This document shows positions 1-62,530 of a stretch of DNA of 62,530 bases, piece by piece. The stretch's first letter is position 1; the number at the start of each line of letters is the position of its first letter. The stretch is from positions 1 to 62,530 of the forward strand of contig CAYYWY010000012.1 of assembly GCA_964475485.1 (NCBI GenBank). Reading direction: 5' to 3'. The stretch comes from an uncultured Nitrospiraceae bacterium (GTDB lineage Bacteria; Nitrospirota; Thermodesulfovibrionia; Thermodesulfovibrionales; UBA9159). Under the pieces are notes generated by a model. The model was given only the letters and a program-made list of their open reading frames with translations, had not been told where the DNA came from and ran no database searches. The translations under genes and the position numbers were made by a program.

Positions 1-63
1 GGGTCCTCCAAGAATATTATTAAATCACCTGACCGTTCTGTCCAGACACAGACCAGCATCTTC

Positions 64-72
64 ATTATAACA
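64..72 (-). promoter_or_regulatory. Extended -10 element for a leftward gene starting just outside the window
   Basis: Minus strand reads TGTTATAAT. A GGAGGA Shine-Dalgarno lies at 4-9 (minus) right at the window edge. Confidence 0.4.
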
Positions 73-146
73 GATTTGGTGGCTTAAACTATCCGTCATA
101 GTTACGCGAAACCGATTGCTTCAAGGCGAATTCGCGCGAACCGTCT

Positions 147-228
147 TATCCGTCATCCCGGCGTGTCTGGGATCTTTCTTGGCCTTTTGAGGAGGATTCC
201 CGGCGCGCTTCCCTCGAGGGAATGACAG
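147..228. repeat. REP-like palindromic element (GTCAT...ATGAC family)
   Basis: TATCCGTCATCCCGG...GGGAATGACAG; same ends as the element at 10598-10765. Confidence 0.7.
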
Positions 229-303
229 ATTGGGGGGACTTCGAAAGTGACTCTGTGGTGCGTTTCCCGTGTATTTTAAAAAGTGTCTTATTGGAACTAT
301 AAT

Positions 304-470
304 AATACGCAGATCCAGTGATAACTGGATCAATACGTTGCCAGGACGGTCATTGCGAGGAGCCAACGGGTGCGTGGCAATTCATTAAGGAAGTCGAGAT
401 TGCTTCGTCTCCTGCCTGCCGGCAGGCATGCCACCCGCAATGACATTTCTTATCGCTGGATTTGGGTAAT
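304..470. mobile_element. MITE-like non-autonomous element, copy 1, carrying a nested 21-bp palindromic insert
   Basis: Imperfect terminal inverted repeats (CAGATCCAGTGATAA / TTATCGCTGGATTTG) and an internal GTCATTGCG...CGCAATGAC hairpin. Highly similar to 4617-4767. Confidence 0.7.
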
Positions 471-481
471 AAATTCCTCCA

Positions 482-1690
482 ATGCCGATTGTTATTATGA
501 ATAAAGGTAAGGCGCTTTTAAGGAAATTCTTTCTTTTCACACTCCTGCCTTTGACTCAAATGGTCTCCCAGGCTGACGCTGGAGTCTCTGAAGCTGTGCT
601 GAGCCGGAGAAACGCTGTTGTGATTGTGCTCGTCAACGATAAAGACGGCTCGCCCGTTGCCACCGGCAGCGGCTTTATCCTGAATTCGAGGGGTGTGGTC
701 GCAACGAGCTGCAATATAATTGGAAAGTGGGTCGAAAGACCGGAGTATACCCTGGTTGTAAAGACAGAGGACGGCGCGACTTTTCCCATTATGGATCTGC
801 TCTCGGGTAACTGCAGGAACCACCTTGCGTTGTTTAAGTTAAGAGGAGATGACTTTCCGGCTGCGAAGCTCGCCTCGGGCTTTGCGCCGAGGTCGGGCGA
901 TGGTGTTTTTATTATCGACAGATCCTCCGGCAAGGAGATTACAGTTTCAGGAGTCGTGAGCTATCCGGGGGGCAAGGACGGGATATTTCAGGTCTCAGTC
1001 CCTCTGACTCCGGAGCGCGAGGGAAGCGCAGTGTTCAATACAAAGGGCGAAATCATAGGTATCTGGACATTCCCTCCCGGCAAGGGGCAGGGCCGGCATA
1101 TGGTAGTTCCGGTGAAGTATATGGATAAGGAGTTCAACAAGTACAAAGGCTTTATAAAGGAAACATTTACTCCCAGGCCTGCCCCCGTCCCGTTGCCTCT
1201 CCCTCCTGTCAGCAGCCCCGAAATATTAGGACCCCCGCCCGCGCAACGCACGGCAGAAGAGGAATTCCGCCGTGGGGCGGAGTACGAAGGTGCGAAGATG
1301 TATAGAGAAGCCATTGAGGCTTACGAGAGTGCTATCAGGATGAAGCCCGGTTACGGTGAAGCCCATGCGAGCGTAGGGCTTGTGTATTACAGGCTGGGCA
1401 GATACTCTGAGGCAATCGAGGCGTATAGGCAGGCCTTGAAGTTCAAGCCCGGCGCCCAGTATGTGTACAACAGGCTTGGTACCGCATATATCATCACAGG
1501 CGAATACTCAAAGGCCCTTAGTTCTTTCAAACAATCCCTTAGTCTCGATCCCGGCAGCGCTGAGACGCATTTCAATCTCGGCGTGGCCTGTATCATTGCA
1601 GGGGACAGGGACGGCGCTGTAGAGCAATACGTAATCCTGAAGGAGATTGACAGGGCGAGAGCAGAAAAATTGCTTGACCTTATCCGGTAA
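482..1690 (+). CDS. Exported trypsin-like peptidase-domain protein with C-terminal TPR repeats, probably catalytically inactive
   Basis: Signal-like N-terminus (start may be ATG 497), ATGSGFIL and AVFNxxGEIIGI trypsin_2 motifs, Pro-rich linker, about 4 TPRs. Confidence 0.85.
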   Translation: MPIVIMNKGKALLRKFFLFTLLPLTQMVSQADAGVSEAVLSRRNAVVIVLVNDKDGSPVATGSGFILNSRGVVATSCNIIGKWVERPEYTLVVKTEDGATFPIMDLLSGNCRNHLALFKLRGDDFPAAKLASGFAPRSGDGVFIIDRSSGKEITVSGVVSYPGGKDGIFQVSVPLTPEREGSAVFNTKGEIIGIWTFPPGKGQGRHMVVPVKYMDKEFNKYKGFIKETFTPRPAPVPLPLPPVSSPEILGPPPAQRTAEEEFRRGAEYEGAKMYREAIEAYESAIRMKPGYGEAHASVGLVYYRLGRYSEAIEAYRQALKFKPGAQYVYNRLGTAYIITGEYSKALSSFKQSLSLDPGSAETHFNLGVACIIAGDRDGAVEQYVILKEIDRARAEKLLDLIR

Positions 1691-1712
1691 AATGACAGAA
1701 AGCTAAGGAAAC

Positions 1713-2228
1713 TTAAGGCTTTATCTCAACGGGGGTGCCGTCGGGAACATACTGCCAGATCTCTTCCATTTCGGCATTCGTAACAGCTATGCAGCCGTTC
1801 GTCCAGTCATCAAAGCCGTGCAGTTTGCCGATGTCATCTGAGCCGTTCGGCAATCCGTGGATCATTATCCCGCCGCCCGGGGAAACTCCGAGCTTCCTGG
1901 CGAGAGCAAGGTCCGACTCGTTGGGATATGATATGTGGAGCGCAAGATAGTACTTGCTCTTCGGATTTCTCGAATCTACGAGGTAACTTCCCTCAGGCGT
2001 CCTGTTGTCTCCTGCCCGGATCTTGTGTCCTTTCGGCTGTTTGCCCAGCGCGACCCGGTAGGTCTTGAATATCTCCCCGTCCTTCAGGAGGATCATCAGC
2101 CGCTTGCCCTTGATCACGACCACTTTGTCGGCCTTCCCCGCTGTGGCTGAGGCGTCTTCGGGCATTGACGGGAAGCCCCAGACCAGGGCTGTCAAAAGTA
2201 TCGGGAGGATGAGCACATCCTTCTTCAT
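1713..2228 (-). CDS. L,D-transpeptidase (YkuD family)
   Basis: GDxRTPEG and HG...WTNGCIA motifs. Start set at ATG 2228, which precedes a signal peptide. Confidence 0.9.
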   Translation of the reverse strand: MKKDVLILPILLTALVWGFPSMPEDASATAGKADKVVVIKGKRLMILLKDGEIFKTYRVALGKQPKGHKIRAGDNRTPEGSYLVDSRNPKSKYYLALHISYPNESDLALARKLGVSPGGGIMIHGLPNGSDDIGKLHGFDDWTNGCIAVTNAEMEEIWQYVPDGTPVEIKP

Positions 2229-2411
2229 CTGATCTCGAAAGGTAATTCGCGCAAATTCCTCACCCAAATGATAAATGATAATGGCAGAGTGACCCCTGTT
2301 GTCAAGGCGTGAAATTGCCTCCAATCAAAAAAAAGGCCCGGAAGCAGCGACACTGCAGTCCCGCCGCGACTCGAACTCAACAGCGACAAAAACAGGTGGT
2401 ATAATGAAGCC

Positions 2412-3029
2412 ATGGATGACCTCGCCAGGGATTACGTGATCTCTTTTTATGGCAGGATGCTGAGGATGTTTGGGGATAGGCCGGAGTCCCTCGGATGGAC
2501 CCGTAACGGACAGGTTCTCCATTATGAGGCCCTCCTCGACATCGGCAATATTGAGGGCAAGAATATCCTCGACTTCGGATGCGGGAAGGGGGATTTTTAT
2601 CGCTTTCTCAGAGAAAAGCAGGTTTGCACCCATTACTCGGGTTTTGATATCAACGAAGACCTCATAACAGTTGCGAGGAAGAGGTACCCCGGGGTCTGCT
2701 TCAGGGTTTTCGACATAGAAACGGATATAATGGAAGAGGATTTCGACTACATATTTCTATGTGGTGTCTTCAATCTCAAAGTCCAGGGAATAGGGCAGAC
2801 CGTAAGGAAAACCCTGAAGACGCTTTTCGGTCATTGCAAGGTAGGGTTGGCCTTCAATGCCCTCTCGTCTCACAGTCCGAAGAAGGATTTCGAGCTGCAC
2901 TATGAATCACCCGGTGAGCTGTTTTCCTTTGCGGTGGAAAACCTCTCTCCGCTTGTTTCCCTGCGGCATGACAGGATCCCCTATGACTTCACGATGTTCG
3001 TATATAAGGGCGTCAACTCCTTTTCCTGA
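2412..3029 (+). CDS. Class I SAM-dependent methyltransferase
   Basis: ILDFGCGKG motif I, GFDI, FDYIFLCGVF. Confidence 0.9.
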   Translation: MDDLARDYVISFYGRMLRMFGDRPESLGWTRNGQVLHYEALLDIGNIEGKNILDFGCGKGDFYRFLREKQVCTHYSGFDINEDLITVARKRYPGVCFRVFDIETDIMEEDFDYIFLCGVFNLKVQGIGQTVRKTLKTLFGHCKVGLAFNALSSHSPKKDFELHYESPGELFSFAVENLSPLVSLRHDRIPYDFTMFVYKGVNSFS

Positions 3030-3114
3030 CCTGTATTCTTCCCGGATTTCAGTCTTTCGTTAGTTGGGGAACTTTCTTTGGCGTTTGAGAGGTATCGTCT
3101 GTTATGATATAAGT

Positions 3115-3309
3115 ATGCAGATGGACAACACGAACGGCAGGATGAGCTGCAGATGTTGCGGAGGCGAGCTGAAGCTGTTCTTCGGCTGAAGGTCTGTCTC
3201 CCTGCGCTGCATGTCATGCAGAAAGGATTTCAGGGTCTCGGAGTATATGGATGAAATCGACGAGGATATGTGGAATCTCATCTCCGGGCGGCCCTGCAAC
3301 CGCGCATAG
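3115..3309 (+). CDS. Small dual-CxxC selenoprotein, 64 aa, Sec at codon 25
   Basis: Hand translation MQMDNTNGRMSCRCCGGELKLFFG-U-RSVSLRCMSCRKDFRVSEYMDEIDEDMWNLISGRPCNRA. In-frame TGA at 3187-3189, hairpin 23 nt downstream, extended -10 upstream. It fills an otherwise empty intergenic gap. Confidence 0.8.
3190..3227 (+). promoter_or_regulatory. Putative bacterial SECIS element
   Basis: Stem CTGCAT (3207-3212) / ATGCAG (3216-3221) with G-first loop GTC and lower pairing CCT/AGG, immediately 3' of the UGA. Confidence 0.65.
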
Positions 3310-3322
3310 GCACTTTATCCCT

Positions 3323-4423
3323 TCATTTCGGCAAGGTTTCTCCCTTCACCCCCATCGCTTCAGCAAGCGCTCTGTGAACAATCTCTCCACGATAGGTGTT
3401 GAGGGAACTCTGTATCGCGGGATCCTCTCTGACCGCCCTCTCGATTCCCATGCTTGCTATTGTCCTGATGTAAGGTAGGGTTACATTGGTCAGGGCCAGG
3501 GTAGCTGTCCTCGGGTACGCGCCCGGCATGTTGGCAACCGTGTAGTGGATAACACCGTCCGTCTCGTAAACGGGAGCGTCGTGGGTTGTGGGGCGCGAGG
3601 TCTCGATACATCCCCCTTGATCCACGGAAACATCCACGATAACCGAGCCCTTTCCAATAGTGCGTAACATCTCCCTTGTTATAAGTACAGGAGTCTTTCC
3701 CCCTGGCACAAGTATTGCCCCTATGATGATGTCGGAGTCCTTTATCTCTTCCTTGAGATTATGTGACGTAAGGGGCAACGTCTCGACCCTTCCCCTGAAC
3801 ATCTCATCCATCTTCTGTAGCCCTTCAATACCCCTGTTGATGACAACAGTCTCCATCCCGAGGCCCACAGCCACCATGGCGGCGTTGGTTCCCACGACTC
3901 CAGCACCGAGTATGAGGAGTTTTGCAGGCTTTACTCCCACTGCGCCTGTGGGAAGAACGCCTTTGCCGCCCTTGAATCTCTGAAGGTAGTAGGCTCCCAT
4001 GAGGGGGGCCATCCTCCCCGCGATCTCGCTCATGGGAGACAGAAGGGGAAGCCTGCCATCCTTCTGAAGTGTTTCATACCCCAGCCCGGTCACCTTTCTG
4101 TTCAGCAGCACTTCGGTGAGTTGACGGTTCGGCGCCAGATGGAGGAAGGTGAACACAGCCTGCCCCTCACGCAGCAGACCATATTCTCCGGGAAGCGGTT
4201 CCTTCACCTTGACGATTAATTCGGCCTTTCCGAACAAAACCTCCCTGTCAACGATATCGGCATCCGTGTTCAGGTACTCTTCATCGGAAAAACCGCTTCC
4301 ATCCCCCGCGCCGCTCTCGACCAAAACCGTGTGGCCGTCCCTCTTCAGCTCTTCAGCTCCGAAGGGTGTGATGCTCACCCTGAACTCTTCCTTCTTTATT
4401 TCCCTCGGCACGCCGATGATCAT
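3323..4423 (-). CDS. ald: Alanine dehydrogenase
   Basis: IGVPREIK, VKVKEP, PMSEIAGR, GAGVVG, DQGGCIETS, VANMPGA motifs. Confidence 0.97.
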   Translation of the reverse strand: MIIGVPREIKKEEFRVSITPFGAEELKRDGHTVLVESGAGDGSGFSDEEYLNTDADIVDREVLFGKAELIVKVKEPLPGEYGLLREGQAVFTFLHLAPNRQLTEVLLNRKVTGLGYETLQKDGRLPLLSPMSEIAGRMAPLMGAYYLQRFKGGKGVLPTGAVGVKPAKLLILGAGVVGTNAAMVAVGLGMETVVINRGIEGLQKMDEMFRGRVETLPLTSHNLKEEIKDSDIIIGAILVPGGKTPVLITREMLRTIGKGSVIVDVSVDQGGCIETSRPTTHDAPVYETDGVIHYTVANMPGAYPRTATLALTNVTLPYIRTIASMGIERAVREDPAIQSSLNTYRGEIVHRALAEAMGVKGETLPK

Positions 4424-4616
4424 GCTGACTCCTTTATAGAATTAAGACTTGGAATTCAGAGAAATTATATCAAATATTATGATCTTTTTTATTGACCCGG
4501 AAATGTCCGTCGTCATCCCCGGCACACCCCGGCCTCTTCCCAATGAGCCGTTGACTCGAAACCATGACAGAGAGGTTACGGAATTATCTCCGTACCAACA
4601 TTGCACATGGTGTATA

Positions 4617-4767
4617 CTTATTCCAGAATCCAGCGATAAGCAGGCTAATTGTTTGTCCGGTCTGTCATTGCGAGCACCCAACAGGTGCGTGGCAATCTCA
4701 TTAAGAAAGTCGAGATTGCTTCGTCTCACCCGCAATGATATTTCGTATCGCTGGATTTGGGTTATTA
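4617..4767. mobile_element. MITE-like element, copy 2, without the insert
   Basis: GAATCCAGCGATAA...TATCGCTGGATTTGGG termini; core GTCATTGCGAG...GAGATTGCTTCGTCTCACCCGCAATGA nearly identical to copy 1. Confidence 0.7.
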
Positions 4768-4789
4768 ATAGTCTCGAGATAGTAAAGTA

Positions 4790-4815
4790 TTCCCCCCTTT
4801 GGAAGAGAGGGGGAA
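4790..4815. repeat. CCCCCCTT...AGGGGG palindrome family member
   Basis: TTCCCCCCTTTGGAAGAGAGGGGGAA; related hairpins at 12161, 13833, 48038 and 52312. Confidence 0.5.
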
Positions 4816-4845
4816 GGAGATGTTTTCAAAAATGGACATTCAGTT

Positions 4846-5406
4846 ATGAGACCATTGATACGCATGCGAAAGAACCCCCTGGGGATATTTTCGGTTCTCG
4901 CCGTTTCCCTGCTCGCAGTATTCTATTTCTTTCAGGACAGGGAGCTGACAGGCGCCCAGAGGTCTGGTGTTCCCGCCGCAAGGGTTGTGGAAGTGCATGA
5001 CGGCGACACTGTGAGCGTGCTCCTTAATGGTAGAAGGGAAAAGGTGAGGCTTATCGGCATTGATGCCCCTGAGCTGGGCCAGCGCCAATGGGGGAGAAAG
5101 GCAAAGAGACATCTGGAAGAACTGCTTGACCCCTCCGGGTGGACAGTCACCCTTGAGTTCGATGTCGCAACAAGGGACAAATACGGAAGGCTCCTTGCAT
5201 ATTTATGGACGCCGGACAGGAGACTCCTGAACATAGAGATGGTGAAGGACGGTTACGCGGCCCTATTCACTTTCCCGCCGAATGTGAAATATGCAGATTC
5301 CCTGAGGGAAGCGCAGCGCTTGGCAAGGAAAAAAGGAATGGGGATATGGGGAAGGAAGGGTCTTAAGCAGATGCCAGAGGATTACCGGAGGGAACATCCC
5401 AGGTAA
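4846..5406 (+). CDS. Thermonuclease (SNase-like) family protein, membrane-anchored or exported
   Basis: VHDGDT, VRLIGIDAPE, DKYGRLLAY motifs; N-terminal hydrophobic segment (start may be ATG 4864). Confidence 0.93.
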   Translation: MRPLIRMRKNPLGIFSVLAVSLLAVFYFFQDRELTGAQRSGVPAARVVEVHDGDTVSVLLNGRREKVRLIGIDAPELGQRQWGRKAKRHLEELLDPSGWTVTLEFDVATRDKYGRLLAYLWTPDRRLLNIEMVKDGYAALFTFPPNVKYADSLREAQRLARKKGMGIWGRKGLKQMPEDYRREHPR

Positions 5407-5407
5407 A

Positions 5408-6598
5408 TCATCCTTTCACTCTTCTTTTGACCTCAAAGCCTTTTTCACCGAGATCGGAAATGATCTCATCAAGATGTCCCTCACCGCGGGTCTCGATCGT
5501 GAAGATCACCCTCGTCTTTCCCACGGGCAAATCTCCAGAGAGCCTGTCGTGGACAACATTCAGGATATTCCCCCTGGCTGATGCGATGAATCCGGTGAGA
5601 ATGTGGAGGCTTCCCGGCGCGTCGTCCACCGTCACCTCAAAAACACCGATCCTGCCGCTGGTCACGAGTCCCTTATGAATTATCTTATCTATGATCGTGA
5701 AATCTATGTTGCCCCCGCTCACGACGAGAACACCGCGCTTTCCGGCAAACCTCTCCTTATTCTCCATGAGGGCTGCAAGCGATACCGCGCCCGCTCCTTC
5801 CACCACGAGCTTCTTCCGTTCGAGGAAGAGGAGTATCGCCATGGCTATGGAGTCTTCACTCACAAGGAGCATGTCGTCGACGTATCTTTCGATGATAGCG
5901 AATGTCCTCTCCCCGACCCTTCCGACCGCGATACCGTCTGCGAGGGTCGGCTGCGGCGGCTTGTCAATAATCCTCTTTTCAAAGAATGAGGAACAGGCTG
6001 ACGGGGCCGATTCCGTCTGAACACCGATAACCATTGTTTTCGAAGACAAGGCCTTTATAGCGAGGGCGATTCCGGAGATAAGCCCTCCGCCCCCCACAGG
6101 CACAAGAATGAAATCGATGTCCGTCATATCGTTGAAGATTTCTATGGCAACGGTCCCCTGACCTGCGATCACCATATCGTCATCAAATGCGTGGATGAAA
6201 AGGTGATCTTTCTGGTTTCCGGCATATTCAAGAGCCTCATGAAAACTCTCTCCATAAAGGACCACCTCGGCGCCGTAGCCCCTGGTCGCCTCCTCCTTTA
6301 CGATGGGAGCAGTTGCCGGCATAACGATCCTGGAGCGGAGACCGAGTTTGCTTGCGGCAAAGGCAACACCCTGTGCATGGTTCCCCATCGATGCGGCGAT
6401 GACCTTCCCGTCCTTTATCTCACTCATTTTATTGAATGCCCCCCTCACCTTGAAGGAGCCTGTCTTTTGAAGATTCTCCGCCTTGAGGAATACCTCTGCA
6501 CCCGTCATCTCGCTGAAGGAGCGTGAATGGATCAGGGGCGTCTTATGGATGTGGTTCTTTATCCTCTCATATGCGTTGCGGATGTCACCGATCTCCAT
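5408..6598 (-). CDS. ilvA: Threonine ammonia-lyase, medium form with ACT domain
   Basis: KAENLQKTGSFKVRGA (PLP lysine), ASMGNHAQG, VGGGGLISG, C-terminal ACT. Start ATG 6598 follows AGGGGTG. Confidence 0.93.
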   Translation of the reverse strand: MEIGDIRNAYERIKNHIHKTPLIHSRSFSEMTGAEVFLKAENLQKTGSFKVRGAFNKMSEIKDGKVIAASMGNHAQGVAFAASKLGLRSRIVMPATAPIVKEEATRGYGAEVVLYGESFHEALEYAGNQKDHLFIHAFDDDMVIAGQGTVAIEIFNDMTDIDFILVPVGGGGLISGIALAIKALSSKTMVIGVQTESAPSACSSFFEKRIIDKPPQPTLADGIAVGRVGERTFAIIERYVDDMLLVSEDSIAMAILLFLERKKLVVEGAGAVSLAALMENKERFAGKRGVLVVSGGNIDFTIIDKIIHKGLVTSGRIGVFEVTVDDAPGSLHILTGFIASARGNILNVVHDRLSGDLPVGKTRVIFTIETRGEGHLDEIISDLGEKGFEVKRRVKG

Positions 6599-6605
6599 TG
6601 TATAA

Positions 6606-7409
6606 TCACCCCTTTCCACGCAGGAGGCCCTTCAGCGGAACAACATAGTAACCCGGTGACACGCGGTATTGCTCTAGAAAGGCAAGAAGGATAGTCTCAG
6701 ACCCGAACATCGAATCCGTCATCAGTTCAAGCGAAAGGTCCAGACTATCCCCTCTCATGCTCCCCTTGACTCTTGCATATATGCCTGTTCCCGTCATCGT
6801 AAGGGACTTCACCTCCACCGAATCGCCATTCATTGTAGCAGCCCCCCGAATCTCATGAAAGAGATCAAGGGGGAGGAATACTCCGCCCAGAGAGGTGCTC
6901 TTCAATTTCGCGTCCCTTACCAAAAATTTCAGATCCCCTGTGTTGCTCTGCAGGACAAACGTTCCTGAAAGGATCCCTTCCCCATATATTCCCATCGGCT
7001 CTAAGAGGGGAATCCCGTTGATCGAGATATCGGCGCCGCTGATTGCGAGTTTGTCCTTCCCTGCAGTCCTGAGTAACCCTTTTATATTGCCGTTATTCAT
7101 CCTGCCTTCAAAACTCAGTTCCGGATTCAGTCTGAAAAGCGACGAAAGCTCAAGCCTGCCGTCCAGGTTACGGAAGACAAGCAGGGCATCGTCAATGCCA
7201 GTCGATGGATTTCTTTTCATAATTGTGATGCTGGCGGCGCTGAAATTGTAGAAGGACCCCTTTTTCACACCTTCGGTCCGGAGATAGAAGTAATCCTTGT
7301 TAAGGGCGCCTTCTATAAGGCCGGAAATGAGGCTCTCTGGTATCGCGATGAACCACAGAGCGGGTGTCAGAAACAGTGCTGCGGCTATGACATAGGCGCT
7401 CTTTTTCAC
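6606..7409 (-). CDS. gspN: Type II secretion protein N
   Basis: Last gsp gene after gspM; N-terminal TM and beta-rich periplasmic part. Confidence 0.75.
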   Translation of the reverse strand: MKKSAYVIAAALFLTPALWFIAIPESLISGLIEGALNKDYFYLRTEGVKKGSFYNFSAASITIMKRNPSTGIDDALLVFRNLDGRLELSSLFRLNPELSFEGRMNNGNIKGLLRTAGKDKLAISGADISINGIPLLEPMGIYGEGILSGTFVLQSNTGDLKFLVRDAKLKSTSLGGVFLPLDLFHEIRGAATMNGDSVEVKSLTMTGTGIYARVKGSMRGDSLDLSLELMTDSMFGSETILLAFLEQYRVSPGYYVVPLKGLLRGKG

Positions 7410-7909
7410 TTCCCGGTGAAAAGGGCGATGGTCATGGTGATATCGAGGAGTTCCGGTTTCTCGAAGGATCTTCTTATCGTCACCCTTTTAACAGAAAGGA
7501 TCATCGGGGCTTCATTTATCCGGTAAAACATGTTCACCAGCTCATTGAGCGTGAGTTTTTCCATCTGGACTTCGGCGCTCTCCTCCGCCATTGAGCCATG
7601 GATCTCCCTGTTGCCAACGGCCTTTACCGACTTCATCTTTCCCTTTATGCCAAGGGAAGATAGCAATGTATCCATCGCATCGGCAATTCCGCGCGTCTGT
7701 ATAATAGCGGACCTCTTCTCGACGGAATCGACGTTGTCTCTCAATGATCTGTATTCGCTGATCAGAGAGGACAATTCCTTCTTCTTAGCCCTGAGAGTAT
7801 CGAGCTCTTTTTTAGCCGACCTCTGCAAAAGGAGGGAAGGGATCAGAAGGATGAAGAGACCGAGGATTACGGAGGCAAGAGCTATGTTGGGGCGGCAACG
7901 AAGCATCAT
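7406..7909 (-). CDS. gspM: Type II secretion protein M
   Basis: TM, coiled coil and ferredoxin-like C-terminus; position after gspL. Confidence 0.75.
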   Translation of the reverse strand: MMLRCRPNIALASVILGLFILLIPSLLLQRSAKKELDTLRAKKKELSSLISEYRSLRDNVDSVEKRSAIIQTRGIADAMDTLLSSLGIKGKMKSVKAVGNREIHGSMAEESAEVQMEKLTLNELVNMFYRINEAPMILSVKRVTIRRSFEKPELLDITMTIALFTGK

Positions 7910-9003
7910 CTCTTCCCTTTCGCCACTATTGTGAAGAGGGTCTTTCCCCCGGCGGACGGTTTTATATCGGAAACGGATACATCCATGATTACGCCGGAGA
8001 GCCCTGTCCTTACCTTATCGATGTCGCTCATAGAAGAGGCCTCACCCTTCATTGTTATAAGGTCTCTGTCGAGGCTTATTTCGGCAAAGGCAATCCCGGT
8101 CGATGTCTTTTGTGAGAGGTCGAGGAGGAACTGGAGAGGATAGACGCCGATCATGGCATCTCCCTTCTCTTTGATAGCTTTCATGTGTGATTTCATCTGA
8201 TACACTTCATCAGCCACTGTCCTTTCATTGGGGAAAAGCCCGGAGTACATGTTCCGCAGCTCTCTCTTAAGTGAAGAGGCCTCATGTTTTGCGGTTACAG
8301 TGCCGAATGCAAGGTATGCGTGGACAAATAATGCCAGCGCAGTGGAAAGAACCGCAGTCAGTCTCAGTGTCTTTTTGACCTTTTCCATACCCTTTGTATA
8401 GGCGAAAGACCCCGTCCTCAAATTAATAGTGCGAGCCGAGAGTTCGGCGCCGGCAGCGCTTATCCTCTCTTCAGGCGTGAGTTCGCCGGGGTGAAGAAGC
8501 CTGAGGGCGATGTCTTCGGCTCCTCCCCTCGCAATCGTTCGAAGCTCAATAGATGTGACGGCCACGGGGTCTATCTGACGGCTGGACAGCCGGTCAAGCG
8601 TTTCTCTCAACAGATTCTTTTCGACATATGCCACCAGGACGTCGAATGCATCGCCTGAGCCGCCCAGCACTACGGCATCGAAGACAACGTTCTCCGCACT
8701 TCCCATGAGGAGATTCGAGAGTTCAAGGGGGATCACTCTCAGGAGCTTTTCCCTATCGGAGAAGGGGAGTTTCAGGACTCTGAAGTTCAGCAGCTCCACA
8801 GGGAGGCTGAGGATGTACTCGCCGACACCGGGCGAATTCAGGGAAGATGCGTCAAAGCCGTCGTACTTGATAACCTTCTCGAATGTGTAGGTTCCTGCCC
8901 GGCCGTTGAACACATAAACACTCCCCGTGAGCGAGTTGCCGGCTCCTTTAACGAGGTCAATGAATCCTATTTTACCCACTGTCGATCTCTGTAAATCGTC
9001 CAA
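7906..9003 (-). CDS. gspL: Type II secretion protein L
   Basis: Actin-like cytoplasmic part (FRVLKLPF), INLRTG motif, TM, PilN-like periplasmic domain. Confidence 0.8.
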   Translation of the reverse strand: MDDLQRSTVGKIGFIDLVKGAGNSLTGSVYVFNGRAGTYTFEKVIKYDGFDASSLNSPGVGEYILSLPVELLNFRVLKLPFSDREKLLRVIPLELSNLLMGSAENVVFDAVVLGGSGDAFDVLVAYVEKNLLRETLDRLSSRQIDPVAVTSIELRTIARGGAEDIALRLLHPGELTPEERISAAGAELSARTINLRTGSFAYTKGMEKVKKTLRLTAVLSTALALFVHAYLAFGTVTAKHEASSLKRELRNMYSGLFPNERTVADEVYQMKSHMKAIKEKGDAMIGVYPLQFLLDLSQKTSTGIAFAEISLDRDLITMKGEASSMSDIDKVRTGLSGVIMDVSVSDIKPSAGGKTLFTIVAKGKR

Positions 9004-9016
9004 TCGATCATGAGCG

Positions 9017-9946
9017 TTACATCTCCCTCCAATACCGTATCAAATTGGTGACGCCCTCAACAGTAACCACAGTTTCGATCGCTCTTTTCATCTTGTTTTC
9101 CTCGGAGACAGAGATAATACGGAAGTTTCTTGGAGGCGTTATCTGTCCTGCAAATATCCTGCTGCTTATGTTGTTGATCAGATCCTTGCTGAAGCCAGCC
9201 CTCTCCAGATCACCCTTGCCCTCAAAAGGCCTCAGCTTCCTCTGATTCACGACCTCTCTTGCCTGTTCCATAGATATTGATTCACTAAGTGACATTATAA
9301 CAGGTATTGAAGCGGTATTAATATTGACTCGTAAGTCTTCGCTTCCACCGTAGCCGTACACAGTAACATGTGGAGATAACGCCTCATATGTCTGAAGACC
9401 GATGCCTTTTATATGTAGCAATTCGTCAACACTGTCCATAAAAGCGTTCTTTGTGGTTTCCTTAGAGGAAATCAGCGCGGGTACGCTATCCTTGTTTATC
9501 CAAAAAGAAACTCTGTCTGCAATGCTTTCATCAAGTCCAAGGTTGCGGAGAAGCCTTCTAAATGCTTGGATATTACCCGGGGTTTTAAGGGAATTCATAT
9601 TGAATTTCCCGTTTTCGTCTTCTACGCTGACGACAACGGTACCGGAGAAGCCCTCAAGGATATTCTCTACAGGGATCACCATCTTCCCGGGGAATTTGTG
9701 AAGTTCATCCGAAGGGATGTCGGAGATGGTTGTGATCGCAAGAGAGACGCCTGATTTTGCGGCGAAAGAGAGTCTCAGCGAGTCCTTCCAGTTATAAAGG
9801 GCGGAGGTCGTCGTATATACTCCATAGGCGAATTCCACGACCATGGCGGTGATAAGAGTAAGGATCATGAGTGTCAGCACCAGCGCCATGCCTTTCTCTG
9901 AAGATGCATGAAGCGTGAAGCGTGAAGCGTGTAAGGAGCCCCTCAC
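9017..9946 (-). CDS. gspK: Minor pseudopilin K
   Basis: KG|MALVL cleavage site, DENGKFNMN, ELLHIKGI and NINTAS helix-hairpin motifs. Confidence 0.92.
   Translation of the reverse strand: MRGSLHASRFTLHASSEKGMALVLTLMILTLITAMVVEFAYGVYTTTSALYNWKDSLRLSFAAKSGVSLAITTISDIPSDELHKFPGKMVIPVENILEGFSGTVVVSVEDENGKFNMNSLKTPGNIQAFRRLLRNLGLDESIADRVSFWINKDSVPALISSKETTKNAFMDSVDELLHIKGIGLQTYEALSPHVTVYGYGGSEDLRVNINTASIPVIMSLSESISMEQAREVVNQRKLRPFEGKGDLERAGFSKDLINNISSRIFAGQITPPRNFRIISVSEENKMKRAIETVVTVEGVTNLIRYWREM
9909..9929. repeat. Heptamer tandem repeat (TGAAGCG)x3 in the gspK leader
   Basis: Read directly from sequence. Confidence 0.9.
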
Positions 9947-10584
9947 AACGCCTTCCCTATCCTGGGCCTCGCGATTTCCATGACGGCAAGATGGCTGCTC
10001 TCCTCCTTCGCCGCGACCTTGAGCGTGACCCTTATCTCGCCGGGCATTTTCTTTGACATGTCGCTATCCCATGTCTTTATCCATTTGCCGTTGTAGCCTG
10101 CCTCGATGGTGAAAGATTCAAGACCCTTCATCAATTCGAAGTCTTTTGTCCCGGAAGATTCGCCGTATGCGGTCTCCATCTTTTTCTTAAGCACAAGACT
10201 TCCTTCATTTTCTTCGACGGTGTATGATATCCTCGAAAGTCCGGGAGGCAAGGGCGTAAACGAGGTAAAAAGGAGTTGGGAGGCCTGCTTCCCGTAAAAA
10301 TCCCTGTCCTCGAGCTTAAAGACGGTATGCGTCTTTTCCGGGTTGTAGAGCGCGGATTCGAGCTCTCTCTTCAGGGTATCCAGAACAGACCGGCATTCCT
10401 GAAGTTTCAGGAGGGAATCGTCCACCGCATCCGCTGCCCTTTGTGAAAGGAAGAAGGTGCTGTAAAGAGCGGCGATCACCACGGCGGTTATTGCAACGGC
10501 AACGAGAACCTCGAGGAGCGTAAAGCCACGCACAGTGTCGAGAGTTGAGTGTCGAGTGTCGAGTGAAGTGTCTTTACTTTTCAC
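9943..10584 (-). CDS. gspJ: Minor pseudopilin J
   Basis: RG|FTLLEVLVA prepilin motif; gene order. Confidence 0.9.
   Translation of the reverse strand: MKSKDTSLDTRHSTLDTVRGFTLLEVLVAVAITAVVIAALYSTFFLSQRAADAVDDSLLKLQECRSVLDTLKRELESALYNPEKTHTVFKLEDRDFYGKQASQLLFTSFTPLPPGLSRISYTVEENEGSLVLKKKMETAYGESSGTKDFELMKGLESFTIEAGYNGKWIKTWDSDMSKKMPGEIRVTLKVAAKEESSHLAVMEIARPRIGKAL
10535..10562. repeat. Heptamer repeat GTGTCGA x4 (one degenerate) in the gspJ leader
   Basis: GTGTCGA GAGTTGA GTGTCGA GTGTCGA. Confidence 0.85.
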
Positions 10585-10597
10585 CTGAAGATACCTC

Positions 10598-10798
10598 TAT
10601 CCGTCATTGCGGCTTGTCCGCAATCCTTCCGACTTGTTCGGAACCGGAAGAAAGATTCTCGATGCGAGTCCCGAAGCGGGTCTCCGCGAAGGGTCGCTCC
10701 GACTTCGCTGAGAGTCGCTTCGACCCGGCAGGCCTGCCTACCGGACAGGCAGGCGGGAATGACAGTTTGTGTCGCCTTACTAATGACCGTATTAGTAA
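10598..10798. mobile_element. Composite REP/MITE-like element between gspI and gspJ
   Basis: TATCCGTCATTGCGG-CTTGT-CCGCAAT hairpin, nested GCCTGCCT-N7-AGGCAGGC (10732-10754), GGGAATGACAG end, and terminal palindrome TTACTAAT-N6-ATTAGTAA. Confidence 0.7.
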
Positions 10799-10803
10799 CA
10801 TCA

Positions 10804-11229
10804 TCATTTCTGTTTTCTGATAAGTTCAGAAAGCCTGACGCTTTCTTTGCCGTCAGAGACGGTCACCGATATCTCGGACATGCCTGGAAAGGAAGAATCC
10901 CTGACGGCAGTCTCATAGGAGAAGCTGGAATACGGTTCAGGGAACTGCCCCTTATCGGTCACCGGCTTCCTCTCCATTGCATACATTTTTTCCTTTGCGA
11001 GGCTTGCGGATGTGGTGATGATCCTGTGCCTTTCCGCAATTCCGAGGTGATAGTTCAAGGTGTATATCAGAGTGACAAGAAGTCCGCCCACTATAGCAAG
11101 GCTTATCATGACTTCGAGGAGGGTAAAGCCCCTCTTCGCAGTGACGCGTGACGCGTGATGCGTGACGTGTAAGAGAAATCTTCCCTTCCGGGCCTTGCAT
11201 TTCTTAATCATCAACTTGTCACTTGTCAC
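10804..11229 (-). CDS. gspI: Minor pseudopilin I
   Basis: RG|FTLLEVMISL prepilin motif; short; gene order. Confidence 0.9.
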   Translation of the reverse strand: MTSDKLMIKKCKARKGRFLLHVTHHASRVTAKRGFTLLEVMISLAIVGGLLVTLIYTLNYHLGIAERHRIITTSASLAKEKMYAMERKPVTDKGQFPEPYSSFSYETAVRDSSFPGMSEISVTVSDGKESVRLSELIRKQK

Positions 11230-11236
11230 TTGTCAC
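11141..11236. repeat. Inverted pair of heptamer arrays in the gspI leader and gspH end
   Basis: GTGACGC-type x4 at 11141-11168 and TTGTCAC x3 at 11216-11236. Confidence 0.9.
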
Positions 11237-11728
11237 TACCTTCACCCTTCCGCTCATATTGTTGAAGACGACCGACATATCCGCCTTATCATCCTTAAGG
11301 CGCACGGTGAAACTCTCCGATGCCCCAAACGGGCTGAAGAAGATAATGACCTCGCCATCGGAAACCATCCCCCTGGACTGTAGTTCTATTCCTGAAAGGG
11401 AATCGAATTTCTCGGACTTTTCTCCCTCAGGACTGTTGTAGCTTATGAGCCTGTCGCTGAAAACGGCCTTCATTTGAAGGGTCTCTTTCGTGGATATCGC
11501 ACTGTCGTTCAGATACCGGATTATGGAGCCAAGGCGTTTTGCATCGGATTTCAGTCTGCTCTCCCCGATCCCGGTAAAGGATGGGAGGGCGACCGCAAAC
11601 ACAAGGGAGACGATAAAGATCACGACCATCAATTCGAAAAGGGTGAAACCCGCGCGAGTAACGAGTAACGAGTAACGAGTAACGAGTGCCAATTCCTTAC
11701 CCTTGCTTTTCAACCTGTTACCCGTCAC
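11219..11728 (-). CDS. gspH: Minor pseudopilin H
   Basis: AG|FTLFELMVV prepilin motif; gene order. Confidence 0.88.
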   Translation of the reverse strand: MTGNRLKSKGKELALVTRYSLLVTRAGFTLFELMVVIFIVSLVFAVALPSFTGIGESRLKSDAKRLGSIIRYLNDSAISTKETLQMKAVFSDRLISYNSPEGEKSEKFDSLSGIELQSRGMVSDGEVIIFFSPFGASESFTVRLKDDKADMSVVFNNMSGRVKVVTSDK

Positions 11729-11735
11729 TTGTCAC
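11655..11735. repeat. Inverted pair of heptamer arrays in the gspH leader
   Basis: CGAGTAA x4 perfect at 11655-11682 and CTGTTAC CCGTCAC TTGTCAC at 11715-11735. Confidence 0.9.
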
Positions 11736-12241
11736 TGCCTTTGCATGTCCCAGCTCTTGATGTCTGCGTCCTTTCCCTCCCCGCCTTCCTTGCCGTCCGC
11801 GCCATAGCTCAGGATGTCGTAGTCCCCGTTCAGTCCTGGAGATACGTAAATATAAGGATTGCCCCACGGGTCTGTCGGGATCTTCTTCTGTTCCAGGTAT
11901 CCGCCTTCCTTGTAGTTCTGCGGCAACCGTCCGCTCGCCGGCTTTTCCACGAGGGCCTGAAGACCCTGCTGGGTATCGGGATAAAACCCGTTGTCCATCT
12001 TGAAAAGTTTGAGGGCCGTCTCGAAATTCCTTATCTGTACCTTCGCCTCCGCAATCCTTGCGTCATCCGTCCTGCCTATAATCCTCGGAGCCACGATTGC
12101 CGCGAGAAGACTCAGGATGAAGACGACGACAAGGATCTCAAGAAGGGTGAAGCCGCCACTCCCCTTGAATTCCCCCCTTGCCGAGGGGAAATATAGAGGT
12201 GTAGTTTTTGAATTTTTCATTTTGAATTTTGCATCTTGCAT
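11732..12241 (-). CDS. gspG: Major pseudopilin G
   Basis: GG|FTLLEILVV, GLQALVEKP, DPWGNPY, SYGADG motifs. Confidence 0.97.
   Translation of the reverse strand: MQDAKFKMKNSKTTPLYFPSARGEFKGSGGFTLLEILVVVFILSLLAAIVAPRIIGRTDDARIAEAKVQIRNFETALKLFKMDNGFYPDTQQGLQALVEKPASGRLPQNYKEGGYLEQKKIPTDPWGNPYIYVSPGLNGDYDILSYGADGKEGGEGKDADIKSWDMQRQ
12161..12241. repeat. CCCC/GGGG palindrome plus five heptamer units in the gspG leader
   Basis: Hairpin at 12161-12201; TTTGAAT TTTTCAT TTTGAAT TTTGCAT CTTGCAT at 12207-12241. Confidence 0.8.
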
Positions 12242-12265
12242 CTATTTAACCTCCGCTATCATTTA

Positions 12266-13441
12266 TCACTTTATCAACTGATTCAACTGGAACATCGGCA
12301 GCAGGACCGCAAGGACGATGAAAAGCACCACAAGCCCCATCACCAGTATCATGACAGGCTCGAAAAGGGAAACCGCGCCGTTCACCTTCCTGTTGAATTC
12401 CTCCTCATAGGACTGGGCTGCCCTGCTCAGGGTTTCGGGAAGCCTTCCGCTTTTCTCCCCGGTTGCGATGAGCCGAAGAAAGACCGGCGGAAAGCCTTCA
12501 AGCGTGGAAGAAAGGCTCTGACCCTCGGCTACTCTTCTCTCCGCATTCAGGACAGATTGCTCAAGCACCATGTTACCCATGGATTTTGCCGAAAGGCTCA
12601 ACGCCCTGAGCATGGGGAGCCCTCCCTCAAGAAGGAAACCGAGGTTCCTTGCGAAACGGTAGTAGTAGAGACTCTGGACCATGTTGCCCGGGAGTTTCAG
12701 AAGAATCCGGTCAACAAAAAGTCTGTGAGAAGTAAAGAGCTTCCTTAGTGATATCACTGCTCCGCCGGCAAGGCCCGCCAAAACCCACCAATAATTGACA
12801 AAGACATTGCTCACGATTATGAGGAATTGAGTGATGAGAGGCAGCGTTGCCTTTGTATCGTGGAAGATCTTCACGATCTTCGGGATTACGAAGGTGAAGA
12901 GAAAGGAGAGGATTACAATACTCACGCCCATCATTAGAGCAGGATATATCATGGATGAGCGCACCCTGGCTCTGACGGTATTCCGGCCTTCGAGAAAGTC
13001 TGCAAGTCTCATGAGGACCCTGTCCAGAGTACCGCTCTGCTCGCCGGAATGGACCATATTGATATAGAACTCCGGGAAGACGCGGCCAAAATCCTCCAGG
13101 GCCTTGGAAAGGCTGGAACCTCCTGCGACCTTTTCCTTTATCGCAATCAGCATCTCCATGTAAAAGCCCCTTCTCTCGGCAGACAGAGACTGGAGGGCGT
13201 CCATCAAGGGAACTCCTGATGAGAGGAGTATCGAAAGCTGCCGGGTCATGCCAGGGAGGAAGGATTCTTCAGTCCTCTGAAAAAGCCTTTTCTTTCCTGT
13301 TATCCTGGACTCGATGACCTCACTTGGGAAGACGCCCTCCGCCCTGACCCTGAGCATCGCGTCGTTCATGCCCGATGCCTCGATACTGCCGCTCACATCC
13401 CTGCCGTCTGCAGTGTATCCTCTATATCTGAATATCGGCAT
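12266..13441 (-). CDS. gspF: Type II secretion inner membrane platform protein F
   Basis: RQLSILLSSGVPL, SGEQSGTL, YP, GEKSGRL, EP duplicated T2SSF motifs. Confidence 0.96.
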   Translation of the reverse strand: MPIFRYRGYTADGRDVSGSIEASGMNDAMLRVRAEGVFPSEVIESRITGKKRLFQRTEESFLPGMTRQLSILLSSGVPLMDALQSLSAERRGFYMEMLIAIKEKVAGGSSLSKALEDFGRVFPEFYINMVHSGEQSGTLDRVLMRLADFLEGRNTVRARVRSSMIYPALMMGVSIVILSFLFTFVIPKIVKIFHDTKATLPLITQFLIIVSNVFVNYWWVLAGLAGGAVISLRKLFTSHRLFVDRILLKLPGNMVQSLYYYRFARNLGFLLEGGLPMLRALSLSAKSMGNMVLEQSVLNAERRVAEGQSLSSTLEGFPPVFLRLIATGEKSGRLPETLSRAAQSYEEEFNRKVNGAVSLFEPVMILVMGLVVLFIVLAVLLPMFQLNQLIK

Positions 13442-13475
13442 ACATCAACCTTTCTTTTCTCTGTAAAGGTTAATC

Positions 13476-13556
13476 TACCGCGGAGTACGTGGAGGTTGCA
13501 AAGAGGAATTCCATTCTTCCTCATATCCAACTCCGAGTCCTCTGCGCTCTGCGGTA
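13476..13556. repeat. CGCAGAG-type inverted repeat element between gspE and gspF
   Basis: TACCGCGGAG-TA-CGTGGAG...CTCTGCG-CTCTGCGGTA. Confidence 0.6.
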
Positions 13557-13574
13557 ATAACTCTTTATCTCGCG

Positions 13575-15134
13575 TTATTCGGCATAGTCCTTCTGCGTAA
13601 CCCTCAAAACCTCCTGGAGCGTGGTCTCTCCCTTCATCACCTTGTTAAGGCCGTCCGCGTAGAGGGTCTTCATGCCCCTTGAGGCCGCATGATCCTTGAT
13701 CGCCTGCGAATCCCTCCGGGAAGTGATCATCTCTCTAATCTCGGGACCTATATGGAGAAGCTCGAATATACCGGTCCTGCCAAGGTAGCCGCTCTGTCTG
13801 CAGCGGTCGCATCCCTTGCCGCGGTACAGCTTACTCCCCTTTGCTTCCCTGCCTGGCAAGGGGGGATTAATGAGGGTGGAGCTGATGAGGTAAGACCTTT
13901 CTGAATCGGGCGTTTCATATGTCTCTTTGCAGTAAGGGCAAATAGTCCTCACGAGTCTCTGTGCAAGGACGGCAACCAGAGACGATGCGACAAGGAAGGG
14001 TTCGACTCCCATATCGATAAGTCTTGTGACTGCGGAGGCGGAGTCATTGGTGTGCAGGGTGCTGAGCACGAGATGGCCTGTGAGGGATGCCTGAATAGCG
14101 ATCTCCGCCGTCTCGTAATCCCTTATCTCGCCCACCATGATCACGTCCGGGTCCTGCCTCAGAATCGACCTCAGTCCGGAAGCAAAAGTGAGACCTATTT
14201 TCGGATTCACATGGATCTGGCCCACGCCCCTGAGCTGATACTCGACAGGGTCCTCAACTGTTATGATGTTCTTTTCTTCCGTGTGTATCCTGTTCAGGGC
14301 TGCATAGAGAGTCGTTGTTTTGCCGCTTCCCGTGGGACCAGTAACGAGGATGATACCATTAGTCCTGGCGAGAAGTTCCTCAACACGCCTTATATCTTTT
14401 TCGTCAAGCCCGACCTCGTTAAGGCCTATCAGCCCCTGTTGCCTGTCCAGCAGCCTAAGAACAGCCCTTTCACCGAAAGAGGTGGGTACGATGGAAACCC
14501 TGATATCGATATCCTTCGTCCCGATGAGAAGCCGTATGCGGCCATCCTGGGGAAGCCTCTTTTCCGCGATATCCAGGTTTGCCATAATCTTCACTCTGCT
14601 TATGAGGGCGTCCTGAATGATTTTGGGAGGGGAGAGGACCCTGTGGAGGAGCCCGTCTATCCTCATTCTCACTTCCAGTTCCTTCTCGTAAGGTTCGATA
14701 TGGATATCGCTGGCCTTTTCCTTCACCGCCTGAAGGAGAAGGGCGTTGAGAAGCCGGATGATAGGGGCCTCTTCAGTGAGTTCAAGGAGGTCTCTGGGGG
14801 ATTCGAATTCCGTGGCGACCGCTGTGAGATCTTCCCCTGATATCCCTTCCATCACCTCCTCGGCGGAACCCAGATGACCATAAAACTTGTTGATCGCGTC
14901 CAGGACGATCCCCGGAAGAGCCTTCAGGGGTTGAGGTTTCAGACCGTATCTCTTTGCGAGGTCAAGCACGGCAAAGAGGCCCTTCTCATCGGCAACAGCA
15001 GCGATGAGGGAGCCGTCAGCCCTTTTCAAGGGCATGACAAGATTGTTCCTGGCAAAGGAAAGGGGAATTTCCTTTATGAGGGGGGTCTCTACATCCTCAT
15101 CCCGTATGGCATGAATTGTCTCCAAATCGTACAT
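13575..15134 (-). CDS. gspE: Type II secretion ATPase E
   Basis: ASDIHIEP, RLPQDGR, Walker A GPTGSGKTTT, RQDPDVIMVGEIRD, tetracysteine motif. Confidence 0.97.
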   Translation of the reverse strand: MYDLETIHAIRDEDVETPLIKEIPLSFARNNLVMPLKRADGSLIAAVADEKGLFAVLDLAKRYGLKPQPLKALPGIVLDAINKFYGHLGSAEEVMEGISGEDLTAVATEFESPRDLLELTEEAPIIRLLNALLLQAVKEKASDIHIEPYEKELEVRMRIDGLLHRVLSPPKIIQDALISRVKIMANLDIAEKRLPQDGRIRLLIGTKDIDIRVSIVPTSFGERAVLRLLDRQQGLIGLNEVGLDEKDIRRVEELLARTNGIILVTGPTGSGKTTTLYAALNRIHTEEKNIITVEDPVEYQLRGVGQIHVNPKIGLTFASGLRSILRQDPDVIMVGEIRDYETAEIAIQASLTGHLVLSTLHTNDSASAVTRLIDMGVEPFLVASSLVAVLAQRLVRTICPYCKETYETPDSERSYLISSTLINPPLPGREAKGSKLYRGKGCDRCRQSGYLGRTGIFELLHIGPEIREMITSRRDSQAIKDHAASRGMKTLYADGLNKVMKGETTLQEVLRVTQKDYAE

Positions 15135-15154
15135 CCCGAAAAAGCCTTAACTTC

Positions 15155-17314
15155 TTATTCCGAAGGCTTCAGCCTTATCTTGTAGTTCGGTTCAGCGTAC
15201 TGGACCTCCTCCATGGCAGAGAACTCCCTTACCGCGTCCCGAACGTCCTGTCCTTTCATGAGCCGTATGTGATATGCCTTGATTCCCTCCATGTAGGTGA
15301 TTACCGATCCGCCCGTCCTATTGATCAGCTTCCTCGCAGTATCGTCGGCGACCCCTTCTTTGAATTTCACGATAAGCTCGCCTTCGGCAAAACGGTTTTC
15401 ACTCATGCCGAACTCCTTCTGCTTTGTGTTCGTTATCTGTGCGAGGCGGTCCGATTCCTTGACGATATGGGGATTGAGGAAGACGAGGAGGTTTGTTTTC
15501 TTCTTCGAAACGCTCTTGTTCTTGAACAGATATCCCAGAAGAGGGATGTCGCCCAGCACAGGAACCTTTGTAACGTTCTCCTCTTCCGTCTCCTGCATCA
15601 GGCCTCCGATCACGACTATCTGGTTGTCCTTCACTACCACGGATGTCTTCGTGGAGCGCTTTGTGGTCGAAGGGCCGACATTGATTACGATAGTCTCCGA
15701 CTCCCTCTTCAATGAGGAGATCTCCTGATAGATGTCGAGCTTCACGTAATCCCCTTCGGTGATCTGGGGAGTGATCCTGAGCGTGATCCCGACGTCCTTT
15801 CTTTCGATGGAATTGAGGACCGTGTTGGCCGTAGTGATGTCCCTTTCACGCTTCGATATGAAAGGCACGTTCTCACCCACCACAATCTCAGCCTCCTTGT
15901 TGTCGGAGGTGAGTATCTGTGGCGTCGAGAGTACATTCACCACATCCCTGAATTCGTTCAGACTGAAAAGGGCGGCAAAGCCGGGCACCGTGAGGGTAGT
16001 GCTGACAGCCCTTCCGTCACTTGTGACCGTCGTCAGTGGCACATCGAGAAAATTCCCCATTCCGCCGAGGGTGACTCCTTCGAGACCGGTGATTACGGAC
16101 TGAAGCGCGGCAGAATCCATCGTACCGAACCCCCCTATGGCAACAGGCTCCCCGTTCTTTCTTCCGATGAGTCTCCATTTTGCTCCCAGTTCCCTCAGTT
16201 TGTCGATTGTTGCCTCAACGATCATCGCCTCAACGTACACCTGCCTTCTCCTCTTGTCCAGCTGTTTTATGACCTGCAGGAGGTTGTAGTAATCGGCAGG
16301 TGAGGCCACGATAACGAGTGCATTGGATGACTTGTCGGCTGTGATGTGTATCCCGCCGACTGCTTCAAAAGGAGTGACAGGAGCTGTTCCCGGCGCAGGT
16401 TGCTGCGGCCTCGCACCCTTCACAATGCCTTCAAGAACCTTTGCGAGTTCGGATGCATCTGCGTTTTCGAGGAAAAAGACGTTGATCCTCCCAAGGGCTT
16501 CAGGAGAGGGGATATCGATAAGGGAAATGAGGGATTTCATGGATTCCCGTGCTCCTTTGTCTCCGAAAAGGACGACGGCGTTCAGCCTCTGATCGGCCAC
16601 TGCCTTTATCTCATCCGAGGCGACCGGCTGGGGAGCGCCCCTGGCCCTGCGGCTCATGCCTTCATTAAGCATCTTTGCAAGTGCGTCTGCGCTGGAATAC
16701 TTAAGGAAGACGATCTCAGGGCCTTCCCTCATGGAGGGCTGGTCGATACTCTCCACTATGGAGAGTATCTTCTCTATGTTCAGCCCGGAGTCTATCACGA
16801 GAAGAAGGTTTCCCGGGCCAAAGGCGGAGGCATATCCGTCCTTTGAAACGATCGGCTGCAGGAATTTAAGGGCATCGTCGGAGGAGATATTCTTCAGAGG
16901 GATGAGTCTCACGATGTAACTCTCGTTTACAGGCTGCCTGTCCTTAGCTATTTCGAGCCCCCTCTGCTTCGCCTCGGCAGTGGGAATAATCTTGTACGCA
17001 TCGACACCAGAGGGAACCACCGTGAACCCCTTTAATTCAAGGACGGAAGTGAAAAGATTGTACGCCTCATCGATGCTCAGCTTTGATGGTGCGATGATCG
17101 TGATCTTCCCTTTTACGCGCTCGTCGAAGATGAAATTCTTCTTAGTAATGTCGCTTATGAATTTTGTGATGGTGGGAAGGTCGACATCCACAAAGTTGAA
17201 CGTCACCTTCTCTGTCTTCCTGGCATCGGGTTTCATCTCGGGAAATGAGGATGCCGCGGATATGAAAACGAAAATCAGAGAGACGCAGAAGGAAAAACGT
17301 TTAAGGTTCCTCAT
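15155..17314 (-). CDS. gspD: Type II secretion secretin D with an extra C-terminal domain
   Basis: N0-N3 domains, QVYVEAMIVE, DVGITLRITP, KVPVLGDIPLLGYLFK; about 78 extra C-terminal residues. Confidence 0.96.
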   Translation of the reverse strand: MRNLKRFSFCVSLIFVFISAASSFPEMKPDARKTEKVTFNFVDVDLPTITKFISDITKKNFIFDERVKGKITIIAPSKLSIDEAYNLFTSVLELKGFTVVPSGVDAYKIIPTAEAKQRGLEIAKDRQPVNESYIVRLIPLKNISSDDALKFLQPIVSKDGYASAFGPGNLLLVIDSGLNIEKILSIVESIDQPSMREGPEIVFLKYSSADALAKMLNEGMSRRARGAPQPVASDEIKAVADQRLNAVVLFGDKGARESMKSLISLIDIPSPEALGRINVFFLENADASELAKVLEGIVKGARPQQPAPGTAPVTPFEAVGGIHITADKSSNALVIVASPADYYNLLQVIKQLDKRRRQVYVEAMIVEATIDKLRELGAKWRLIGRKNGEPVAIGGFGTMDSAALQSVITGLEGVTLGGMGNFLDVPLTTVTSDGRAVSTTLTVPGFAALFSLNEFRDVVNVLSTPQILTSDNKEAEIVVGENVPFISKRERDITTANTVLNSIERKDVGITLRITPQITEGDYVKLDIYQEISSLKRESETIVINVGPSTTKRSTKTSVVVKDNQIVVIGGLMQETEEENVTKVPVLGDIPLLGYLFKNKSVSKKKTNLLVFLNPHIVKESDRLAQITNTKQKEFGMSENRFAEGELIVKFKEGVADDTARKLINRTGGSVITYMEGIKAYHIRLMKGQDVRDAVREFSAMEEVQYAEPNYKIRLKPSE

Positions 17315-17345
17315 ATCACCCCCTTTATAGCGGTAGCGCTCACGT

Positions 17346-18215
17346 TCATCTGATCTGGTATGTCATGGTCATCCTCGAACCGCCTCTCAGAAGGTCGACC
17401 TGGACCCTGTCCATTCCCCTGAGTGCAGTAAACGCCTGGAGGGCGTTCTCTGGATTCGAGATATTATACTCATTTATGCGCAAAAGGACATCTCCGTTCT
17501 GGAGTCCAAGGCTCTGATAAATACCGCCGCTCTTTACCTCACGGAGGATGAAGCCTTCCTGTTTGCCGTTAACAAGGTTGGGCTGGAGCCTTGCGTCCGT
17601 CATAAGCTGATTGGGGTTTTCCAGCGCATGGAGTATCCTCTTCTGGTCGAGGATAAAAAGTCCGCTTCCTGCGCTCCTTGCAAAAGCAGATCCGCTCGCC
17701 TCGGCCTCCCTGGGATTCAGCTCCTTTATTGTGAGCATTTCTGCCAGCGGAATCCTTATCTCCCTGCCGCCTTCTGTTATGACAGCCCTGTCCTTTTCGA
17801 CTCTCTTCAATTTCCCGGCACCAAAGACCGACTCGCCGATTCTGAACACCTCCTGTTTGCCAGCCTTGTCTGCAAATATGGCATAACTGAAAACAGGAGG
17901 TCCGGCGATGGTGCCCACGAGCGTAATGTCTGAGTGTGATACCGCTCCTTCCCTCGTTACAGAGAGTTCCTTCAACTCTCCACCGGGAAATCCAAAGGGA
18001 TTGCTTTTAAGGATGCTGGCGTATTCCTGGAGCCCCATCTTCACCTTTCGGGTGCTGGCCTGAGCGGGTGGGGAGGGTCTTTCTGTTCTCCTCAGAGAGT
18101 GGGAGAGGATGTCCCGGATGAAGATGAGGATGACGATAGTCAATAAAAGGGCGATAATCACATTAAGGGTAACAGGCAGTCCGGGATACCTGTATATGAA
18201 ATCTGTCCTGTCCAT
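17346..18215 (-). CDS. gspC: Type II secretion protein C with PDZ domain
   Basis: TM, HR domain (LVGTI...AIF), PDZ (LGLQNGDVLLRIN). Confidence 0.92.
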   Translation of the reverse strand: MDRTDFIYRYPGLPVTLNVIIALLLTIVILIFIRDILSHSLRRTERPSPPAQASTRKVKMGLQEYASILKSNPFGFPGGELKELSVTREGAVSHSDITLVGTIAGPPVFSYAIFADKAGKQEVFRIGESVFGAGKLKRVEKDRAVITEGGREIRIPLAEMLTIKELNPREAEASGSAFARSAGSGLFILDQKRILHALENPNQLMTDARLQPNLVNGKQEGFILREVKSGGIYQSLGLQNGDVLLRINEYNISNPENALQAFTALRGMDRVQVDLLRGGSRMTMTYQIR

Positions 18216-18413
18216 GGCAAACCTTAAGAATTATAAACAAAGGAGCGGCATTTTTACAATTTGAACGGGTCGAAAGCCTGTTCCTTACTTAATCATGGCT
18301 ACGACAAAGTCCCTGCCCCCGGTCTCTCTTGCCATTGCCGGTGTTGCCATTTCTTCAAGAAGCACACACAATACTTTGATATAATAGTAGAGTATGAGGG
18401 CCGGGAGGATCAG

Positions 18414-19730
18414 ATGAGTCCAGAAGCAAGAATGCTGAAGGTCCTACTCGCCATCAGAAATCCCCCTGAAGAGCTGCTGACGGTACTGAAAGGCCAGCAA
18501 CTCGATACCCTCCCCGAAGGGGAGTCCCTTCCCGGGTACGTCGCCAAGAATAATTATCATCTAATCCTTCTTGATGGCGGCGTAGAGTCTATCCCGTCAA
18601 TTAAAGCTGCAGACCCAAGGGCAGAGATTATCCTGTTCAAGAAAGGGGAGGAGGACTTCATCGAGGCGGTGAGACATGGTGCATCAGCATGCTTCACCGT
18701 TCCTGTTGAGACGGAGAGGCTCAGGGAGGCTGTTGTAAGAATACAGGATATGGCAGAGATGAGGAGGGAGACCGCTGAGCTTGAGAGACTCCTGAGCAGC
18801 AAGTATACGTTTGCCGGCATTATAGGCAAGAACCCCCAGATGCTTGATATCTTTTCTTTCATTGCCCATATCGCTCCGTATTACAGGACGGTCACCATAA
18901 TGGGGGAAACCGGCTCCGGCAAGGAAGTGATCGCAAAAGCGATTCATGCCTTAAGCCCCGCGGCTAAGAACCCCTTTATTGTATGCAACTGCGGCGGATT
19001 TGTTGAAGACCTGATCGAGTCTGAGCTCTTCGGGCACAAGAAGGGTTCGTTCACAGGCGCCGTGACCGATAAGGTGGGTCTTTTCGAGGCCGCAGGAGAA
19101 GGCACGATATTCCTTGATGAGATAGGCGAACTTCCCCTCTCATTCCAGCCTCATTTTCTCAGAGTGCTGGAGAACGGGGAGTTCAAGAAGGTAGGCAGCA
19201 ACCAGATGTCCAAGGCGAGGTGCCGTGTGATTGCGGCGACAAACAGGGACCTGCGGACAAAGGTTAAGGAGGGAAGATTCAGGGAGGATCTTTTCTTCAG
19301 GCTCACTCGCTTGACTGTCGAAGTCCCCCCCCTCCGAGACAGAAAGGATGACATACTCCTTTTGAGCCGCCATCTCCTGGACAGATTCAACGAGCGCTCC
19401 GGCAAGAGGATCTTCGGCATCTCAAGACCGGCCCAGTCGGCCCTCATGCGCCACAACTGGCCGGGCAACGTGAGGGAGCTCGAGAACGTGATCGAAGAAG
19501 CAGCCATCCTCACAACCGAATCCTTTATACGCCTCCAGGACCTCCCTTCATACATCAGGGAGTCCGGCAATAGTGAAAGTCCTTTACTAATGAGCCTGAG
19601 CGAGATGGAGAAGAGACACATCCAGACAGTTCTTCAGCAATGCGGTAACAACCGGACAAGAGCGGCTGAAGTCCTCGGAATCAGCAGAAGGGCTCTCTTG
19701 AGGAGGATCGAGAAGTTCGGCATGAGATAG
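18414..19730 (+). CDS. Sigma54-dependent Fis-family activator with a degenerate receiver domain
   Basis: [37 protein letters not shown]-terminal HTH. Start ATG 18414 follows GGAGGA. Confidence 0.92.
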
Positions 19731-19953
19731 CACTGATCCATATGCGCACACCCATGCCAAAACCGCACACTTGAACAGATTCAAGGGGCAGGGCGAGGTG
19801 GCAGTTAAAGATTCTCCTTTTATGTCTAGATCTTTTAGGATATCCTGATCTCTTCTTCCCGAAGCTGCTCCGGAAGGAGGGTTTCTCCAGCCCGTGACGC
19901 ATCCGCTCATCTCTCTTTCAGCCCAAAATGGCCTGCACAAAAATTATTTTATT

Positions 19954-19966
19954 TATCAGGCAGTTA
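19954..19966 (+). promoter_or_regulatory. Putative IHF site
   Basis: TATCAG-GCAG-TTA versus WATCAA-N4-TTR, with an upstream A/T tract, just 5' of a sigma54 promoter. Confidence 0.5.
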
Positions 19967-19982
19967 ACTTCTCCAGAGGTTC

Positions 19983-19998
19983 TGGCACGGCTCTCGCT
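19983..19998 (+). promoter_or_regulatory. Sigma54 -24/-12 promoter
   Basis: TGGCACGGCTCTCGCT, exact GG-N10-GC spacing. Confidence 0.75.
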
Positions 19999-20042
19999 CT
20001 TCCTATAGGCAAATGCAAGGAAAGGGAAAGGAGGAGAAGGAA

Positions 20043-21659
20043 ATGAAAACGAAATTGACAGCAGGCTTGGTTGGTTTATTGGCAGGTCTCGTTTTTTCGA
20101 CTTATGCACTGGGCGCGATAAGTATCGATACGCCGACATTCAACCAGCCCAGTGGATTCGCACTGTATGATGGCGGGAACTACGATTTCGGGCATGCTAT
20201 GGCGACGCAGCAGGACGGTAAAATAGTGGTGGCAGGAGGACGCTCAAACGGAATCAATAACGATATTCTGGTTTTGAGGTTTCATAGCGGCGGCAGTCTC
20301 GATAAGACCTTCGGCTCGGGGGGGGTCGTAACTTACGACAGCGGCGACGATGATTATGCATATGCCGTTGCCATTCAGGCGGACGGCAGAATAGTTGTTG
20401 CAGGCGGGAGCTACAACGGAGACGACTATGACATCACGGTTCTGAGACTTAATGACGACGGCACCCTTGACGGTACCTTTGGTTCTGCGGGCGTGGCCGT
20501 CTATGACGGTGAAAACGACTTTGGATACGGGATGGCCATCCAGGCAGACGGCAGGATAGTGGTCGTCGGTGGCACGTATAAAGGAACCAGCAGTGATGCC
20601 CTCATGGTGAGGTTTCAGAGCAACGGCGCCCTTGACAATACCTTTGGCGCTGCCGGGGCCGTGACCTACAACGGAGGAGGCCATGATTATGCCCATGCAG
20701 TCGCCATTCAGGCGGACGGCAAGATCGTGGTAGTGGGAGAGAGCAGCAACGGTATGGACTGTGACATCCTTGTGCTGAGGCTTCTCAGCAACGGAAGCAC
20801 CGACAACGGTTTCGGAATCGGGGGCATCGTGAAGTATAACAGCGGTGATGATGAATGCGGCTACGCAGTTGCAGCGTTGGCGGACGGCAGGATCATTGTT
20901 ACGGGATGCCTGCATAACGGGATTAACTGCGATGCGCTGATAATGAGGTTGAACGCAAACGGCAGCATCGACAAAACCTTCGGTACCGGCGGGATTGCCG
21001 TATACGACAGGGGTTATGATGAGCTTGCCTATGCGGCAGCCGTGCAGCCCGACGGCAAGATAGCCGTTGCAGGTTCTGTTTTTGACGGAGTTAATTCGGA
21101 CGGGCTGGTGTTGAGATTCAATGCGAGCGGCACACTTGACAACACTTTTGGTGCGGGAGGCTATATCAGCTACGTAATCGGTAATAACGTATATGGAAGC
21201 GCAGTCGCCTTACAGCCTGACGGCAAGATCATAGTCGCAGGCACCAGCGACAACGGTACGGACTATGACGTATTCGTTTTGAGACTCGCTGAAATACAGA
21301 TGCCTGATCTCGTGGTCTCCTCCATCGCTGCATTGGCGTGGCGCGCGGGAACGAACCTGACCGCTCTAACAGTGAGTTTTAGGGTAAAGAACCAGAGTTC
21401 AGCCGGTGCGGCCCCTTCCACCGTCAAGTTTTATCTCTCAAGGGATATGATACTGGGAGGGAGCGACATCTATCTGGGATCGGCGGCGATAGCATCCCTC
21501 GCGGCAGGCAGGGAAACAGCGTTGGGCACAATGAACTTCAGGATATCGGTGCCGGCATCCGGGGCATGGTATATCCTCGGGGTGGCTGATGCGAATGACG
21601 AGGTTGTCGAGGGCAATGAGACAAACAACGCGAAGGGAACAATAGTTACAGTGAAGTAG
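20043..21659 (+). CDS. Secreted delta-60-repeat beta-propeller protein with C-terminal CARDB-like domain
   Basis: Signal peptide; seven QxDGKIVVAG repeats, most followed by RFxxxGxLDxTFG; PDLVV...VKNQ...FYLS...ExNETNN tail. Confidence 0.88.
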   Translation: MKTKLTAGLVGLLAGLVFSTYALGAISIDTPTFNQPSGFALYDGGNYDFGHAMATQQDGKIVVAGGRSNGINNDILVLRFHSGGSLDKTFGSGGVVTYDSGDDDYAYAVAIQADGRIVVAGGSYNGDDYDITVLRLNDDGTLDGTFGSAGVAVYDGENDFGYGMAIQADGRIVVVGGTYKGTSSDALMVRFQSNGALDNTFGAAGAVTYNGGGHDYAHAVAIQADGKIVVVGESSNGMDCDILVLRLLSNGSTDNGFGIGGIVKYNSGDDECGYAVAALADGRIIVTGCLHNGINCDALIMRLNANGSIDKTFGTGGIAVYDRGYDELAYAAAVQPDGKIAVAGSVFDGVNSDGLVLRFNASGTLDNTFGAGGYISYVIGNNVYGSAVALQPDGKIIVAGTSDNGTDYDVFVLRLAEIQMPDLVVSSIAALAWRAGTNLTALTVSFRVKNQSSAGAAPSTVKFYLSRDMILGGSDIYLGSAAIASLAAGRETALGTMNFRISVPASGAWYILGVADANDEVVEGNETNNAKGTIVTVK

Positions 21660-21672
21660 CGTGCGCCCTCAG

Positions 21673-21700
21673 AGGGTGGAGAATGAACTCCACCCTTTTT
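21673..21700 (+). terminator. Rho-independent terminator
   Basis: AGGGTGGAG-AATGAA-CTCCACCCT-TTTT. Confidence 0.8.
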
Positions 21701-21756
21701 GCGCGCTCAAAAGGCTCGATCTTTCCAATTCCCGGATGTTCCCGCTATAATAGTTT

Positions 21757-21843
21757 ATGAAAATCTTTGACCTTTCCTTCTTCCTGCCTGACGGGCCTGC
21801 TGTGTGGAGCGCGGAGGGACAGACCATGAGGGCTTTCATATGA
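21757..21843 (+). pseudogene. 28-codon upstream ORF, possible cyclase-family N-terminal remnant
   Basis: MKIFDLSFFLPDGPAVWSAEGQTMRAFI*; starts 5 nt after TATAAT; its TGA overlaps the kinase ATG. Confidence 0.35.
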
Positions 21844-23264
21844 TAAGGACCTTCTTTCTGAATCTTTCCCTGAACAAGAAACTCGTCCTGATGATGCTCT
21901 TCTTGAGTTCCGTACTTCTTTCGATTCTTGTCTTCCTGTATTGGCAGTCCGAAAAGGCTCTCCTTAATGAACTGGGCAACCAGACGGCGGAGCTATCAAA
22001 GGCGATTCAGGTGGGAGTGGAGGAGGTAACCGCTATGGGCTTTACTGATGAAACCAGGCTCGCCCAATACCTGAAGGGCCTCAATTCCAAAGGGATAAAC
22101 GAGATCTCGATTATCAGCAATACCGACGAGATAATCGCAAGCACGAATCCTACGAAGGTGGGGGCTGCCCTTACCCCGAAAAAGAAGGAACTGGTGATAA
22201 AGGCCGAACTGGGTGAACCGGTCTCGAAGGAAGGGAAGACATATAACGTAATCGTTCCGGTTATTGCCGGGGAAGCCCATTACGGATATATACACCTGAA
22301 GATCAACGCGGATGATGTTTCGACGCTGCTCAAGCACAATCTGATAAAGAGGATTTTCGGGGCGCTCCTGGTATTCGGTATCGGTATCGGCATCGCCATC
22401 TTCCTTTCAGTAAGATATACCGAGCCGATACACAGCGTGGTCGATGCGGCCAAGAAGGTGGCTGCTGGCGATTTCAACCAGAATCTGACGGCTGACAGAA
22501 AAGACGAGATAGGCGAGCTTACGGCGAGCTTCAACCACATGGTCAGGAAACTGAGGGAGAACAAGCTCCTTGAGGAGAGGCTCCGGGAGGCCGAACACCT
22601 TTCCGCGATCGGCCAGCTGTCGAGCACCATTGCCCATGAGATACGGAACCCCCTGAACTTCATAAGTCTCAGCATCGATCATATCAGGGAGAAGTACCGC
22701 CCGGAGAAGGCCGAGGATCGGGAGAACTTCGTCGCCCTTGTATCAAGCATAAAACAGGAGATACACCGTCTCAACAGACTCGTGAATGACTTCCTGGACT
22801 ACGGCAAGCCGCTTAAGCTGAATCTGAAGCGCGTAAGCATCGGCGGAGTGCTTGGCGACTTGGTGGAGATTATCCGGGCTAAGGCGGAAGCTGAAAAGGT
22901 GGAGATAGCGAGCGACTACGCCTTCTCCCCCGAAGTCAGGATCGATCCCGAGCTTATGAAGACGTGCATCCTCAATATTGTGACCAACGCCTTTCAGGCG
23001 ATGCCCGGTGGCGGCACTCTCACCATCAGGACGGAGAACAATGATGGGAGATTTGTTCTGACCGTAAGTGACACGGGTACAGGCGTGGCAAAGGAAAACC
23101 TGCCGAAGGTGTTCGAACCATTTTTTTCAACGAAGAGCAACGGACTTGGTCTCGGGCTTGCAACAACGAAGCGCATAGTTGAAGAGCACGGCGGGAAAAT
23201 AGATTTCTACTCTGGGGAAGGTGAGACGGGCAGCACGGTAACCATCAGCCTGCCTTTGTTATGA
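21840..23264 (+). CDS. HAMP-domain sensor histidine kinase
   Basis: Two TMs, HAMP (DEIGEL), AHEIRNPL H-box, N/G1/F/G2 boxes. Confidence 0.95.
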   Translation: MIRTFFLNLSLNKKLVLMMLFLSSVLLSILVFLYWQSEKALLNELGNQTAELSKAIQVGVEEVTAMGFTDETRLAQYLKGLNSKGINEISIISNTDEIIASTNPTKVGAALTPKKKELVIKAELGEPVSKEGKTYNVIVPVIAGEAHYGYIHLKINADDVSTLLKHNLIKRIFGALLVFGIGIGIAIFLSVRYTEPIHSVVDAAKKVAAGDFNQNLTADRKDEIGELTASFNHMVRKLRENKLLEERLREAEHLSAIGQLSSTIAHEIRNPLNFISLSIDHIREKYRPEKAEDRENFVALVSSIKQEIHRLNRLVNDFLDYGKPLKLNLKRVSIGGVLGDLVEIIRAKAEAEKVEIASDYAFSPEVRIDPELMKTCILNIVTNAFQAMPGGGTLTIRTENNDGRFVLTVSDTGTGVAKENLPKVFEPFFSTKSNGLGLGLATTKRIVEEHGGKIDFYSGEGETGSTVTISLPLL

Positions 23265-23286
23265 TGATTTTGGAGGGGAGCTGTCA

Positions 23287-24669
23287 ATGGCTGTCGTACT
23301 TGTCGTAGATGATGAAGCCAATCAGAGAAACATCCTGAGGGTGATCCTTTCGGAGGAGGGATACGAAACGCACGTTGCGTCGTCCGGAGAAGAGGCGCTG
23401 AAGGTGATAAGGACTTACGACCCTGACGTCGTCCTCACTGACCTGAAAATGGAAGGTATGGACGGCATCGAACTCATGGAAGAAATAAAATCCCATGCAG
23501 ATGCCCCGGAAGTCGTCCTGATGACCGCATTTGGAACGGTCAGTACCGCAGTGGATGCGCTTAAGAAAGGAGCATACCATTATCTCGAAAAGCCTCTTGA
23601 CAAGGATAAAGTCCTTTCTACCTTGAGACTCGCCCTGGAAAAGAAGGAGTTGCTGAGGGAGAACCGGAAGCTTCAGCAGGCCCTGCACGACAGGTTCAGC
23701 ATCGAAGGCATAGTCCGGAATTCGAAGGCGATGAGGGAAGTCATCGAGGTTGTCAGGAAAGTCTCACCCAGCCCCGTCACGGTCCTCATCCTGGGTGAGA
23801 GCGGAACGGGCAAAGAGCTCGTTGCAAAGGCGATCCACTATAACAGCTCCAGGAGCTCAAGACCATTCACTGCGATTAACTGCGCAGCGATTCCCGAAAG
23901 CCTTCTTGAGAGCGAGCTCTTCGGCTACGAGCCTGGTGCTTTCACCGGCGCAGTGACCAGGAAGATCGGGCTCTTTGAGGCTACTAACGGAGGCACTATG
24001 TTCCTGGATGAGGTTGGGGATCTCCCTCCAATGACCCAGGCTAAGATCCTCAGGGTGCTCCAGGAAAAGGAAATACGCAGGATCGGGGGGCGGGATGCGA
24101 TAAAGGTGGACGTAAGGGTCATCGCGGCCACTAATAGGAATGTTGAGAAGGAGATGAAGAAGGGGAGGTTCAGGGAGGACCTCTACTACAGACTGAGGGT
24201 CGTGACCATCGAGATTCCTCCCCTCCGGGAAAGACGCGAAGATATACCGGACCTTGTTCACTACTTCATTCAGCGCTATAATGTAGAGTTCGGGAAGCGT
24301 GTAAGTCGTGTGGAGGAGGGCGCGATGAAGGCGCTTGTGGATTATCACTGGCCCGGAAACGTGAGGCAGGTGGAGTCCGTGATCGAGAGGGCACTGCTCA
24401 TGTGCGAATCCGATACGATCAGACTGAAGGATATCAAGAGCGAACTGAAGCTATCCCAGCAACAGAGCGTTTTCGATTTAGATTTCCCCGATGAGGGCAT
24501 TGTCTTTGAGGAGCTTGAAAAGGAACTTCTGAAAAAGGCAATGGGCAAGGCCAATAACGTCGCTGCCCGGGCTGCGAAACTCCTCGGTATGAGCTACAAG
24601 ACCTTCTGGTATCGATGGGAGAAATTCGGGCTTGAGAGTTCTTCCCTAAAAAAGGAAGATGCTCCCTAA
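23287..24669 (+). CDS. NtrC/AtoC/ZraR-family sigma54 response regulator
   Basis: Intact REC (VVDD, D-LKM, KP), GESGTGKE, GAFTGA, HTH. Confidence 0.96.
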   Translation: MAVVLVVDDEANQRNILRVILSEEGYETHVASSGEEALKVIRTYDPDVVLTDLKMEGMDGIELMEEIKSHADAPEVVLMTAFGTVSTAVDALKKGAYHYLEKPLDKDKVLSTLRLALEKKELLRENRKLQQALHDRFSIEGIVRNSKAMREVIEVVRKVSPSPVTVLILGESGTGKELVAKAIHYNSSRSSRPFTAINCAAIPESLLESELFGYEPGAFTGAVTRKIGLFEATNGGTMFLDEVGDLPPMTQAKILRVLQEKEIRRIGGRDAIKVDVRVIAATNRNVEKEMKKGRFREDLYYRLRVVTIEIPPLRERREDIPDLVHYFIQRYNVEFGKRVSRVEEGAMKALVDYHWPGNVRQVESVIERALLMCESDTIRLKDIKSELKLSQQQSVFDLDFPDEGIVFEELEKELLKKAMGKANNVAARAAKLLGMSYKTFWYRWEKFGLESSSLKKEDAP

Positions 24670-24677
24670 AAAGGGAT
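24640..24677 (+). promoter_or_regulatory. Putative tandem enhancer (UAS) sites
   Basis: TCCCTAAAAAAGGAA and TCCCTAAAAAGGGAT, each dyadic, 20-bp period, about 85-120 bp upstream of the -24 element. Confidence 0.6.
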
Positions 24678-24758
24678 GCCCTGGAGCATCTGCACGGATA
24701 GGGGAACGGGGGGCTGAAGCCCCGTCCCGTGCGCCTCTTTCCTTCGCTTCTGCATTTT

Positions 24759-24774
24759 TGGCACGAATCTTGTT
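24759..24774 (+). promoter_or_regulatory. Sigma54 -24/-12 promoter (near consensus)
   Basis: TGGCACGAATCTTGTT; -12 reads TTGT instead of TTGC. Confidence 0.6.
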
Positions 24775-24816
24775 AAGCATCGGCGTTTGGATCATTTTAA
24801 GAAAGGAGGTGATTTC

Positions 24817-25329
24817 ATGAAGAAGGCAATTGCGATGATCGTAGCGGTCCTGTTTGTCCTCTCCGTGTCCGCGCTTTCCTTTGCTGCTGAGGAGAAGAAG
24901 TCTCCTGCGACCCCGGCAGCCGAAAAGAAGGAGATGGCTCCTGCAAAAAAGGAAGCGGCGCCCGCGAAGGCTGAGGAGAAGAAGCCTGCGGAGAAGAAAG
25001 CCACTGCAAAGATGAAGCAGGTCACGGGCGAGGTTGTGGCTGTCGACGCGGCCGCAAAGACCCTCACCGTGAAAGGCAAGAAGGGTGACGTGGCGCTGAC
25101 CGTTGAAGAGAAGGCGGCTTCGAAACTTGCCGACGTCAAGGTCGGTGACAAAGTTACCGTGAAGTACAAGGAGACGGACGGCAAGAACGTGGCCACCAGT
25201 GTCGTCGGCAAGAAGGCTGCTGCCGAGAAGCAGATGGAGAAGAAAGAGGCAGCCCCTGCAAAGGCTGAGGAGAAGAAGCCAGCAGAAAAGCCTGCAGCTC
25301 CTGCAGCAAAGCCCGCGGAAAAGAAATAA
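24817..25329 (+). CDS. Exported Lys/Ala/Glu-rich protein with small beta-barrel (OB-like) core
   Basis: AAGGAGGT RBS; signal peptide ending SFA; core VTGEVVAVD...VKVGDKVTVKY; flanking duplicated KKEAAPAKAEEKKPAEK. Confidence 0.85.
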   Translation: MKKAIAMIVAVLFVLSVSALSFAAEEKKSPATPAAEKKEMAPAKKEAAPAKAEEKKPAEKKATAKMKQVTGEVVAVDAAAKTLTVKGKKGDVALTVEEKAASKLADVKVGDKVTVKYKETDGKNVATSVVGKKAAAEKQMEKKEAAPAKAEEKKPAEKPAAPAAKPAEKK

Positions 25330-25343
25330 TCTTTTCTAATTTG

Positions 25344-25381
25344 AAAAAAGGAGGCGCTGAGTTATCAGCGCCTCCTTTTTT
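25344..25381. terminator. Strong, potentially bidirectional Rho-independent terminator
   Basis: AAAAAAGGAGGCGCTGA-GTTA-TCAGCGCCTCCTTTTTT. Confidence 0.92.
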
Positions 25382-25437
25382 CTTTGCCTCATTGGTTCTA
25401 TTTGCGGAATTCCGACACGGCTGTTTCTCGCCTATTG

Positions 25438-25490
25438 TTGACATGAAGAGAATGCAAGTATATTATAATTAAAATATGAACAAGCGTTCA
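25438..25490 (+). promoter_or_regulatory. Sigma70 promoter and probable TetR operator
   Basis: TTGACA-17-TATTAT with overlapping TATAAT at 25464; palindrome TGAAC-AAGC-GTTCA at 25477-25490. Confidence 0.7.
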
Positions 25491-26099
25491 GGAAAGGAGT
25501 CGAAGAGGAGGATCATCAAGGCCGCCAAAAAGATCTTTTCGGAGCGCGGATTCAAAGGGGCGAGCATGAGGATGATCGCAAAGGCCGCAGACATCAGTCT
25601 GGGCGGGCTCTACCTCTACTTCAGGAACAAAGAGGACCTCTATGTCACCCTCGTGAGCAGCAGACTCGACGACCTTACAGAGAGGACAGAGAGGGTGCTT
25701 AAGGGTATAGAGGATCCTGCCGAGGCGATCAGAGCATTCATCTCCATGCGCGTAAAGTATGCGAGAAGGCACAGGGAGGTGATCCTCGTTCTGGGCAGGG
25801 AGCAGACATTGACATTCGGGCTCACTGCGAAAAGAAAATTCTTCCGGGACCAGAGGAGGATTATTGAAGAAACCGTCCGAAGGGGAATCGAGTCGGGGAG
25901 TTTCAGAAGGTGCGATCCAAAAGAAGTGGCGAGAATCGTCATCTGCTTGCTCAGGGGCTACATCGTCTCGATGATTATGGAACCCGATGCCACGTTCTCT
26001 CCCGAGGAATGCAGCAGCCTTATCCTTCACGGATTGTGCGTTCATTCCCTCACCTCCGGTAGGGATAGCGCCGGTAACATCGCGGCCCCGGGGAGGTGA
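25476..26099 (+). CDS. TetR/AcrR family regulator
   Basis: IIKAAKKIFSERGF...IAKAADISLGGLYLYFRNKEDL HTH. Confidence 0.95.
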   Translation: MNKRSGKESKRRIIKAAKKIFSERGFKGASMRMIAKAADISLGGLYLYFRNKEDLYVTLVSSRLDDLTERTERVLKGIEDPAEAIRAFISMRVKYARRHREVILVLGREQTLTFGLTAKRKFFRDQRRIIEETVRRGIESGSFRRCDPKEVARIVICLLRGYIVSMIMEPDATFSPEECSSLILHGLCVHSLTSGRDSAGNIAAPGR

Positions 26100-27250
26100 A
26101 GTTGAGGGAACTAAAATCATGGTATAGAGAAAGCGGCAGGGTGCTTCTTTTCATACTCGTGTCCCTCATTGTTGTCTCTTCTTTTGGATGCCTGGGGAGA
26201 AAGTCCGAACAGAAGGTGAAGAACAGCGCGGTGCCTGTGCAGGCCACGGCAGTGGAGAAAAAGGCTGTCCCAATACAACTCCGGGCCATAGGGAACGTCG
26301 AGCCGTATTCCACAGTGGGGGTGAAGGCTCAGGTGGGGGGAGAACTCATTCGAGTCCACTTTAAGGAAGGTCAGGACGTGAACAAAGGGGACCTTATCCT
26401 CACCATAGATCCCAGGCAATATGAAGCCGCCCTGAAACAGGCCGAGGCAACCCTCGCCAGAGATACCGCTCAGTGGGAAAATGCAAGGCAGGAACTGCGC
26501 CGCTACGAGGAACTCGTGAGGAAAGGCTATGTTGCGCAGTCTCAGTATGACCAGGTGCGTTCCAATGCGGAGGCGCTCGAAGCCGTGGTGAAGGCGGACA
26601 AGGCAGTAGTGGAAAATGCCCGACTGCAGTTGAGCTACTGTTTCATCCGCTCTCCCATAACGGGGCGCACAGGCAGCCTCATGGCCAGCGAGGGGAATCT
26701 CGTCAAGGCCAATGCTGACAACCCCATAATTGTTATAAACCAGATCCAGCCCGTCTACGTAAACTTCTCCGTGCCTGAACAGCATCTTGACGAGATCCGG
26801 AGATATATGTCTGCGGGGAGCCTGAAGGTTGTGGTGTTGATCAACAAGGAAGACACGCGACCCGAGCAGGGAGTGCTGACCTTTGTGGACAATGCGGTGG
26901 ACAGCTCTACCGGTACGATACGGTTGAAGGCCACGTTTGCCAACAAGGATAAGAGGCTCTGGCCGGGACAATTTGTGAATGTTGTCATGGTGCTTGCGGC
27001 TGGGCCGGATTCTGTTGTGGTTCCTTCCCAGGCTGTTCAGACCGGACAGGCCGGCCAGTTTGTTTTCGTTGTCAGAGAAGACCTCACGGTGGAGTTGCGA
27101 CCCGTTGTCGTTGCCAGGACATTCAACGGTGAGGCAGTTATCGAAAAAGGACTTCAGCCAGGCGAGAAGGTTGTGACGGACGGCCAGATCCGCCTTGTTC
27201 CAGGCGTGAAAGTTGATTTGAACATGTCGCTGGAGGGAGGCAAGCTGTGA
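26096..27250 (+). CDS. RND efflux membrane fusion protein (MdtA-like)
   Basis: FKEGQDVNKGDL, IRSPITGRTG, DNAVDSSTGT, LWPGQFV. Confidence 0.93.
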   Translation: MKLRELKSWYRESGRVLLFILVSLIVVSSFGCLGRKSEQKVKNSAVPVQATAVEKKAVPIQLRAIGNVEPYSTVGVKAQVGGELIRVHFKEGQDVNKGDLILTIDPRQYEAALKQAEATLARDTAQWENARQELRRYEELVRKGYVAQSQYDQVRSNAEALEAVVKADKAVVENARLQLSYCFIRSPITGRTGSLMASEGNLVKANADNPIIVINQIQPVYVNFSVPEQHLDEIRRYMSAGSLKVVVLINKEDTRPEQGVLTFVDNAVDSSTGTIRLKATFANKDKRLWPGQFVNVVMVLAAGPDSVVVPSQAVQTGQAGQFVFVVREDLTVELRPVVVARTFNGEAVIEKGLQPGEKVVTDGQIRLVPGVKVDLNMSLEGGKL

Positions 27251-30200
27251 ACATAGCGGAACTGTTCATCCGAAGGCCTGTGATGACCAGCCTCGTGATG
27301 CTGGCGATTATGCTCTTCGGCCTTATGGCATACAGGATCCTCCCTGTGAACGACCTCCCGACTGTCGACTATCCCACTATCCAGGTGACCGCGAATCTTC
27401 CGGGAGCGAACCCCGAAACAATGGCCTCTGCGGTGGCGACGCCGCTTGAGAGGCAGTTCTCGGCCATCTCCGGTCTCGACTCCATGACCTCGACCAACGG
27501 TCAGGGGATCAGCCTCATAACCCTCAAATTCGAACTCGAAAAGGATATCGACGCGGCGGCGCAGGACGTTCAGTCCGCAATATCGAAGGCGGCCCGCCAA
27601 TTGCCGCCGGACATGCCAACGCCTCCCTCTTTTCAGAAGGTGAACCCTGCCGATCAGCCCGTTCTCTATCTGGCCCTGAGTTCTCCTACTTTGCCTCTTT
27701 CCACCGTGAATGAATATGCCGACACGGTGATCGCCCCGCGCATCTCGATGGTGAGCGGTGTTGCCCAGGTGCTTATATTTGGTTCGCAGAAGTATGCTGT
27801 GCGGGTACGGCTCGACCCCGGGGCCCTTGCTTCCCGCAAGATCGGGATCGACGAAGTTGCCGGTGCACTGCAACGCGGCAATGTGAATCTTCCAACCGGC
27901 GTTTTGCAGGGAAAGAATCAGGTTGTAACAATTCAGGCGAGCGGGCAGCTCTACAGTGCCAAAGAGTATGAGCCTCTGATAGTTGCTTACCGGGGCGGTT
28001 CCCCGGTTCGTCTCAGCGAGATAGGAAGCGTTGCCGACAGCGTTGAAAACGACAAGGTTGCCGGGTGGTACAAGAAGACCCGTGCAATTGTTCTCGCAAT
28101 ACAGCGGCAGCCTGGCACCAACACCATCGAAGTTGTGGACAAGATAAAGCGGCTCCTCCCCGAATTCCGTGCCCAGATTCCCTCTTCTGTTGACCTCAAC
28201 ATCCTCTTTGATCGATCGGTATCGATCCGCGAATCGGTCTCTGACGTCAAGTTCACCATGTTCCTTACCATCTGCCTTGTGATAATGGTGATATTCATTT
28301 TTCTGAGGAACATTTCCGCCACAGTTATTCCGAGCCTCGCGCTTCCACTGTCCATCGTCGGCACCTTTGCCGCAATGTACCTCATGGGGTTCAGCGTCAA
28401 CAACATCTCTCTTATGGCGCTCACTCTCTCGGTAGGTTTTGTGGTAGACGATGCCATCGTCATGCTCGAAAACATCGTGCGACACATGGAGAAGGGTGAG
28501 AAGGTGATGGATGCGGCCCTCAGGGGATCGAGGGAGATCAGCTTCACCATCCTCTCCATGACCCTTTCACTTGTTGCCGTATTCATTCCCGTTCTCTTCA
28601 TGGGCGGGATGCTTGGACGTATACTCCATGAATTCGCGGTTACCATAAGTTTTGCGATACTCATCTCGGGGTTTGTCTCCCTGTCACTCACCCCCATGCT
28701 CTGCAGCAGGTTCCTAAAGCCTCATATGGGGCAGCAGCACGGAAGGGCATATCTTTTTATGGAGCGTTTTTTCCAGGGGATGTTTCACACATATGAATGG
28801 ACCCTGAAGAAGGTGTTGGGATACCGCAGGACTGTTATGGCGGTCACGTTTATGATGACTGCGTCCGCTGTCTGGCTTTTCTTTGCGATGCCTACCGGAC
28901 TTCTGCCCAGCGAGGACATCGGCGGCATATTCGCCTTCACCGAAGGGGCCCAGGGAATTTCCTTCGAGGACATGAAGCGGCACCAACAGGCCCTAGCCCG
29001 GATTGTGGGCGAAGATCCCAATGTGGAGGCGTTCATGTCCTTTGTCGGAGCGGGAGGAACCCGGGTTGCTTCCAACTCGGGCTTCATGTTTATACGTCTG
29101 AAACCCCACAGTCAGCGCAAGCTCAAGGCGGATGAAGTGATCCAGGAACTGAGGCCGAAGGTTGCCAAAGTCCCCGGTATTCTCATGTTTCTTCAAAATC
29201 CTCCTCCTATCCGACTCGAGGCCCAGCTTGCGAAGAGCCAGTACCAGTTCTATCTTCAAAGCCCTGATGCGGCGGAACTTTACGGGCATGCTGCTGAGCT
29301 CGAAGTAAGACTCAGGGACCTGCCCCAGCTCCAGGACGTAACAAGCGACCTCCAATTGAAGAGTCCCCAGGTGAATATAAATATCGACAGGGACAGGGCT
29401 TCTGCCTTAGGAATTACTGCCCAGCAGGTGGAAGACTCACTCTACTATGCTTATGGCTCCCGGCAGGTCTCTACCATCTACGCTCCCACAAACCAGTATC
29501 AGGTGATAATGGAGCTGGAACCCAGGTATCAGACAGACCCGTCGGTGCTCTCCTTGCTTTATATCCGTTCCAATACAGGCCAACTCGTTCCTCTCAACAG
29601 CGTTGCGACCCTTTCCAGCGGTCTCGGTCCCCTCTCCGTGAACCATCTGGGGCAAATAACGGCGGTGACCATATCCTTCAACCTTAAACCGGGGGTTCCG
29701 CTTGGAAATGCGGTTGCAGCGATCGAAAGGGTTGCCCGTGAGACCCTTCCCCCTTCAATAAGCACTGGATTTACAGGGACTGCACAGGCATACAAGGCCT
29801 CTACGAAAGGACTTACACTTCTGCTCATCATGGCTATCGTTGTCATTTATATAGTGCTCGGAATCCTTTATGAAAGCTACATCCATCCCTTCACTATCCT
29901 CTCCGGGCTTCCAGCTGCAGGCTTCGGTGCCCTATTGACCCTGCTCCTTTTTGGGAAAGAACTGAATCTCTATGCCTTTGTTGGAATTATCATGTTGGTG
30001 GGTATTGTGAAGAAGAATGCTATCATGATGATAGACTTCGCCCTTGAGGCTCAGCGGAAAGAGGGGAAATCTCCCCTTGAGGCGATCTACCAGGGATGCC
30101 TGATCCGCTTCCGCCCCATAATGATGACGACAATGGCGGCTCTCATGGGAACCCTTCCCATTGCTCTCGGCATCGGCACCAGTTCCGAAGGCCGCCGGCC

Positions 30201-30363
30201 TCTGGGACTCGCAGTGGTGGGAGGCCTGGTGGTGTCACAGCTCCTGACGCTATACATAACACCTGTGGTTTATTATTACATGGACAGGTTCCAGCAGAAC
30301 GCAGTCAGTTGGCTCGTGAAACGAAGGAAAAAGGAGGGGCAAAGCGTCGTGCATGCCGGGTAG
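27247..30363 (+). CDS. RND efflux permease (MdtB/MdtC-like)
   Basis: 1038 aa; FIRRPV, GFVVDDAIV, GIVKKNAI, RFRPIMMTT. Confidence 0.96.
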   Translation: MNIAELFIRRPVMTSLVMLAIMLFGLMAYRILPVNDLPTVDYPTIQVTANLPGANPETMASAVATPLERQFSAISGLDSMTSTNGQGISLITLKFELEKDIDAAAQDVQSAISKAARQLPPDMPTPPSFQKVNPADQPVLYLALSSPTLPLSTVNEYADTVIAPRISMVSGVAQVLIFGSQKYAVRVRLDPGALASRKIGIDEVAGALQRGNVNLPTGVLQGKNQVVTIQASGQLYSAKEYEPLIVAYRGGSPVRLSEIGSVADSVENDKVAGWYKKTRAIVLAIQRQPGTNTIEVVDKIKRLLPEFRAQIPSSVDLNILFDRSVSIRESVSDVKFTMFLTICLVIMVIFIFLRNISATVIPSLALPLSIVGTFAAMYLMGFSVNNISLMALTLSVGFVVDDAIVMLENIVRHMEKGEKVMDAALRGSREISFTILSMTLSLVAVFIPVLFMGGMLGRILHEFAVTISFAILISGFVSLSLTPMLCSRFLKPHMGQQHGRAYLFMERFFQGMFHTYEWTLKKVLGYRRTVMAVTFMMTASAVWLFFAMPTGLLPSEDIGGIFAFTEGAQGISFEDMKRHQQALARIVGEDPNVEAFMSFVGAGGTRVASNSGFMFIRLKPHSQRKLKADEVIQELRPKVAKVPGILMFLQNPPPIRLEAQLAKSQYQFYLQSPDAAELYGHAAELEVRLRDLPQLQDVTSDLQLKSPQVNINIDRDRASALGITAQQVEDSLYYAYGSRQVSTIYAPTNQYQVIMELEPRYQTDPSVLSLLYIRSNTGQLVPLNSVATLSSGLGPLSVNHLGQITAVTISFNLKPGVPLGNAVAAIERVARETLPPSISTGFTGTAQAYKASTKGLTLLLIMAIVVIYIVLGILYESYIHPFTILSGLPAAGFGALLTLLLFGKELNLYAFVGIIMLVGIVKKNAIMMIDFALEAQRKEGKSPLEAIYQGCLIRFRPIMMTTMAALMGTLPIALGIGTSSEGRRPLGLAVVGGLVVSQLLTLYITPVVYYYMDRFQQNAVSWLVKRRKKEGQSVVHAG

Positions 30364-30488
30364 GATTTCTGGAATGGCAGACCCTTGTGGCAAATTCATG
30401 GACAGCATTATTTGGGCTAAACCCTTCAATTGCTATAATGTCTAACGTAAATGAGAGATCAGTCTAATCATACGGTCAGGAGGAATAT

Positions 30489-31778
30489 ATGAGACGGATT
30501 ATTCTGCTTAGCGTATTTCTTCTCTATGTCGTTCCCTTTAAGAGTGAAGCCGAAGAGGTGATAAGGAAAGGGGAGCTGCTCACCCTGGAGCGATGTATCG
30601 AGACTGCGCTGGTGAGGCATCCGAGCATAGTTGCCGCAAAGAGTACCGCAAATGCCAGTGAGAGCAGAACAGGACAGGCAAAGGCAGGTTATTACCCTTC
30701 CATCGACTGGACTACGAGCGCAAGCAGGACATCCGTCGGTCCGAGGGAGACACTCGGCTTCAAGACAGGCTCGGCTCTTTTCAATTCGTATTCGGCCGGT
30801 GCCACACTGAACCAGACGATATTCGATTTCGGAAAGACAGCCTCTCAGGTCAGGGTCGGGACTTTCAACCATGATTCTTCCCTCAATGATCTCGAGAACG
30901 TTGCCGGGCAGGTGATATTGAATGTGAAGCAGGCATACTTCGGCGTGTTGCAGGCAAAGCGTAACAGAATGGTTTCCGAAGAGGCGGTGGGGCAATTCCG
31001 GCTCCACCTTGAGCAGGCAAAAGGGTTCTATGAGGTGGGTACAAAGCCGAAGTTCGACGTGACAAAGGCAGAAGTGGACCTGAGTAACGCCAAGCTGAAT
31101 CTTATAAAGGCGGAAAACGCGGTGAGGTTGGCGGTGGCGAACCTGAACAATGCAATGGGAGTGCCTATGGCGCCTGAATATATGCTGGAGGACACCCTTT
31201 CGTTCCAGAAATATGAGATAACCTTCGAGAACGCACTTGCCAGGGCATATGAGAACAGACCCGACCTGAAATCAACCGTTGCCAGAAGGCAGGCAGCTGA
31301 ATCTTCCATTGAACTCGAAAAGAAGGGATACTTTCCTGTACTGACGGGGACCGCAGGCTACAACTATGCAGGCAACGACTTTCCGCTCAAGAGGGGGTGG
31401 AACATAGGCGCGACTCTCACGGTTCCCCTGTTCAGTGGTTTTCTCACGAAATACCGGGTGGATGAGGCAAAGGCCAACCTCGACGTCCTGAAAGCGAATG
31501 AGGAGTCGTTAAGACAGGTCATATTTCTTGAGGTCCAGCAGGCATATCTCAATCTCCAGGAGGCCGAGGAGAGAATCCCCACTGCAGAGCTCACCGTAAA
31601 ACAGGCCGAGGAGAATTTTGAAATCGCCAGAGGCCGATACGGGGCGGGTGTGGGGAACCCCATAGAGGTTACGGATGCGGAAGTGGCTTTGAGCAATGCA
31701 AAGACCGCCTATATACAGGCTCTTTACGACTATAAGGTTGCGAAAGCAACCCTTGAGAAGGCAATGGGAACGAGATGA
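30489..31778 (+). CDS. TolC-family outer membrane efflux protein
   Basis: Signal peptide and two OEP repeats. Confidence 0.93.
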   Translation: MRRIILLSVFLLYVVPFKSEAEEVIRKGELLTLERCIETALVRHPSIVAAKSTANASESRTGQAKAGYYPSIDWTTSASRTSVGPRETLGFKTGSALFNSYSAGATLNQTIFDFGKTASQVRVGTFNHDSSLNDLENVAGQVILNVKQAYFGVLQAKRNRMVSEEAVGQFRLHLEQAKGFYEVGTKPKFDVTKAEVDLSNAKLNLIKAENAVRLAVANLNNAMGVPMAPEYMLEDTLSFQKYEITFENALARAYENRPDLKSTVARRQAAESSIELEKKGYFPVLTGTAGYNYAGNDFPLKRGWNIGATLTVPLFSGFLTKYRVDEAKANLDVLKANEESLRQVIFLEVQQAYLNLQEAEERIPTAELTVKQAEENFEIARGRYGAGVGNPIEVTDAEVALSNAKTAYIQALYDYKVAKATLEKAMGTR

Positions 31779-32935
31779 GGAAGGTTCTTTTCGCAGCAAT
31801 AATCGCTGCTTTCGTTGCTGTTGCTGTCTTCATCCTCTTCAGGAGCAGGGAGAGCGAACCTAAGTACAGGACAGAGAAGATTACCCGGGGTGACATCATA
31901 ACTTCCGTTTCAGCAACGGGTACCGTGAACGCTGTGACCACCGTGCTTGTGGGTACTCAGGTTTCGGGTACGATAAGAACGATACATGTCGATTTCAATT
32001 CCCCCGTCAAGAAGGGGCAGTTGATTGCCCGGATAGATCCTTCAACCTTCGAGGAACAGGTTGCCCAGGCCGGGGCGAATCTCCTTGCAGCAAGGGCGAA
32101 TCTTGAGAAGGCGGAGGTGAGCCTTGCCGATGCAAAGAGGAACATGGACAGAAACAGAGCTCTCTTTTCCAGGAACCTGATTGCGCGGAGCGACCTCGAC
32201 ACGTCAGAGACGAACTATCAGACTGCAAAGGCACAGGTGAGCGTTTCAAGGGCACAGGTAGCCCAGGCAGAGGCAGCGCTCAGGAATGCAGAGACAAATC
32301 TCGGATATACGAGGATTCTCTCTCCTGTGGACGGCATAGTCGTTTCAAGAAACGTGGATGTGGGCCAGACTGTGGCGGCCAGCTTCCAGACCCCGACGCT
32401 CTTTACCATTGCTCAGGACCTTACGAAGATGCAGATCGACACCAGTGTGGACGAGGCCGACATCGGCAAGGTTAAGGTCGGGCAGGAAGTTGAGTTCACT
32501 GTTGATGCCTATCCCGAAAGCACCTTCAAGGGGAAGGTTTCGCAGGTCAGGATAGCCCCCGTAACGGTACAGAACGTTGTGACCTATAACGCAGTGATCA
32601 GGGTGGACAACCCGGAGATGAAACTCAAGCCCGGGATGACCGCCAATGTTTCGATAATCGTTTCCGAAAAAAAAGATGCCCTGAGAATACCCAATGCAGC
32701 CCTGAGGTTCAGGCCTGCTGAGAAGGACAAGGCCAGGACGGTGCAGAAGAGCCCGGGCGTCTGGGTGCTTGAGGCTGGAAAGGCGAAGCGACTTCCGGTA
32801 GCGACAGGCATTAGCGACGGGACGTACACAGAGATAATTTCAGGGGATATCAAGGAGGGGCAGGAAGTGATTGTGGAATCCCTGACGAAACCTAAGGTGG
32901 AATCCGCTCCTGCGCGCGGTCCGAGATTCTTTTAG
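31775..32935 (+). CDS. MacA-like periplasmic adaptor
   Basis: VGTQVSG, GQTVAASFQTPTLF, VDEADIG, LKPGMTA. Confidence 0.93.
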   Translation: MRKVLFAAIIAAFVAVAVFILFRSRESEPKYRTEKITRGDIITSVSATGTVNAVTTVLVGTQVSGTIRTIHVDFNSPVKKGQLIARIDPSTFEEQVAQAGANLLAARANLEKAEVSLADAKRNMDRNRALFSRNLIARSDLDTSETNYQTAKAQVSVSRAQVAQAEAALRNAETNLGYTRILSPVDGIVVSRNVDVGQTVAASFQTPTLFTIAQDLTKMQIDTSVDEADIGKVKVGQEVEFTVDAYPESTFKGKVSQVRIAPVTVQNVVTYNAVIRVDNPEMKLKPGMTANVSIIVSEKKDALRIPNAALRFRPAEKDKARTVQKSPGVWVLEAGKAKRLPVATGISDGTYTEIISGDIKEGQEVIVESLTKPKVESAPARGPRFF

Positions 32936-32937
32936 CC

Positions 32938-33642
32938 GTGGCTCTTATCGAGGCAAATGATATCACCAAGGTCTACACTCTCGGGGATGTTGAATTAAGG
33001 GCGCTCGACGGAGTTACTGCCCGCATCGAAAATGGAGAATTCGTCGCTGTAATGGGGCCTTCGGGCTCCGGGAAGTCGACCTTTATGAACATCCTGGGAT
33101 GCCTTGACAGGCCTTCGGCCGGACGTTATCTCCTTGAAGGCATGGACGTCGGCATCCTCGGAAAGGACGAACTTGCCACGATAAGGAACAGGAAGATAGG
33201 GTTTGTTTTTCAGGGTTTTAATCTTCTTCCCAGGACTTCAGCCGTGGAGAACGTTGAACTCCCCATGCTCTACGACGGACTCACTCGAAAGGAGAGAAGG
33301 GAACGTGCCGTAGCGGCGCTGAGAAGCGTGGGACTTGAGGGGCGGGAGAATCATCATCCCAACCAGCTTTCAGGGGGGCAGCAGCAGAGGGTTGCCATAG
33401 CAAGGGCGCTGGTGAACGGCGCGCCTATCATACTCGCGGACGAGCCGACAGGGAACCTTGATACAAAAACAAGCGCGGAGATAATGGAGCTTTTCGTGAA
33501 ACTGAACAGGGACGAGAATATTACGGTGATCCTCGTAACCCATGAGGCCGACATAGCGGCATACAGCAGACGGATTATCAGGTTTCTCGACGGCCGGATA
33601 ACGAGCGATGAAAAAAGAATTAGGATTCCGGAAGTCAGGTGA
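32938..33642 (+). CDS. ABC ATP-binding protein (MacB/LolD type)
   Basis: GPSGSGKST, LSGGQQQR, ADEPTGNLD. Confidence 0.96.
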   Translation: MALIEANDITKVYTLGDVELRALDGVTARIENGEFVAVMGPSGSGKSTFMNILGCLDRPSAGRYLLEGMDVGILGKDELATIRNRKIGFVFQGFNLLPRTSAVENVELPMLYDGLTRKERRERAVAALRSVGLEGRENHHPNQLSGGQQQRVAIARALVNGAPIILADEPTGNLDTKTSAEIMELFVKLNRDENITVILVTHEADIAAYSRRIIRFLDGRITSDEKRIRIPEVR

Positions 33643-33780
33643 CATTGTGGAGAGCATAACTATTGCGAGTGACGCATCCCAACCCCGCCTACCGGTCAGA
33701 GAGGGGGAAGTTTTGGAAACGTCGTCCAACCATGAACTTTTCTGCGGACTCTGCGCTCCGGTGGTAGGCATCAGGGCAGG

Positions 33781-35010
33781 ATGATCAATTTATCATCGAC
33801 ATTGAGAATATCCCTTAGGGCTTTGAGGGTTAACAAGATGCGTTCGGCCCTCACAATGCTCGGAATCATTATAGGAGTCGGAGCCGTCATCGCCATGCTC
33901 GCTGTCGGCACAGGGGCAAGCAGACAGATAGCCGCGCAGATATCGAGCATAGGGAGCAACCTCATCATGGTCCTTCCTGGAGCGACCACGGCCGGGGGTG
34001 TGAGGATGGGAGCAGGAACGCAGCCGACCCTCACCATGGGTGATGCGGAGGCGATAATTAAGGAATCTCCGGCAGTGGCAGAGGTCGCTCCAGTCCATAA
34101 TGGAGTTGCACAGGTCGTGTACGGTCACCAGAACTGGTCGACGGGTGTTGTGGGGACGACGCCGAGCATGCTGGAGGTGCGGGACTGGTCCTTATCTGCC
34201 GGCAGACCGTTTACGGAGCAGGATGTGAAGAGTGCCGCAAAGGTGTGTCTTCTCGGACAGACGGTTGTGGAGAACCTGTTTGGGGACATGGACCCAATCG
34301 GGCAGATTGTAAGGATAAAAAAGGTCCCTTTTACTGTAATAGGAGTGCTTGCGCGGAAAGGGCAGTCCCCCGGGGGCCAGGACCAGGACGATACCATCTA
34401 TGTCCCCGTGACCACGGCGCAGAAGAAGCTTTTCGGGACCGCCTTCCCAGGGATGATAAGGATCATCATGGTAAAGGCAAAGAGCACCGGAGATCTGCAG
34501 GTTGCTGAGAAGCAGATAAACGAGTTGCTGAGGCAGAGGCACAGGATAGGGCCGAAACAGGAGAGCGACTTCACCGTGAGGAACCTCACCCAGATCATGC
34601 AGACAGCAGAGCAGTCCTCGAGGGTGATGTCGCTCCTTCTGGGAGCTATCGCATCCGTTTCCCTCGTCGTCGGAGGCATCGGCATTATGAACATCATGCT
34701 CGTCTCCGTCACAGAAAGGACGAGAGAGATAGGGATACGCATGGCGGTGGGCGCAAAGACATGGGACATAAGACTCCAGTTCATCATCGAGGCCCTCACT
34801 CTGTCGCTGATCGGAGGAATTGCCGGCATCATCGCCGGGATCTCGGGTTCAAAAATACTCTCAGCCCTTGCGGGGTGGCCTACCGTCGTTTCGTTGTTTT
34901 CTGTCTTTCTGGCCTTCGGATTTTCAGGGCTTGTGGGAATGTTCTTTGGTTTCTATCCTGCGTACAAGGCATCGAACCTCAACCCTATAGAGGCGCTGAG
35001 ATACGAATAG
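33781..35010 (+). CDS. ABC permease (MacB/FtsX type)
   Basis: RSALTMLGIIIG, GGIGIMNIMLVSVTERTREIG, LNPIEALRYE. Confidence 0.96.
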   Translation: MINLSSTLRISLRALRVNKMRSALTMLGIIIGVGAVIAMLAVGTGASRQIAAQISSIGSNLIMVLPGATTAGGVRMGAGTQPTLTMGDAEAIIKESPAVAEVAPVHNGVAQVVYGHQNWSTGVVGTTPSMLEVRDWSLSAGRPFTEQDVKSAAKVCLLGQTVVENLFGDMDPIGQIVRIKKVPFTVIGVLARKGQSPGGQDQDDTIYVPVTTAQKKLFGTAFPGMIRIIMVKAKSTGDLQVAEKQINELLRQRHRIGPKQESDFTVRNLTQIMQTAEQSSRVMSLLLGAIASVSLVVGGIGIMNIMLVSVTERTREIGIRMAVGAKTWDIRLQFIIEALTLSLIGGIAGIIAGISGSKILSALAGWPTVVSLFSVFLAFGFSGLVGMFFGFYPAYKASNLNPIEALRYE

Positions 35011-35016
35011 GCCATT

Positions 35017-35457
35017 TCAGTAGTTCCCGTCTTCGGAAGTGCCGCACCGGGGACAGACAGCGAACTCAGGGATGTGCACCTTATAAACAGAGGTGCAGTT
35101 TCTACAGACCACCGTAACGGGCTGCATCATGCCCGCAATGCCCTTATCGGCTCGCGCCTGTTCTTTGCATTTCAGTCCAGCCACGAAAAAGTCATCGAGC
35201 AGCCTGTTTACCCACCGAACCGTGTATGTCCGGTACCCGGTCGGAATGTGGTTTTTTATGGTGATCACGTCTCCACATTTGAGGGGTGTATGTGCATAGA
35301 TCCCGAGGCCTGATTTGCTGAGATTGAAGATGGTGCCTGTCAAGAGCCTGCCTTCCGGGTTTTCGAGCGCAAATTCAATGGGCTGATAGTAGATCTGGCG
35401 CGGCTCGCTTCTCCTTTCGATGTCGTTGAAAGGCATCTGCCCGTCCTTCATTTTCAT
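35017..35457 (-). CDS. PilZ-domain protein with C-terminal CxxC-CxxC zinc ribbon
   Basis: RRSEPR and NLSKSG c-di-GMP motifs; CRNC...CPRC. Start uncertain (ORF track begins at 35523). Confidence 0.75.
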   Translation of the reverse strand: MKMKDGQMPFNDIERRSEPRQIYYQPIEFALENPEGRLLTGTIFNLSKSGLGIYAHTPLKCGDVITIKNHIPTGYRTYTVRWVNRLLDDFFVAGLKCKEQARADKGIAGMMQPVTVVCRNCTSVYKVHIPEFAVCPRCGTSEDGNY

Positions 35458-35676
35458 CCTATAGAATCCTATGCTTAGGAAAAGTATCTCAGAATCGCGA
35501 AAAAAATTCTCGACATTTTCCACTTTTTTTATGACTTTTTTTGGGTGGTGAAAAGGAGTCTTAAGAAATATTAACCCCCGTCTGATCGGTTCTTGATCTT
35601 CATGTTATTCGATGAGGCAGAGAATAAGCATCGATAGTATTGATTTTTTGCTTTACAGGAAGTGGGGGAGGGAAAC

Positions 35677-35809
35677 ATGGAAACCGTTCTGGTAATTGAT
35701 GACGATGAGCTTATCTTGTCGATCCTTGCGGACGGGCTCAGGGCTTTCGCAATGGGATGCCGAAAACGGGAAAAAAGCGGTCAGAATCCTTGAGTGGGAC
35801 GCTGGTTAG
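35677..35809 (+). pseudogene. Truncated, frameshifted response-regulator receiver remnant
   Basis: GGGAGGG RBS, METVLVIDDDELILSILADGL, then AENGKKAVRILE in another frame. Confidence 0.7.
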
Positions 35810-35813
35810 CGCA

Positions 35814-36554
35814 TCAACCGACACCGGAATCAATGTCCGTCAAGAAGACAAGCTTGCCCCTTTCCGGATTTACCATTGAGGCCGGAAGGGCGGGGTCATT
35901 TCCCTGCCTCAGCCTCTCCACGATCTTTCTCTTTTCCTTGCCGGTTACGAGGAAGAAGACATTGCCCGCTCTGTTTATTACAGGAAATGTGAGCGTTATC
36001 CTGTCATGGAGAGGTTCGCCCAATCTTACCGCAACCGCAAGACGGCGACTCTCCTTCAGCGCCTCCGTGGCCGGGAAGAGGGAGGCGGTGTGGCCTTCCT
36101 TCCCGATACCCAGCAGGATGAGATCGAATTCAGGGACGCCGTGCTCACTTAGCCCAAAAAATCTCCTCAACTCTTCTTCGTATTTCTTTGCAGAAAGCTC
36201 GGGAGAATTCTCGGCTGTCGATATGGGATGTACGTTCTCAGGGAGAATGGATATTCGGCTTAGCAGCGTCTTCAGCAGCATTCCATAGTTGCTATCCTCG
36301 CTGTCGGGGGGGACGAACCGTTCGTCTACGAGGAAGATATGGGTCTTATCCCACGGAAGGCCTTCAACCGCTGATAGGCGCCGGTAGAATTCCTCGGGGG
36401 TCCTTCCCCCTGATAGGGCAGCGGCGAAATATCCCTTCTCCTCTATAGCGGTGAAAGAGATAGACACCCACTTCTCTTCCATAAAACGAGAAATCCCATC
36501 CGCGTTTTCGAAGACAAGAAATTCGGTGTCGCCGGAACTCACGCGGTAAGCCAC
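35814..36554 (-). CDS. pgl: 6-phosphogluconolactonase
   Basis: ALSGGRTP, DERFVP, DSNY, GHTASLFP, RITLT. Confidence 0.95.
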   Translation of the reverse strand: MAYRVSSGDTEFLVFENADGISRFMEEKWVSISFTAIEEKGYFAAALSGGRTPEEFYRRLSAVEGLPWDKTHIFLVDERFVPPDSEDSNYGMLLKTLLSRISILPENVHPISTAENSPELSAKKYEEELRRFFGLSEHGVPEFDLILLGIGKEGHTASLFPATEALKESRRLAVAVRLGEPLHDRITLTFPVINRAGNVFFLVTGKEKRKIVERLRQGNDPALPASMVNPERGKLVFLTDIDSGVG

Positions 36555-38098
36555 GAACGTCCGTCCTGCCTGAGAAGAAGATCGGACTCACGAGGGCCCC
36601 ATGAGCCTGCCCGGTAGTTAGGAAAATCTCCAGGCTTAACGTTTTCCCATCTTGCTATCAGGGGGTCGAGGATTTCCCACGTCGCCTCTATTCCGCCCTG
36701 CCTCGCAAAGAGGGTGAGGTCTCCCCTCATGCAGTCAACTAGAAGCCGTTCATAGGCGGGATGGGGCTTCGTATCAAAGGCGTCCTTGTAGCTGAATGCC
36801 ATGGCGACCGGATGGACCTTGTCCATCATGTGAGGATACTTTACGCCGAAGCGGATCAATATCTTTTCTTCCGGCTGGATCGTGAGTGCAAGGGCATTGG
36901 GTTCGAGGACATCGCAGGTCCTTCCGAAGAGCCGGAGGGGAGGCTGCTTGAACTGAATCCATATCTCCGTTACACGTCTGGCCAGGCGCTTCCCGGTTCT
37001 CACGTAGAAGGGAACCCCTGCCCATCTCCAGTTCGCGATGGAGAACCTCCCGGCAAAAAACGTTGGCGTCGTGGATTCCGGAGTTACCCCTTCTTCCTCC
37101 CTGTAGCCGGGGACATCGGCGCCCCGTACCTGTCCCGGGCCATACTGCCCCCTGACGGTGAAACGGTCGATATATTCGTCGTTCATGGGGTGAAGGGCAC
37201 GGAGTACTTTTTCCTTCTCGTCTCTGATGAAGTCTGCCTCGAATCCTATGGGCGGCTCCATGGCGACAAGGGCTATGAGCTGCATGATGTGGTTTTGCAC
37301 AATGTCCCTCACCACCCCGGTCTGCTCATAAAAACTGCCTCTCCGTTCAATCCCTATTTCTTCGGCCACCGTGATTTGGACGTTGTCGATATACCTGCTG
37401 TTCCAGAGGCGTTCGAATATGGCATTGGAGAAACGTAAGAAGATAATGTTCTGCACCGTCTCCTTGCCGAGGTAATGGTCGATACGATATATCTGGTCCT
37501 CTTCAAATGCGGCCTTAAGTATTCTATTGAGTTCCTTTGCGGAAGAAAGGTCATGTCCGAAGGGCTTTTCTACAATGATCTTGGTCTTGAGGTCCTCCCT
37601 GCAGGCGCAGAGGTCATGCTGCTTCAGCTTCCCGACCACAACTGGCACAGCCTGCGCTGGTACTGCCATGTAATATATGATCTCTCTCTTCCCTTCGTCT
37701 GTTGGAAGGGAGACGAAGGAGAGCCTTTCCGTGAGCGCGTCATAACTCACGTCCTCATCGAAACGTCCCGAAAGGAAAAAGACGTGTTCCGCAAACTCAT
37801 CCCATGCGCCTTCATCGAATGCTTCCTCGCCGAGCTCCCTTACCGCTTCCCTCATCATCGCCCTGTACTGTTCATCGCTGATCCGCCTCCTGCCGAAGCC
37901 GAGTATCGAGAACCCTCTTGAAAGTTCACCCTCGCGAAAAAGGTGAAACAGAGTGGGAAAGAGCTTTCGCCTTGCGAGGTCGCCGGTTCCTCCTGCGATG
38001 ACTAGTGTGAATGGCTCGATCCTATATGACTCCTCAGGAACCTCGCAGGGTTTGAGGAACTTGCCGGGGACGGGTACTCCTCCGATGCCTTCCTCCAT
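36539..38098 (-). CDS. zwf: Glucose-6-phosphate 1-dehydrogenase
   Basis: GGTGDLARRKL, EKPFG, RIDHYLGKE. Start ATG 38098 overlaps the gnd stop (TAATG). Confidence 0.96.
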   Translation of the reverse strand: MEEGIGGVPVPGKFLKPCEVPEESYRIEPFTLVIAGGTGDLARRKLFPTLFHLFREGELSRGFSILGFGRRRISDEQYRAMMREAVRELGEEAFDEGAWDEFAEHVFFLSGRFDEDVSYDALTERLSFVSLPTDEGKREIIYYMAVPAQAVPVVVGKLKQHDLCACREDLKTKIIVEKPFGHDLSSAKELNRILKAAFEEDQIYRIDHYLGKETVQNIIFLRFSNAIFERLWNSRYIDNVQITVAEEIGIERRGSFYEQTGVVRDIVQNHIMQLIALVAMEPPIGFEADFIRDEKEKVLRALHPMNDEYIDRFTVRGQYGPGQVRGADVPGYREEEGVTPESTTPTFFAGRFSIANWRWAGVPFYVRTGKRLARRVTEIWIQFKQPPLRLFGRTCDVLEPNALALTIQPEEKILIRFGVKYPHMMDKVHPVAMAFSYKDAFDTKPHPAYERLLVDCMRGDLTLFARQGGIEATWEILDPLIARWENVKPGDFPNYRAGSWGPRESDLLLRQDGRSWLTA

Positions 38099-39006
38099 TA
38101 CTTTCCCCGGTTCTTTTTCACTTCGTGTCCGCCGAACTGCCCTCTCAGCGCGGCGATCACCTTTGCGCTGAAGGACGATTCCTGGCGGGAACGGAACCTT
38201 TGGAGAAGTGAGAGGGTTATGACAGGGAGGGGAACGGATTCCTCGATCCCTTCCATCACCGACCACCTGCCTTCACCCGTATCTTCCACGTATCCTTTTA
38301 TTGATTCAAGTGAAGGGTCTTCCCTGAATACATTCACCGCAAGCTCAAGAAGCCAAGAGCGTACGACGCTCCCGTGGCTCCAGAGCTCGGCTATTTTTTC
38401 GAGGTCGAGGTCGAACTCCTTTTTGGCATTCATGAGTTCGAAGCCCTCGCCGTAGGCTTGCAAAAGTCCGTATTCGATGGCGTTGTGCACCATCTTTACG
38501 TAATGGCCGGAGCCGCTGGGACCGACGCGGGCATAACCGTTTTCCGGCGCAAGGGTTTTCAGGCAGGGCTCGACCCTTGCGAAGGCATCTTCTTCGCCCC
38601 CTACCATGAGGCAATAGCCTTCCTTCAGTCCCCATATGCCTCCGCTTGTGCCCGCATCTAGAAAGGAGATTCCGTTTGACTTAAGCAGCTCAGCCCTTTT
38701 TATGGAATCCTTGTAATAGGAGTTCCCGCCGTCAATGAGGATATCACCTTTGTCAAGGAGGGGGATCAACGAGCCAATGACATCCTCTGTGGCTTTTCCT
38801 GAAGGCACCATCAGCCAGACGACGCGCGGAGATTCGATTCCTTCGACCAGTTCATCAAGAGAGCCGACCACAAGCGCCCCGTTCCTTTCAGCTTCTTCCC
38901 GCGAGTCCTTTGAGGGAGCGAAGGCCACGATGATATGACCTCCCCTGAGAAGGCGTTTCACCATGTTGCCGCCCATCCTTCCAAGTCCCACAAAGCCGAG
39001 TTTCAT
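38098..39006 (-). CDS. gnd: 6-phosphogluconate dehydrogenase, short decarboxylating type
   Basis: GLGRMG, IDGGNS, GTSGG, GHYVKMVHNAIEY, RGQFGGH. Confidence 0.95.
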   Translation of the reverse strand: MKLGFVGLGRMGGNMVKRLLRGGHIIVAFAPSKDSREEAERNGALVVGSLDELVEGIESPRVVWLMVPSGKATEDVIGSLIPLLDKGDILIDGGNSYYKDSIKRAELLKSNGISFLDAGTSGGIWGLKEGYCLMVGGEEDAFARVEPCLKTLAPENGYARVGPSGSGHYVKMVHNAIEYGLLQAYGEGFELMNAKKEFDLDLEKIAELWSHGSVVRSWLLELAVNVFREDPSLESIKGYVEDTGEGRWSVMEGIEESVPLPVITLSLLQRFRSRQESSFSAKVIAALRGQFGGHEVKKNRGK

Positions 39007-39123
39007 CAGAAAACTCCTTTCACTTCATGAAATCGGATAATTTCATCTATACAAAGATTATCAGAATCCGCAACGGAAGTTAAGAGTCTGTATAAGCTGC
39101 GTCCACAATCATGTAATCCTCTC

Positions 39124-39167
39124 TTGACAAATGTATATAAAAATAATAGTGTATGTATATGCATACA
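39124..39167 (+). promoter_or_regulatory. vapBC promoter and operator
   Basis: TTGACA-17-TAGTGT; palindrome TGTATG-N6-CATACA at 39150-39167. Confidence 0.65.
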
Positions 39168-39181
39168 AGGAGGTTTCAGTT

Positions 39182-39376
39182 ATGAAGGCTTCAGTTAAAA
39201 TGACGTCTATAAGGCTTGATACAAAGCTTGCGGATGATGCGGTAAGAGCACTCGGCGCAAGAAGCAGAAGCGAAGCAGTGCATATCGCGTTAAGGGAGGT
39301 TGTGGCTCTTAAGAAATTCAAGGAATTGATGGCGAAGCAAGGTGGGAAACTGAAGTTTGAAGCCCATGGCAAATAG
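39182..39376 (+). CDS. vapB: VapB-family antitoxin (RHH-like)
   Basis: AAGGAGG RBS; TSIRLDTKL...SEAVHIALRE; overlaps the PIN gene. Confidence 0.85.
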   Translation: MKASVKMTSIRLDTKLADDAVRALGARSRSEAVHIALREVVALKKFKELMAKQGGKLKFEAHGK

Positions 39377-39776
39377 GATAATCATTTTTGACACTTCGGT
39401 CTTTATAGATCATCTGAGAACTAACAAGTATGCCGATCGTTTTCAGAATCTGAGCGGCCTTATAAGGAGCTCGTCCGTCGTTCTTGCCGAATTGACAAGG
39501 GGAGCAACAAACGGAATAGAGTTGGATTTTGTCTCGACGCTTCAGAAAAATCATCCGATTCTTACTCCAACAGAAAGGAATTGGATTGAATCGGGAAGAA
39601 TATTGCACTGGATTTGCAGAGACAGGGGATTCTCACCGGAAAAGCTGAGAGATATGCATTTTGACGTCCTCGTAGCACTCACGGCAAGAAATCACGGTGC
39701 GACCGTAATTACATCAAACAAGGCTGACTTTGAACTGATTAAACGCTACAGAGACTTTCATCTCGAAATCTGGTAA
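39366..39776 (+). CDS. vapC: VapC PIN-domain toxin
   Basis: IFDTSVFID, VLAEL, FDVLVA, TSNKADF acidic PIN residues. Confidence 0.9.
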   Translation: MANRIIIFDTSVFIDHLRTNKYADRFQNLSGLIRSSSVVLAELTRGATNGIELDFVSTLQKNHPILTPTERNWIESGRILHWICRDRGFSPEKLRDMHFDVLVALTARNHGATVITSNKADFELIKRYRDFHLEIW

Positions 39777-39780
39777 AAAG

Positions 39781-40917
39781 TTAGGTGCGAACTCTGTCCC
39801 TTTTCTTCGCAATCTCCTCGAGCAGAGCAAAATATGAGTCTGAGAAGGCCTTCACCCCTTCCTTCTCGAGCTGCTCCGTCACCTGAGGCATTCTGATCCC
39901 AAGGTTTTCCAGTTCACTGAAAAGAGCATCGGCCTCGTCAACCCCGTCCTCGATGGAGATCCTCACCTTTCCATGATCCTTAAGGGCATGGAAGGTCGCC
40001 TCAGGGACGGTGTTTATGGTGTCGGGGGCTTCCAGCTCTTCCACATACTTGACGTCGCTGTATTTCGGGTTCTTTGTGCCCGTGCTTCCCCAGAGGAGCC
40101 TCTGGATGTTCGCGCCCTTTTTCTTGAGGGATAGGAAACGTGGACTTGAGAATATCTTCTTGTACTCCCGGTAAGCGATCTTCGCATTTGCAACAGCCGC
40201 CCTTCCCATGAGCCCGGCGATCCTTCTTCTCTCTTCATCGGAGGATGCTGAAACGATGCGTTCTTCAAGGAACTTGTCGACGAGAGTATCGACCCTGCTT
40301 ACAAAAAAACTGGCAACTGATACGATCCCGCTTACATCCAATCCCTTCACGATACGCTTTTCAATGCCCTTGAGAAAGGATTCCACCACTTCCTTATAAC
40401 GTTCCACGGAAAAAAGGAGCGTCACATTGATATTGATCCCTTCTGAGGTGAGCTGTTCGATGGCCGGCAGGCCCTGTTTTGTTGCAGGGACCTTTACAAA
40501 GATGTTCTTTTTCCCGATTGCTGAGAAGAGGCGCCTCGCCTCCTGCATCGTAGCCTCAGTGTCATAGGCGAGGTCAGGGGAGACCTCAATGCTCACATAT
40601 CCGCTCAGGCACTTCGTTCCTCCGTATTCTCCCGAAAGAAGGTCTGCCGCATCCCTGATATCCTCAATGGCGAGACCAATAAAAAGCTCTTTTGGGTCGG
40701 TGATTCCCTTATTAAGCATGATACGCATCGATTCGTCATATGAGGTGCTTCCTGAGATGGCCTTCTGGAAGATGCTGGGATTTGAAGTGATCCCGGCGAT
40801 GCCATCCTCCTCTATCATGCTCCTCAGCTTCCCTGATGTGATAAGGTCACGGCTTAGGTTATCGAGCCATACGCACTGGCCAAGTTCCCGCAGCTTCTTG
40901 ATCGGATTCTCATTCAT
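39781..40917 (-). CDS. tal: Transaldolase (long, type 2)
   Basis: VWLDNLSR, TSNPSIF, VKVPAT, NVTLLFS, SFFVSRVD, STGTKNP. Confidence 0.95.
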   Translation of the reverse strand: MNENPIKKLRELGQCVWLDNLSRDLITSGKLRSMIEEDGIAGITSNPSIFQKAISGSTSYDESMRIMLNKGITDPKELFIGLAIEDIRDAADLLSGEYGGTKCLSGYVSIEVSPDLAYDTEATMQEARRLFSAIGKKNIFVKVPATKQGLPAIEQLTSEGININVTLLFSVERYKEVVESFLKGIEKRIVKGLDVSGIVSVASFFVSRVDTLVDKFLEERIVSASSDEERRRIAGLMGRAAVANAKIAYREYKKIFSSPRFLSLKKKGANIQRLLWGSTGTKNPKYSDVKYVEELEAPDTINTVPEATFHALKDHGKVRISIEDGVDEADALFSELENLGIRMPQVTEQLEKEGVKAFSDSYFALLEEIAKKRDRVRT

Positions 40918-41118
40918 CTTATGACTCCTTTATGTGCTGATTATCGACAATAAGGCTCTCTGATTATTCAATAGAGTAGCGGTACATCGTTATCGTCTAC
41001 TTAAAATCTACCAGATTCAGTGGCGGTTGTTAAGGACTTACCTCGGGAATGACGCCCTCGCAGGTTTTTTCGGGGCAATGACGGAAAAGACCGGGGCAGG
41101 GCAAGTCGCACAAATCCC

Positions 41119-41146
41119 TTGACTCTTGAAACGGAAATGGTAAGAT
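41119..41146 (+). promoter_or_regulatory. Putative sigma70 promoter of the Rieske-cytb-nuo operon
   Basis: TTGACT-16-TAAGAT with extended TG. Confidence 0.45.
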
Positions 41147-41221
41147 TTTTATTAGGTGTAAGGAGAAAGTTTTTGATGGGCTGCTTAAAGGTAGGGTGAG
41201 GCTAAGGAGGAATAACCTATC

Positions 41222-41752
41222 ATGAACAGTGCACGTCCGGAAGGTGATGATTTGCTGAACGCCACGCGTCGCAAGTTTCTCCAACTCGCTGTCGGAGTGC
41301 TTGCGGCTCTTAATGCCGTGGTGCTCGGGATCCCGTTTGTCGGTGCCCTTGTGAGGGCGGCCGTAAGAAGAAAGGCGGAATGGGCTAAGGTTGGCGATGT
41401 CGGATCCTTTCCAGAGGGCCAGCCTGTTGAAGTGAAGTTTCTCGTGCTTGCAGAGGATGCGTTCCATCATGAGCAGGCTCTCCATTCAGTGTGGGTGATC
41501 AAGCATTCTTCCGAAAAGTTGACTGTTTTCTCTCCCGTCTGTACTCATCTCGGCTGCCACTTCCTCTGGAATCCCAAGATCGAACGCTTTGCATGCCCCT
41601 GCCATGCGAGCCTTTTCTCTATCGAAGGGAAAGTCCTGTACGGTCCTGCGCCCCGCCCTCTGGACACGCTCGAACACAGGATAGAAAACGGCGTACTCTT
41701 CGTAAAGTGGCAGAGGTTTAAAGTAGGAACACCCTCGAAGGTGGCCGTTTAG
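41222..41752 (+). CDS. qcrA: Rieske iron-sulfur subunit of a quinol:cytochrome c oxidoreductase
   Basis: Tat motif TRRKFL plus TM; CTHLGC and CPCH boxes; GPAPRPL. Confidence 0.93.
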   Translation: MNSARPEGDDLLNATRRKFLQLAVGVLAALNAVVLGIPFVGALVRAAVRRKAEWAKVGDVGSFPEGQPVEVKFLVLAEDAFHHEQALHSVWVIKHSSEKLTVFSPVCTHLGCHFLWNPKIERFACPCHASLFSIEGKVLYGPAPRPLDTLEHRIENGVLFVKWQRFKVGTPSKVAV

Positions 41753-41761
41753 GAGGCGCGA

Positions 41762-43453
41762 ATGTTTGAAAAGACAAGACAATGGATAGAGGAGAGATGG
41801 CCGCTTTCCTCCCTCATACGTCTTTCTCTTGAGGAGGAGATACCGGGCGGCGCGCGGTTTGCTTATACACTTGGAAGCGCCATCCTTATAGTCTTCATAC
41901 TCCAGGCGGTGACTGGAATCATGCAGCTTTTTTTCTATGCCCCATCAACGGACCATGCTTACAATAGCGTCAGTTATTTGAGGACAAAGGTGCCTTTCGG
42001 ATGGCTTATCCACGGGCTCCACTACTGGGGGGCACAGGTCATGGTCATCCTTGTCCTGCTCCATATGACCCGCGTGTTCGTCTGGGGTGCATACAAGAAA
42101 CCGCGTGAACTTACCTGGCTTGCAGGGCTTGCCCTCTTTCTCACAATCATGGGTTTCAGTTTCACCGGGGGTCCCCTTCGCTGGGATCAGCGTGGGTACT
42201 GGATAGGCGACGTGAGTACAAGCATTGCGGGAACTGTTCCCATCCTTGGAGATGCCATGAAGAATTTGCTGCGCGGTGGTGAGGAGATGGGGCAGCTTGC
42301 ACTCTCGAGACTTTTTGCCGTCCATGTTGCAGTTCTTCCCGCAGGCCTTCTTGGGCTTTTCGGAATCCATATAATCGCGATGCGCCGGTTTGGAGCTGCC
42401 GGGCCCTGGAGGGAAGAAAAGAGGGCAACAAAGGGGTCCTTCTGGCCTGATCAGGTATTCAAGGATGCAGTTGCCGGAACCACGGTTTTCTTCCTGCTCA
42501 TAGCACTTGCGGTATTCCTGCCCCCGACATATTCTGGAATGGCCGATCCTCTTGATATCTCCTACATCCCGAAACCGGAATGGAACTTTCTCTTTCTATA
42601 TGAGTCCCTCAAGTATTTTGAGGGTCCCCTTGAACCAGTGGGCACTGTCGGAGTGCCGACTTTTCTTATCATGATCCTCGTCCTTCTGCCCTTTGTCGAC
42701 CGCAATCCTGTAAGAGATCCCCTGAGGCGGCCTATCGCAATGTTTGGCGCGCTCCTCCTCGCGGTGGTTGTCATCGGCCTGAGCATAAAAGGTTACATGA
42801 GCCCGGGTTTTGCTCAACCGCCCGGAGTCGAAAAGACCTCTGCTTTGAAGAAAGATCCATCACCTGTAACAGATTTGAGCCGGAGACTTCCTGGAGGAGT
42901 GAGTGAGACAGCACTCCCTGCCCCAGGTACTAAGGCATCATCGGTTCCTGCAACGACTCTTTCAGGAGCGGTTCCGGAGCGGGTTCAGCCAGGACGGGCA
43001 GCCTTCATTATCGGCAGTCCCGAACGGGGGGCAGAACTCTTCAAAAGAAACTGTTCCTCCTGTCACGGAGAAGGGGGAGCCTCGGGCGTTCCCAATCCTG
43101 GTTCTGCCGAAGGCAGAGTCCCGGACCTCAAACCTATCGACCATGAGCTCCATAGTCAGAATGCGCAGGTCTTCGCAGAAAATATTGACCGGTATGTTCA
43201 GCGTGGCGCGACGCCAGCGGGACCCGGCCCGGCCATAAGGATGCCTGCATTCGGCGACAGCACTACACTGACCCAGCAGGAGATAGCGAACATAGAGGCT
43301 TACGTTCTTTTTCTGAACGGTGTCGACCGTGCCCAGCTCGTAAACCCGGGTATTCAACCGCGCAATTTCTTCCTTCTTGCAACGGTGGCATACGGATTGA
43401 CAATCCTTATCCTTGGAGGGCTCTGGAACAAGAAATCCAGGAGCGAAGGCTGA
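41762..43453 (+). CDS. qcrB: Cytochrome b (b6 and subunit IV regions fused) fused to a monoheme cytochrome c
   Basis: Four heme-b His ligands, WDQRGYW, PKPEW, CSSCH with distal MPAF, C-terminal TM. Confidence 0.92.
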   Translation: MFEKTRQWIEERWPLSSLIRLSLEEEIPGGARFAYTLGSAILIVFILQAVTGIMQLFFYAPSTDHAYNSVSYLRTKVPFGWLIHGLHYWGAQVMVILVLLHMTRVFVWGAYKKPRELTWLAGLALFLTIMGFSFTGGPLRWDQRGYWIGDVSTSIAGTVPILGDAMKNLLRGGEEMGQLALSRLFAVHVAVLPAGLLGLFGIHIIAMRRFGAAGPWREEKRATKGSFWPDQVFKDAVAGTTVFFLLIALAVFLPPTYSGMADPLDISYIPKPEWNFLFLYESLKYFEGPLEPVGTVGVPTFLIMILVLLPFVDRNPVRDPLRRPIAMFGALLLAVVVIGLSIKGYMSPGFAQPPGVEKTSALKKDPSPVTDLSRRLPGGVSETALPAPGTKASSVPATTLSGAVPERVQPGRAAFIIGSPERGAELFKRNCSSCHGEGGASGVPNPGSAEGRVPDLKPIDHELHSQNAQVFAENIDRYVQRGATPAGPGPAIRMPAFGDSTTLTQQEIANIEAYVLFLNGVDRAQLVNPGIQPRNFFLLATVAYGLTILILGGLWNKKSRSEG

Positions 43454-43456
43454 GAC

Positions 43457-43849
43457 TTGGTGACGCTGGCTGCCCAGACCGCGCTCTGGCCTCTTGCCGT
43501 ATACTTCGGTGCGGCTGTTCTTCTGGTGACTGCGATGATAGGTCTCTCCTATGTCCTTGGGCAGAGGCACATGGGAAAGGCGACGGGCGAGCCCTATGAA
43601 TCAGGCATTGTCTCGACGGGCACGGCCCATGTGCGTTTCGACGTGAAGTTCTACCTTGTAGCGATGTTCTTCGTAATCTTCGATCTCGAGGCGATCTTCC
43701 TTTTCGCATGGGCTGTGGCTCTCAGAGAGGCCGGCTGGACCGGGTATATTGAGGTTCTCGTTTTTGTGACGATCCTGATGGCTGCACTGGTCTATCTATG
43801 GCGCATAGGCGCATTGGAATGGGGAACGTCAAAAAAGAAAAGAACATGA
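43457..43849 (+). CDS. nuoA: NADH-quinone oxidoreductase subunit A
   Basis: [18 protein letters not shown]. Confidence 0.96.
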
Positions 43850-44451
43850 AGGAAAGAAGATATAAGAGCTCCGAAGAAGAAGCTGTAGGCAGGAGTGTTG
43901 TCCTTGCACAGCTTCAGGACCTCGTGGCCTGGAGCCGCAAGAACTCCATCTGGCCCTTTAATTTCGGTCTTTCGTGCTGCTTTGTCGAGATGGCGACGAG
44001 CATTACGAGCAAGTACGATATCGCCCGTTTCGGGTCCGAGGTGCTTCGCGGCACTCCGAGGGAAGCTGACCTTATGGTGATAGCCGGCACAGTTTTCATC
44101 AAAATGGCTCCGGTCATCAAGAGGCTCTATGATCAGATGATGGAACCAAGGTGGGTGGTCTCGATGGGATCCTGTGCTAACTCAGGGGGGATGTACGACA
44201 TCTATAGCGTGGTTCAGGGCGTGGACAGGTTTCTCCCTGTAGATGTGTACGTCCCTGGCTGTCCCCCGAGACCCGACGCCTTTCTGGAAGGAGTGCTCCT
44301 CCTGCGCGACGCGGTCGGAAAGGAGAGACGCCCCCTGAGCTGGGTAGTAGGTCCCCAGGGCATTATAAAGCCCGAAAGACCCTCAATTCGTGATATGAAG
44401 AGGGCTTCGAGACAGCAGGCCACAACACTCCGTTGCCCTGACGAGGTCTGA
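43846..44451 (+). CDS. nuoB: NADH-quinone oxidoreductase subunit B
   Basis: [30 protein letters not shown] overlap with nuoA. Confidence 0.96.
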
Positions 44452-44460
44452 TTTCCCTCT

Positions 44461-46209
44461 ATGGAAAATACCCTGGATATCACACAGGAACTCCAGAACA
44501 GATTCGGCAAGGAAGAGGTAAGGCAGCAGGCAACTAAGGATAATATCACCACTCTCTGGGTGCCGAAGGACAAGGCTTGCGAGATTCTGAGGTATTTGAA
44601 AGAGGAAACTGAAAAACCGTTCAGGATGCTCTATGACCTTAGCGCCATAGACGAACGTGTCCGTTCCCATCGACCGGACCAGCCCGAATGCGATTTTACT
44701 GCTGTCTATCATCTGCTCTCTTATGAACGCAACGAAGATGTACGTATCAAGGTTGCGCTAAAGGGGGAATATCCTTCCCTCCCCAGTATCACTCGCATAT
44801 GGCCATCTGCCGACTGGTATGAACGTGAGGTCTGGGACATGTTCGGCATCACCTTTGAAGGACATCCGCATCTCAGGCGAATCCTTATGCCTCCTACATG
44901 GAAAGGCCATCCACTTCGTAAGGAGCACCCCGCACGTGCTACAGAGATGGAGCCCTTTCAGCTGCCAGAAGAAAAGGAGGAGGCGGAGCAGATGGCGCTT
45001 CAGTTCAGGCCTGAAGAGTGGGGTATGAGGAAGCGACACGAAGACACGGACTTCCTTTTTCTGAACCTCGGACCCCAGCATCCTGGAACCCACGGTCTTC
45101 TCCGGGTCATACTTGAACTGGACGGAGAGGAGATAGCAGGCTCGGTCATCGATATTGGTTATCATCACAGGGCTGCCGAGAAGATGGGTGAAAGGCAGTC
45201 ATGGCATACATATATCCCTTACACCGACAGGATCGACTACATGGGCGGAGTGATGAACAATCTCCCTTATGTCCTTGCAGTCGAGAAACTTGCAGGCATC
45301 AATGTTCCGGAAAGAGCGCAGGTGATACGGGTCATGATTGCCGAGATATTCAGGATCGTGAGCCATCTCGTATGGTACGGCACGTTTGCCCAGGATATAG
45401 GGGCACTCTCGCCCGTTTTTTATACCTTTAATGACAGGGAACGTGCCTTCTCGATCATTGAAGCGGTCTGCGGAGGAAGGATGCATCCGAGCTGGTTCCG
45501 TATCGGCGGTGTGGCGCAGGACCTTCCCAGAGGATGGGACAGGATGATTCGGGACTTCCTGGATTATCTGCCCCGGCGGCTTAAGGAATATGACAGGATG
45601 GTGATGCAGAACCGCATCTTTAAAGCCCGCACAAAAGGTATCGGCGGCTACACCCTCGATGAGGCGATAGAATGGGGAGTGACGGGCCCGGGCCTTCGTG
45701 CATGCGGTTTTGAATGGGACTTCAGAAGAAGGAGGCCATACTCAGGGTATGACCAGTTCGAATTCGACATTCCGACCGCCAGCAACGGCGATTGCTATGA
45801 CAGAGGGGTCGTGCGGGTGGAAGAGATGCGGCAGAGCCTCCGCATCATCGAGCAATGCATGAAGAACATGCCCTCAGGGCCTTACAAATCCGACCATCCC
45901 CTTGCAACTCCTCCCATGAAAGAGAGGACTATGTACGATATCGAGACCCTTATCACCCATTTTCTGAATGTGAGCTGGGGGCCCGTGATCCCGGAAGGTG
46001 AGGCAATGGTAAACATCGAAGCCACAAAGGGCAACAACGGGTATTACCTTGTAAGCGATGGCAATACCGTCCCTTACCGCGTACGCATCCGCACGCCTTC
46101 CTTCCCTCACCTCCAGATGGTGCCTTACATAAGCCGTGGCTTCATGGTCCCTGATCTCCTTGCTATCCTGGGAAGCATAGACTATGTGCTTGCGGATGTG
46201 GACAGGTAA
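44461..46209 (+). CDS. nuoCD: Fused NADH-quinone oxidoreductase subunit C/D
   Basis: [36 protein letters not shown] in one 582-aa ORF. Confidence 0.97.
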
Positions 46210-46243
46210 GAGAGACAGAAGGAAGGGCATGCTTGAGGGTTTT

Positions 46244-46276
46244 CTTAGCCTCAACCTATGCCTCGACCTGAACCTT
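46244..46276. repeat. Degenerate hexamer tandem repeat
   Basis: CTTAGC CTCAAC CTATGC CTCGAC CTGAAC CTT between nuoCD and nuoE. Confidence 0.55.
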
Positions 46277-46290
46277 CAGGTTAAATAGAC

Positions 46291-46752
46291 ATGCTGACCG
46301 AAGATGAGAGACGTGACATAGGAAAAGAAATCCTGCGGAACGAGCGGAAAAGGGCTGCTGCCGTGGAAGCATTGAAGATCGTTCAGAGGCATAGGGGGTG
46401 GGTGTCGGATGAGATGGACGATATCGCGAGGGTTCTTGAGATAACCCCGGCGGAACTCGACGGAGTCGCCACATTTTACAGCCTCATCTTCAGAAGACCC
46501 GTGGGGAAACATGTGATTCTGATCTGCGATACTGTAAGCTGCTGGGTCATGGGATACGAAAAGATGCTGGAGCATCTGAAGAAACGTCTCGGTATAGGTC
46601 TTAATGAGACCACCTCCGACGGGCAGTTTACTCTCCTTCCTGTCGCCTGCCTCGGAGCGTGCGACCGTGCTCCTGCGATGATGATAGATGAGGTCCTCTA
46701 TACCGACCTCACTCCTGAGAGAATAGACGGGATACTCCAGGAATACCGATAG
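46291..46752 (+). CDS. nuoE: NADH-quinone oxidoreductase subunit E
   Basis: VATFY, CDTVSC, CLGAC N1a ligands. Confidence 0.96.
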   Translation: MLTEDERRDIGKEILRNERKRAAAVEALKIVQRHRGWVSDEMDDIARVLEITPAELDGVATFYSLIFRRPVGKHVILICDTVSCWVMGYEKMLEHLKKRLGIGLNETTSDGQFTLLPVACLGACDRAPAMMIDEVLYTDLTPERIDGILQEYR

Positions 46753-46761
46753 GAGAAGACA

Positions 46762-48036
46762 ATGGAAAGGCCCCTAACAGGGAACATGAGATCCGACGGA
46801 GAGCCATTGAGCCTCGAAGAATACGAAAGGGCCGGCGGCTACCGGTCGGTTTCGAAGGCTCTGAAGGGCATGGCCCCGTCTGAGATCGTGAACGAGGTGA
46901 AGAAGTCGAATCTCCGCGGCAGGGGCGGGGCGGGTTTCCCGACTGGAATGAAGTGGAGCTTTATGCCTATGGGAAGCGATGCAACGCGGCCGAAATACCT
47001 TATCTGCAACGCCGACGAAATGGAGCCCGGGACATTCAAGGACCGCCTTCTTCTTGAAGGCAACCCGCACCAGCTCATCGAGGGGATGATTACCAGCGCA
47101 TACGGTCTTCAGGTGGACATCGCATATATTTTTCTCAGATGGGAATACAGGCTCGCGGCAGAAAGACTCGAAAAGGCCATTGCAGAGGCCTATGCAAGAA
47201 GCTATCTGGGAAGGAATATCTTGGGTTCCGGCTTCAGTCTGGAACTCCGTCTCCATGTGAGCGCAGGACGCTATATATGCGGAGAAGAGACGGCTCTTCT
47301 TAATTCCATGGAGGGGAAGAGAGCCATACCAAGGGCAAAACCTCCGCATCCGCAGGTGAGCGGACTCTGGGGAAAACCCACAATAATAAACAATGCCGAG
47401 ACGCTTTGTAATATCCCCCATATCGTGAACAACGGCGCCGAGTGGTACAGGGGCCTCAGTAATAGTGATGACGGGGGTACAAAGATATATGGGGCGAGCG
47501 GGAAGGTGAAAAGGCCGGGGGCATGGGAATTGCCGATGGGCACAACCATTCGAGAACTCCTTGAAGAACATGCAGGGGGAATGAGGGAAGGGTACGGATT
47601 CCGAGGCGTGATACCCGGTGGCGCTTCTACAGATTTCCTTGTTGAGGAGCATCTGAGTGTGAAGATGGATTATGACTCGGTACAGAAGGCGGGAAGCAGA
47701 ATGGGTACAGGCCAGATGATCATCCTTGATGACAAGACCTGTCCTGTGGGGATGGTGCTCAACCTCGAAAGCTTCTTTGCACGGGAGTCATGCGGCTGGT
47801 GCACGCCGTGCCGGGAGGGCCTGCCCTGGATAGCAAAGACCCTTGCTGCGATCGAAAATGGAGAAGGGTTTCCCGGAGACATGGAGATGTTGGAGCGGCA
47901 GTGCAGGCTCCTCTCTCCAGGGAATACCTTCTGTGCCCTTGCTCCTGGTGCTGTCGAGCCGCTCCAGAGCGCATTGAGGTATTTCAGGGAGGACTTTGAA
48001 AGGCACATAAAGGAGAAGAGGTGTCCATGGAGGTAA
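46762..48036 (+). CDS. nuoF: NADH-quinone oxidoreductase subunit F
   Basis: GRGGAGF, NADEMEPG, YICGEETAL, ESCGWCTPCREG. Confidence 0.97.
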   Translation: MERPLTGNMRSDGEPLSLEEYERAGGYRSVSKALKGMAPSEIVNEVKKSNLRGRGGAGFPTGMKWSFMPMGSDATRPKYLICNADEMEPGTFKDRLLLEGNPHQLIEGMITSAYGLQVDIAYIFLRWEYRLAAERLEKAIAEAYARSYLGRNILGSGFSLELRLHVSAGRYICGEETALLNSMEGKRAIPRAKPPHPQVSGLWGKPTIINNAETLCNIPHIVNNGAEWYRGLSNSDDGGTKIYGASGKVKRPGAWELPMGTTIRELLEEHAGGMREGYGFRGVIPGGASTDFLVEEHLSVKMDYDSVQKAGSRMGTGQMIILDDKTCPVGMVLNLESFFARESCGWCTPCREGLPWIAKTLAAIENGEGFPGDMEMLERQCRLLSPGNTFCALAPGAVEPLQSALRYFREDFERHIKEKRCPWR

Positions 48037-48037
48037 T

Positions 48038-48082
48038 AACCCTCCACGCCTCCAATTAGATCAAGGGAGGCTATGTGGGGTT
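48038..48082. repeat. Intergenic palindrome
   Basis: AACCCTCCACGCCTCC...GGAGGCTATGTGGGGTT. Confidence 0.5.
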
Positions 48083-48112
48083 GAGAGACAAGCACCGCAA
48101 CTTATACGTAAT

Positions 48113-50815
48113 ATGGCGACGATTTATATAGATAATAAATCTTATGAGGTGAAGGATGGCCAGAACCTCCTCCATGCATGTCTTTCCCTCGGCTTCGACA
48201 TACCGTACTTCTGCTGGCATCCTGCTATGCATTCCGTGGGCGCCTGCCGCCAATGTGCGGTGAAACAATTCAGGGACGAAAATGATACGAAAGGGAAGAT
48301 CGTGATGTCCTGTATGACCCCTGCTTCGGACGGTACCCGGATCTCCATTGACGACCCTGAGGCAAAGGCCTTCAGGAAGAGCGTCATCGAATGGCTGATG
48401 CTGAACCATCCGCACGACTGTCCCGTTTGTGATGAGGGGGGGGAGTGCCATCTTCAGGATATGACCGTAATGGCGGGACATGCCTACCGCAAGTCCCGGT
48501 TCAGGAAGCGCACATACAGGAACCAGTACATGGGGCCTTTCATCAACCATGAGATGAACCGCTGCATCCAGTGCTACCGGTGCGTCAGGTTTTACTGCGA
48601 TTATGCGGGAGGCAGGGACCTGAACGTGTTCGGCTCGCACGATCATGTCTACTTCGGCCGCTATGAAGACGGAGTCCTCGAAAGCGAGTTCAGTGGAAAC
48701 CTGATTGAGATATGTCCCACGGGCGTGTTCACTGACAAGACACTGAAGAAACACTACACGAGGAAGTGGGACCTCCGGACAGCCCCTTCGGTCTGTGTCC
48801 ACTGCGGGCTCGGCTGTAACACGATTCCCGGTGAACGTTACGGAAAACTTAGAAGGATGCTCAACCGGTACAACGGTGAAGTAAACGGATACTTCCTGTG
48901 CGACCGGGGCCGTTTCGGCTATGAATTCGTCAACAGTGAAAAGAGGATGCGTACAGCCCTTCTAAGGAACAGGGAAACAGGAACCCTTGAGCCCGAATCG
49001 AGGGAGAGGGTCCTCAAATATCTTTCGGATGTCCTCTATTTCGGAGCAAAGGTTATCGGCATCGGCTCTCCGAGGGCTTCCCTTGAAGCGAACTTTGTGC
49101 TGAGAAAACTGGTGGGTGAGGAGAATTTCTTTTCAGGGCTCGGCGGGAGTGAAGACCGTCTCGTCTCGACAATAATCGAGATACTGAGAAAGGGTCCTGC
49201 CAAGAGTGCATCTATACATGAAGCGGCGTCTGCCGATGCCGTATTGATACTGGGCGAGGACGTAACGAACACCGCACCCCTCCTCTCTCTTGCCCTGAGA
49301 CAATCGGTGAGGCAGAGGCCCATGGAGATGGCCGGGAGATTAGGAATTCCCTTATGGCACGATGCCGCAGTACGTGAGGCTATTCAGGATGAGAAAGGCC
49401 CCCTTTTCATCGCATCCGCCTGCGGCACCAAGCTCGATGAGATAGCGACGCGAACCTGGCGCGCTTCGCCCGATGACATCGCCCGCCTGGGATTCATGGT
49501 CGCCCATGAGCTCGACCCGGATGCTCCTGAGGTCAAAGGGATGCCTGAAGAAATGCTTCATTTTGCAAGAGCGATAACGGACGCGCTGAAAGGCGCGGAA
49601 CGTCCGCTGATTCTTTCCGGCACGGCTAGCGGAAGCGAACCAGTGCTCCACGCCGCTGCCAATATAGCATGGGCCCTCTGCAGAAGAGGGCAAGATGCGC
49701 GGCTATGCTTCACTGTGCCCGAGTGCAACAGTATCGGTCTGGGCCTAATGGCCGGAGGGAACTTGGATGAAGCCTTCAGCCGCGCGGAAGAAGGCAGTGC
49801 CGAGACAGTGATCATCCTCGAAAACGACATCTTCAGGAGGGAGGATGTCTCACGCGTTGAGAGGTTCCTCAACGCATTCAGCCATGTGATCGTCGTCGAC
49901 TGCCTTCGCAACAGAACATCGTCAATGGCTGATGCGGTACTTCCCTCAGGGACTTTCGCCGAGTCCGGCGGGACGTTTGTGAATAACGAGGGCAGGGCCC
50001 AGCGTTTCTTCCAGGTATTCATGCCTGACGGGGATATCATGGAAAGCTGGCGTTGGTTGAGGGATGCGATGCTAGCCTCAAGGCGTCCCGTACCATGGCA
50101 GTCCCTTGACGATATCATCTCCTCAATGGCTGAGGAGATGCAGGTATTCTCTCCCGTTTCTGAGGTTGCGCCTCGTTCAGGTTTTCGTGTCGCGGGACAG
50201 AGGATTCCGAGACAGCCCCAGCGCTGCAGCGGGCGTACTGCAATGCTTGCCCACATCAATGTGCACGAACCAAGACCACCAGATGACACAGATTCTCCTT
50301 TCTCCTTTTCGATGGAGGGCTTCGGGGGTAACCCTCCTTCCGCCCTTATAGCGCATTTCTGGAGCCCGGGTTGGAATTCAGTCCAGTCGGTGAACAAGTT
50401 TCAGAGTGAAGTGGGTGGTCCTCTTCGTGGAGGGGATCCGGGAAGGAGACTGTTCGGGTCGGAAGGAAGCGGAGAATTTTATTTCTTTTCCGGAGTGCCC
50501 GGAAGCTTTTCACCTCGTTCCGGGGAGCTGCTCGTCGTTCCCCTTTATCACATTTTCGGCTCCGAGGAGCTGAGCGCCAATTCCCCGGCAATTACAGAGA
50601 GGTTGCCCGAACCCTATCTTGCCCTTAATCCTGACGATGCCGGGAGACTTCGCCTGTACGAAGGAGATGAGAGCGAGCTTGTTGTCCGGGAGAGGACATA
50701 CCGTCTCAGGATCACGACAAAGAAATCACTGCCCGTTGGTGTTGCAGGGCTTCCTCCCGGACTGACCGGGCTTGAGGGATTGACGCTGCCTTCATGGGGA
50801 AGGGTGGTGAAGTGA
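48113..50815 (+). CDS. nuoG: NADH-quinone oxidoreductase subunit G (long form with N7 motif)
   Basis: [32 protein letters not shown]...LCDRGRF; 900 aa. Confidence 0.97.
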
Positions 50816-50817
50816 TT

Positions 50818-51777
50818 ATGACGAACGTGGTTGTCTGGAAACTGATACTGATCTTCGGTATACTCTTTGTTACACTCACTGTGGCTGCGGGACTTATATG
50901 GCTGGAGAGAAGACTTCTTGCCCTCTGGCAGGACCGATACGGTCCCAACCGCGTCGGTCCCTTCGGTCTTCTTCAGGTCCTTGCGGATATGGTCAAGGTC
51001 TTCACAAAGGAGGACTGGATTCCTCCTTTTGCAGACAAACCTGTATTCGTCATCGCGCCCGCTATCATTGTTGTCACGATTATCACGGTATTCGCGGTCA
51101 TTCCCTTTGCACCCGGAGCAGAGATAGTCGATCTCAATGTCGGGCTTCTCTTCTTTCTGGCGATGTCCTCCCTTGGGGTTTACAGCGTTGCGCTTGGTGG
51201 GTGGTCTTCCGGGAGCAAGTATTCCCTGCTCGGCGGCCTGCGTGCAGCGGCACAGATGCTCAGCTATGAGGTCTTCATGGGCCTTTCACTCATGGGAGTG
51301 GTGATGCTTGCGGGTTCCTTCCACCTTCGCGAGATCGTGGAAGCTCAGAAGGGAATTTGGTTCTTCATCCCCCAGTTCGCCGGTCTTGCCGTTTTTCTTA
51401 TCGCCGGTATCGCAGAGACGCACCGGCTACCTTTTGATTTGCCAGAGGCGGAGAGCGAGTTGGTTGCCGGATTCCATTCGGAGTACTCGGGCATGAAGTT
51501 CGGGATGTTCTTTGTGGGAGAATACCTCGGTATTACCCTAATATCCGCCTTAATCGTAACTCTCTTCTTCGGAGGATGGATGGGACCATTTCTCCCGCCT
51601 CTTGCATGGTTTACACTCAAGACCTTCTTCTTTATATGCGGGTTCATTCTCCTTAGGGCCTCCCTGCCGAGGCCGAGGTATGACCAGCTCATGTCCTACG
51701 GATGGAAAGTCATGCTTCCACTGTCTTTGCTCAACCTCATGGTGACAGGAGGGATTATTCTTGCAACAGGTAAATAG
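50818..51777 (+). CDS. nuoH: NADH-quinone oxidoreductase subunit H
   Basis: [35 protein letters not shown]. Confidence 0.96.
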
Positions 51778-51794
51778 CCATTTGAGGGGGTATC

Positions 51795-52310
51795 GTGCTA
51801 AGCCTTCTTAAAAGCATCTGGGCCATATTCCTCCACATGTTCAGGAAGAGGGAGACAGTTCTCTATCCCGAGGTGAAGCCTTACCTTCCGCCCAGGTGGA
51901 GGGGAAGGATAATCCTTTCCAGGGACCCTGACGGCGGGGAGAGATGTGTTGCATGCTACCTTTGCGCTGTCGCTTGCCCGGTGGACTGCATCGCCCTCCA
52001 GGCAACAGAGGACGTATACGGCAGGAGGTATCCGGAGTTCTTCCGTATCAACTTCTCCAGATGTATCTTCTGCGGATTCTGTGAAGAGGCATGTCCCACT
52101 TATGCCATTCAGCTCACACCTGATTTTGAGATGGGTGAATATACGCGCAAGAACCTTGTGTATGAGAAGGAGGATCTTCTTATCAGCGGCCCGGGGAAAT
52201 ATCCCGGATACAATTTCTATCGTGTTGCCGGGTTGTCCATTAAAGGCAAGGATAAGGGGCAGGCCGAGAATGAGGAACCACCTGTCGATGTTCGGGACCT
52301 TACACCGTAA
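51795..52310 (+). CDS. nuoI: NADH-quinone oxidoreductase subunit I
   Basis: Two CxxCxxCxxxCP motifs. Confidence 0.97.
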
Positions 52311-52311
52311 C

Positions 52312-52352
52312 CCACTCTGTCCCCCCTATAAACTAAGGGGGGATGAGAGTGG
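52312..52352. repeat. Intergenic CCCCCC/GGGGGG palindrome
   Basis: CCACTCT-G-TCCCCCCT-N8-AGGGGGGA-TG-AGAGTGG. Confidence 0.65.
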
Positions 52353-52370
52353 ATATATTAGGAGGCAGGC

Positions 52371-52883
52371 ATGAACGCTCCGTTTTACGTAGCCGCCACG
52401 GCGGCCATAATCTCGACTTTTATGGTGATCATACAGAGGAACGCCGTCCATGCCCTTCTCTATCTCATCGTCTCCCTGCTCTCAGTGGCGCTTGTATTCT
52501 TCGTCCTCGGCGCTCCATTTGTGGCCGCTCTTGAAGTGATCATTTACGCCGGGGCGATCATGGTGCTCTTTGTCTTTGTGATCATGATGCTCAATCTCGG
52601 TCCACAATCTGTGGAGCAGGAAAGGCAGTGGTCGTTCACCGGGATATGGATAGGACCGACGATCCTGACTATCGTCCTGACTGCGGAGTTCATCTTTGTC
52701 CTCCTCCGAGACAAGGGAAGGGCTTTCGATGCGAGTGTAGTAGCCCCAAAACAGGTGGGCATCGCTCTGCTCGGACCATACGTGCTTGGTGTTGAACTTG
52801 CTTCCATGCTACTTTTGTCGGGACTTGTGGGAGCATACCATCTCGGCGGGCGTGCGGGATCTGAAAAGAAGGAGGGAACATGA
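52371..52883 (+). CDS. nuoJ: NADH-quinone oxidoreductase subunit J
   Basis: [17 protein letters not shown]. Confidence 0.96.
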
Positions 52884-53191
52884 TCTCCCATTTACCACTG
52901 GAGCACGGACTGCTTCTTGCAGGGGCACTCTTTGTCCTTGGGCTGATGGGCGTCATGGTGCGACGCAATATCATCTTCATGCTCATGTCCATAGAGATTA
53001 TGCTGAATGCGGCGGGGCTTGCATTCGTCGTGGCGGGAGCCCGCTGGGGACAGCCTGACGGGCAGGTGATGTTCATCTTTATTCTGACCATGGCGGCAGC
53101 GGAAGTGTCTGTCGGCCTAGCCCTGGTGATCAGGCTCTATCACGCATACAAGACACTCGATGCGGATTGCGCAAACAGGATGAAAGGATGA
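52880..53191 (+). CDS. nuoK: NADH-quinone oxidoreductase subunit K
   Basis: [19 protein letters not shown]. Confidence 0.96.
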
Positions 53192-53192
53192 C

Positions 53193-55064
53193 ATGATGGA
53201 ACTCCTGTGGCTCATCCCTGCATCGCCTTTTGCGGGATTCCTTGTCCTTGTGCTTGCAGGTTCAAGACTGCATAAGAGAGGTGTCGCCATTATAGGTGCC
53301 GGCTCCGTTGGGATTTCAGCTGTTGTAACATTTTTCGTAAGCATGAATTTCCTCGGTTCCCCTCCTCCCGGAGATTATTATTCTCAGACCCTCTGGACAT
53401 GGATGCAGGTCGGCGGGTTCAGGCCGTCCATCACCTTCTATCTCGATGCCCTTTCCCTTGTCATGACCGCGGTCGTAACCTTCATCGGCTTTCTCATTCA
53501 TCTCTATTCGACCGAGTTCATGGAAAATGAAGAAGGGTACAGCCGTTTCTTCGCATACATGAACCTCTTTGTGGGCTCGATGCTCATACTCGTGCTTGCG
53601 GACGACCTTCTGCTGCTCTATCTGGGATGGGAAGGGGTGGGGCTCTGCAGCTATCTTCTAATCGGGTTCTGGTATAAGGACCCTGCGAATGGGCGTGCGG
53701 CAATAAAGGCGTTTGTTGTGACGCGTGTGGGAGACACGGCCATGGCCATAGGCCTTTTCCTTCTCTTCATCAATCTCGGAACGCTTAATATTCAGGAGGT
53801 AATGCAAAGGGCTTCAGAACAATGGTCCGCCGGCTCCATCCTTGCAGTTGCAGCCGCCGCCCTTCTTCTGGGAGGGGCTTTGGGCAAGTCGGCTCAACTA
53901 CCCCTGCAGACATGGCTTCCTGATGCCATGGCAGGTCCGACGCCTGTCAGTGCCCTTATTCATGCAGCCACCATGGTTACTGCCGGCGTGTATCTCATCG
54001 CAAGGACTCATGTTCTCTTTGCGCTGGCTCCCATCGTCCAGAACGCGGTGGCGGTGATCGGCGCCCTTACTCTCCTGACAGCGGGGTTCAGCGCCCTCGC
54101 ACAGCATGATATCAAGCGCGTTCTTGCCTACTCTACCATAAGCCAGATAGGATACATGTTCCTTGCTCTGGGAGTCGGGGCATGGTCTTCGGCCATCTTC
54201 CATTTCATGACCCATGCCTTTTTCAAGGCCCTCCTATTCCTCGGTGCGGGCGCCGTTATTCTTGCCCTTAACCATGAGCACAACATGTTCAGGATGGGCG
54301 GGCTTCGAAGGGAACTTCCACTGACTTTCTGGGCATTTCTCATTGGCGCTTCCTCCCTTTCCGCTCTTCCTCTTGTAACTGCCGGGTTCTACAGCAAGGA
54401 CCAGATTCTCTGGTCTGCATGGGCATCGGAAAGCGGGAATCCCTGGCTTTGGGCGGCTGGACTTGCAGGAGCTTTGATCACATCCCTTTATGCCTTCCGC
54501 ATGGTCTTTCTGACTTTTTTCGGTGAGCCAAAAGGCCGGGTATCGAGAAGGCCAGGCATTGCGATGAGGATTCCTCTTGGAGTCCTTGCGGTTTTTTCCC
54601 TTTTTGGCGGCTTTGTTGAATCCCCGAAAGGCCTTTTCTCGGAGTTACTGAGCGCTGTTTTGCCCCACGTCATCCTTGTGCATGAAGAATCCGAAACAGC
54701 GTTCCTGCTTATCGCCTCCCTAGTCTCTCTTTTTGGTGCCTATGCCGCATACCTTCTCTTTCTAAGGAATCCGCAATCCGCCAGGAGGATTGGGACTCTT
54801 CCCGCCGCTTCGGCCATTCACCGGTTCTGGTTTTCCGGCTGGGGCTTTGACTGGCTTTATGAGAGGATATTTGTAATGCCCTTCCTCTGGACAGCGCGCA
54901 CGAACAAGGACGACTTTGTGGACCTCCTTTACGGCGGAGTAGCGTGGTACAACAGAATGTTTCACTCCTGGCTAAGCCTAACGCAGTCAGGCAAAGTTAG
55001 GTGGTATGCGATGGGGATCACTCTGGGTGCGGTCATCACTATAGGGATCGCGGTCCTCCTATGA
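53193..55064 (+). CDS. nuoL: NADH-quinone oxidoreductase subunit L
   Basis: GWEGVGLCSY, KSAQLP, DAMAGPTPVSALIHAATMV, HAFFKALLF. Confidence 0.97.
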   Translation: MMELLWLIPASPFAGFLVLVLAGSRLHKRGVAIIGAGSVGISAVVTFFVSMNFLGSPPPGDYYSQTLWTWMQVGGFRPSITFYLDALSLVMTAVVTFIGFLIHLYSTEFMENEEGYSRFFAYMNLFVGSMLILVLADDLLLLYLGWEGVGLCSYLLIGFWYKDPANGRAAIKAFVVTRVGDTAMAIGLFLLFINLGTLNIQEVMQRASEQWSAGSILAVAAAALLLGGALGKSAQLPLQTWLPDAMAGPTPVSALIHAATMVTAGVYLIARTHVLFALAPIVQNAVAVIGALTLLTAGFSALAQHDIKRVLAYSTISQIGYMFLALGVGAWSSAIFHFMTHAFFKALLFLGAGAVILALNHEHNMFRMGGLRRELPLTFWAFLIGASSLSALPLVTAGFYSKDQILWSAWASESGNPWLWAAGLAGALITSLYAFRMVFLTFFGEPKGRVSRRPGIAMRIPLGVLAVFSLFGGFVESPKGLFSELLSAVLPHVILVHEESETAFLLIASLVSLFGAYAAYLLFLRNPQSARRIGTLPAASAIHRFWFSGWGFDWLYERIFVMPFLWTARTNKDDFVDLLYGGVAWYNRMFHSWLSLTQSGKVRWYAMGITLGAVITIGIAVLL

Positions 55065-56590
55065 TACTCATCTGGCTTATACTCATACCTCTTGCGGCCG
55101 GTGTCATCGCCTGGCTCACAAACCGTTGGGGTGAGAGATGGCCCAGACGGATATCCCTTTCAGCCCTTGCCGCTGAATTACTCCTGGTACTGGTGATTTG
55201 GGAGGAACACCCCAAGTTCAGCCTTGCATGGGGCGAGGCATGGCTTGCCGAAGTGAACGCGGAATGGATTCCCCGGCTTGGCATAGGGTTTCATCTCGCC
55301 ATGGACGGCCTGAGCCTCTTGCTAGTGATGCTCACAGCCTTCCTCGGTATCATGTCGGTCGGGGCCTCATGGACGGAGATAAGAGAGAGGGTCGGGTTCT
55401 TCCACTTCAATCTCATGTGGAGCCTTGCCGGGATCATCGGCGTATTTCTTTCGATGGACCTCTTCCTCTTCTATTTCTTCTGGGAGTTGATGCTCGTTCC
55501 CATGTATTTCCTCATCGCCCTCTGGGGGCATGAAAACAGGGTATACGCCGCGGTGAAATTCTTCATCTTCACTCAGCTGAGCGGCCTCCTCATGCTTGCG
55601 GCGATCCTGGGGATCTATTTCATACACGCCCAGTCAACCGGAATCTACACGTTCGATTATCCCAGACTTCTCGGCACCACCGTGAGCGGGACAAAGGGGA
55701 TGCTCCTCATGCTCGGTTTTATCACTGCCTTTGCGGTGAAGCTTCCCGCTGTCCCCTTTCACACATGGCTTCCGGATGCCCATACAGAGGCGCCGACTGC
55801 CGGGAGCGTCATCCTCGCCGGCCTCCTCCTCAAGACCGGGGCATACGGGCTCCTCCGTTTTGCGGTGCCTCTCTTCCCTTCGGCCGCTGCAGATCTCGCC
55901 CCTTATGCAATGGCGCTCGCCGTCGTTGGCATACTCTATGGCGCTGTGCTTGCTTTTGCGCAGACCGACCTGAAACGTCTTGTGGCATACACAAGCGTAA
56001 GCCATATGGGTTTCGTTCTCCTTGCCGTGTTTGCATGGAATGAACTTGCGCTTCAGGGTGCGGTGATACAGATCATCTGCCACGGTATCAGCACGGGTGC
56101 GCTCTTTATTATTGTCGGAGCGCTCCAGGAACGAATCCATACGCGGAGCCTGGAGCGTATGGGAGGCTTCTGGACGGCTGCGCCGAGGATGGGAGGCGCG
56201 GGGCTCTTCTTCGGCCTTGCGTCCCTTGGGCTGCCCGGCCTCGGAAATTTTGTTGGAGAGTTCCTGGTACTGATGGGAACATACAGGGTGAGCATTCCCA
56301 TGGCGGCAATCGCAGCGGCAGGTCTCATCACCGCTACCGTATATTCTTTATGGATGGTGCAGCGGACTTTCTTCGGACCCAAAGCTGAAGAGCCGAAGAT
56401 CCGCGATCTCGGCGCGCGGGAGATAGCGGTCGTGGGAGCGATGATAGCATTGCTTGTCTGGATCGGCCTCCATCCCCAACCTCTTCTAAACACATCAAGG
56501 AGTTCGGTGGTCGGTCTTCAGCAGAAAGCGGGAATAATGCTGAATGATGAGAACGTATCCAGGCATTCAAATCTACGGGGTGGGCCATGA
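55061..56590 (+). CDS. nuoM: NADH-quinone oxidoreductase subunit M
   Basis: FFWELML, WLPDAHTEAP, AYTSVSHMG. Start ATG 55061 (ATGA overlap with nuoL). Confidence 0.97.
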   Translation: MILIWLILIPLAAGVIAWLTNRWGERWPRRISLSALAAELLLVLVIWEEHPKFSLAWGEAWLAEVNAEWIPRLGIGFHLAMDGLSLLLVMLTAFLGIMSVGASWTEIRERVGFFHFNLMWSLAGIIGVFLSMDLFLFYFFWELMLVPMYFLIALWGHENRVYAAVKFFIFTQLSGLLMLAAILGIYFIHAQSTGIYTFDYPRLLGTTVSGTKGMLLMLGFITAFAVKLPAVPFHTWLPDAHTEAPTAGSVILAGLLLKTGAYGLLRFAVPLFPSAAADLAPYAMALAVVGILYGAVLAFAQTDLKRLVAYTSVSHMGFVLLAVFAWNELALQGAVIQIICHGISTGALFIIVGALQERIHTRSLERMGGFWTAAPRMGGAGLFFGLASLGLPGLGNFVGEFLVLMGTYRVSIPMAAIAAAGLITATVYSLWMVQRTFFGPKAEEPKIRDLGAREIAVVGAMIALLVWIGLHPQPLLNTSRSSVVGLQQKAGIMLNDENVSRHSNLRGGP

Positions 56591-58017
56591 CCGTCGGTGA
56601 TCTCATTCCTTTGCTTCCGTTTATCACAATCGGGACAGCTCCGGTTATAATAATGCTGCTTATCGCCTTTTACAGGAGCCATCTTTATTCCTTCCTGCTA
56701 ACCCTAGCAGGGCTCTTTCTAGCTTTTGTCGCTCTTTTTGGCGCCGTTTCCGGGGAGTCGCAACAGGTCACCTCCCTCCTCATTCTCGACAACTATGCGC
56801 TCTTTTATATGGGACTGATCCTTGCATCGAGTTTTGCAGTGACTGTCCTATCATCGGGGTATCTGAAGGGACGAAGGGGGAATCCGGAGGAGTTCTATAT
56901 CCTCCTGCTCCTTGCCACCCTTGGTTCTTCGGTGCTCGTGGCATCAAGTCATTTCGCATCCTTTTTCATGGGGCTCGAGGTCCTGAGCATATCTCTCTAT
57001 GCGCTTGTCGCATACACGAGGAACGAGCCCGGCATCGAGGCAGGCGTAAAGTACCTTGTTCTCGCAGCTGCATCCTCAGCCTTCCTCCTCTTCGGTATCG
57101 CATTGCTTTACGGAGAGACCGGGACCATGGCATTCTCAGAGCTGAGAGAAAGATTGCTCTTTTCCGGCATCAACAGGACTGTCGTCCTTGCCGGCTCCGG
57201 CCTCATTATTGTGGGCGCCGGCTTCAAGCTGGCCCTTGCCCCCTTTCACATGTGGACCCCTGATGTCTACGAAGGTGCCCCGGCCCCTGTTACCGCCTTC
57301 ATCGCCACCGTCTCAAAGGGAGCGATGTTCGCGCTCCTGCTCCGGTATTTCACCAAAGTGGATATCCATGAATACGGCCCGTTGTCCGCCGCCTTTGCCG
57401 TGATAGCAGTCGCCTCCATGTTTGCGGGGAATGTCCTTGCTATCCTTCAGAACAATGTCAAGCGCATCCTCGCGTATTCTTCCATCGCACATCTCGGATA
57501 TCTTCTGGTAGCTTTTCTTTCGAGTGGTATGCTCAGGGTGACTGCTGTGACATACTATCTGGTTGCCTATTTTGTGACTACCCTCGGCGCTTTCGGGGTG
57601 ATCACGGTACTCTCCGGCAAGGGGCGGGATGCAGATGAGATGGAGGATTACCATGGTCTATTTAGGCGGAGACCCTGGCTTGCAGCGGCCTTCTCAGCCA
57701 TGCTCTTTTCCCTGGCCGGCATCCCCCTTACCGCGGGTTTTATCGGAAAGTTTTACGTTCTCGCTGCCGGCGCAGGGTCGGCCCTCTGGTTATTGGTGGT
57801 CATACTCGTTATAAACAGCGCCATAGGGCTGTTCTATTATTTAGGGATCGTAGTCGCAATGTACTCGGATGCGCCGTGGAAGGAAATCACCGCTGTCACG
57901 CCGCTTTCACTTTCCGGAGGACTCGTTATTGCGGTTCTCGCCGTTGCGCTCTTATGGCTCGGAGTCTTTCCCGGGCAGATCATTGAGATTATTCATTCGA
58001 TGACAGGGACCGTCTGA
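56587..58017 (+). CDS. nuoN: NADH-quinone oxidoreductase subunit N
   Basis: EAGVKY, PFHMWTPDVYEGAP, KRILAYSSIAH. Confidence 0.97.
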   Translation: MTVGDLIPLLPFITIGTAPVIIMLLIAFYRSHLYSFLLTLAGLFLAFVALFGAVSGESQQVTSLLILDNYALFYMGLILASSFAVTVLSSGYLKGRRGNPEEFYILLLLATLGSSVLVASSHFASFFMGLEVLSISLYALVAYTRNEPGIEAGVKYLVLAAASSAFLLFGIALLYGETGTMAFSELRERLLFSGINRTVVLAGSGLIIVGAGFKLALAPFHMWTPDVYEGAPAPVTAFIATVSKGAMFALLLRYFTKVDIHEYGPLSAAFAVIAVASMFAGNVLAILQNNVKRILAYSSIAHLGYLLVAFLSSGMLRVTAVTYYLVAYFVTTLGAFGVITVLSGKGRDADEMEDYHGLFRRRPWLAAAFSAMLFSLAGIPLTAGFIGKFYVLAAGAGSALWLLVVILVINSAIGLFYYLGIVVAMYSDAPWKEITAVTPLSLSGGLVIAVLAVALLWLGVFPGQIIEIIHSMTGTV

Positions 58018-58087
58018 TTTGCGGTGTTCCCCAGGTCGGGTTGTCAAAAGGTTGAAACCTGTCTGCATCAGAAGGTAATATTTATTA

Positions 58088-58786
58088 ATGGCTCCAAAAA
58101 AGATACTTGTGGTCGATGATGAGCCGGATATTGTCGAACTCGTTTCCTATAACCTGAAGAAAGAGGGTTTCGATGTCTCATCGGCTTTTGAGGGGGAGGA
58201 GGCGCTTACCAAGATCCGAAAAGGGAGGTTCGATTTCCTCATCCTCGACCTTATGCTACCCGGACTCCAGGGTATGGAACTCTGCCGCATCCTGAGAAAC
58301 GACCCCAAGACGAGAAACCTGCCGATAATCATGCTCACAGCAAAAGGTGAAGAGGTTGACAGGGTCCTCGGTCTCGAAATGGGAGCGGACGACTACCTGA
58401 TAAAGCCGTTCAGTCCGAGGGAACTCCTGGCCAGGATAAGGGCAGTTCTGAGAAGATCGGAAGAGAAAGCTCCCGAAGAAGCTGTTGTCAGGATAGGGGA
58501 TATTGTAATGGACAAGGAGCGCTACACCGTAACCGCAAGAGGAAGGCCCGTCAATCTCAGCGCTAAGGAGTTCAAACTGCTTCTGTACCTCGTTGAAAGA
58601 AAGGGGAGGGTATTCAGCAGGGACCAGCTCCTTGACGCAATCTGGAGAGACGAGGCGTTTGTGGAGCCGAGGACCGTTGATGTCGCTATAAGGAGGCTGA
58701 GATCGCAGGTCGAGGAGGACCCATCTCGCCCTCAATACATAAAAACAAAAAGGGGCATCGGGTATTACGTGGATGCCGGGACATGA
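58088..58786 (+). CDS. phoB: PhoB-type OmpR-family response regulator
   Basis: ILVVDDE, LDLMLP, LTAKGEE, RTVDV; paired with a PhoR-like kinase; Pho-box-like sites nearby. Confidence 0.85.
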   Translation: MAPKKILVVDDEPDIVELVSYNLKKEGFDVSSAFEGEEALTKIRKGRFDFLILDLMLPGLQGMELCRILRNDPKTRNLPIIMLTAKGEEVDRVLGLEMGADDYLIKPFSPRELLARIRAVLRRSEEKAPEEAVVRIGDIVMDKERYTVTARGRPVNLSAKEFKLLLYLVERKGRVFSRDQLLDAIWRDEAFVEPRTVDVAIRRLRSQVEEDPSRPQYIKTKRGIGYYVDAGT

Positions 58787-60516
58787 AACGGAATATTTTC
58801 AGGCGCATCTTTATCCTGTACGCCCTTGTGACATTACTGGCGGTTTTCATCGCAGAAGTCTATATTGCATCTGCCGTCAGGAAGAGTTACGTCGAGAACC
58901 TCGAAGGGCGTCTTCTGGCCCAGATAAATCTCATCACAAGGAATTTACCCTTCGGTCAGTCCAATATAGACGCTCTCTGCAGGGAGTTTAAGAGGGACAC
59001 TGGCGCCAGGGTGACGGTCATTGCGCCTGACGGGAGGGTCATTGGCGACTCAGACACTGATTCGTCCCTCATGGACAACCATCTCCAGCGGGAAGAGATA
59101 GTGCAGTCGCTTCTTTCCGGCACGGGCATAGCGATACGATACAGCGATACTATGAAGTATGATTTTCTCTATGTATCGAAAATGATCACCAGGGGCGAAA
59201 AAGAGGAAGGGTTCATAAGACTGTCTGTGCCGCTCAATGAGGTGAATAATGCGGTGAATCTTCTAAGGATAAGGCTTGTTCTTGTCGTTGCCATTGCTTT
59301 GCTCGCAACATGGGGCGTGTCTCTATGGCAGACCGGCCATTTAAGAAAGCTCCTTGTGCAGATAACGGACTTCTCGAGGTCATTATCGAGGGGAGAGATA
59401 GAAAAGAGGCTCTTTCTTGAAAACGCCGGGGAATTCACAGAGATTGCTGACAATCTGACTTCGATGTCCTTCAAACTGCAGGAGGTGATACAACTCAGCG
59501 AAGAGGAAAAGAATCGCCTGAACGCGATATTGAAAAGCATTCCCGATGCCCTCTTGATAATAAGCGCGAAGGGCGCCGTGACTCTCTCGAGCACTTCGGC
59601 AAGGAAATTCTTCGGGGATATTCCGCTGACGGGAATGCAGTTTGTGGAGGTAGTTAGAAATCATGAATTCTCCGATCTGATACAGGAAGTGCGCAGGAGC
59701 CTTTCTCCCGGCATGACGGAATTCAAAATGGAGACCCCTTCGGAAAAACATCTCAGCGTGAGAGTTTCACCGCTCTTTTACGGAGAACATGAGCTATCAG
59801 GCTTTGTGGCCGTGTTCCATGACATCACTGAAAGCAGAAAGCTCGAACAGGTCAGGAAGGACTTTGTCGCCAACGTCTCCCATGAGATCAAGACCCCGAT
59901 CACCGCGATCAGGGGGTTTGCCGATACCCTCCTTGAAGGAGCCCTTGATGACAGGGAGAACGCGTCAAGATTCATCCAAACGATCAAGTCCAACAGCGAG
60001 CGTATCAACTGTCTTGTTGACGATCTCATGACTATCTCGAAGATAGAGCTCGGAGTGATTCAGGTCGAAAAATCCGAGATCTACTCCGTGGATGTCTTCG
60101 ACAGCGTGAGCGAGCTTTTCAAGGACATGGCCGCTTCTAAAAACCTCTATCTCCGAGTATCGGTAAATCCCGGGGTTATGAAGATTAGTGCAGACCGGGA
60201 CAGACTCATCCAGATACTGACGAACCTTGTGGACAATGCAATAAAGTTTACCGAAACAGGAGGGGTGACTTTCGGCGCGGACCAGGAGGACGGAAAGACC
60301 TTTCTGTTTGTAGAGGACACCGGCATAGGGGTCCCTGCGAAACACCTTTCGAGGCTTGGGGAGAGGTTTTACAGGGTCGATCCTGCCCGTTCAAGGAAGA
60401 TGGGGGGCACGGGGCTCGGCCTTGCAATCGTCAAGCATCTGGTGAAGGCTCATGGCTGGACCATGCATATTGAGAGCATCCATGGCAAGGGCACAAAAGT
60501 CAGGATTTTTCTGTAA
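58783..60516 (+). CDS. phoR: PhoR-type sensor kinase (Cache-like, HAMP, PAS, HisKA, HATPase)
   Basis: RKDFVANVSHEIKTP, ERFYRVDPARSR, GGTGLGLAIVKH. Confidence 0.88.
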   Translation: MKRNIFRRIFILYALVTLLAVFIAEVYIASAVRKSYVENLEGRLLAQINLITRNLPFGQSNIDALCREFKRDTGARVTVIAPDGRVIGDSDTDSSLMDNHLQREEIVQSLLSGTGIAIRYSDTMKYDFLYVSKMITRGEKEEGFIRLSVPLNEVNNAVNLLRIRLVLVVAIALLATWGVSLWQTGHLRKLLVQITDFSRSLSRGEIEKRLFLENAGEFTEIADNLTSMSFKLQEVIQLSEEEKNRLNAILKSIPDALLIISAKGAVTLSSTSARKFFGDIPLTGMQFVEVVRNHEFSDLIQEVRRSLSPGMTEFKMETPSEKHLSVRVSPLFYGEHELSGFVAVFHDITESRKLEQVRKDFVANVSHEIKTPITAIRGFADTLLEGALDDRENASRFIQTIKSNSERINCLVDDLMTISKIELGVIQVEKSEIYSVDVFDSVSELFKDMAASKNLYLRVSVNPGVMKISADRDRLIQILTNLVDNAIKFTETGGVTFGADQEDGKTFLFVEDTGIGVPAKHLSRLGERFYRVDPARSRKMGGTGLGLAIVKHLVKAHGWTMHIESIHGKGTKVRIFL

Positions 60517-60566
60517 CGCAACTGTAACGCTTTTTTCACACCATGGCAACATCCCTTCAGTATACT
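60511..60566 (+). promoter_or_regulatory. Pho-box array and -10 element
   Basis: Half-sites at 11-bp period: CTGTAAC 60511, CTGTAAC 60522, TTTTCAC 60533, TGGCAAC 60544; then 10 bp and TATACT at 60561. Confidence 0.7.
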
Positions 60567-60593
60567 GTGTTGGAGACATACGTCCTTGAAGCT

Positions 60594-61289
60594 ATGACAA
60601 ACACATAAAAGATACTGGTAATCGACGATGAGCCGGACATAGCGGATCTGGCTGCCTACAACCTCAAGAAAGAGGGATTTGCCGTCTTGACCGCATTGGA
60701 CGGAGAAACGGCCCTTGAGAAGATCAGGGAGAAGGCATTTGATATCATTGTGCTGGATCTTATGCTTCCGGGTATTCAGGGTATGGAACTCTGCCGCATT
60801 TTGAGAAACGATGCGAAGACAAAAGACCTGCCTATCATCATGCTGACCGCAAAGGGGGAAGAGATAGACAAGGTCCTCGGGCTCGAATCAGGCACCGACG
60901 ACTATCTCACAAAGCCATTCAGCCCGAGGGAACTCGTGGCGAGGGTGAAGGCGGTCCTTCGCAGGCTCGCAGAGCATCCCACGGAGGAAAAGATTATCCA
61001 TATCAGGGATTTGGTGATTGATAAGGAGCAATACCTGGTCACTAAACGGGGGGTTCCCTTGACGCTCAGTTCGACCGAGTTCAAGCTTCTCTTCTATTTA
61101 GCCGCAAGGAAGGGAAAGGTGTTCACCCGCGAACAGCTCCTTGACCCCGTATGGAAGCAGGAGGCGTTCGTCGAGCCAAGGACCGTGGATGTCCATGTAA
61201 GAAGAATCAGGGCACAGATTGAAGACGACCCGCCATATCCGGTGTATATCAAGACGCGGAAAGGAGTCGGCTACTACTTTGATGGATAG
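60594..61289 (+). pseudogene. phoB: Second phoB paralogue with a premature stop at codon 5
   Basis: ATG ACA AAC ACA TAA AAG ATA CTG GTA ATC GAC GAT GAG = MTNT*KILVIDDEPDI, in frame with ORF 60687-61289 and colinear with phoB at 58088. Confidence 0.75.
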
Positions 61290-62530
61290 ATGCACCGTTG
61301 GTTCTGCTTTCCGTCAGCGATTCCTCTGGGGCGTTGCCACATCTGCCTTTCAGCTTGAGGGGTCGCCTTACGCGGACTGGGCCTCCTGGGACTCGATACT
61401 GAGCGAGAAACCTGATGTGACAAATCACTACAGTCTTTATAAGGAAGACCTGGCCTTGCTCAAGGATCTCGGCGTGAATGCCTACAGGTTTTCGCTCGAA
61501 TGGAGCAGGATCCAGCCCTTTGAGAACAGATGGGACGACGGGGCGGTGGCACACTACAGGGAGATTGTTGATATCCTGAACGCCGGCAATATCGAACCGG
61601 TTGTCACACTGCACCACTTCACCCATCCGCTCTGGTTCATAGGGAAATATCCGTGGCATGATGACTCGTCGGTGGAGAAGTTTATGACCTTTGCGGAAAG
61701 GATCGTATCCGCCTTAAAGGGCGTACGGTACTGGATTACCTTCAATGAACCATATGTTCTTGTCCTTGCCGGTTATTTCGAGGGGTGTACTCCCCCGGGG
61801 AAGAAGGATGTGCTGCTCGGAGTGAAGGCATTGACGAACATCTTAAAGGCCCATGGGGCTGCGTACGATCTTATTCATGCTCATTGTTCCGATGCCATGG
61901 TGAGCGTAGCCCACAATATGGCTGCCCTTGCGCCATGGAGAAGGTGGAATCCATTAGACAGGCTGCTCGCAAAGATAGCGAAGTATTTTTACAACCATTC
62001 ACTCCTTGACGCATTTCTGACAGGTAAATTAATGATAAAGCTGCCGTTTAAAAATCCGGTCGAGATCAATGTGCCGATAAAAGGCAAATTAGACTTTTTC
62101 GGTGTCAATTATTACACGAGAATTCATATAAGGTTCAATCCATTCAAAAAGATGGGTGTTGAATTAAGACACAGAGATATTGAAGGCTATGGTCTTACTG
62201 ACCTCGGATGGGAGGTGCATCCTCATGGACTCGAAAAGGTATTGCGCTATGCATCGAAACTCAATGCCCTCCTGATAATAACGGAAAACGGCATAGCGAC
62301 CCATGACAGCGAAAATAAGATAAAGTTCATGAAAAGACATGTGGATGTGATCGAAAGGTGTATTAAAGACGGCATGGATGTGAGGGGCTATTTCTGCTGG
62401 TCCCTGATTGACAACTATGAATGGCTTCAGGGACTCGATGCAAGATTCGGACTTTACAAGGTGGATTTCTGTACACTAAAACGCAAGCCCACCAATGCAG
62501 CGGCATATTATTCTTATCTCATAAAAAGCA
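61282..62530 (+). CDS. Glycoside hydrolase family 1 (beta-glucosidase-like), 3'-partial
   Basis: Hand translation: FLWGVATSAFQLEG, YRFSLEWSRI, WITFNEP (61741), ITENG (62281), WSLIDNYEW, RFGLY. No stop before the window end, hence absent from the ORF track. Confidence 0.93.
   Translation, partial: MDRCTVGSAFRQRFLWGVATSAFQLEGSPYADWASWDSILSEKPDVTNHYSLYKEDLALLKDLGVNAYRFSLEWSRIQPFENRWDDGAVAHYREIVDILNAGNIEPVVTLHHFTHPLWFIGKYPWHDDSSVEKFMTFAERIVSALKGVRYWITFNEPYVLVLAGYFEGCTPPGKKDVLLGVKALTNILKAHGAAYDLIHAHCSDAMVSVAHNMAALAPWRRWNPLDRLLAKIAKYFYNHSLLDAFLTGKLMIKLPFKNPVEINVPIKGKLDFFGVNYYTRIHIRFNPFKKMGVELRHRDIEGYGLTDLGWEVHPHGLEKVLRYASKLNALLIITENGIATHDSENKIKFMKRHVDVIERCIKDGMDVRGYFCWSLIDNYEWLQGLDARFGLYKVDFCTLKRKPTNAAAYYSYLIKS

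Follow-up and report, generated by a model that had tools for sequence, protein, structure and literature searches.

The 64-codon frame at 3115-3309 of the window, i.e., of the whole 62,530-nt stretch of DNA that we analysed, is very probably a functional selenoprotein gene of the known family NF041197 (OS_HP3 / DW), in which UGA is read as selenocysteine (Sec). The preliminary description of this DNA had proposed a selenoprotein gene here, and the TGA column, the conservation of its flanks, the hairpin that follows it and the Sec machinery of the genome all agree with this proposal. The data show family membership, conservation of the UGA, Sec/Cys pairing at its column, covariation within the hairpin and the Sec machinery. 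The kind of protein is already known and curated, and the mechanism would be the ordinary bacterial Sec mechanism.

The gene, its family and its in-frame UGA

The frame fills the gap between a methyltransferase and an alanine dehydrogenase gene and translates to MQMDNTNGRMSCRCCGGELKLFFG-U-RSVSLRCMSCRKDFRVSEYMDEIDEDMWNLISGRPCNRA. Respective coordinates are given in Table 1. The 64 codons, the TGA, the CRCC and CMSC motifs, the RPCNRA end and the box 6 nt before the ATG all lie where the preliminary description had placed them. It had also held that the gene was missed by the ORF track. This is consistent with the output of translation table 11, which yields only a 41-aa and a 32-aa ORF across the region, such that a length-filtered ORF track would miss the gene.

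Table 1. Features of the locus in window coordinates.
Feature	Position	Strand	Remark
Dual-CxxC small selenoprotein CDS (very probable)	3115..3309	+	64 codons plus TAG, one in-frame TGA
Start codon ATG	3115	+	
Stop codon TAG	3307-3309	+	
Single in-frame TGA	3187-3189	+	codon 25, between CRCC and CMSC, Sec motif G-U-R
First CxxC knuckle, C12 R C C15	3148..3159	+	codons 12-15 (CRCC)
Second CxxC knuckle, C32 M S C35	3208..3219	+	codons 32-35 (CMSC)
C-terminal Cys, C61, within RPCNRA	3295..3297	+	candidate resolving cysteine
TGTTATGAT	3100-3108	+	ends 6 nt before ATG 3115; extended -10-like box
Bacterial SECIS (putative), upper stem and apical loop CUGCAU / GUC / AUGCAG	3207..3221	+	codons of second CxxC
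Possible lower stem, CCCUG 3200-3204 with CAGGG 3231-3235	3200..3235	+	MFE fold of window sequence only
Class I methyltransferase gene	2412-3029	+	upstream neighbour
Alanine dehydrogenase gene	3323-4423	-	downstream neighbour, convergent

The 3' ends of the selenoprotein gene and of the convergent alanine dehydrogenase gene are separated by 13 nt (3307-3325). No terminator-like site was seen between the two gene ends, and the two transcripts probably overlap. On the opposite strand, a 65-aa ORF (3102-3299, minus strand) overlaps the entire selenoprotein gene and probably arises as an artefact of conservation in the plus-strand frame.

With regard to family membership, we compared the product with the NCBIfam equivalog model NF041197.2 ('dual CXXC motif small (seleno)protein'), whose curated cut-off is 40 bits. 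When C takes the place of U, the score is 57.5 bits (E 1.1e-15) over profile positions 1-52 of 53. A six-frame genome search with the stop read through gives 48.9 bits and reports '1 TGA' at the site. Since this score exceeds the cut-off as well, membership is independent of the choice of C for U. The likeness to dual-CXXC small (seleno)proteins, which had been put forward before, thus turned out to be true membership in NF041197.

Other protein families were considered too. The sole Pfam return for the recoded protein at E <= 10 is zf-C2H2_12 (E 1.1). Rubredoxin and MsrB/SelR have no Pfam match at E <= 10, and the HypA model NF003008 gives 10.3 bits against a cut-off of 125. A protein database search with the recoded protein returned no full-length homologue. 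This is no evidence of absence, because predicted proteins end at the UGA. The related-loci search with the whole protein gave two spurious short matches. In a protein atlas, the natural Cys-form homologue (locus L054) is grouped in clusters whose automatic name is 'putative Dual CXXC motif small (Seleno)protein'.

Within the table of a 2026 review (PMC13188914), NF041197 is entered twice, namely as OS_HP3 and as hypothetical protein DW. For the former, found in Olavius algarvensis symbionts, Zhang & Gladyshev 2007 count two Sec genes and 0 Cys homologues (PMC1976440); the latter was described from Desulfosarcina in the deep-Sep paper of Xiao & Zhang 2025 (PMC12013277). The window protein is another member and nothing different in kind: like the family, it is small, has two CxxC motifs with Sec (rarely Cys) between them, and is followed, after the UGA, by a SECIS-like hairpin. 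Two details deviate from these sources. The Sec motifs tabulated for NF041197, 'RxU' and 'GxU' (PMC13188914), both differ from the G-U-[R/K] of the loci studied here, and Cys forms, counted as 0 in the 2007 paper (PMC1976440), do exist among our data (L054 and the TGA-less matches). Full-text literature searches for 'dual CXXC motif' and 'NF041197' returned no paper that assigns a function.

Next, we studied the conservation of the UGA and of the protein around it. Our search of the family and order to which the genome belongs covered 61 genomes, this one among them; the gene was matched at E <= 0.001 in 50, and 42 of these exceed the cut-off. All 50 matching genomes have exactly one in-frame TGA, and it is always found at the same column. 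Within the phylum, 172/401 genomes match NF041197. The listing, which covers 150 matches and leaves aside 28 more, shows one TGA in 146 cases and no TGA in 4. A few genomes (G241, G150, G254, G300 and G363) hold two or three family copies each.

A closer view is provided by the 58 best-scoring loci, which are a biased sample for that reason. Counted from the first Cys to the C-terminus, each of the 58 has 53 residues that align without gaps, in the layout C-x2-C-x9-[U/C]-x6-C-x2-C. The Sec column, always 13 codons after the first Cys, is TGA in 57/58 and TGT (Cys) in the remaining one (L054). Among 57 aligned proteins, C12, C15, C32 and C35 are invariant, and so are the Sec/Cys column and one Trp. 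The residue preceding Sec/Cys is G in 49/57, and the one following is R or K in 55/57. The C-terminal Cys column is less strict (Cys 45/57, Ser 7, Ala 4, Ile 1), i.e., C61 has no counterpart in 12/57 members and is thus not essential to the family.

A simple nonsense mutation, which the preliminary description had itself named as an alternative, is not supported. Conservation among homologues extends to either side of the TGA, and the sole alternative codon at its column in the 58 best-scoring loci is Cys, never Trp or Arg. For codon positions 1/2/3, the entropy amounts to 1.09/0.88/1.56 in the part preceding the UGA and to 0.84/0.63/1.39 in the part following it. The variability of the third position hence persists, which means that the coding pattern runs beyond the 'stop'. 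At the same time, TGA is the commonest stop of the genome, where it closes 609/1315 long frames, and it also terminates the dual-CxxC gene itself in 29/57 homologues. In these 29, a short mRNA contains two UGA codons with about 120 nt between them, of which the upstream one is apparently recoded and the downstream one terminates.

These observations bear on two alternative readings of the codon. First, the TGA could be a plain stop and the locus a pseudogene, a pair of mini-ORFs (3064-3189 and 3211-3309) or a non-coding spacer. Such a reading fits the output of translation table 11 with its 41-aa and 32-aa ORFs, the protein database search without full-length homologue and the rank of TGA as the genome's commonest stop. 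However, an empty protein search is to be expected given that gene callers truncate such genes, and the reading conflicts with the one TGA at the same column, without gaps and with conserved flanks, in all 50 matching genomes, with its replacement by a Cys codon in L054 and with the third-position variability after it; we consider it highly improbable. Second, a reading of TGA as Trp or Gly by a variant genetic code or a suppressor, for which nothing specific speaks beyond an open frame that alone cannot separate the readings, can practically be dismissed, since TGA closes the long frames and homologues counted above, the alternative residue at the column is Cys, and the genome has the full Sec pathway plus a tRNA-Sec with anticodon TCA. 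Taken together, the fixed TGA column, the gapless flanks, the coding pattern and the use of TGA as an ordinary stop effectively exclude a nonsense mutation, mini-ORFs and a variant code.

The hairpin after the UGA and the start of the transcript

In bacteria, a SECIS hairpin recruits SelB carrying Sec-tRNA(UCA). The window hairpin consists of a 6-bp stem and a 3-nt loop, and the spacing from UGA to loop is 23 nt (3190-3212). This confirms the G-first 3-nt loop starting 23 nt after the UGA that had been described before (GUC loop, hairpin 3207-3221). The spacing of 23 nt is identical in all 56 aligned sequences of a gapless alignment.

We investigated the hairpin in this alignment of 56 UGA-containing sequences, where a 7-pair helix joins columns 20-26 with columns 30-36. 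Paired cells amount to 94.1% compared to 90.4% in shuffles (0/500 shuffles equal it), and the covariation score is 0.146 compared to 0.082 (0/500 attain it), both tests being inflated by the kinship of the aligned sequences. Shifting the 3' partner by 1-3 columns drops the pairing to 18-50%. Cys and Gly codons dictate most pairs of the stem, which are hence uninformative, and the covariation rests mainly on one pair. This is the closing pair, formed by the second base of the first x codon and the wobble base of the second x codon, which is CG in 26, UA in 10, GC in 5, UG in 2 and AU in 1 of the 56 sequences and unpaired in 12. Among the 33 sequences whose second x codon is four-fold degenerate, the wobble base of this codon is paired across the stem in 29, which is hard to explain by selection on the protein. 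G is the first loop base in 54/56 sequences and the second in the other 2; the loop of the window has G followed by U.

In energy, the stretch after the UGA is ordinary. The 64 nt after the UGA fold at -17.2 kcal/mol (z = -0.40; 63/200 shuffles fold as well or better), the first 50 nt from the UGA at -12.6 kcal/mol and the upper hairpin alone at -4.9 to -6.2 kcal/mol. Support for the hairpin therefore comes from conservation and covariation, not from energy. A possible lower stem (3200-3235) shows up in the MFE fold of the window sequence only; among homologues, a lower helix in fixed register is kept in part, with 2-3 extra pairs moderately conserved, and we make no claim for it. Rfam, searched at E <= 10 over 3000-3400, returned no SECIS family; three eukaryotic snoRNA/miRNA models match at chance level.

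As given in the review (PMC13188914), the bacterial SECIS consensus of the bSECISearch model has a loop of 3-9 nt, an upper stem of 4-16 bp, a G as first or second loop base, often with a G or U after it, a distance of 16-37 nt from UGA to apical loop and an MFE of -7.5 kcal/mol or lower. In loop, stem, G and spacing, the window hairpin is like this consensus as there summarised (PMC13188914). The energy value of that summary is reached by the extended fold (-12.6/-17.2 kcal/mol) but not by the hairpin alone. Compared to the consensus, the upper stem of the window is short, weak and made up wholly of Cys-x-x-Cys codons, i.e., the second CxxC motif and the RNA hairpin are the same bases (double coding).

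In the proposed mechanism, the ribosome would decode the UGA at 3187-3189 as Sec, with the hairpin at 3207-3221, 23 nt downstream, presumably recruiting SelB with Sec-tRNA(UCA). Its bases would thereby serve twice, as the second CxxC in the protein and as the SECIS in the RNA. The product would have 64 residues, or 55 if translation starts at ATG 3142.

The frame offers three ATGs as candidate starts (3115, 3121 and 3142), the last of which corresponds to the start of most homologues, 6 nt ahead of the first Cys. The upstream box TGTTATGAT is TGnTATAAT with one mismatch, and its 6-nt gap to ATG 3115 is the right spacing for a transcript start at that A, which favours a leaderless mRNA and the 64-residue product. 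A simple sigma-70 promoter scan found no -35/-10 pair at the locus, and the promoter/terminator scan reported one terminator-like site (2993-3014), inside the 3' end of the methyltransferase gene.

We further compared the upstream regions of loci from the order (L022-L050, L054, L064, L066 and L067) with those of a different family within the phylum, f25 (L051-L078); L056 and three loci assigned at class level belong to neither group, and the loci compared are related and hence not independent. In the order, 21/34 loci have a -10-like hexamer at a distance of 4-9 nt before an in-frame start, compared to 5.9 +/- 2.2 in shuffles (0/1000 reach 21), and several of these loci have an exact TATAAT 5-6 nt before the start. 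In family f25, the hexamer precedes the start in 1/20 loci. Shine-Dalgarno-like tetramers, on the other hand, are found in 14/20 loci of f25 and in 11/34 of the order. Judged by these upstream sequences, the gene in this order probably has a leaderless transcript and would stand alone, and the comparison suggests that leaderless selenoprotein mRNAs are restricted to one lineage. The double coding of SECIS and CxxC, with wobble bases that keep the closing pair, together with the apparent leaderlessness within the order could make the family a handy case for studying how a SECIS and a coding sequence are reconciled.

Sec machinery of the host and distribution of the family

A selenoprotein gene implies a host with Sec machinery, and all of its parts were found in the genome: selA (612 bits), selB (361 bits) and selD (339 bits) score above their curated cut-offs, and the tRNA-Sec reaches 72.9 bits compared to a gathering score of 47, with anticodon TCA (ARAGORN tRNA-SeC). 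selB adjoins selA on contig C19, where the two are divergent neighbours (9435-13297; selA on the minus and selB on the plus strand). The tRNA-Sec gene is located at 34774-34867 of contig C21, beside tRNA-Pro(CGG) and tRNA-Arg(CCT). The selD gene (contig C42, 9750-10673) has an in-frame TGA of its own in the context ...SSCAG-U-AAKF..., so that selenophosphate synthetase is itself a selenoprotein. Downstream of this UGA, the MFE fold shows a hairpin whose loop does not begin with G, and the two genes yield no useful common signature.

Next, we related the family to selA within the phylum. selA is found in 192 of the same 401 genomes. In family-level tallies, NF041197 is confined to families that also have selA: those without selA (e.g., 0/75, 0/28, 0/12 and 0/11) show zero matches, and those with selA mostly carry the gene (selA 34/35 and gene 30/35; selA 54/64 and gene 50/64). 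Within the order, selA is retained in all 11 genomes without the gene, which can thus do without the protein. For the four TGA-less matches, selA is present in three genomes and absent from G335 (99% complete).

The present analysis recovers a gene which standard gene calling breaks up into two ORFs below threshold and adds one more entry to the selenoproteome of a genome. The family matters more than this copy, given its presence in 172/401 genomes of the phylum and its almost constant use of Sec over Cys.

Fold, proposed function and gene neighbourhood

An AlphaFold model was built on a 57-sequence alignment. Its mean pLDDT is 78.9 with residues 1-7 disordered, and it shows three strands (18-23, 28-32 and 38-40) as well as two helices (41-44 and 50-57). 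The CxxC knuckles (12-15 and 32-35) bracket strands 1 and 2, and Sec25 is placed in the turn between these strands. The predicted fold would be a zinc ribbon of three strands with an acidic helix behind it. Fold searches point weakly in the same direction: Foldseek against the PDB has no match at E <= 0.001, and in the wide fold search with VIA the zinc-ribbon matches are weak (best Z 3.1). A PDB sequence search reports similarity to C2H2 and HypA knuckles only (E >= 5.7e-4, about 10-30 residues each). The label 'zinc-ribbon-like' of the preliminary description agrees with the model and with these weak fold matches. The 'redox or metal-sensing' role that it had proposed stays conjectural.

Two CxxC knuckles and, by the model, a three-stranded sheet are features that the protein would share with known zinc ribbons, e.g., Rpb9/C11/A12, the topoisomerase I C-terminal ribbon, the MqsA N-domain and ZifS. 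The best fold matches to such ribbons cover the ribbon part and are weak (no Foldseek match at E <= 0.001, VIA Z <= 3.1). In contrast to the known ribbons, the window family has the Sec and a conserved acidic helix, EYxDEIDExxW.

In a zinc ribbon, the turn between strands 1 and 2 lies opposite the metal end. Given this geometry and the position of Sec25 in that turn, the selenol would be exposed and would not act as a fifth ligand of the metal. In the scheme that we propose, the four invariant Cys would form metal knuckles at one end, and the Sec in the G-U-R turn would, by the predicted secondary structure, be located at the far end from the metal site. We tentatively favour a reading in which a zinc-stabilised scaffold would carry the Sec as an exposed, redox-active selenol. 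The C-terminal Cys could then resolve the oxidised selenol via a selenenylsulfide in most members.

A comparable arrangement is found in MsrB/SelR, where two CxxC bind a structural zinc, the catalytic Sec/Cys is separate, and the resolving Cys is not always present. The likeness would be an analogy of shared logic only: the window protein has no sequence similarity to MsrB/SelR (Pfam, E <= 10), is less than half its size and is not a member.

The main rival accepts the same gene and decoding and takes the Sec as a ligand or sensor of a soft metal (e.g., Ni, Cu, Hg or Fe), with the protein being a small metal chaperone or sensor. Four invariant Cys plus Sec within 53 residues would suit this role, as would the sub-threshold similarity to HypA nickel insertion (E 0.52 in NCBIfam, E 0.052 for PDB 3a43). 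Furthermore, FeoB, NosL, an ArsR-type regulator or a P-type ATPase is encoded beside single loci. The HypA similarity, however, spans the CxxC knuckle only and stays at 10.3 bits where 125 would be needed, the metal-related neighbours occur once each among 57 loci, and the AlphaFold secondary structure puts the Sec in a turn far from the knuckles. We therefore regard a soft-metal role as possible but rather doubtful.

A further possibility concerns the family as a whole. Anaerobic lineages that use selenium may have it as a Sec-obligate core micro-protein, leaderless in this order, whose exposed selenol would act as a dedicated redox or selenium-status switch and would not be part of an enzyme. 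We deem this unlikely. If true, it would define a new functional class of bacterial selenoprotein, i.e., a regulatory or sensor micro-protein, with the recoding signal and the metal site written in the same 15 bases.

Another reading is that the protein reports selenium status, such that the ratio of full-length product to 24-residue peptide signals the supply of Sec-tRNA or selenium. It draws on the confinement of the gene to selA-bearing families and its presence in most of their genomes, on the rarity of Cys forms (4/150 among the matches listed) and on a gene that is alone, has no enzyme partner and is probably transcribed as a minimal leaderless mRNA. This reading is nevertheless pure inference. 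The Cys-form genome G335 keeps the gene without selA, eleven selA-bearing genomes do without it, and Pfam finds no DNA-binding or signalling domain, which together make it quite improbable.

Finally, we surveyed the gene neighbourhood by comparing the flanking frames of 57 loci (112 frames) with Pfam. No partner gene is conserved across the order in this survey, and guilt by association consequently yields no function. FeoB, NosL, the ArsR-type regulator and the P-type ATPase are each a neighbour of a single locus among the 57. Synteny is found only inside the window's own family, where a convergent alanine dehydrogenase gene lies downstream in 6/8 loci and the upstream gene is a methyltransferase in 3 loci and IlvD in 3. 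In family f25, the gene for aspartyl-tRNA synthetase (aspS) is located directly upstream on the same strand in 13/20 parsed loci (L051, L052, L053, L055, L057-L060, L065, L068, L070, L072 and L078). Outside these two families, the neighbours vary. At locus L067, the upstream gene encodes a histidyl-tRNA synthetase.

Follow-up and report, generated by a model that had tools for sequence, protein, structure and literature searches.

Heptanucleotide tandem repeats cluster in the pseudopilin leaders of a Nitrospirota type II secretion operon

Repeat arrays and start codons in gspG-K

The window, a 62.5-kb stretch of DNA (62,530 nucleotides in full) from a hot-spring Nitrospirota bacterium of the Thermodesulfovibrionales type, carries the pseudopilin genes of a type II secretion system (T2SS) in the order gspG, H, I, J, K, all on the minus strand and with Pfam matches to T2SSG, N_methyl, T2SSJ and T2SSK. 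Using Tandem Repeats Finder (TRF) across the window, we found six period-7 arrays of 3.3-5.1 copies at 9909-12241, one or two for each gspG-K leader. Period 7 makes up 8 of the 29 TRF rows in the window; the two such rows outside the cluster have just 2.3 copies each, and TRF called no period-7 array of at least three copies elsewhere in the window and no array in the mature coding parts of gspG-K. This bears out a preliminary description of the locus, which had placed heptamer repeats in all five leaders and none in the mature regions. The leader lengths given there (19, 20, 34, 27 and 30 aa for gspK, J, I, H and G) are also those that we measured from the longest open reading frames, with gene calls and start sites that are our own and crude.

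The major pseudopilin gene gspG (11732..12241; T2SSG, 3.5e-42, and N_methyl; Gly-1 codon 12154-12152) starts at ATG 12241, with GGAGG upstream at a spacing of 8 nt, and has a leader of 30 aa (minimum 23). Its start codon forms the first letters of the array at 12206-12241 (minus strand, as are all arrays here; TTTTGCA, 5.1 copies, 79% matches; sense ATGCAAG, ATGCAAA, ATTCAAA and so on), which has no paired arm in the source genome and whose unit family also opens the gspG leaders of genomes G001 and G003 and one C18 pseudopilin. The gspH-like gene (11219..11728; N_methyl; Gly-1 codon 11650-11648) has candidate starts at GTG 11728, TTG 11713 and TTG 11692, the last with AAGGG 7 nt upstream, which would give leaders of 27, 22 or 15 aa. 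Its perfect array at 11655-11687 (CGAGTAA, 4.7 copies, 100%; sense CTCGTTA) encodes LVTRYSLLVTR, lies 5 nt from the Gly codon and shares its unit with five other contigs of the source genome. Three GTRAC-core units at 11715-11735 (GTGACAA GTGACGG GTAACAG), visible in the sequence and not called by TRF, contain the gspG stop TGA 11734-11732.

In the gspI-like gene (10804..11229; N_methyl; Gly-1 codon 11130-11128), ATG 11211 lies 7 nt past the gspH stop and the leader is 28-34 aa long. The array at 11141-11167 (GTGACGC, 3.9 copies, 90%; sense CGTCACG) encodes HVTHHASRVT and is separated from the Gly codon by 11 nt, and a further array at 11214-11237 (ACTTGTC, 3.4 copies, 100%; sense GTGACAA) encodes the GspH C-terminus VVTSDK and contains the gspH stop TGA 11221-11219. 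Between gspI and gspJ lies a 219-nt spacer (10585..10803) built from several small palindromes. By blastn-short, pieces of this spacer occur on seven other contigs, and its repeat class differs from the heptamers; judged by Gly-codon spacing, the spacer is absent from close relatives.

The gspJ gene (9943..10584; N_methyl and T2SSJ; Gly-1 codon 10527-10525) has a solo array at 10534-10565 (AGTGTCG, 4.6 copies, 84%; sense CACTCGA; encoding SLDTRHSTLDT). With GTG 10584, which follows GAGG at 9 nt, the leader is 20 aa long; the end of the array directly abuts an in-frame GTG 10533, three codons before Phe+1, which would give MRG/F. Finally, gspK (9017..9946; T2SSK_1st and T2SSK; Gly-1 codon 9892-9890, EKG/MALVLTL) starts at GTG 9946; this codon overlaps the stop of gspJ (GTGA) and follows GGGAAGG at a distance of 4 nt. 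Its leader of 19 aa has no alternative in-frame start and holds a solo, perfect array at 9909-9931 (TGAAGCG, 3.3 copies, 100%; sense CACGCTT; encoding HASRFTLH), and its orthologues all read ..KG/(M/I/F)ALVLTL with leaders of at least 6 aa. The earlier placement of all repeats between start and Gly codon thus holds except for the TTGTCAC array (11214-11237) and the GTRAC units (11715-11735), which overlap the gspH and gspG stops. By hand count, each of the five leaders is net positive; in distant orthologues of these T2SS pseudopilins the leader is 3-9 aa long. The source genome has a Peptidase_A24 gene at C1:65193-65528.

Are the arrays part of the translated leader, or do the true starts lie downstream of them and give leaders of normal length? 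In gspG, gspH, gspI and gspK no ATG, GTG or TTG is found between array and Gly codon (minimum leaders 23, 15, 28 and 19 aa), and because a canonical start downstream is lacking, these four arrays are most probably read as protein and later removed by cleavage. None of the RNA runs contains the locus. The array of gspJ could be untranslated, given GTG 10533. We compared this with 80 named T2SS loci (Nitrospirota, Thermodesulfovibrionales and neighbours), in which arrays occur in 55 of the 362 prepilin-type genes, spread over 30 loci. A start at or past the last unit occurs in 12 of the 55 (e.g. TTG-AAT-TCC..., giving MNSR..G/F), an MRG leader is forced in one relative (L064), and in gspJ itself GTG-CGT-GGC follows right after the array. 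In the other 43 no ATG, GTG or TTG lies at or past the last unit; the upstream start follows an SD-like motif in gspG, gspH, gspJ and gspK, and the putative downstream ones lack an SD and sit within or against the array. We thus consider it very improbable that the arrays in general are untranslated.

A genome-wide repeat class with a hot spot in pseudopilin leaders

Heptamer arrays are not special to the gsp operon, but a lineage-wide and genome-wide class. Among TRF rows with at least three copies in the whole genome, 113 have period 7, 38 period 6 and 10 period 8; the 113 rows merge to 108 arrays in 2.6 Mb. Crude gene calls place 47 of these in the interior of ORFs, 26 at their 5' ends, 6 at their 3' ends and the remaining 29 between genes. 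The ORFs remain open through the arrays, with Pfam domains flanking or spanning them in CarB, a class-III aminotransferase, Zn-ADH and YchF. Indeed, the class is found in frame in loops of housekeeping enzymes and in the N-regions of signal peptides, as well as between genes. This agrees with the earlier view of the leaders as neutral coding space, the leader being the strongest hot spot. Of 1172 possible unit classes, 70 occur in the 108 arrays and 54 in the relatives' loci; 18 canonical units are common to both, where our own arithmetic expects about 3. This limited, shared repertoire fits a sequence-directed process better than plain slippage. Searching with blastn-short, we found no copies of the loops and flanks of the operon arrays elsewhere in the genome, the arrays alone recurring, and no copy of a longer element.

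Pseudopilin leaders are a strong hot spot of this class, here and in relatives. No other 2.5 kb of the genome is as rich in arrays as the gspG-K cluster (6 arrays; runner-up 4). Leader windows hold 7 arrays against 0.065 expected from 108 in 2.6 Mb (Poisson P ~9e-13, calculated with 13 prepilin genes; the later count is 12), and a chance origin of the cluster is excluded. The arrays are not equally dense at all gene starts: 6 of 12 prepilin-type genes have a TRF-called array in the 5' zone compared with 18 of ~2450 other genes (Fisher test, run as 6/13 vs 20/2453, P = 1.2e-9). By eye, 8 of the 12 bear arrays, including members of a second T2SS-like operon on C18. An N-terminal hydrophobic segment is found in 16 of 24 genes with 5' arrays versus 30% of all genes (OR 4.7, P = 4e-4), and with prepilins removed in 10 of 18 (P = 0.035), while other signal peptides are affected far more rarely (~10 of ~740 genes with a hydrophobic N-terminus). 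None of three GspG2-like/PilA-like leaders of the source genome holds an array.

The hot spot recurs in the 80 related loci: of their 103 arrays, 72 fall in the 120 nt that precede a prepilin Gly codon, a zone that makes up 8.6% of the sequence, and in 42 of the 55 array-bearing genes the array ends 4-20 nt before that codon. Of the 31 non-leader arrays, 26 fall in the same 30 loci that carry leader arrays, and therefore leader colonisation tracks general array activity. Seven of 14 family loci have no array at all. At 98 prepilin sites outside the main operon in 18 same-family genomes we found 7 arrays, all in FTLLE-type pseudopilins; by reading of the table, ~17 GspG2-like and ~18 PilA-like leaders of these genomes hold none. 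Permissiveness of the leader alone does not explain this specificity. Leaders in which no array was called have no lag-7 signal left, and so it cannot be shown that the long leaders found in sister genera are decayed arrays. The array of gspH has an orthologue in another genus (G012), with equal unit count, ungapped and differing by substitutions only, and a related array occurs in a metagenome contig.

Hairpins at the gene junctions

The array pairs of gspH and gspI had been described as able to fold back, and RNA folding confirmed both hairpins. At the gspH junction the left arm at 11715-11735 pairs with the right arm at 11655-11687 (z = -4.4), at the gspI junction 11214-11237 with 11141-11167 (z = -3.3), and none of 200 shuffles folded as well. 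In both, the stop codon of the upstream gene lies in the left arm, and an SD-like motif and the start in the loop. In gspG, gspJ and gspK the array stands alone and forms no array-paired hairpin (z = -2.2, +1.0 and -1.0), the gspG value stemming from an unrelated small hairpin. Adjacent arrays that are complementary at no fewer than 5 of their 7 positions make up 18 of the 26 pairs found in relatives and 9 of the 15 in the source genome, compared with ~18-20% of random pairs; in relatives this arm complementarity is kept although the units vary between genomes.

These features raise the possibility that arrays and hairpins at cistron starts are selected RNA elements which govern how the pseudopilin operon is translated or its mRNA processed. 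They might sequester the start region and make initiation dependent on the ribosome arriving from the upstream gene, act as RNase III-type cleavage sites, or protect 3' ends; through any of these routes they would determine how much GspG is made relative to the minor pseudopilins. The folding far above shuffles, the position of stop, SD-like motif and start, and the retained complementarity would fit such a role, as would the limitation of arrays to operonic T2SS pseudopilins, with solo pilin genes spared, and the persistence of the gspH array across genera. There is also a precedent in the TAACTGA direct repeats of marine Beggiatoaceae, Cyanobacteria and Bacteroidetes, for which post-transcriptional control by start-adjacent heptamers was proposed in Beggiatoaceae (MacGregor 2015, PMC4679880). 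As described there, these are heptamers of 2-6 copies in forward orientation directly upstream of a functional start, often overlapping the end of the upstream ORF, and the description gives no gene-function pattern (PMC4679880). They have, however, a single stop-containing unit, are almost always untranslated and end ~1 nt before the start codon (PMC4679880), whereas the units here are stop-free on the sense strand, gene-specific and apparently translated, and the arrays end 4-20 nt before the cleavage Gly and not before the start. Moreover, three of the five genes have solo, unfolded arrays, units and lengths vary from gene to gene, and the same class sits inside enzymes, where such a role does not apply. 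An array is present in just 55 of the 362 related genes and in half of the family loci, and the many array-free operons of relatives indicate that the operon works without arrays. Taken together, we regard an RNA-level function as unlikely, if worth keeping in mind.

Origin and proposed tolerance of the arrays

How do the arrays arise? Rickettsia palindromic elements and MITE-like repeats are known to be fused in frame into ORFs; each of the former is a copy of a defined element, ~100-150 bp long and conserved in sequence. Our arrays resemble them as hairpin-forming, selfish-looking DNA tolerated in frame in surface loops and termini of functional proteins, but all that our arrays have in common with one another is the 7-nt periodicity and the unit repertoire; their unique loops and flanks and the lack of target-site duplications set them apart. 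A related idea is that the arrays are footprints of a mobile cassette that inserts at or beside the Gly-Phe-Thr codons and leaves its heptamer arms after gene loss, for instance a '23S IVS protein' cassette, of the four-helix-bundle type that the preliminary description had suggested, or a small-nuclease element. The narrow distance of array ends from the Gly codon, the limited repertoire common to relatives, and the frequent sharing of one hairpin family by several leaders of one operon (e.g. L105, L109, L044) would fit a cassette. Its gene is not seen: the lone PF05635 match scores 29.2 bits against a cut-off of 33.8, with no array on that contig closer to it than ~60 kb, the gspG-gspH spacers of 40 loci hold no inserted small gene, and between inverted arrays in the genome and the 80 loci we found none except pseudopilin genes and one Cas2-like ORF. 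Flanking direct repeats are at control level (5.04 vs 5.00 in the source genome, 5.39 vs 5.13 in relatives), and the five units of the gsp operon are all different. The depositing element thus finds no support, and we hold a cassette origin to be distinctly improbable.

Simple-sequence repeats drive phase variation in Haemophilus hmw and E. coli neuO, where long heptanucleotide tracts vary among cells and strains. Our arrays share with them units not divisible by three, in or beside the 5' end of envelope-structure genes, and two of the arrays are perfect; gain or loss of one 7-nt unit would shift the frame between start and Gly and so switch a subunit on or off, as proposed earlier. Against such a contingency switch stand the low copy numbers (3.3-5.1), the in-frame occurrence of the class in CarB, YchF and other housekeeping genes, and the unchanged unit count of gspH in another genus, with substitutions only. 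At the contig level, assemblies of two runs show no indels in five of six arrays in whole and in most of the gspH array, and an in-frame upstream start is kept in all 55 array-bearing related genes, a weak test. Independent switching of five essential subunits of one machine would also have no obvious use. The switch is thus without support and, in our judgement, extremely unlikely.

We consider it somewhat probable that the arrays represent a tolerated, lineage-wide class which has arisen locally and sunk into leaders, where it is translated and discarded. Under this explanation, a class of heptanucleotide tandem repeats, often in opposed hairpin-forming pairs and active in the source genome, would form on the spot, through slippage or template switching and with no carrier element involved, and would persist only where stop-free, mostly basic peptide inserts of seven-residue periodicity are harmless. 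The prepilin leader may be the most permissive place, being cytoplasmic, variable in length and removed after Gly-1, presumably by the genome's single prepilin peptidase; indeed, prepilin leaders are described as 6-26 aa long, cytoplasmic and cleaved after Gly-1 (PMC4471445). Because the gspG-K genes are tandem, tightly coupled and low-expression, they would offer five adjacent sinks, in which arrays may occupy the space from the stop of the upstream gene to the last 2-6 codons before the cleavage Gly and be read through as a leader of 15-34 aa. Such leaders resemble the class III signal peptides of type IVb pilins and Flp, described as 15-30 aa long, hydrophilic, basic, cytoplasmic and ending in Gly, with an A24 peptidase dedicated to their removal (Berry and Pelicic 2015, PMC4471445). 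The long leaders of type IVb and Tad pilins are, in that account, not repeat-encoded (PMC4471445), whereas here type IVa-like T2SS pseudopilins derive their leader length from heptamer arrays. The unit-for-unit persistence of the gspH array across genera is long for neutral DNA and counts against this explanation.

The cyanobacterial STRR sequences are heptanucleotide long simple-sequence repeats. To the same group belong GGGAATC of Xanthomonas and GGGGA(C/T)T of Nostoc, described as few-copy 7-nt tandem units at tens to hundreds of sites per genome, often as two convergent arrays able to form stem-loops and often 0-50 bp from ORF ends, overlapping stop codons (Rehm et al. 2015, PMC4692102), all of which recalls the arrays found here. 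According to the same description, a genome has one or few units, mostly intergenic, G-rich and quadruplex-forming (PMC4692102); here, in contrast, we found 70 unit classes in 108 arrays, 79 of them inside ORFs by crude gene calls, none G-rich, and a marked preference for prepilin leaders.

Heptamer arrays in the pseudopilin leaders

The heptamer arrays in the leaders of gspG-K are real and far beyond chance. As the preliminary description had claimed for all five leaders, TRF called six period-7 arrays between 9909 and 12241, located in the leaders of gspK (9909-9931, 3.3 copies), gspJ (10534-10565, 4.6 copies), gspI (11141-11167, 3.9 copies), gspH (11655-11687, 4.7 copies) and gspG (12206-12241, 5.1 copies) and, as a left arm, at the gspH/gspI junction (11214-11237, 3.4 copies). 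The five units of the operon are all different. The mature coding parts are free of arrays, again as described, and the remaining period-7 rows of the 62.5-kb window have 2.3 copies each.

The source genome has a size of 2.6 Mb in 76 contigs, of which the window is C12. Genes and arrays of the operon are all on the reverse strand, and Pfam assigned gspC (17346-18215), gspD (15155-17314), gspE (13575-15134), gspF (12266-13441), gspG (11732-12241; T2SSG, PF07963), gspH-like and gspI-like N_methyl pseudopilin genes (11219-11728 and 10804-11229), gspJ (9943-10584; T2SSJ, PF07963), gspK (9017-9946; T2SSK) and a GspL-like gene (7906-9003). The pseudopilin genes are thus flanked by gspC, D, E, F and L, and a prepilin peptidase (Peptidase_A24, 74.5 bits) is encoded at C1:65193-65528. 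PF07963, covering the methylation motif G|F-T-L-x-E and the hydrophobic helix, scored over cut-off for GspG, H, I and J. For GspK, an alignment with 30 orthologues places cleavage at G|M/I/F-A-L-V, with no Glu5. GspD carries an unusual C-terminal secretin appendage, residues 630-710, that matches the Fervidolysin N-terminal prodomain family (PF22148, 2.5e-16).

Where translation starts determines whether the arrays are read. In gspG, GGAGG and an 8-nt spacer precede ATG 12241 (coding strand), on which the array (ATGCAAG ATGCAAA ATTCAAA ATGAAAA ATTCAAA) itself begins; the sole alternative in-frame start would give a 23-aa leader. The gspG stop codon lies inside three GTRAC units (11715-11735) ahead of gspH, followed by a 27-nt loop holding AAGGG/AAGGA and TTG 11692 and by the perfect array CTCGTTA x4.7, which ends 5 nt short of the Gly codon, so that even the shortest possible leader (15 aa) includes the entire array. 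Likewise, the gspH stop codon lies inside the GTGACAA x3.4 array, the left arm of gspI, from which a 46-nt loop with ATG 11211 leads to CGTCACG x3.9, ending 11 nt short of the Gly codon; no possible leader here is shorter than 28 aa. The gspK start GTG 9946 overlaps the gspJ stop (GTGA), with GGGAAGG 4 nt upstream and no further in-frame start ahead of EKG|MALVLTL, and this leader and its cleavage context are kept in 30/30 orthologues found. The preliminary description raised the question of starts downstream of the arrays; gspG, H, I and K have no canonical start codon there. For gspJ, GAGG and a 9-nt spacer precede GTG 10584, giving a 20-aa leader. However, GTG-CGT-GGC immediately past the array would encode MRG|F, and an MRG leader is forced in the related T2SS locus L064; the gspJ array may therefore be untranslated. 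It would then, with GTG 10533 as start, resemble the TAACTGA-type repeats, which are described in PMC4679880 as ending just upstream of start codons; gspG, H, I and K differ in this respect.

The minimum leaders of gspG, H, I, J and K are 23, 15, 28, 3 and 19 aa and the longest 30, 27, 34, 20 and 19 aa. As a set they are not the short leaders (below ~10 aa) of the type IVa class, and leaders of distant orthologues have 3-9 aa. A passage of PMC4471445 gives prepilin leaders as 6-26 aa, cytoplasmic and cleaved after Gly. Most of the arrays probably encode leader extensions that are translated and then discarded. Gene callers will mis-start such pseudopilin genes or label them atypical. Within the limited literature searched, we found no description of repeats inside the leaders of prepilins.

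The preliminary description also held that the opposed arrays at gspH and gspI can fold back. Indeed, these two junctions fold with z = -4.4 and -3.3 against shuffled sequence, and they are the only ones to exceed shuffles clearly (gspG, -2.2; gspJ, +1.0; gspK, -1.0). A regulatory RNA role may be considered. An Rfam search over 9000-13000 returned no family besides one chance-level match.

The ~220-nt gspI-gspJ spacer (10585-10803) consists of stacked small palindromes; close relatives have no spacer at this place. Pieces of it also occur on C63, C9, C6, C10, C26, C13 and C2, a second, REP-like class of dispersed repeat.

A dispersed heptamer class and its hot spot

The genome-wide scan proposed in the preliminary description revealed a dispersed class: among TRF rows with at least 3 copies, 113 had period 7, 38 period 6 and 10 period 8. 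The 113 rows merge into 108 arrays on 47 of the 76 contigs (own count), arrays being seen, for example, on C2 at 26-27 kb. According to the calls of a crude caller of our own (2466 genes, 89% coverage), 47 arrays are ORF-interior, 26 begin a gene (within its initial 150 nt), 6 lie at 3' ends and 29 are intergenic. The interior arrays are read as seven-residue repeats (e.g. NSSLVTRHSSL, EVRSQKSEVRS, SKFKVQSSKF) in recognisable proteins, and Pfam domains flank or span them in CarB, a class-III aminotransferase, a Zn-dependent dehydrogenase and YchF; the in-frame arrays of these four, at C3:12978-13005, C19:50730-50760, C4:78322-78351 and C10:20254-20284, encode NSSLVT(R/H)HSS-type inserts. The units are stop-free on one strand only in 82 of the 108 arrays, compared with 36% of random genomic heptamers, and adjacent arrays are inverted complements at 5/7 or more positions in 9 of 15 pairs, compared with 18% of random pairs. 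The leader arrays belong to a class of heptamer repeats that extends across the lineage.

This class resembles the bacterial heptanucleotide LSSR/STRR sequences in its tandem 7-nt units, its excess over neighbouring periods and its genome-wide dispersal. Those have one or few conserved units and are mainly intergenic, whereas here we count 70 canonical unit classes, with 29/108 arrays intergenic. In PMC4692102, heptamer repeats of Xanthomonas and Nostoc are described as dispersed and often forming convergent pairs near ORF ends, and Mrazek, as cited in PMC4679880, names heptamers as the commonest long SSR, with units divisible by three dominating coding DNA. One would expect non-triplet units to be kept out of coding DNA or to serve as switches, but in this genome large numbers of them are read through. 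This tolerance is clearest in the prepilin leader, because the cell removes the leader peptide anyway.

At the CGAGTAA array (11655-11688), contigs with unrelated flanks from the matching sequencing runs X1-X3 pile up to a summed depth of ~70, against ~5 beside it. It follows that the unit is plentiful in these communities, whether at many loci or in many organisms, and assemblies break there.

Within the genome, the window's operon holds the densest 2.5 kb, with 6 arrays and the runner-up at 4. The enrichment in prepilin leaders that the preliminary description suggested testing is pronounced: 6 of the 12 prepilin-type genes (10 N_methyl and two GspK-type) have a TRF-called leader array, compared with a 5'-zone array in 18 of ~2450 others (Fisher P = 1.2e-9, run with the slightly different cells 6/13 and 20/2453). 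A second T2SS-like operon (L237, C18:28991-36474; E, F, three pseudopilins, a GspK-like gene and a PilM/PilN-like fusion) has heptamer hairpins in 3/3 pseudopilin leaders, one TRF-called and two degenerate and recognised by eye; one leader begins with the ATGCAAG... unit family, as does gspG of the window. No arrays were found in the GspK-like gene of this operon, in two PilA-like genes (C38) or in a solo GspG paralogue (C11).

The arrays also favour other hydrophobic N-termini. By a Kyte-Doolittle window, 16 of the 24 genes with 5' arrays have a hydrophobic N-terminal segment, against 30% of all genes, and 10/18 do with the prepilins removed. Arrays lie in the N-/h-region of Sec or lipoprotein signal peptides, or just before, at C1:165914, C2:112040, C3:26227/26331, C3:81792, C4:52493, C8:3611, C8:23701 and C30:19817; one TolB-like signal peptide is flanked by an opposed pair. 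This enrichment, together with the arrays in signal-peptide N-regions, fits a tolerance of N-terminal extensions, whether cleaved or cytoplasmic.

Leader arrays in related genomes

Is the concentration of heptamers in pseudopilin leaders common beyond this genome? Among 80 T2SS loci of Nitrospirota, Thermodesulfovibrionales and neighbouring lineages (519 kb), where the named relatives are MAGs from the first two groups, 105 TRF rows with at least 3 copies had period 7, and no other period exceeded 12. Of the 103 arrays left after merging, 72 are found in the 120 nt that precede a prepilin Gly codon (GspK-type sites included), in windows making up 8.6% of the sequence. The genes hit number 55 out of 362 and belong to 30 loci, counts that include kin and are not independent. 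Of the 31 arrays outside leaders, 26 are in these same 30 loci. In 42 of the 55 genes, 4-20 nt separate the array end from the Gly codon, and 43 lack a canonical start from the last unit onwards. T2SS pseudopilin leaders are the strongest array hot spot across the order and offer a natural assay of the leader length and sequence limits of type IV filament subunits.

In 40 relatives' loci, distant families mostly have canonical leaders (e.g. MSNNRG|F, MRQRG|F, MKRG|F) and the window's own family has long ones; the family loci (n=14) carry arrays in 11/56 genes, and 7 loci are without any. We see no support for array-free long leaders as decayed arrays, since lag-7 self-match in 250 leaders without a TRF row was not above that of lag 6 or lag 8. 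Away from the main operon, 18 family genomes have 98 prepilin sites, and arrays are present at 7. Each of the 7 is an FTLLE-type pseudopilin in a secondary cluster (classes read from the table); no PilA-like or GspG2-like leader is among them. As these leaders are spared, tolerance alone does not explain the hot spot; low expression and an operonic, translationally coupled setting are suggested as extra factors.

Frame switching and the origin of the arrays

The preliminary description offered 7-bp slippage as a frameshift switch for each subunit. We consider this unlikely. The arrays have 3.3-5.1 copies, short of a long tract with a high slippage rate, arrays of the same class lie in housekeeping genes, and the gspH array aligns without gaps, by substitutions only, to its orthologue in G012, a genome of another genus, with the unit count unchanged. 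Two runs hold the stretch well, both hot-spring metagenomes of a single study. Logan contigs of X1 and X2 cover most of it in short pieces breaking at or near arrays and show no indels over the arrays covered, although contigs cannot reveal minority variants. X4 stems from a diverged relative whose leader regions are not alignable. Searching metagenome_contigs with a flank-gap-flank pattern that spans the array of gspH gave no match, a GspH protein scan for strain variants found none closer than 75% identity, and no RNA runs are listed as holding the stretch.

Alternatively, the arrays had been proposed to be scars of a mobile element with a four-helix-bundle gene, which was not borne out. With blastn-short, the five leader elements recur in the genome as arrays alone, with no loops or flanks. 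Direct matches between 40-nt flanks are at control level (best 5.04 against 5.00 for 93 elements of this genome, 5.39 against 5.13 for 76 of relatives), giving no sign of target-site duplication. PF05635 is essentially absent, with one sub-threshold match (29.2 bits, cut-off 33.8; C1:93091-93303) to which the closest arrays of C1 lie at positions 10.9 kb and 156.7 kb. Judged by eye, the long gspG-gspH spacers in the 40 relatives' loci hold no PF05635-type ORF, and what inverted arrays 100-1200 nt apart enclose are pseudopilin genes, apart from a single Cas2-like ORF. All of this argues against a transposon-like cassette here: a MITE/RPE-type copy-paste element would leave copies of one defined element with internal sequence, and a cassette of the 23S-rRNA-IVS type would place an ORF between the arms.

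We infer that the arrays were generated locally by slippage, with template switching making the opposed arm. Units vary widely between relatives (AATTCAA, AATGCAA, ACTCGTC, AAGGATG/CTTCATC, CTGCGAA, TCAGAAG and others), so that many events were separate despite kinship. Against purely random slippage stands the shared repertoire: 18 canonical classes, of 1172 possible, are common to the genome (70) and the relatives' loci (54), with ~3 expected by our own arithmetic, in which composition bias is uncontrolled. This limited repertoire, arms that stay complementary while units change and arrays stopping 4-20 nt before the Gly codon suggest that a directed depositing activity may be involved. STRR sequences were described 35 years ago, and the hot spot is a well-defined locus at which to seek the process that makes heptamer arrays and maintains the complementarity of opposed arms. 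In a bolder version, which we regard as improbable, the 5' ends of pseudopilin cistrons in Thermodesulfovibrionales and neighbours would be the preferred site of a sequence-directed process depositing or homogenising heptamers, whose hairpins would couple and dose pilus-subunit translation; if true, an activity that generates repeats would be tied to type IV filament assembly in a way not described so far.

Several leaders of one operon often have one hairpin family in common (genome G001, loci L105 and L109). An ACTCGTC array related to that of gspH lies at the equivalent place in a metagenome contig. In L105 (120-621), from a Nitrospirae groundwater MAG, inverted TTGAATC/ATTCAAG arrays upstream of the T2SS operon enclose a 93-aa ORF that looks Cas2-like by its N-terminal motif. 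In G012, gspG and gspH are separated by a 320-nt spacer (L048:820-1143), whose segment immediately ahead of the gspH array can be aligned to the final codons of gspG in the window, as though a junction had undergone duplication or an insertion had split it.

Follow-up and report, generated by a model that had tools for sequence, protein, structure and literature searches.

In GspD secretins of the Klebsiella and Vibrio type the S-domain binds a pilotin lipoprotein (PulS/OutS or AspS/EpsS), and the C-termini of secretins are usually regarded as pilotin handles or disordered tails. Two free-standing proteins with the fold of a subtilase prodomain, POIA1 (of the I9 type) and ORF2, act in trans on a subtilase, ORF2 being the external chaperone of the Aeromonas sobria protease (ASP). 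The lipase served by Lif is a type II secretion system (T2SS) cargo, and we know of no myxosortase- or rhombosortase-type system with a prodomain on its secretin. Lif of Burkholderia and Pseudomonas is described as a periplasmically tethered steric chaperone that is specific to its cargo, the secreted enzyme (PMC3352829). Surface display of proteins with a MYXO-CTERM tag or a GlyGly-CTERM tag (VesB, rhombosortase) is reported to need T2SS (PMC11980579; bioRxiv 10.1101/2023.06.07.544157), and the Cys-tagged proteins cut by a CPBP myxosortase are reported to need it to reach the surface (PMC11980579). The secretin described here ends in a module of the subtilase-prodomain type. Our literature search found no paper describing a secretin with such a tail, and the initial annotation of this DNA likewise knew of no published case. 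Compared with this tail, Lif is an unrelated protein of unrelated fold, which has its anchor in the inner membrane and does not belong to the secretin.

The gene concerned (gspD, 15155..17314, minus strand, 719 aa and a stop codon at 15155-15157) lies in a window of 62,530 nucleotides, i.e. the whole stretch of DNA from an uncultured Nitrospiraceae bacterium that was analysed. The NCBIfam model for GspD (TIGR02517) covers residues 39-628 with 543.9 bits (E 4.4e-163), which exceeds its equivalog cut-off of 351.35 bits. Pfam places N0 (PF21305) at residues 39-109, followed by three Secretin_N domains (PF03958), the Secretin core at residues 459-619 (15458..15940, minus strand, PF00263 E 1.2e-49) and PF22148 at residues 630-710. 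The N0 domain, the repeated N domains and the core are therefore all present, and the gene sits within a gsp operon encoded throughout on the minus strand. Upstream is gspC (17346..18215, T2SSC PF11356 E 1.5e-13 with a weak PDZ match); downstream follow the gspE ATPase gene (13575..15134, PF00437 E 1e-144), gspF (12266..13441, PF00482 E 1.1e-59) and, within 6606..12241, gspG, three more pseudopilin genes (one of them T2SSJ), gspK and a gspL-like gene (called from T2SSG, N_methyl, T2SSJ, T2SSK and a weak GspL_C match), as well as two ORFs without a family match at the usual gspM and gspN positions. The gspD frame has no interruption, and gspE starts 21 nt past the gspD stop. The analysis thus confirmed a full secretin body ending in a subtilase-prodomain module.

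This module occupies residues 642-719 (15158..15391, minus strand), and these last 78 residues read exactly as the initial annotation had quoted them. On the plus strand two ORFs (15116-15715 and 15297-15728) run antisense to the tail. PF22148 (Fervidolysin_NPro-like) scored 60.2 bits (E 2.5e-16), its gathering threshold being 21 bits; such a match is far from anything expected by chance, and this annotation is common to all four cluster relatives. AlphaFold2 modelled the tail as a beta-alpha-beta-beta-alpha-beta fold with a core pLDDT of about 90 that reaches about residue 711, after which comes a peptide modelled as disordered, KIRLKPSE (pLDDT below 50). In structure comparison each of the seven top matches was the prosegment of a subtilisin or a convertase (Z 8.7-9.7, rmsd 2.4-2.7 A over 68-76 aligned residues), with 1spb, 3cnq and 1scj at Z 9.4-9.5; fervidolysin (1r6v) had Z 7.0 and generic RRM-like folds about 7-7.6. 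Foldseek gave TMt values of 0.74-0.76 against subtilase prosegments. Since a profile search of PDB sequences with the tail was weak when taken alone (best 1r6v, E 0.04), the fold assignment rests on Pfam and structure comparison. I9 was not among the Pfam matches listed for the tail at E <= 1, which were PF22148 and, weakly, PF16361, and a protein-atlas search with residues 600-719 returned no usable match. These results support the view that the tail has the fold of a genuine subtilase prodomain and is not an ordinary S-domain, and the first reading of the tail as such holds. The tail is homologous by sequence and fold to the N-terminal prodomains of S8 proteases (fervidolysin 1R6V, subtilisin BPN'/E), with the same columns conserved, but it is C-terminal on a secretin, has no protease domain in its chain (no PF00082 match was found in GspD) and is never cleaved from a protease. 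POIA1 (1v5i_B, Z 7.5) and ORF2 (3wqb_B, Z 7.8) share its fold; they are free-standing, whereas the tail is covalently fixed to a secretion channel and any inhibitor or chaperone role of it is putative.

We compared the C-terminal part with solved GspD structures. Residues 561-645 align to them (e.g. to residues 514-598 of 627 in 5wq7); the alignment stops near residue 645, and the solved chains run 28-50 residues further with no counterpart here. What is retained of the proximal S-domain, together with a linker (residues 620-641, 15392..15457, minus strand), has one predicted helix (model residues 7-15, low pLDDT in AlphaFold2). The secretin is therefore like the Klebsiella and Vibrio type in family, operon and domain order up to this first S-domain helix, which stays, but a folded prodomain module of 75-80 aa replaces the distal, pilotin-binding part, and a complete S-domain with its C-terminal pilotin-binding helix was not found in this GspD. 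In classical secretins the pilotin-binding helix alpha-12 is placed at exactly the C-terminal position taken here by the module (PMC6532946). A search with the PF09691 profile (E <= 1) found no PulS/OutS-type pilotin in the genome. Both observations would suit a structural or assembly role without any protease, whereby the prodomain fold serves as a compact C-terminal domain that does the tasks of the S-domain, such as stabilizing or spacing the 15-mer, aiding its targeting to the outer membrane when there is no classical pilotin, or making contact with peptidoglycan or another partner in the envelope. A protein belt reported around the T2SS secretin of Deinococcus (PMC10828601) also speaks for such a role, which is the main rival to the reading proposed below and which we consider somewhat unlikely; conservation and neighbourhood data given below count against it. 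If it were purely structural, the tail would show that a prodomain fold can stand in for an S-domain, which bears on how pilotin-less secretins reach the outer membrane, or are stabilized in it, in little-studied phyla. By analogy with the solved secretins (PMC6532946), we infer that the tail would lie on the periplasmic outside of the barrel and not inside the channel. This placement limits the picture of a tail docking a passing cargo, because at such a distance from the cargo entry it would make no contact with cargo inside the channel.

A survey sample of 401 Nitrospirota genomes was used to see how far the fusion extends. The counts of genomes with fused GspD were 3/3 for the same family, 51/114 for the same order and 13/17 for the same class (Thermodesulfovibrionia), as opposed to only 1/266 for other classes. 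The tail is accordingly a clade-wide trait of Thermodesulfovibrionia. Among the orthologue ORFs in the fetched loci 98 of 104 were fused, so that the fusion extends well beyond the one assembly in which it was noticed. That the module is present in nearly every orthologue, with or without an S8 gene nearby, again favours the structural role. The question of an assembly artefact, or of a decaying relic without function, arises from two loci with the tail in a separate frame (L064 and L098) and three with no tail (L029, L062 and L070). Yet the same in-frame fusion recurs in about 80 independent species-level assemblies, and in 81 distinct tails invariance reaches 90% or more at the signature residues F, E-V and A-E-P-x-Y while identity to the tail of the window drops to 21%. 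Because it recurs across the sampled Nitrospirota genomes the fusion is not an assembly artefact, and the survey, locus and conservation counts already contradict both versions of this explanation, to which we give almost no credence. In one genus (g14) the tail was lost, the secretin and the S8 genes were kept and no consistent stand-alone replacement was seen, which argues against a structural role and also against the binding of S8 proteases. In some secretins the module is internal, with long linkers and then a SPOR domain after it (P0022), or occurs in tandem copies (P0007). The peptidoglycan-binding SPOR extension on the same tail in a related secretin again fits a structural role, but the tandem copies on long low-complexity linkers resemble tethered binding modules and not a rigid ring.

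The conserved positions were then compared between 97 secretin tails and 70 N-terminal prodomains of S8 proteases. The strongly conserved columns coincide, including the YAEPNY turn and the peptide I-x-K/R-I-Q that follows it, the latter being conserved though AlphaFold2 models this region as disordered. As regards the chain end, 44 of the 81 tails stop exactly 6 residues past E-P-N, and in the structural alignment this point (N+6, model residue 97) corresponds to residue 77, the last residue of the 1spb prosegment. Most tails would thus end within about one residue of the end of a processed prosegment, i.e. at a position like P1. This equivalence has a margin of about one residue, and the part of the model behind it is of low confidence. 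Conservation of turn and disordered peptide as in real prodomains and the clustering of chain ends at N+6 are left unexplained by the structural role. We therefore propose, from the fold, turn, peptide and chain end that make the module look already cut, that the tail binds S8 proteases in trans. In this secretin a fervidolysin-type subtilase prodomain has taken the place of the distal, pilotin-binding S-domain part, and, given the usual secretin stoichiometry, 15 copies would hang on short linkers outside the barrel, on the periplasmic side just below the outer membrane. Each would resemble a cut-off prodomain that has kept its fold, its YAEPNY turn and a short basic/hydrophobic C-terminal peptide, and could bind the catalytic domain of S8 surface proteases handled by the T2SS; a protease so bound would stay inactive and remain at the secretion machine, and this may shield the secretin too. 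To the reading of the tail as a secretin-tethered, in effect already cleaved, prodomain that binds exported S8 proteases we assign a probability of roughly 45%. Several results count against it: the internal and tandem modules (P0022 and P0007) mean that a free C-terminus at a P1-like position is not universal, the tail of the window itself has three extra residues at its end, the P1 equivalence has the uncertainty stated above, and a tail outside the barrel would be far from where cargo enters. If exported S8 proteases are indeed bound by the tail, this would be the first case of a secretion channel with its own built-in inhibitor or tether specific to a cargo, and would connect T2SS assembly, zymogen control and the CPBP sorting of Cys-tagged proteins, which are normally separate fields of study. 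A more specific version, rather unlikely in our estimate, has the ring of about 15 'pre-cleaved' prodomains acting as a cargo-specific inhibitor on the channel that captures lipid-tagged S8 surface proteases as soon as these have come off their own membrane-anchored prodomain and keeps them silent at the machine until export, and that substitutes for the pilotin contact as well. A single protein would in that case couple secretion with zymogen control, which is not described for any secretin.

On examining the S8 genes themselves, a match was found in 36 of the 39 fused genomes examined. The other three, all draft MAGs, gave no S8 match at E <= 1 (G026, 100% complete; G313, 99%; G293, 97%), though two congeners of G026 do have S8; these three genomes favour the structural role and weaken the tethered S8-binding prodomain. 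The latter is also weakened by the location of the S8 gene in the genome of the window, which is on another contig away from gspD. In relatives, S8 genes (NPro, S8 and fn3) flank the gsp operon (G029 and G254) or lie between gspF and gspG (G034 and G206), and 13 of 80 named loci have, immediately upstream of gspC and on its strand, the 3' portion of an S8 gene. This recurrence at the operon is also left unexplained by a purely structural tail. The S8 proteases handled by the T2SS carry a lipobox, a prodomain of their own, the S8 domain and fn3 repeats, and at the C-terminus a sorting tag with a Cys. In the genome of the window the S8 protease (ORF 715-2826 of L003, minus strand, with the S8 domain at about residues 129-475) has a putative tag at its end, GGGGGC followed by a hydrophobic helix and RRKRR, comparable to MYXO-CTERM and GlyGly-CTERM tags (Gly-rich run, Cys, hydrophobic helix, Arg/Lys cluster), and a CPBP/Rce1-like gene (PF02517) lies directly downstream; its best NCBIfam matches are myxosortases, but its score stays under all the curated myxosortase cut-offs. 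G029 likewise has a CPBP gene right next to its S8 gene, where the gsp cluster ends. As opposed to MYXO-CTERM, the tag of the relatives is of the CFI-box type (CFI_box_CTERM, NF041770), which was found in the S8 protease of G034 and in P0036 and is not listed for that of the window genome; no mention of this tag was found in the literature searched. The S8 genes at the gsp operons of relatives and the prodomain positions kept in the tail are indirect support for a link between the two, by which the interpretation offered in the initial annotation is supported in part, and the tail is probably tied to surface proteases exported by this T2SS.

The same genes bear on whether the tail could be a trans-acting foldase, that is, a steric chaperone which finishes the folding of S8 cargo at the secretin instead of inhibiting or tethering it. 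Prodomains are classed as steric chaperones (PMC3352829), the complex of ASP with its chaperone ORF2 is among the fold matches given above, and the second S8 protease of the genome (contig C24) is without a recognized prodomain family. But every operon-linked S8 has its own PF22148 prodomain, and a foldase fixed below the outer membrane would encounter the client at a late stage. In the second S8 about 108 aa precede the catalytic domain without a Pfam match, with a signal-peptide-like start further upstream (the record has masked stretches), and this extension may be its own prodomain. A foldase thus appears very improbable. The initial annotation had also suggested a search for S8 proteases, especially any without a propeptide of its own; none of this kind was found, since the main S8 of the genome has its prodomain and the second has the extension just described.

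A domain tree was used to place the tails among related modules. They form lineages apart from the N-terminal prodomains of S8 proteases, including those of the same clade, and group with small stand-alone proteins and with C-terminal copies that follow the CFI-box tag in some S8 proteases (P0011, P0034, P0036 and P0040); support is modest (0.49-0.89), and the hit set was picked by similarity to the tail. Since the tails do not group with the S8 prodomains of their own clade, nothing points to recent exchange or co-evolution between them, which is a further point against the tethered S8-binding prodomain. A recent copy of the genome's own S8 prodomain is likewise unsupported, the S8 prodomains of the clade clustering with other S8 prodomains. 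Some positions are conserved in secretin tails only, namely hydrophobic positions of helix 1 and strand 2, a Tyr in column 42 and a Glu in column 64. These fit a structural role, and together with the grouping in the tree they could also indicate a partner other than S8, e.g. a pilotin-like lipoprotein or a component of Cys-tag sorting, that uses the prodomain sheet as a generic surface. We judge such a partner to be quite improbable: no candidate was identified, the positions common to tails and real prodomains dominate the conservation pattern, and the tree has the modest support and hit selection mentioned. Gene fission was considered as a general compensation for tail loss, because in G019 a GspD without the tail occurs alongside a separate prodomain protein of 119 aa. 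It was rejected as such, since the other four genomes searched of its genus have no stand-alone gene and the G019 protein is only about 35% identical to the tail of the window. Prodomain-only proteins, mostly small, make up 80 of the best 150 hits to the tail; 69 of them have at most 160 aa, and a signal-peptide-like start is seen in 55. As relatives that would act in trans, they speak for the tethered S8-binding prodomain. The nearest relatives of the tail therefore include many small secreted prodomain-only proteins comparable to the free-standing POIA1 and ORF2, and in G019 a prodomain-only gene lies 63 bp upstream of an S8 gene encoding 2336 aa.

The gspD gene (15155..17314, minus strand) encodes a 719-aa product whose residues 39-628 match the NCBIfam model for the type II secretion secretin GspD (TIGR02517, E 4.4e-163, 543.9 bits against a cut-off of 351). 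Pfam placed N0 at residues 39-109, Secretin_N in three stretches, the Secretin core at residues 459-619 and the 'Fervidolysin N-terminal prodomain' (PF22148) at residues 630-710 (E 2.5e-16, 60.2 bits against a 21-bit cut-off). The C-terminal sequence that the initial annotation had singled out is confirmed: it corresponds to residues 642-719 (window positions 15158-15391) and continues the reading frame of the secretin core. The surrounding gsp operon is complete and lies on the minus strand throughout, with gspC (17346-18215), gspE (13575-15134), gspF (12266-13441), gspG (11732-12241) and, from gspG down to 6606, further pseudopilin genes, gspK, a gspL-like gene and two ORFs without assignment. 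A sigma-54 activator (18261-19730, plus strand) is divergent from gspC, and a histidine kinase with a sigma-54 response regulator is found nearby (21804-24669, plus strand); the operon may be under sigma-54 control. Also adjoining the locus is a gene (20013-21659, plus strand) for a 548-aa protein with seven DUF5122 beta-propeller repeats and a CARDB domain, possibly a secreted or surface protein.

The last 100 GspD residues were modelled by AlphaFold2 with an alignment of 81 distinct orthologous tails. The core is beta-alpha-beta-beta-alpha-beta (block pLDDT 88-94), while the first 22 and last 7 residues fall below 50. The top Foldseek matches in the PDB are the subtilisin prosegments 3cnq_P, 1scj_B and 1spb_P (target-normalised TM 0.74-0.76, rmsd 2.1-2.4 Å). 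In VIA-align the seven highest-scoring chains are without exception prodomains of convertases or subtilisins (Z 8.7-9.7; rmsd 2.4-2.7 Å over 68-76 residues), and generic RRM-like folds score lower (Z about 7-7.6). Fervidolysin 1r6v, the inhibitor POIA1 and the ASP chaperone ORF2 give Z values of 7.0, 7.5 and 7.8, respectively. A sequence-only profile search of the PDB gave weak matches (1r6v E 0.04, 1spb_P E 0.07). The model has the prodomain fold proposed in the initial annotation and is not that of an ordinary S-domain, the C-terminal pilotin-binding part of classical secretins.

GspD residues 561-645 align with solved GspDs such as 5wq7 (residues 514-598 of 627) and 6i1x (residues 422-496 of 524), whose chains run about 28-50 residues further, without counterpart here. 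The S-domain comprises helix alpha-11 and a C-terminal pilotin-binding helix, alpha-12, according to an excerpt of PMC6532946. We read the present GspD as having kept the proximal helix, with the distal pilotin-binding part replaced by the tail. A search of the genome for pilotins of the PulS/OutS type (PF09691), the one type covered, gave no match at E ≤ 1. Both the position of the tail and the lack of a known pilotin fit the main rival to the interpretation that we favour below, namely that the tail stands in for the S-domain in a structural or assembly capacity, which we regard as less probable.

The fusion occurs in many relatives and is not peculiar to this assembly, a point which the initial annotation had left to a survey of orthologues. 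The same four Pfam domains are present in four further 90%-identity clusters. On searching 40 relatives with the whole GspD, the match reached residues 713-719 in 14 of 18 genomes of the same family (3 were cut by contig ends and 1 had no orthologue) and was full-length in 14 of 22 genomes from other families of the order, where 1 orthologue (genome G019) ends at residue 636 and 7 genomes had none. A phylum-wide sample of 401 genomes was searched with residues 540-719, and rows spanning the secretin core through the tail were counted by hand among the matches listed; as 929 weaker matches lie beyond these, the counts are lower bounds. The fusion was found in 3 of 3 genomes of the same family, at least 50 of 114 of the same order (plus G037, whose tail was seen in the 40-relative search), at least 13 of 17 of the same class and at least 1 of 266 in other classes (G050, which carries a TAA in frame). 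According to the named records the clade belongs to Nitrospirota (Thermodesulfovibrionia/Thermodesulfovibrionales), Dissulfurispiraceae and Candidatus Sulfobium being among the labels; other phyla appear in a few of the submitters' labels. In the fetched loci 98 of 104 orthologue ORFs are fused (the same genome being fetched twice in some cases), 2 encode the tail in a different frame (L064, L098), 3 stop soon after the core (L029, L062, L070) and one is divergent (L081).

Among the 81 tails, identity to the tail studied here goes down to 21%, and F32, E84, V85, A88, E89, P90 and Y92 (alignment numbering) are at least 90% invariant. One profile was used to align 97 secretin-linked domains, 70 S8 (subtilisin-type protease) N-terminal prodomains and 90 stand-alone domains. 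Common to all three sets are the strongly conserved columns Y..GELLVKFK, several Gly, V..A...F/Y and V.YAEPNY, followed by I-x-K/R-I-Q, a peptide which is disordered in the AlphaFold2 model and yet conserved in sequence and length. This prodomain-like conservation of a disordered peptide is left without explanation if the tail only substitutes for an S-domain. Secretin tails also have conserved positions of their own, namely the hydrophobic ones in helix 1 and strand 2, a Tyr (column 42) and a Glu (column 64). The tail ends exactly 6 residues past E-P-N in 44 of the 81 cases, 7 past it in 9 and 9 past it in 13, the present tail being among the last. On structural alignment, model residue 97 (N+6, Lys716) superposes on the final residue (77) of the 1spb prosegment. 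In subtilisin this position serves as P1 in autoprocessing, and a Glu and an Asp in the corresponding turn cap two helices of the enzyme. If the count is taken backward from the conserved PND motif in the S8 protease on contig C18 of the same genome, the P1 equivalence moves by one residue, and the model is of low confidence in this region; therefore we claim only that the ends of most tails would match a processed prosegment end to within about one residue. We consider it settled that the module is a real prodomain, that it is old and that it is under purifying selection.

The last 91 GspD residues gave 529 matches at E ≤ 0.001 against 1.84 billion representative proteins, the best 150 of which were classified with in-house profiles as prodomain only (83), prodomain-S8 (36), secretin-prodomain (9), secretin with two prodomains (2), prodomain-S8-prodomain (5) and other multi-domain S8 forms (15). 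Secretin fragments account for three of the 83; among the 80 left within these best 150 of 529 (e.g. P0015, P0026, P0035, P0048), 69 are no longer than 160 aa. A hydrophobic start resembling a signal peptide is present in 55 of the 80 and a lipobox-like motif in 18, and in most the chain stops 6-11 residues past E-P-N. Such proteins may be membrane-tethered S8 inhibitors or chaperones. One stand-alone prodomain gene (L030:884-1243, G019) lies 63 bp upstream of a gene for a 2336-aa S8 protease. Secretins bearing a single or a double prodomain module were confirmed by Pfam; in P0022 and P0007 these are followed by long acidic/polar linkers and a SPOR-type (peptidoglycan-binding) C-terminal sequence, the Pfam SPOR match in P0022 (880 aa) being weak. 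These SPOR-carrying variants also fit an S-domain substitute. Four S8 proteases (P0011, P0034, P0036, P0040) carry a second prodomain copy at the extreme C-terminus by Pfam, after a CFIATAA-type motif and a hydrophobic segment (in P0036, NF041770 CFI_box_CTERM was tested and precedes the copy), and within these proteases it is this copy that resembles the GspD tail most closely. In a FastTree domain phylogeny, whose support is modest and whose input was picked by likeness to the tail, the secretin tails form a few largely pure clades (56, 22, 6 and 4 tips; support 0.68-0.91), separate from the S8 N-terminal clades that hold the class's own S8 prodomains.

S8 proteases, which the initial annotation had suggested looking for, are present in the genome as two matches, on contigs C18 and C24. 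PF22148 also has two matches, the GspD tail and the C18 S8. The latter (L003:715-2826; 704 aa) combines an N-terminal lipobox signal with a prodomain of its own, an S8 domain and fn3 repeats, and ends in GGGGGC, a hydrophobic helix and RRKRR; the tag Cys and a following Ile are near-invariant among 13 related S8s. After autoprocessing the lipobox would stay with the prodomain. Directly 3' is the gene for a 167-aa Rce1-like/CPBP protein, whose top NCBIfam matches are without exception myxosortase models (MrtS 1.5e-17 and Mrt_core 2e-14 among them), each scoring below its curated cut-off. Together the two genes (contig C18; L121:4256-7035, minus strand) look like a sorting target/enzyme pair in Nitrospirota. 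As excerpted from PMC11980579, MYXO-CTERM proteins are marked by an invariant Cys, a transmembrane helix and a tail rich in Arg, are cleaved by the CPBP protease myxosortase and depend on the T2SS for surface arrival; excerpts of bioRxiv 10.1101/2023.06.07.544157 state the same for GlyGly-CTERM and tie Synerg-CTERM to a divergent T2SS cassette. The C24 S8 (L004, a partly masked record) has about 108 residues without a Pfam family match ahead of the catalytic domain, and four CarboxypepD_reg/SdrD_B-like repeats come after its gene.

In two relatives (G029, G254) genes for S8 lipoproteins (NPro, the PF22148 prodomain, with S8 and fn3) flank the gsp operon on the same strand, a CPBP gene abutting the distal one in G029; in two others (G034, G206) an S8 gene separates gspF from gspG. 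In at least 13 of 80 named loci, a lower bound from 2.5-kb flanks, the 3' portion of an S8 gene is visible just upstream of gspC. In the class sample S8 is present in 101 of 141 genomes. Of the 39 fused genomes with readable S8 status 36 have an S8, an association confounded by kinship and T2SS presence; S8s are also found in at least 16 genomes without the fusion. In the three other fused genomes (G026, G313, G293) an S8 match was not found even at E ≤ 1, which fits an S-domain substitute.

The most economical reading, to which we give a probability of roughly 0.45, is that the tail still binds an S8 catalytic domain in trans from a fixed position on the secretin, because it shares the conserved surface and peptide with real prodomains, its chain ends mimic a cleaved prosegment and S8 cargo genes recur at the gsp operon. 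By analogy with solved secretins the tail would sit on the outer face of the barrel on its periplasmic side, beneath the outer membrane, and binding could result in inhibition, tethering, secretin protection or a hand-over step. The secretin-prodomain combination is already visible in precomputed Pfam annotations; a literature search covering the main text of papers did not find one describing or discussing it, and we regard a GspD secretin with this C-terminal domain as unprecedented.

In G206 one 882-aa open frame (L118:7178-9823) comprises NPro, S8 and fn3, then an N-methylation motif and a T2SSG pseudopilin domain; it is either a real S8-GspG fusion or reflects a missing stop between two genes in the assembly. 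Upstream of the S8 genes in G029 and G025 a cassette recurs (L115:16779-18917 and L120:348-2132), consisting of a lipoprotein of about 205 aa without family match and a Big_1/invasin-like Ig lipoprotein. Other secretin-like matches, e.g. positions 80673-81542 of contig C3 in the same genome (G000) and in several relatives, have 1-3 in-frame TGA codons in long open frames.
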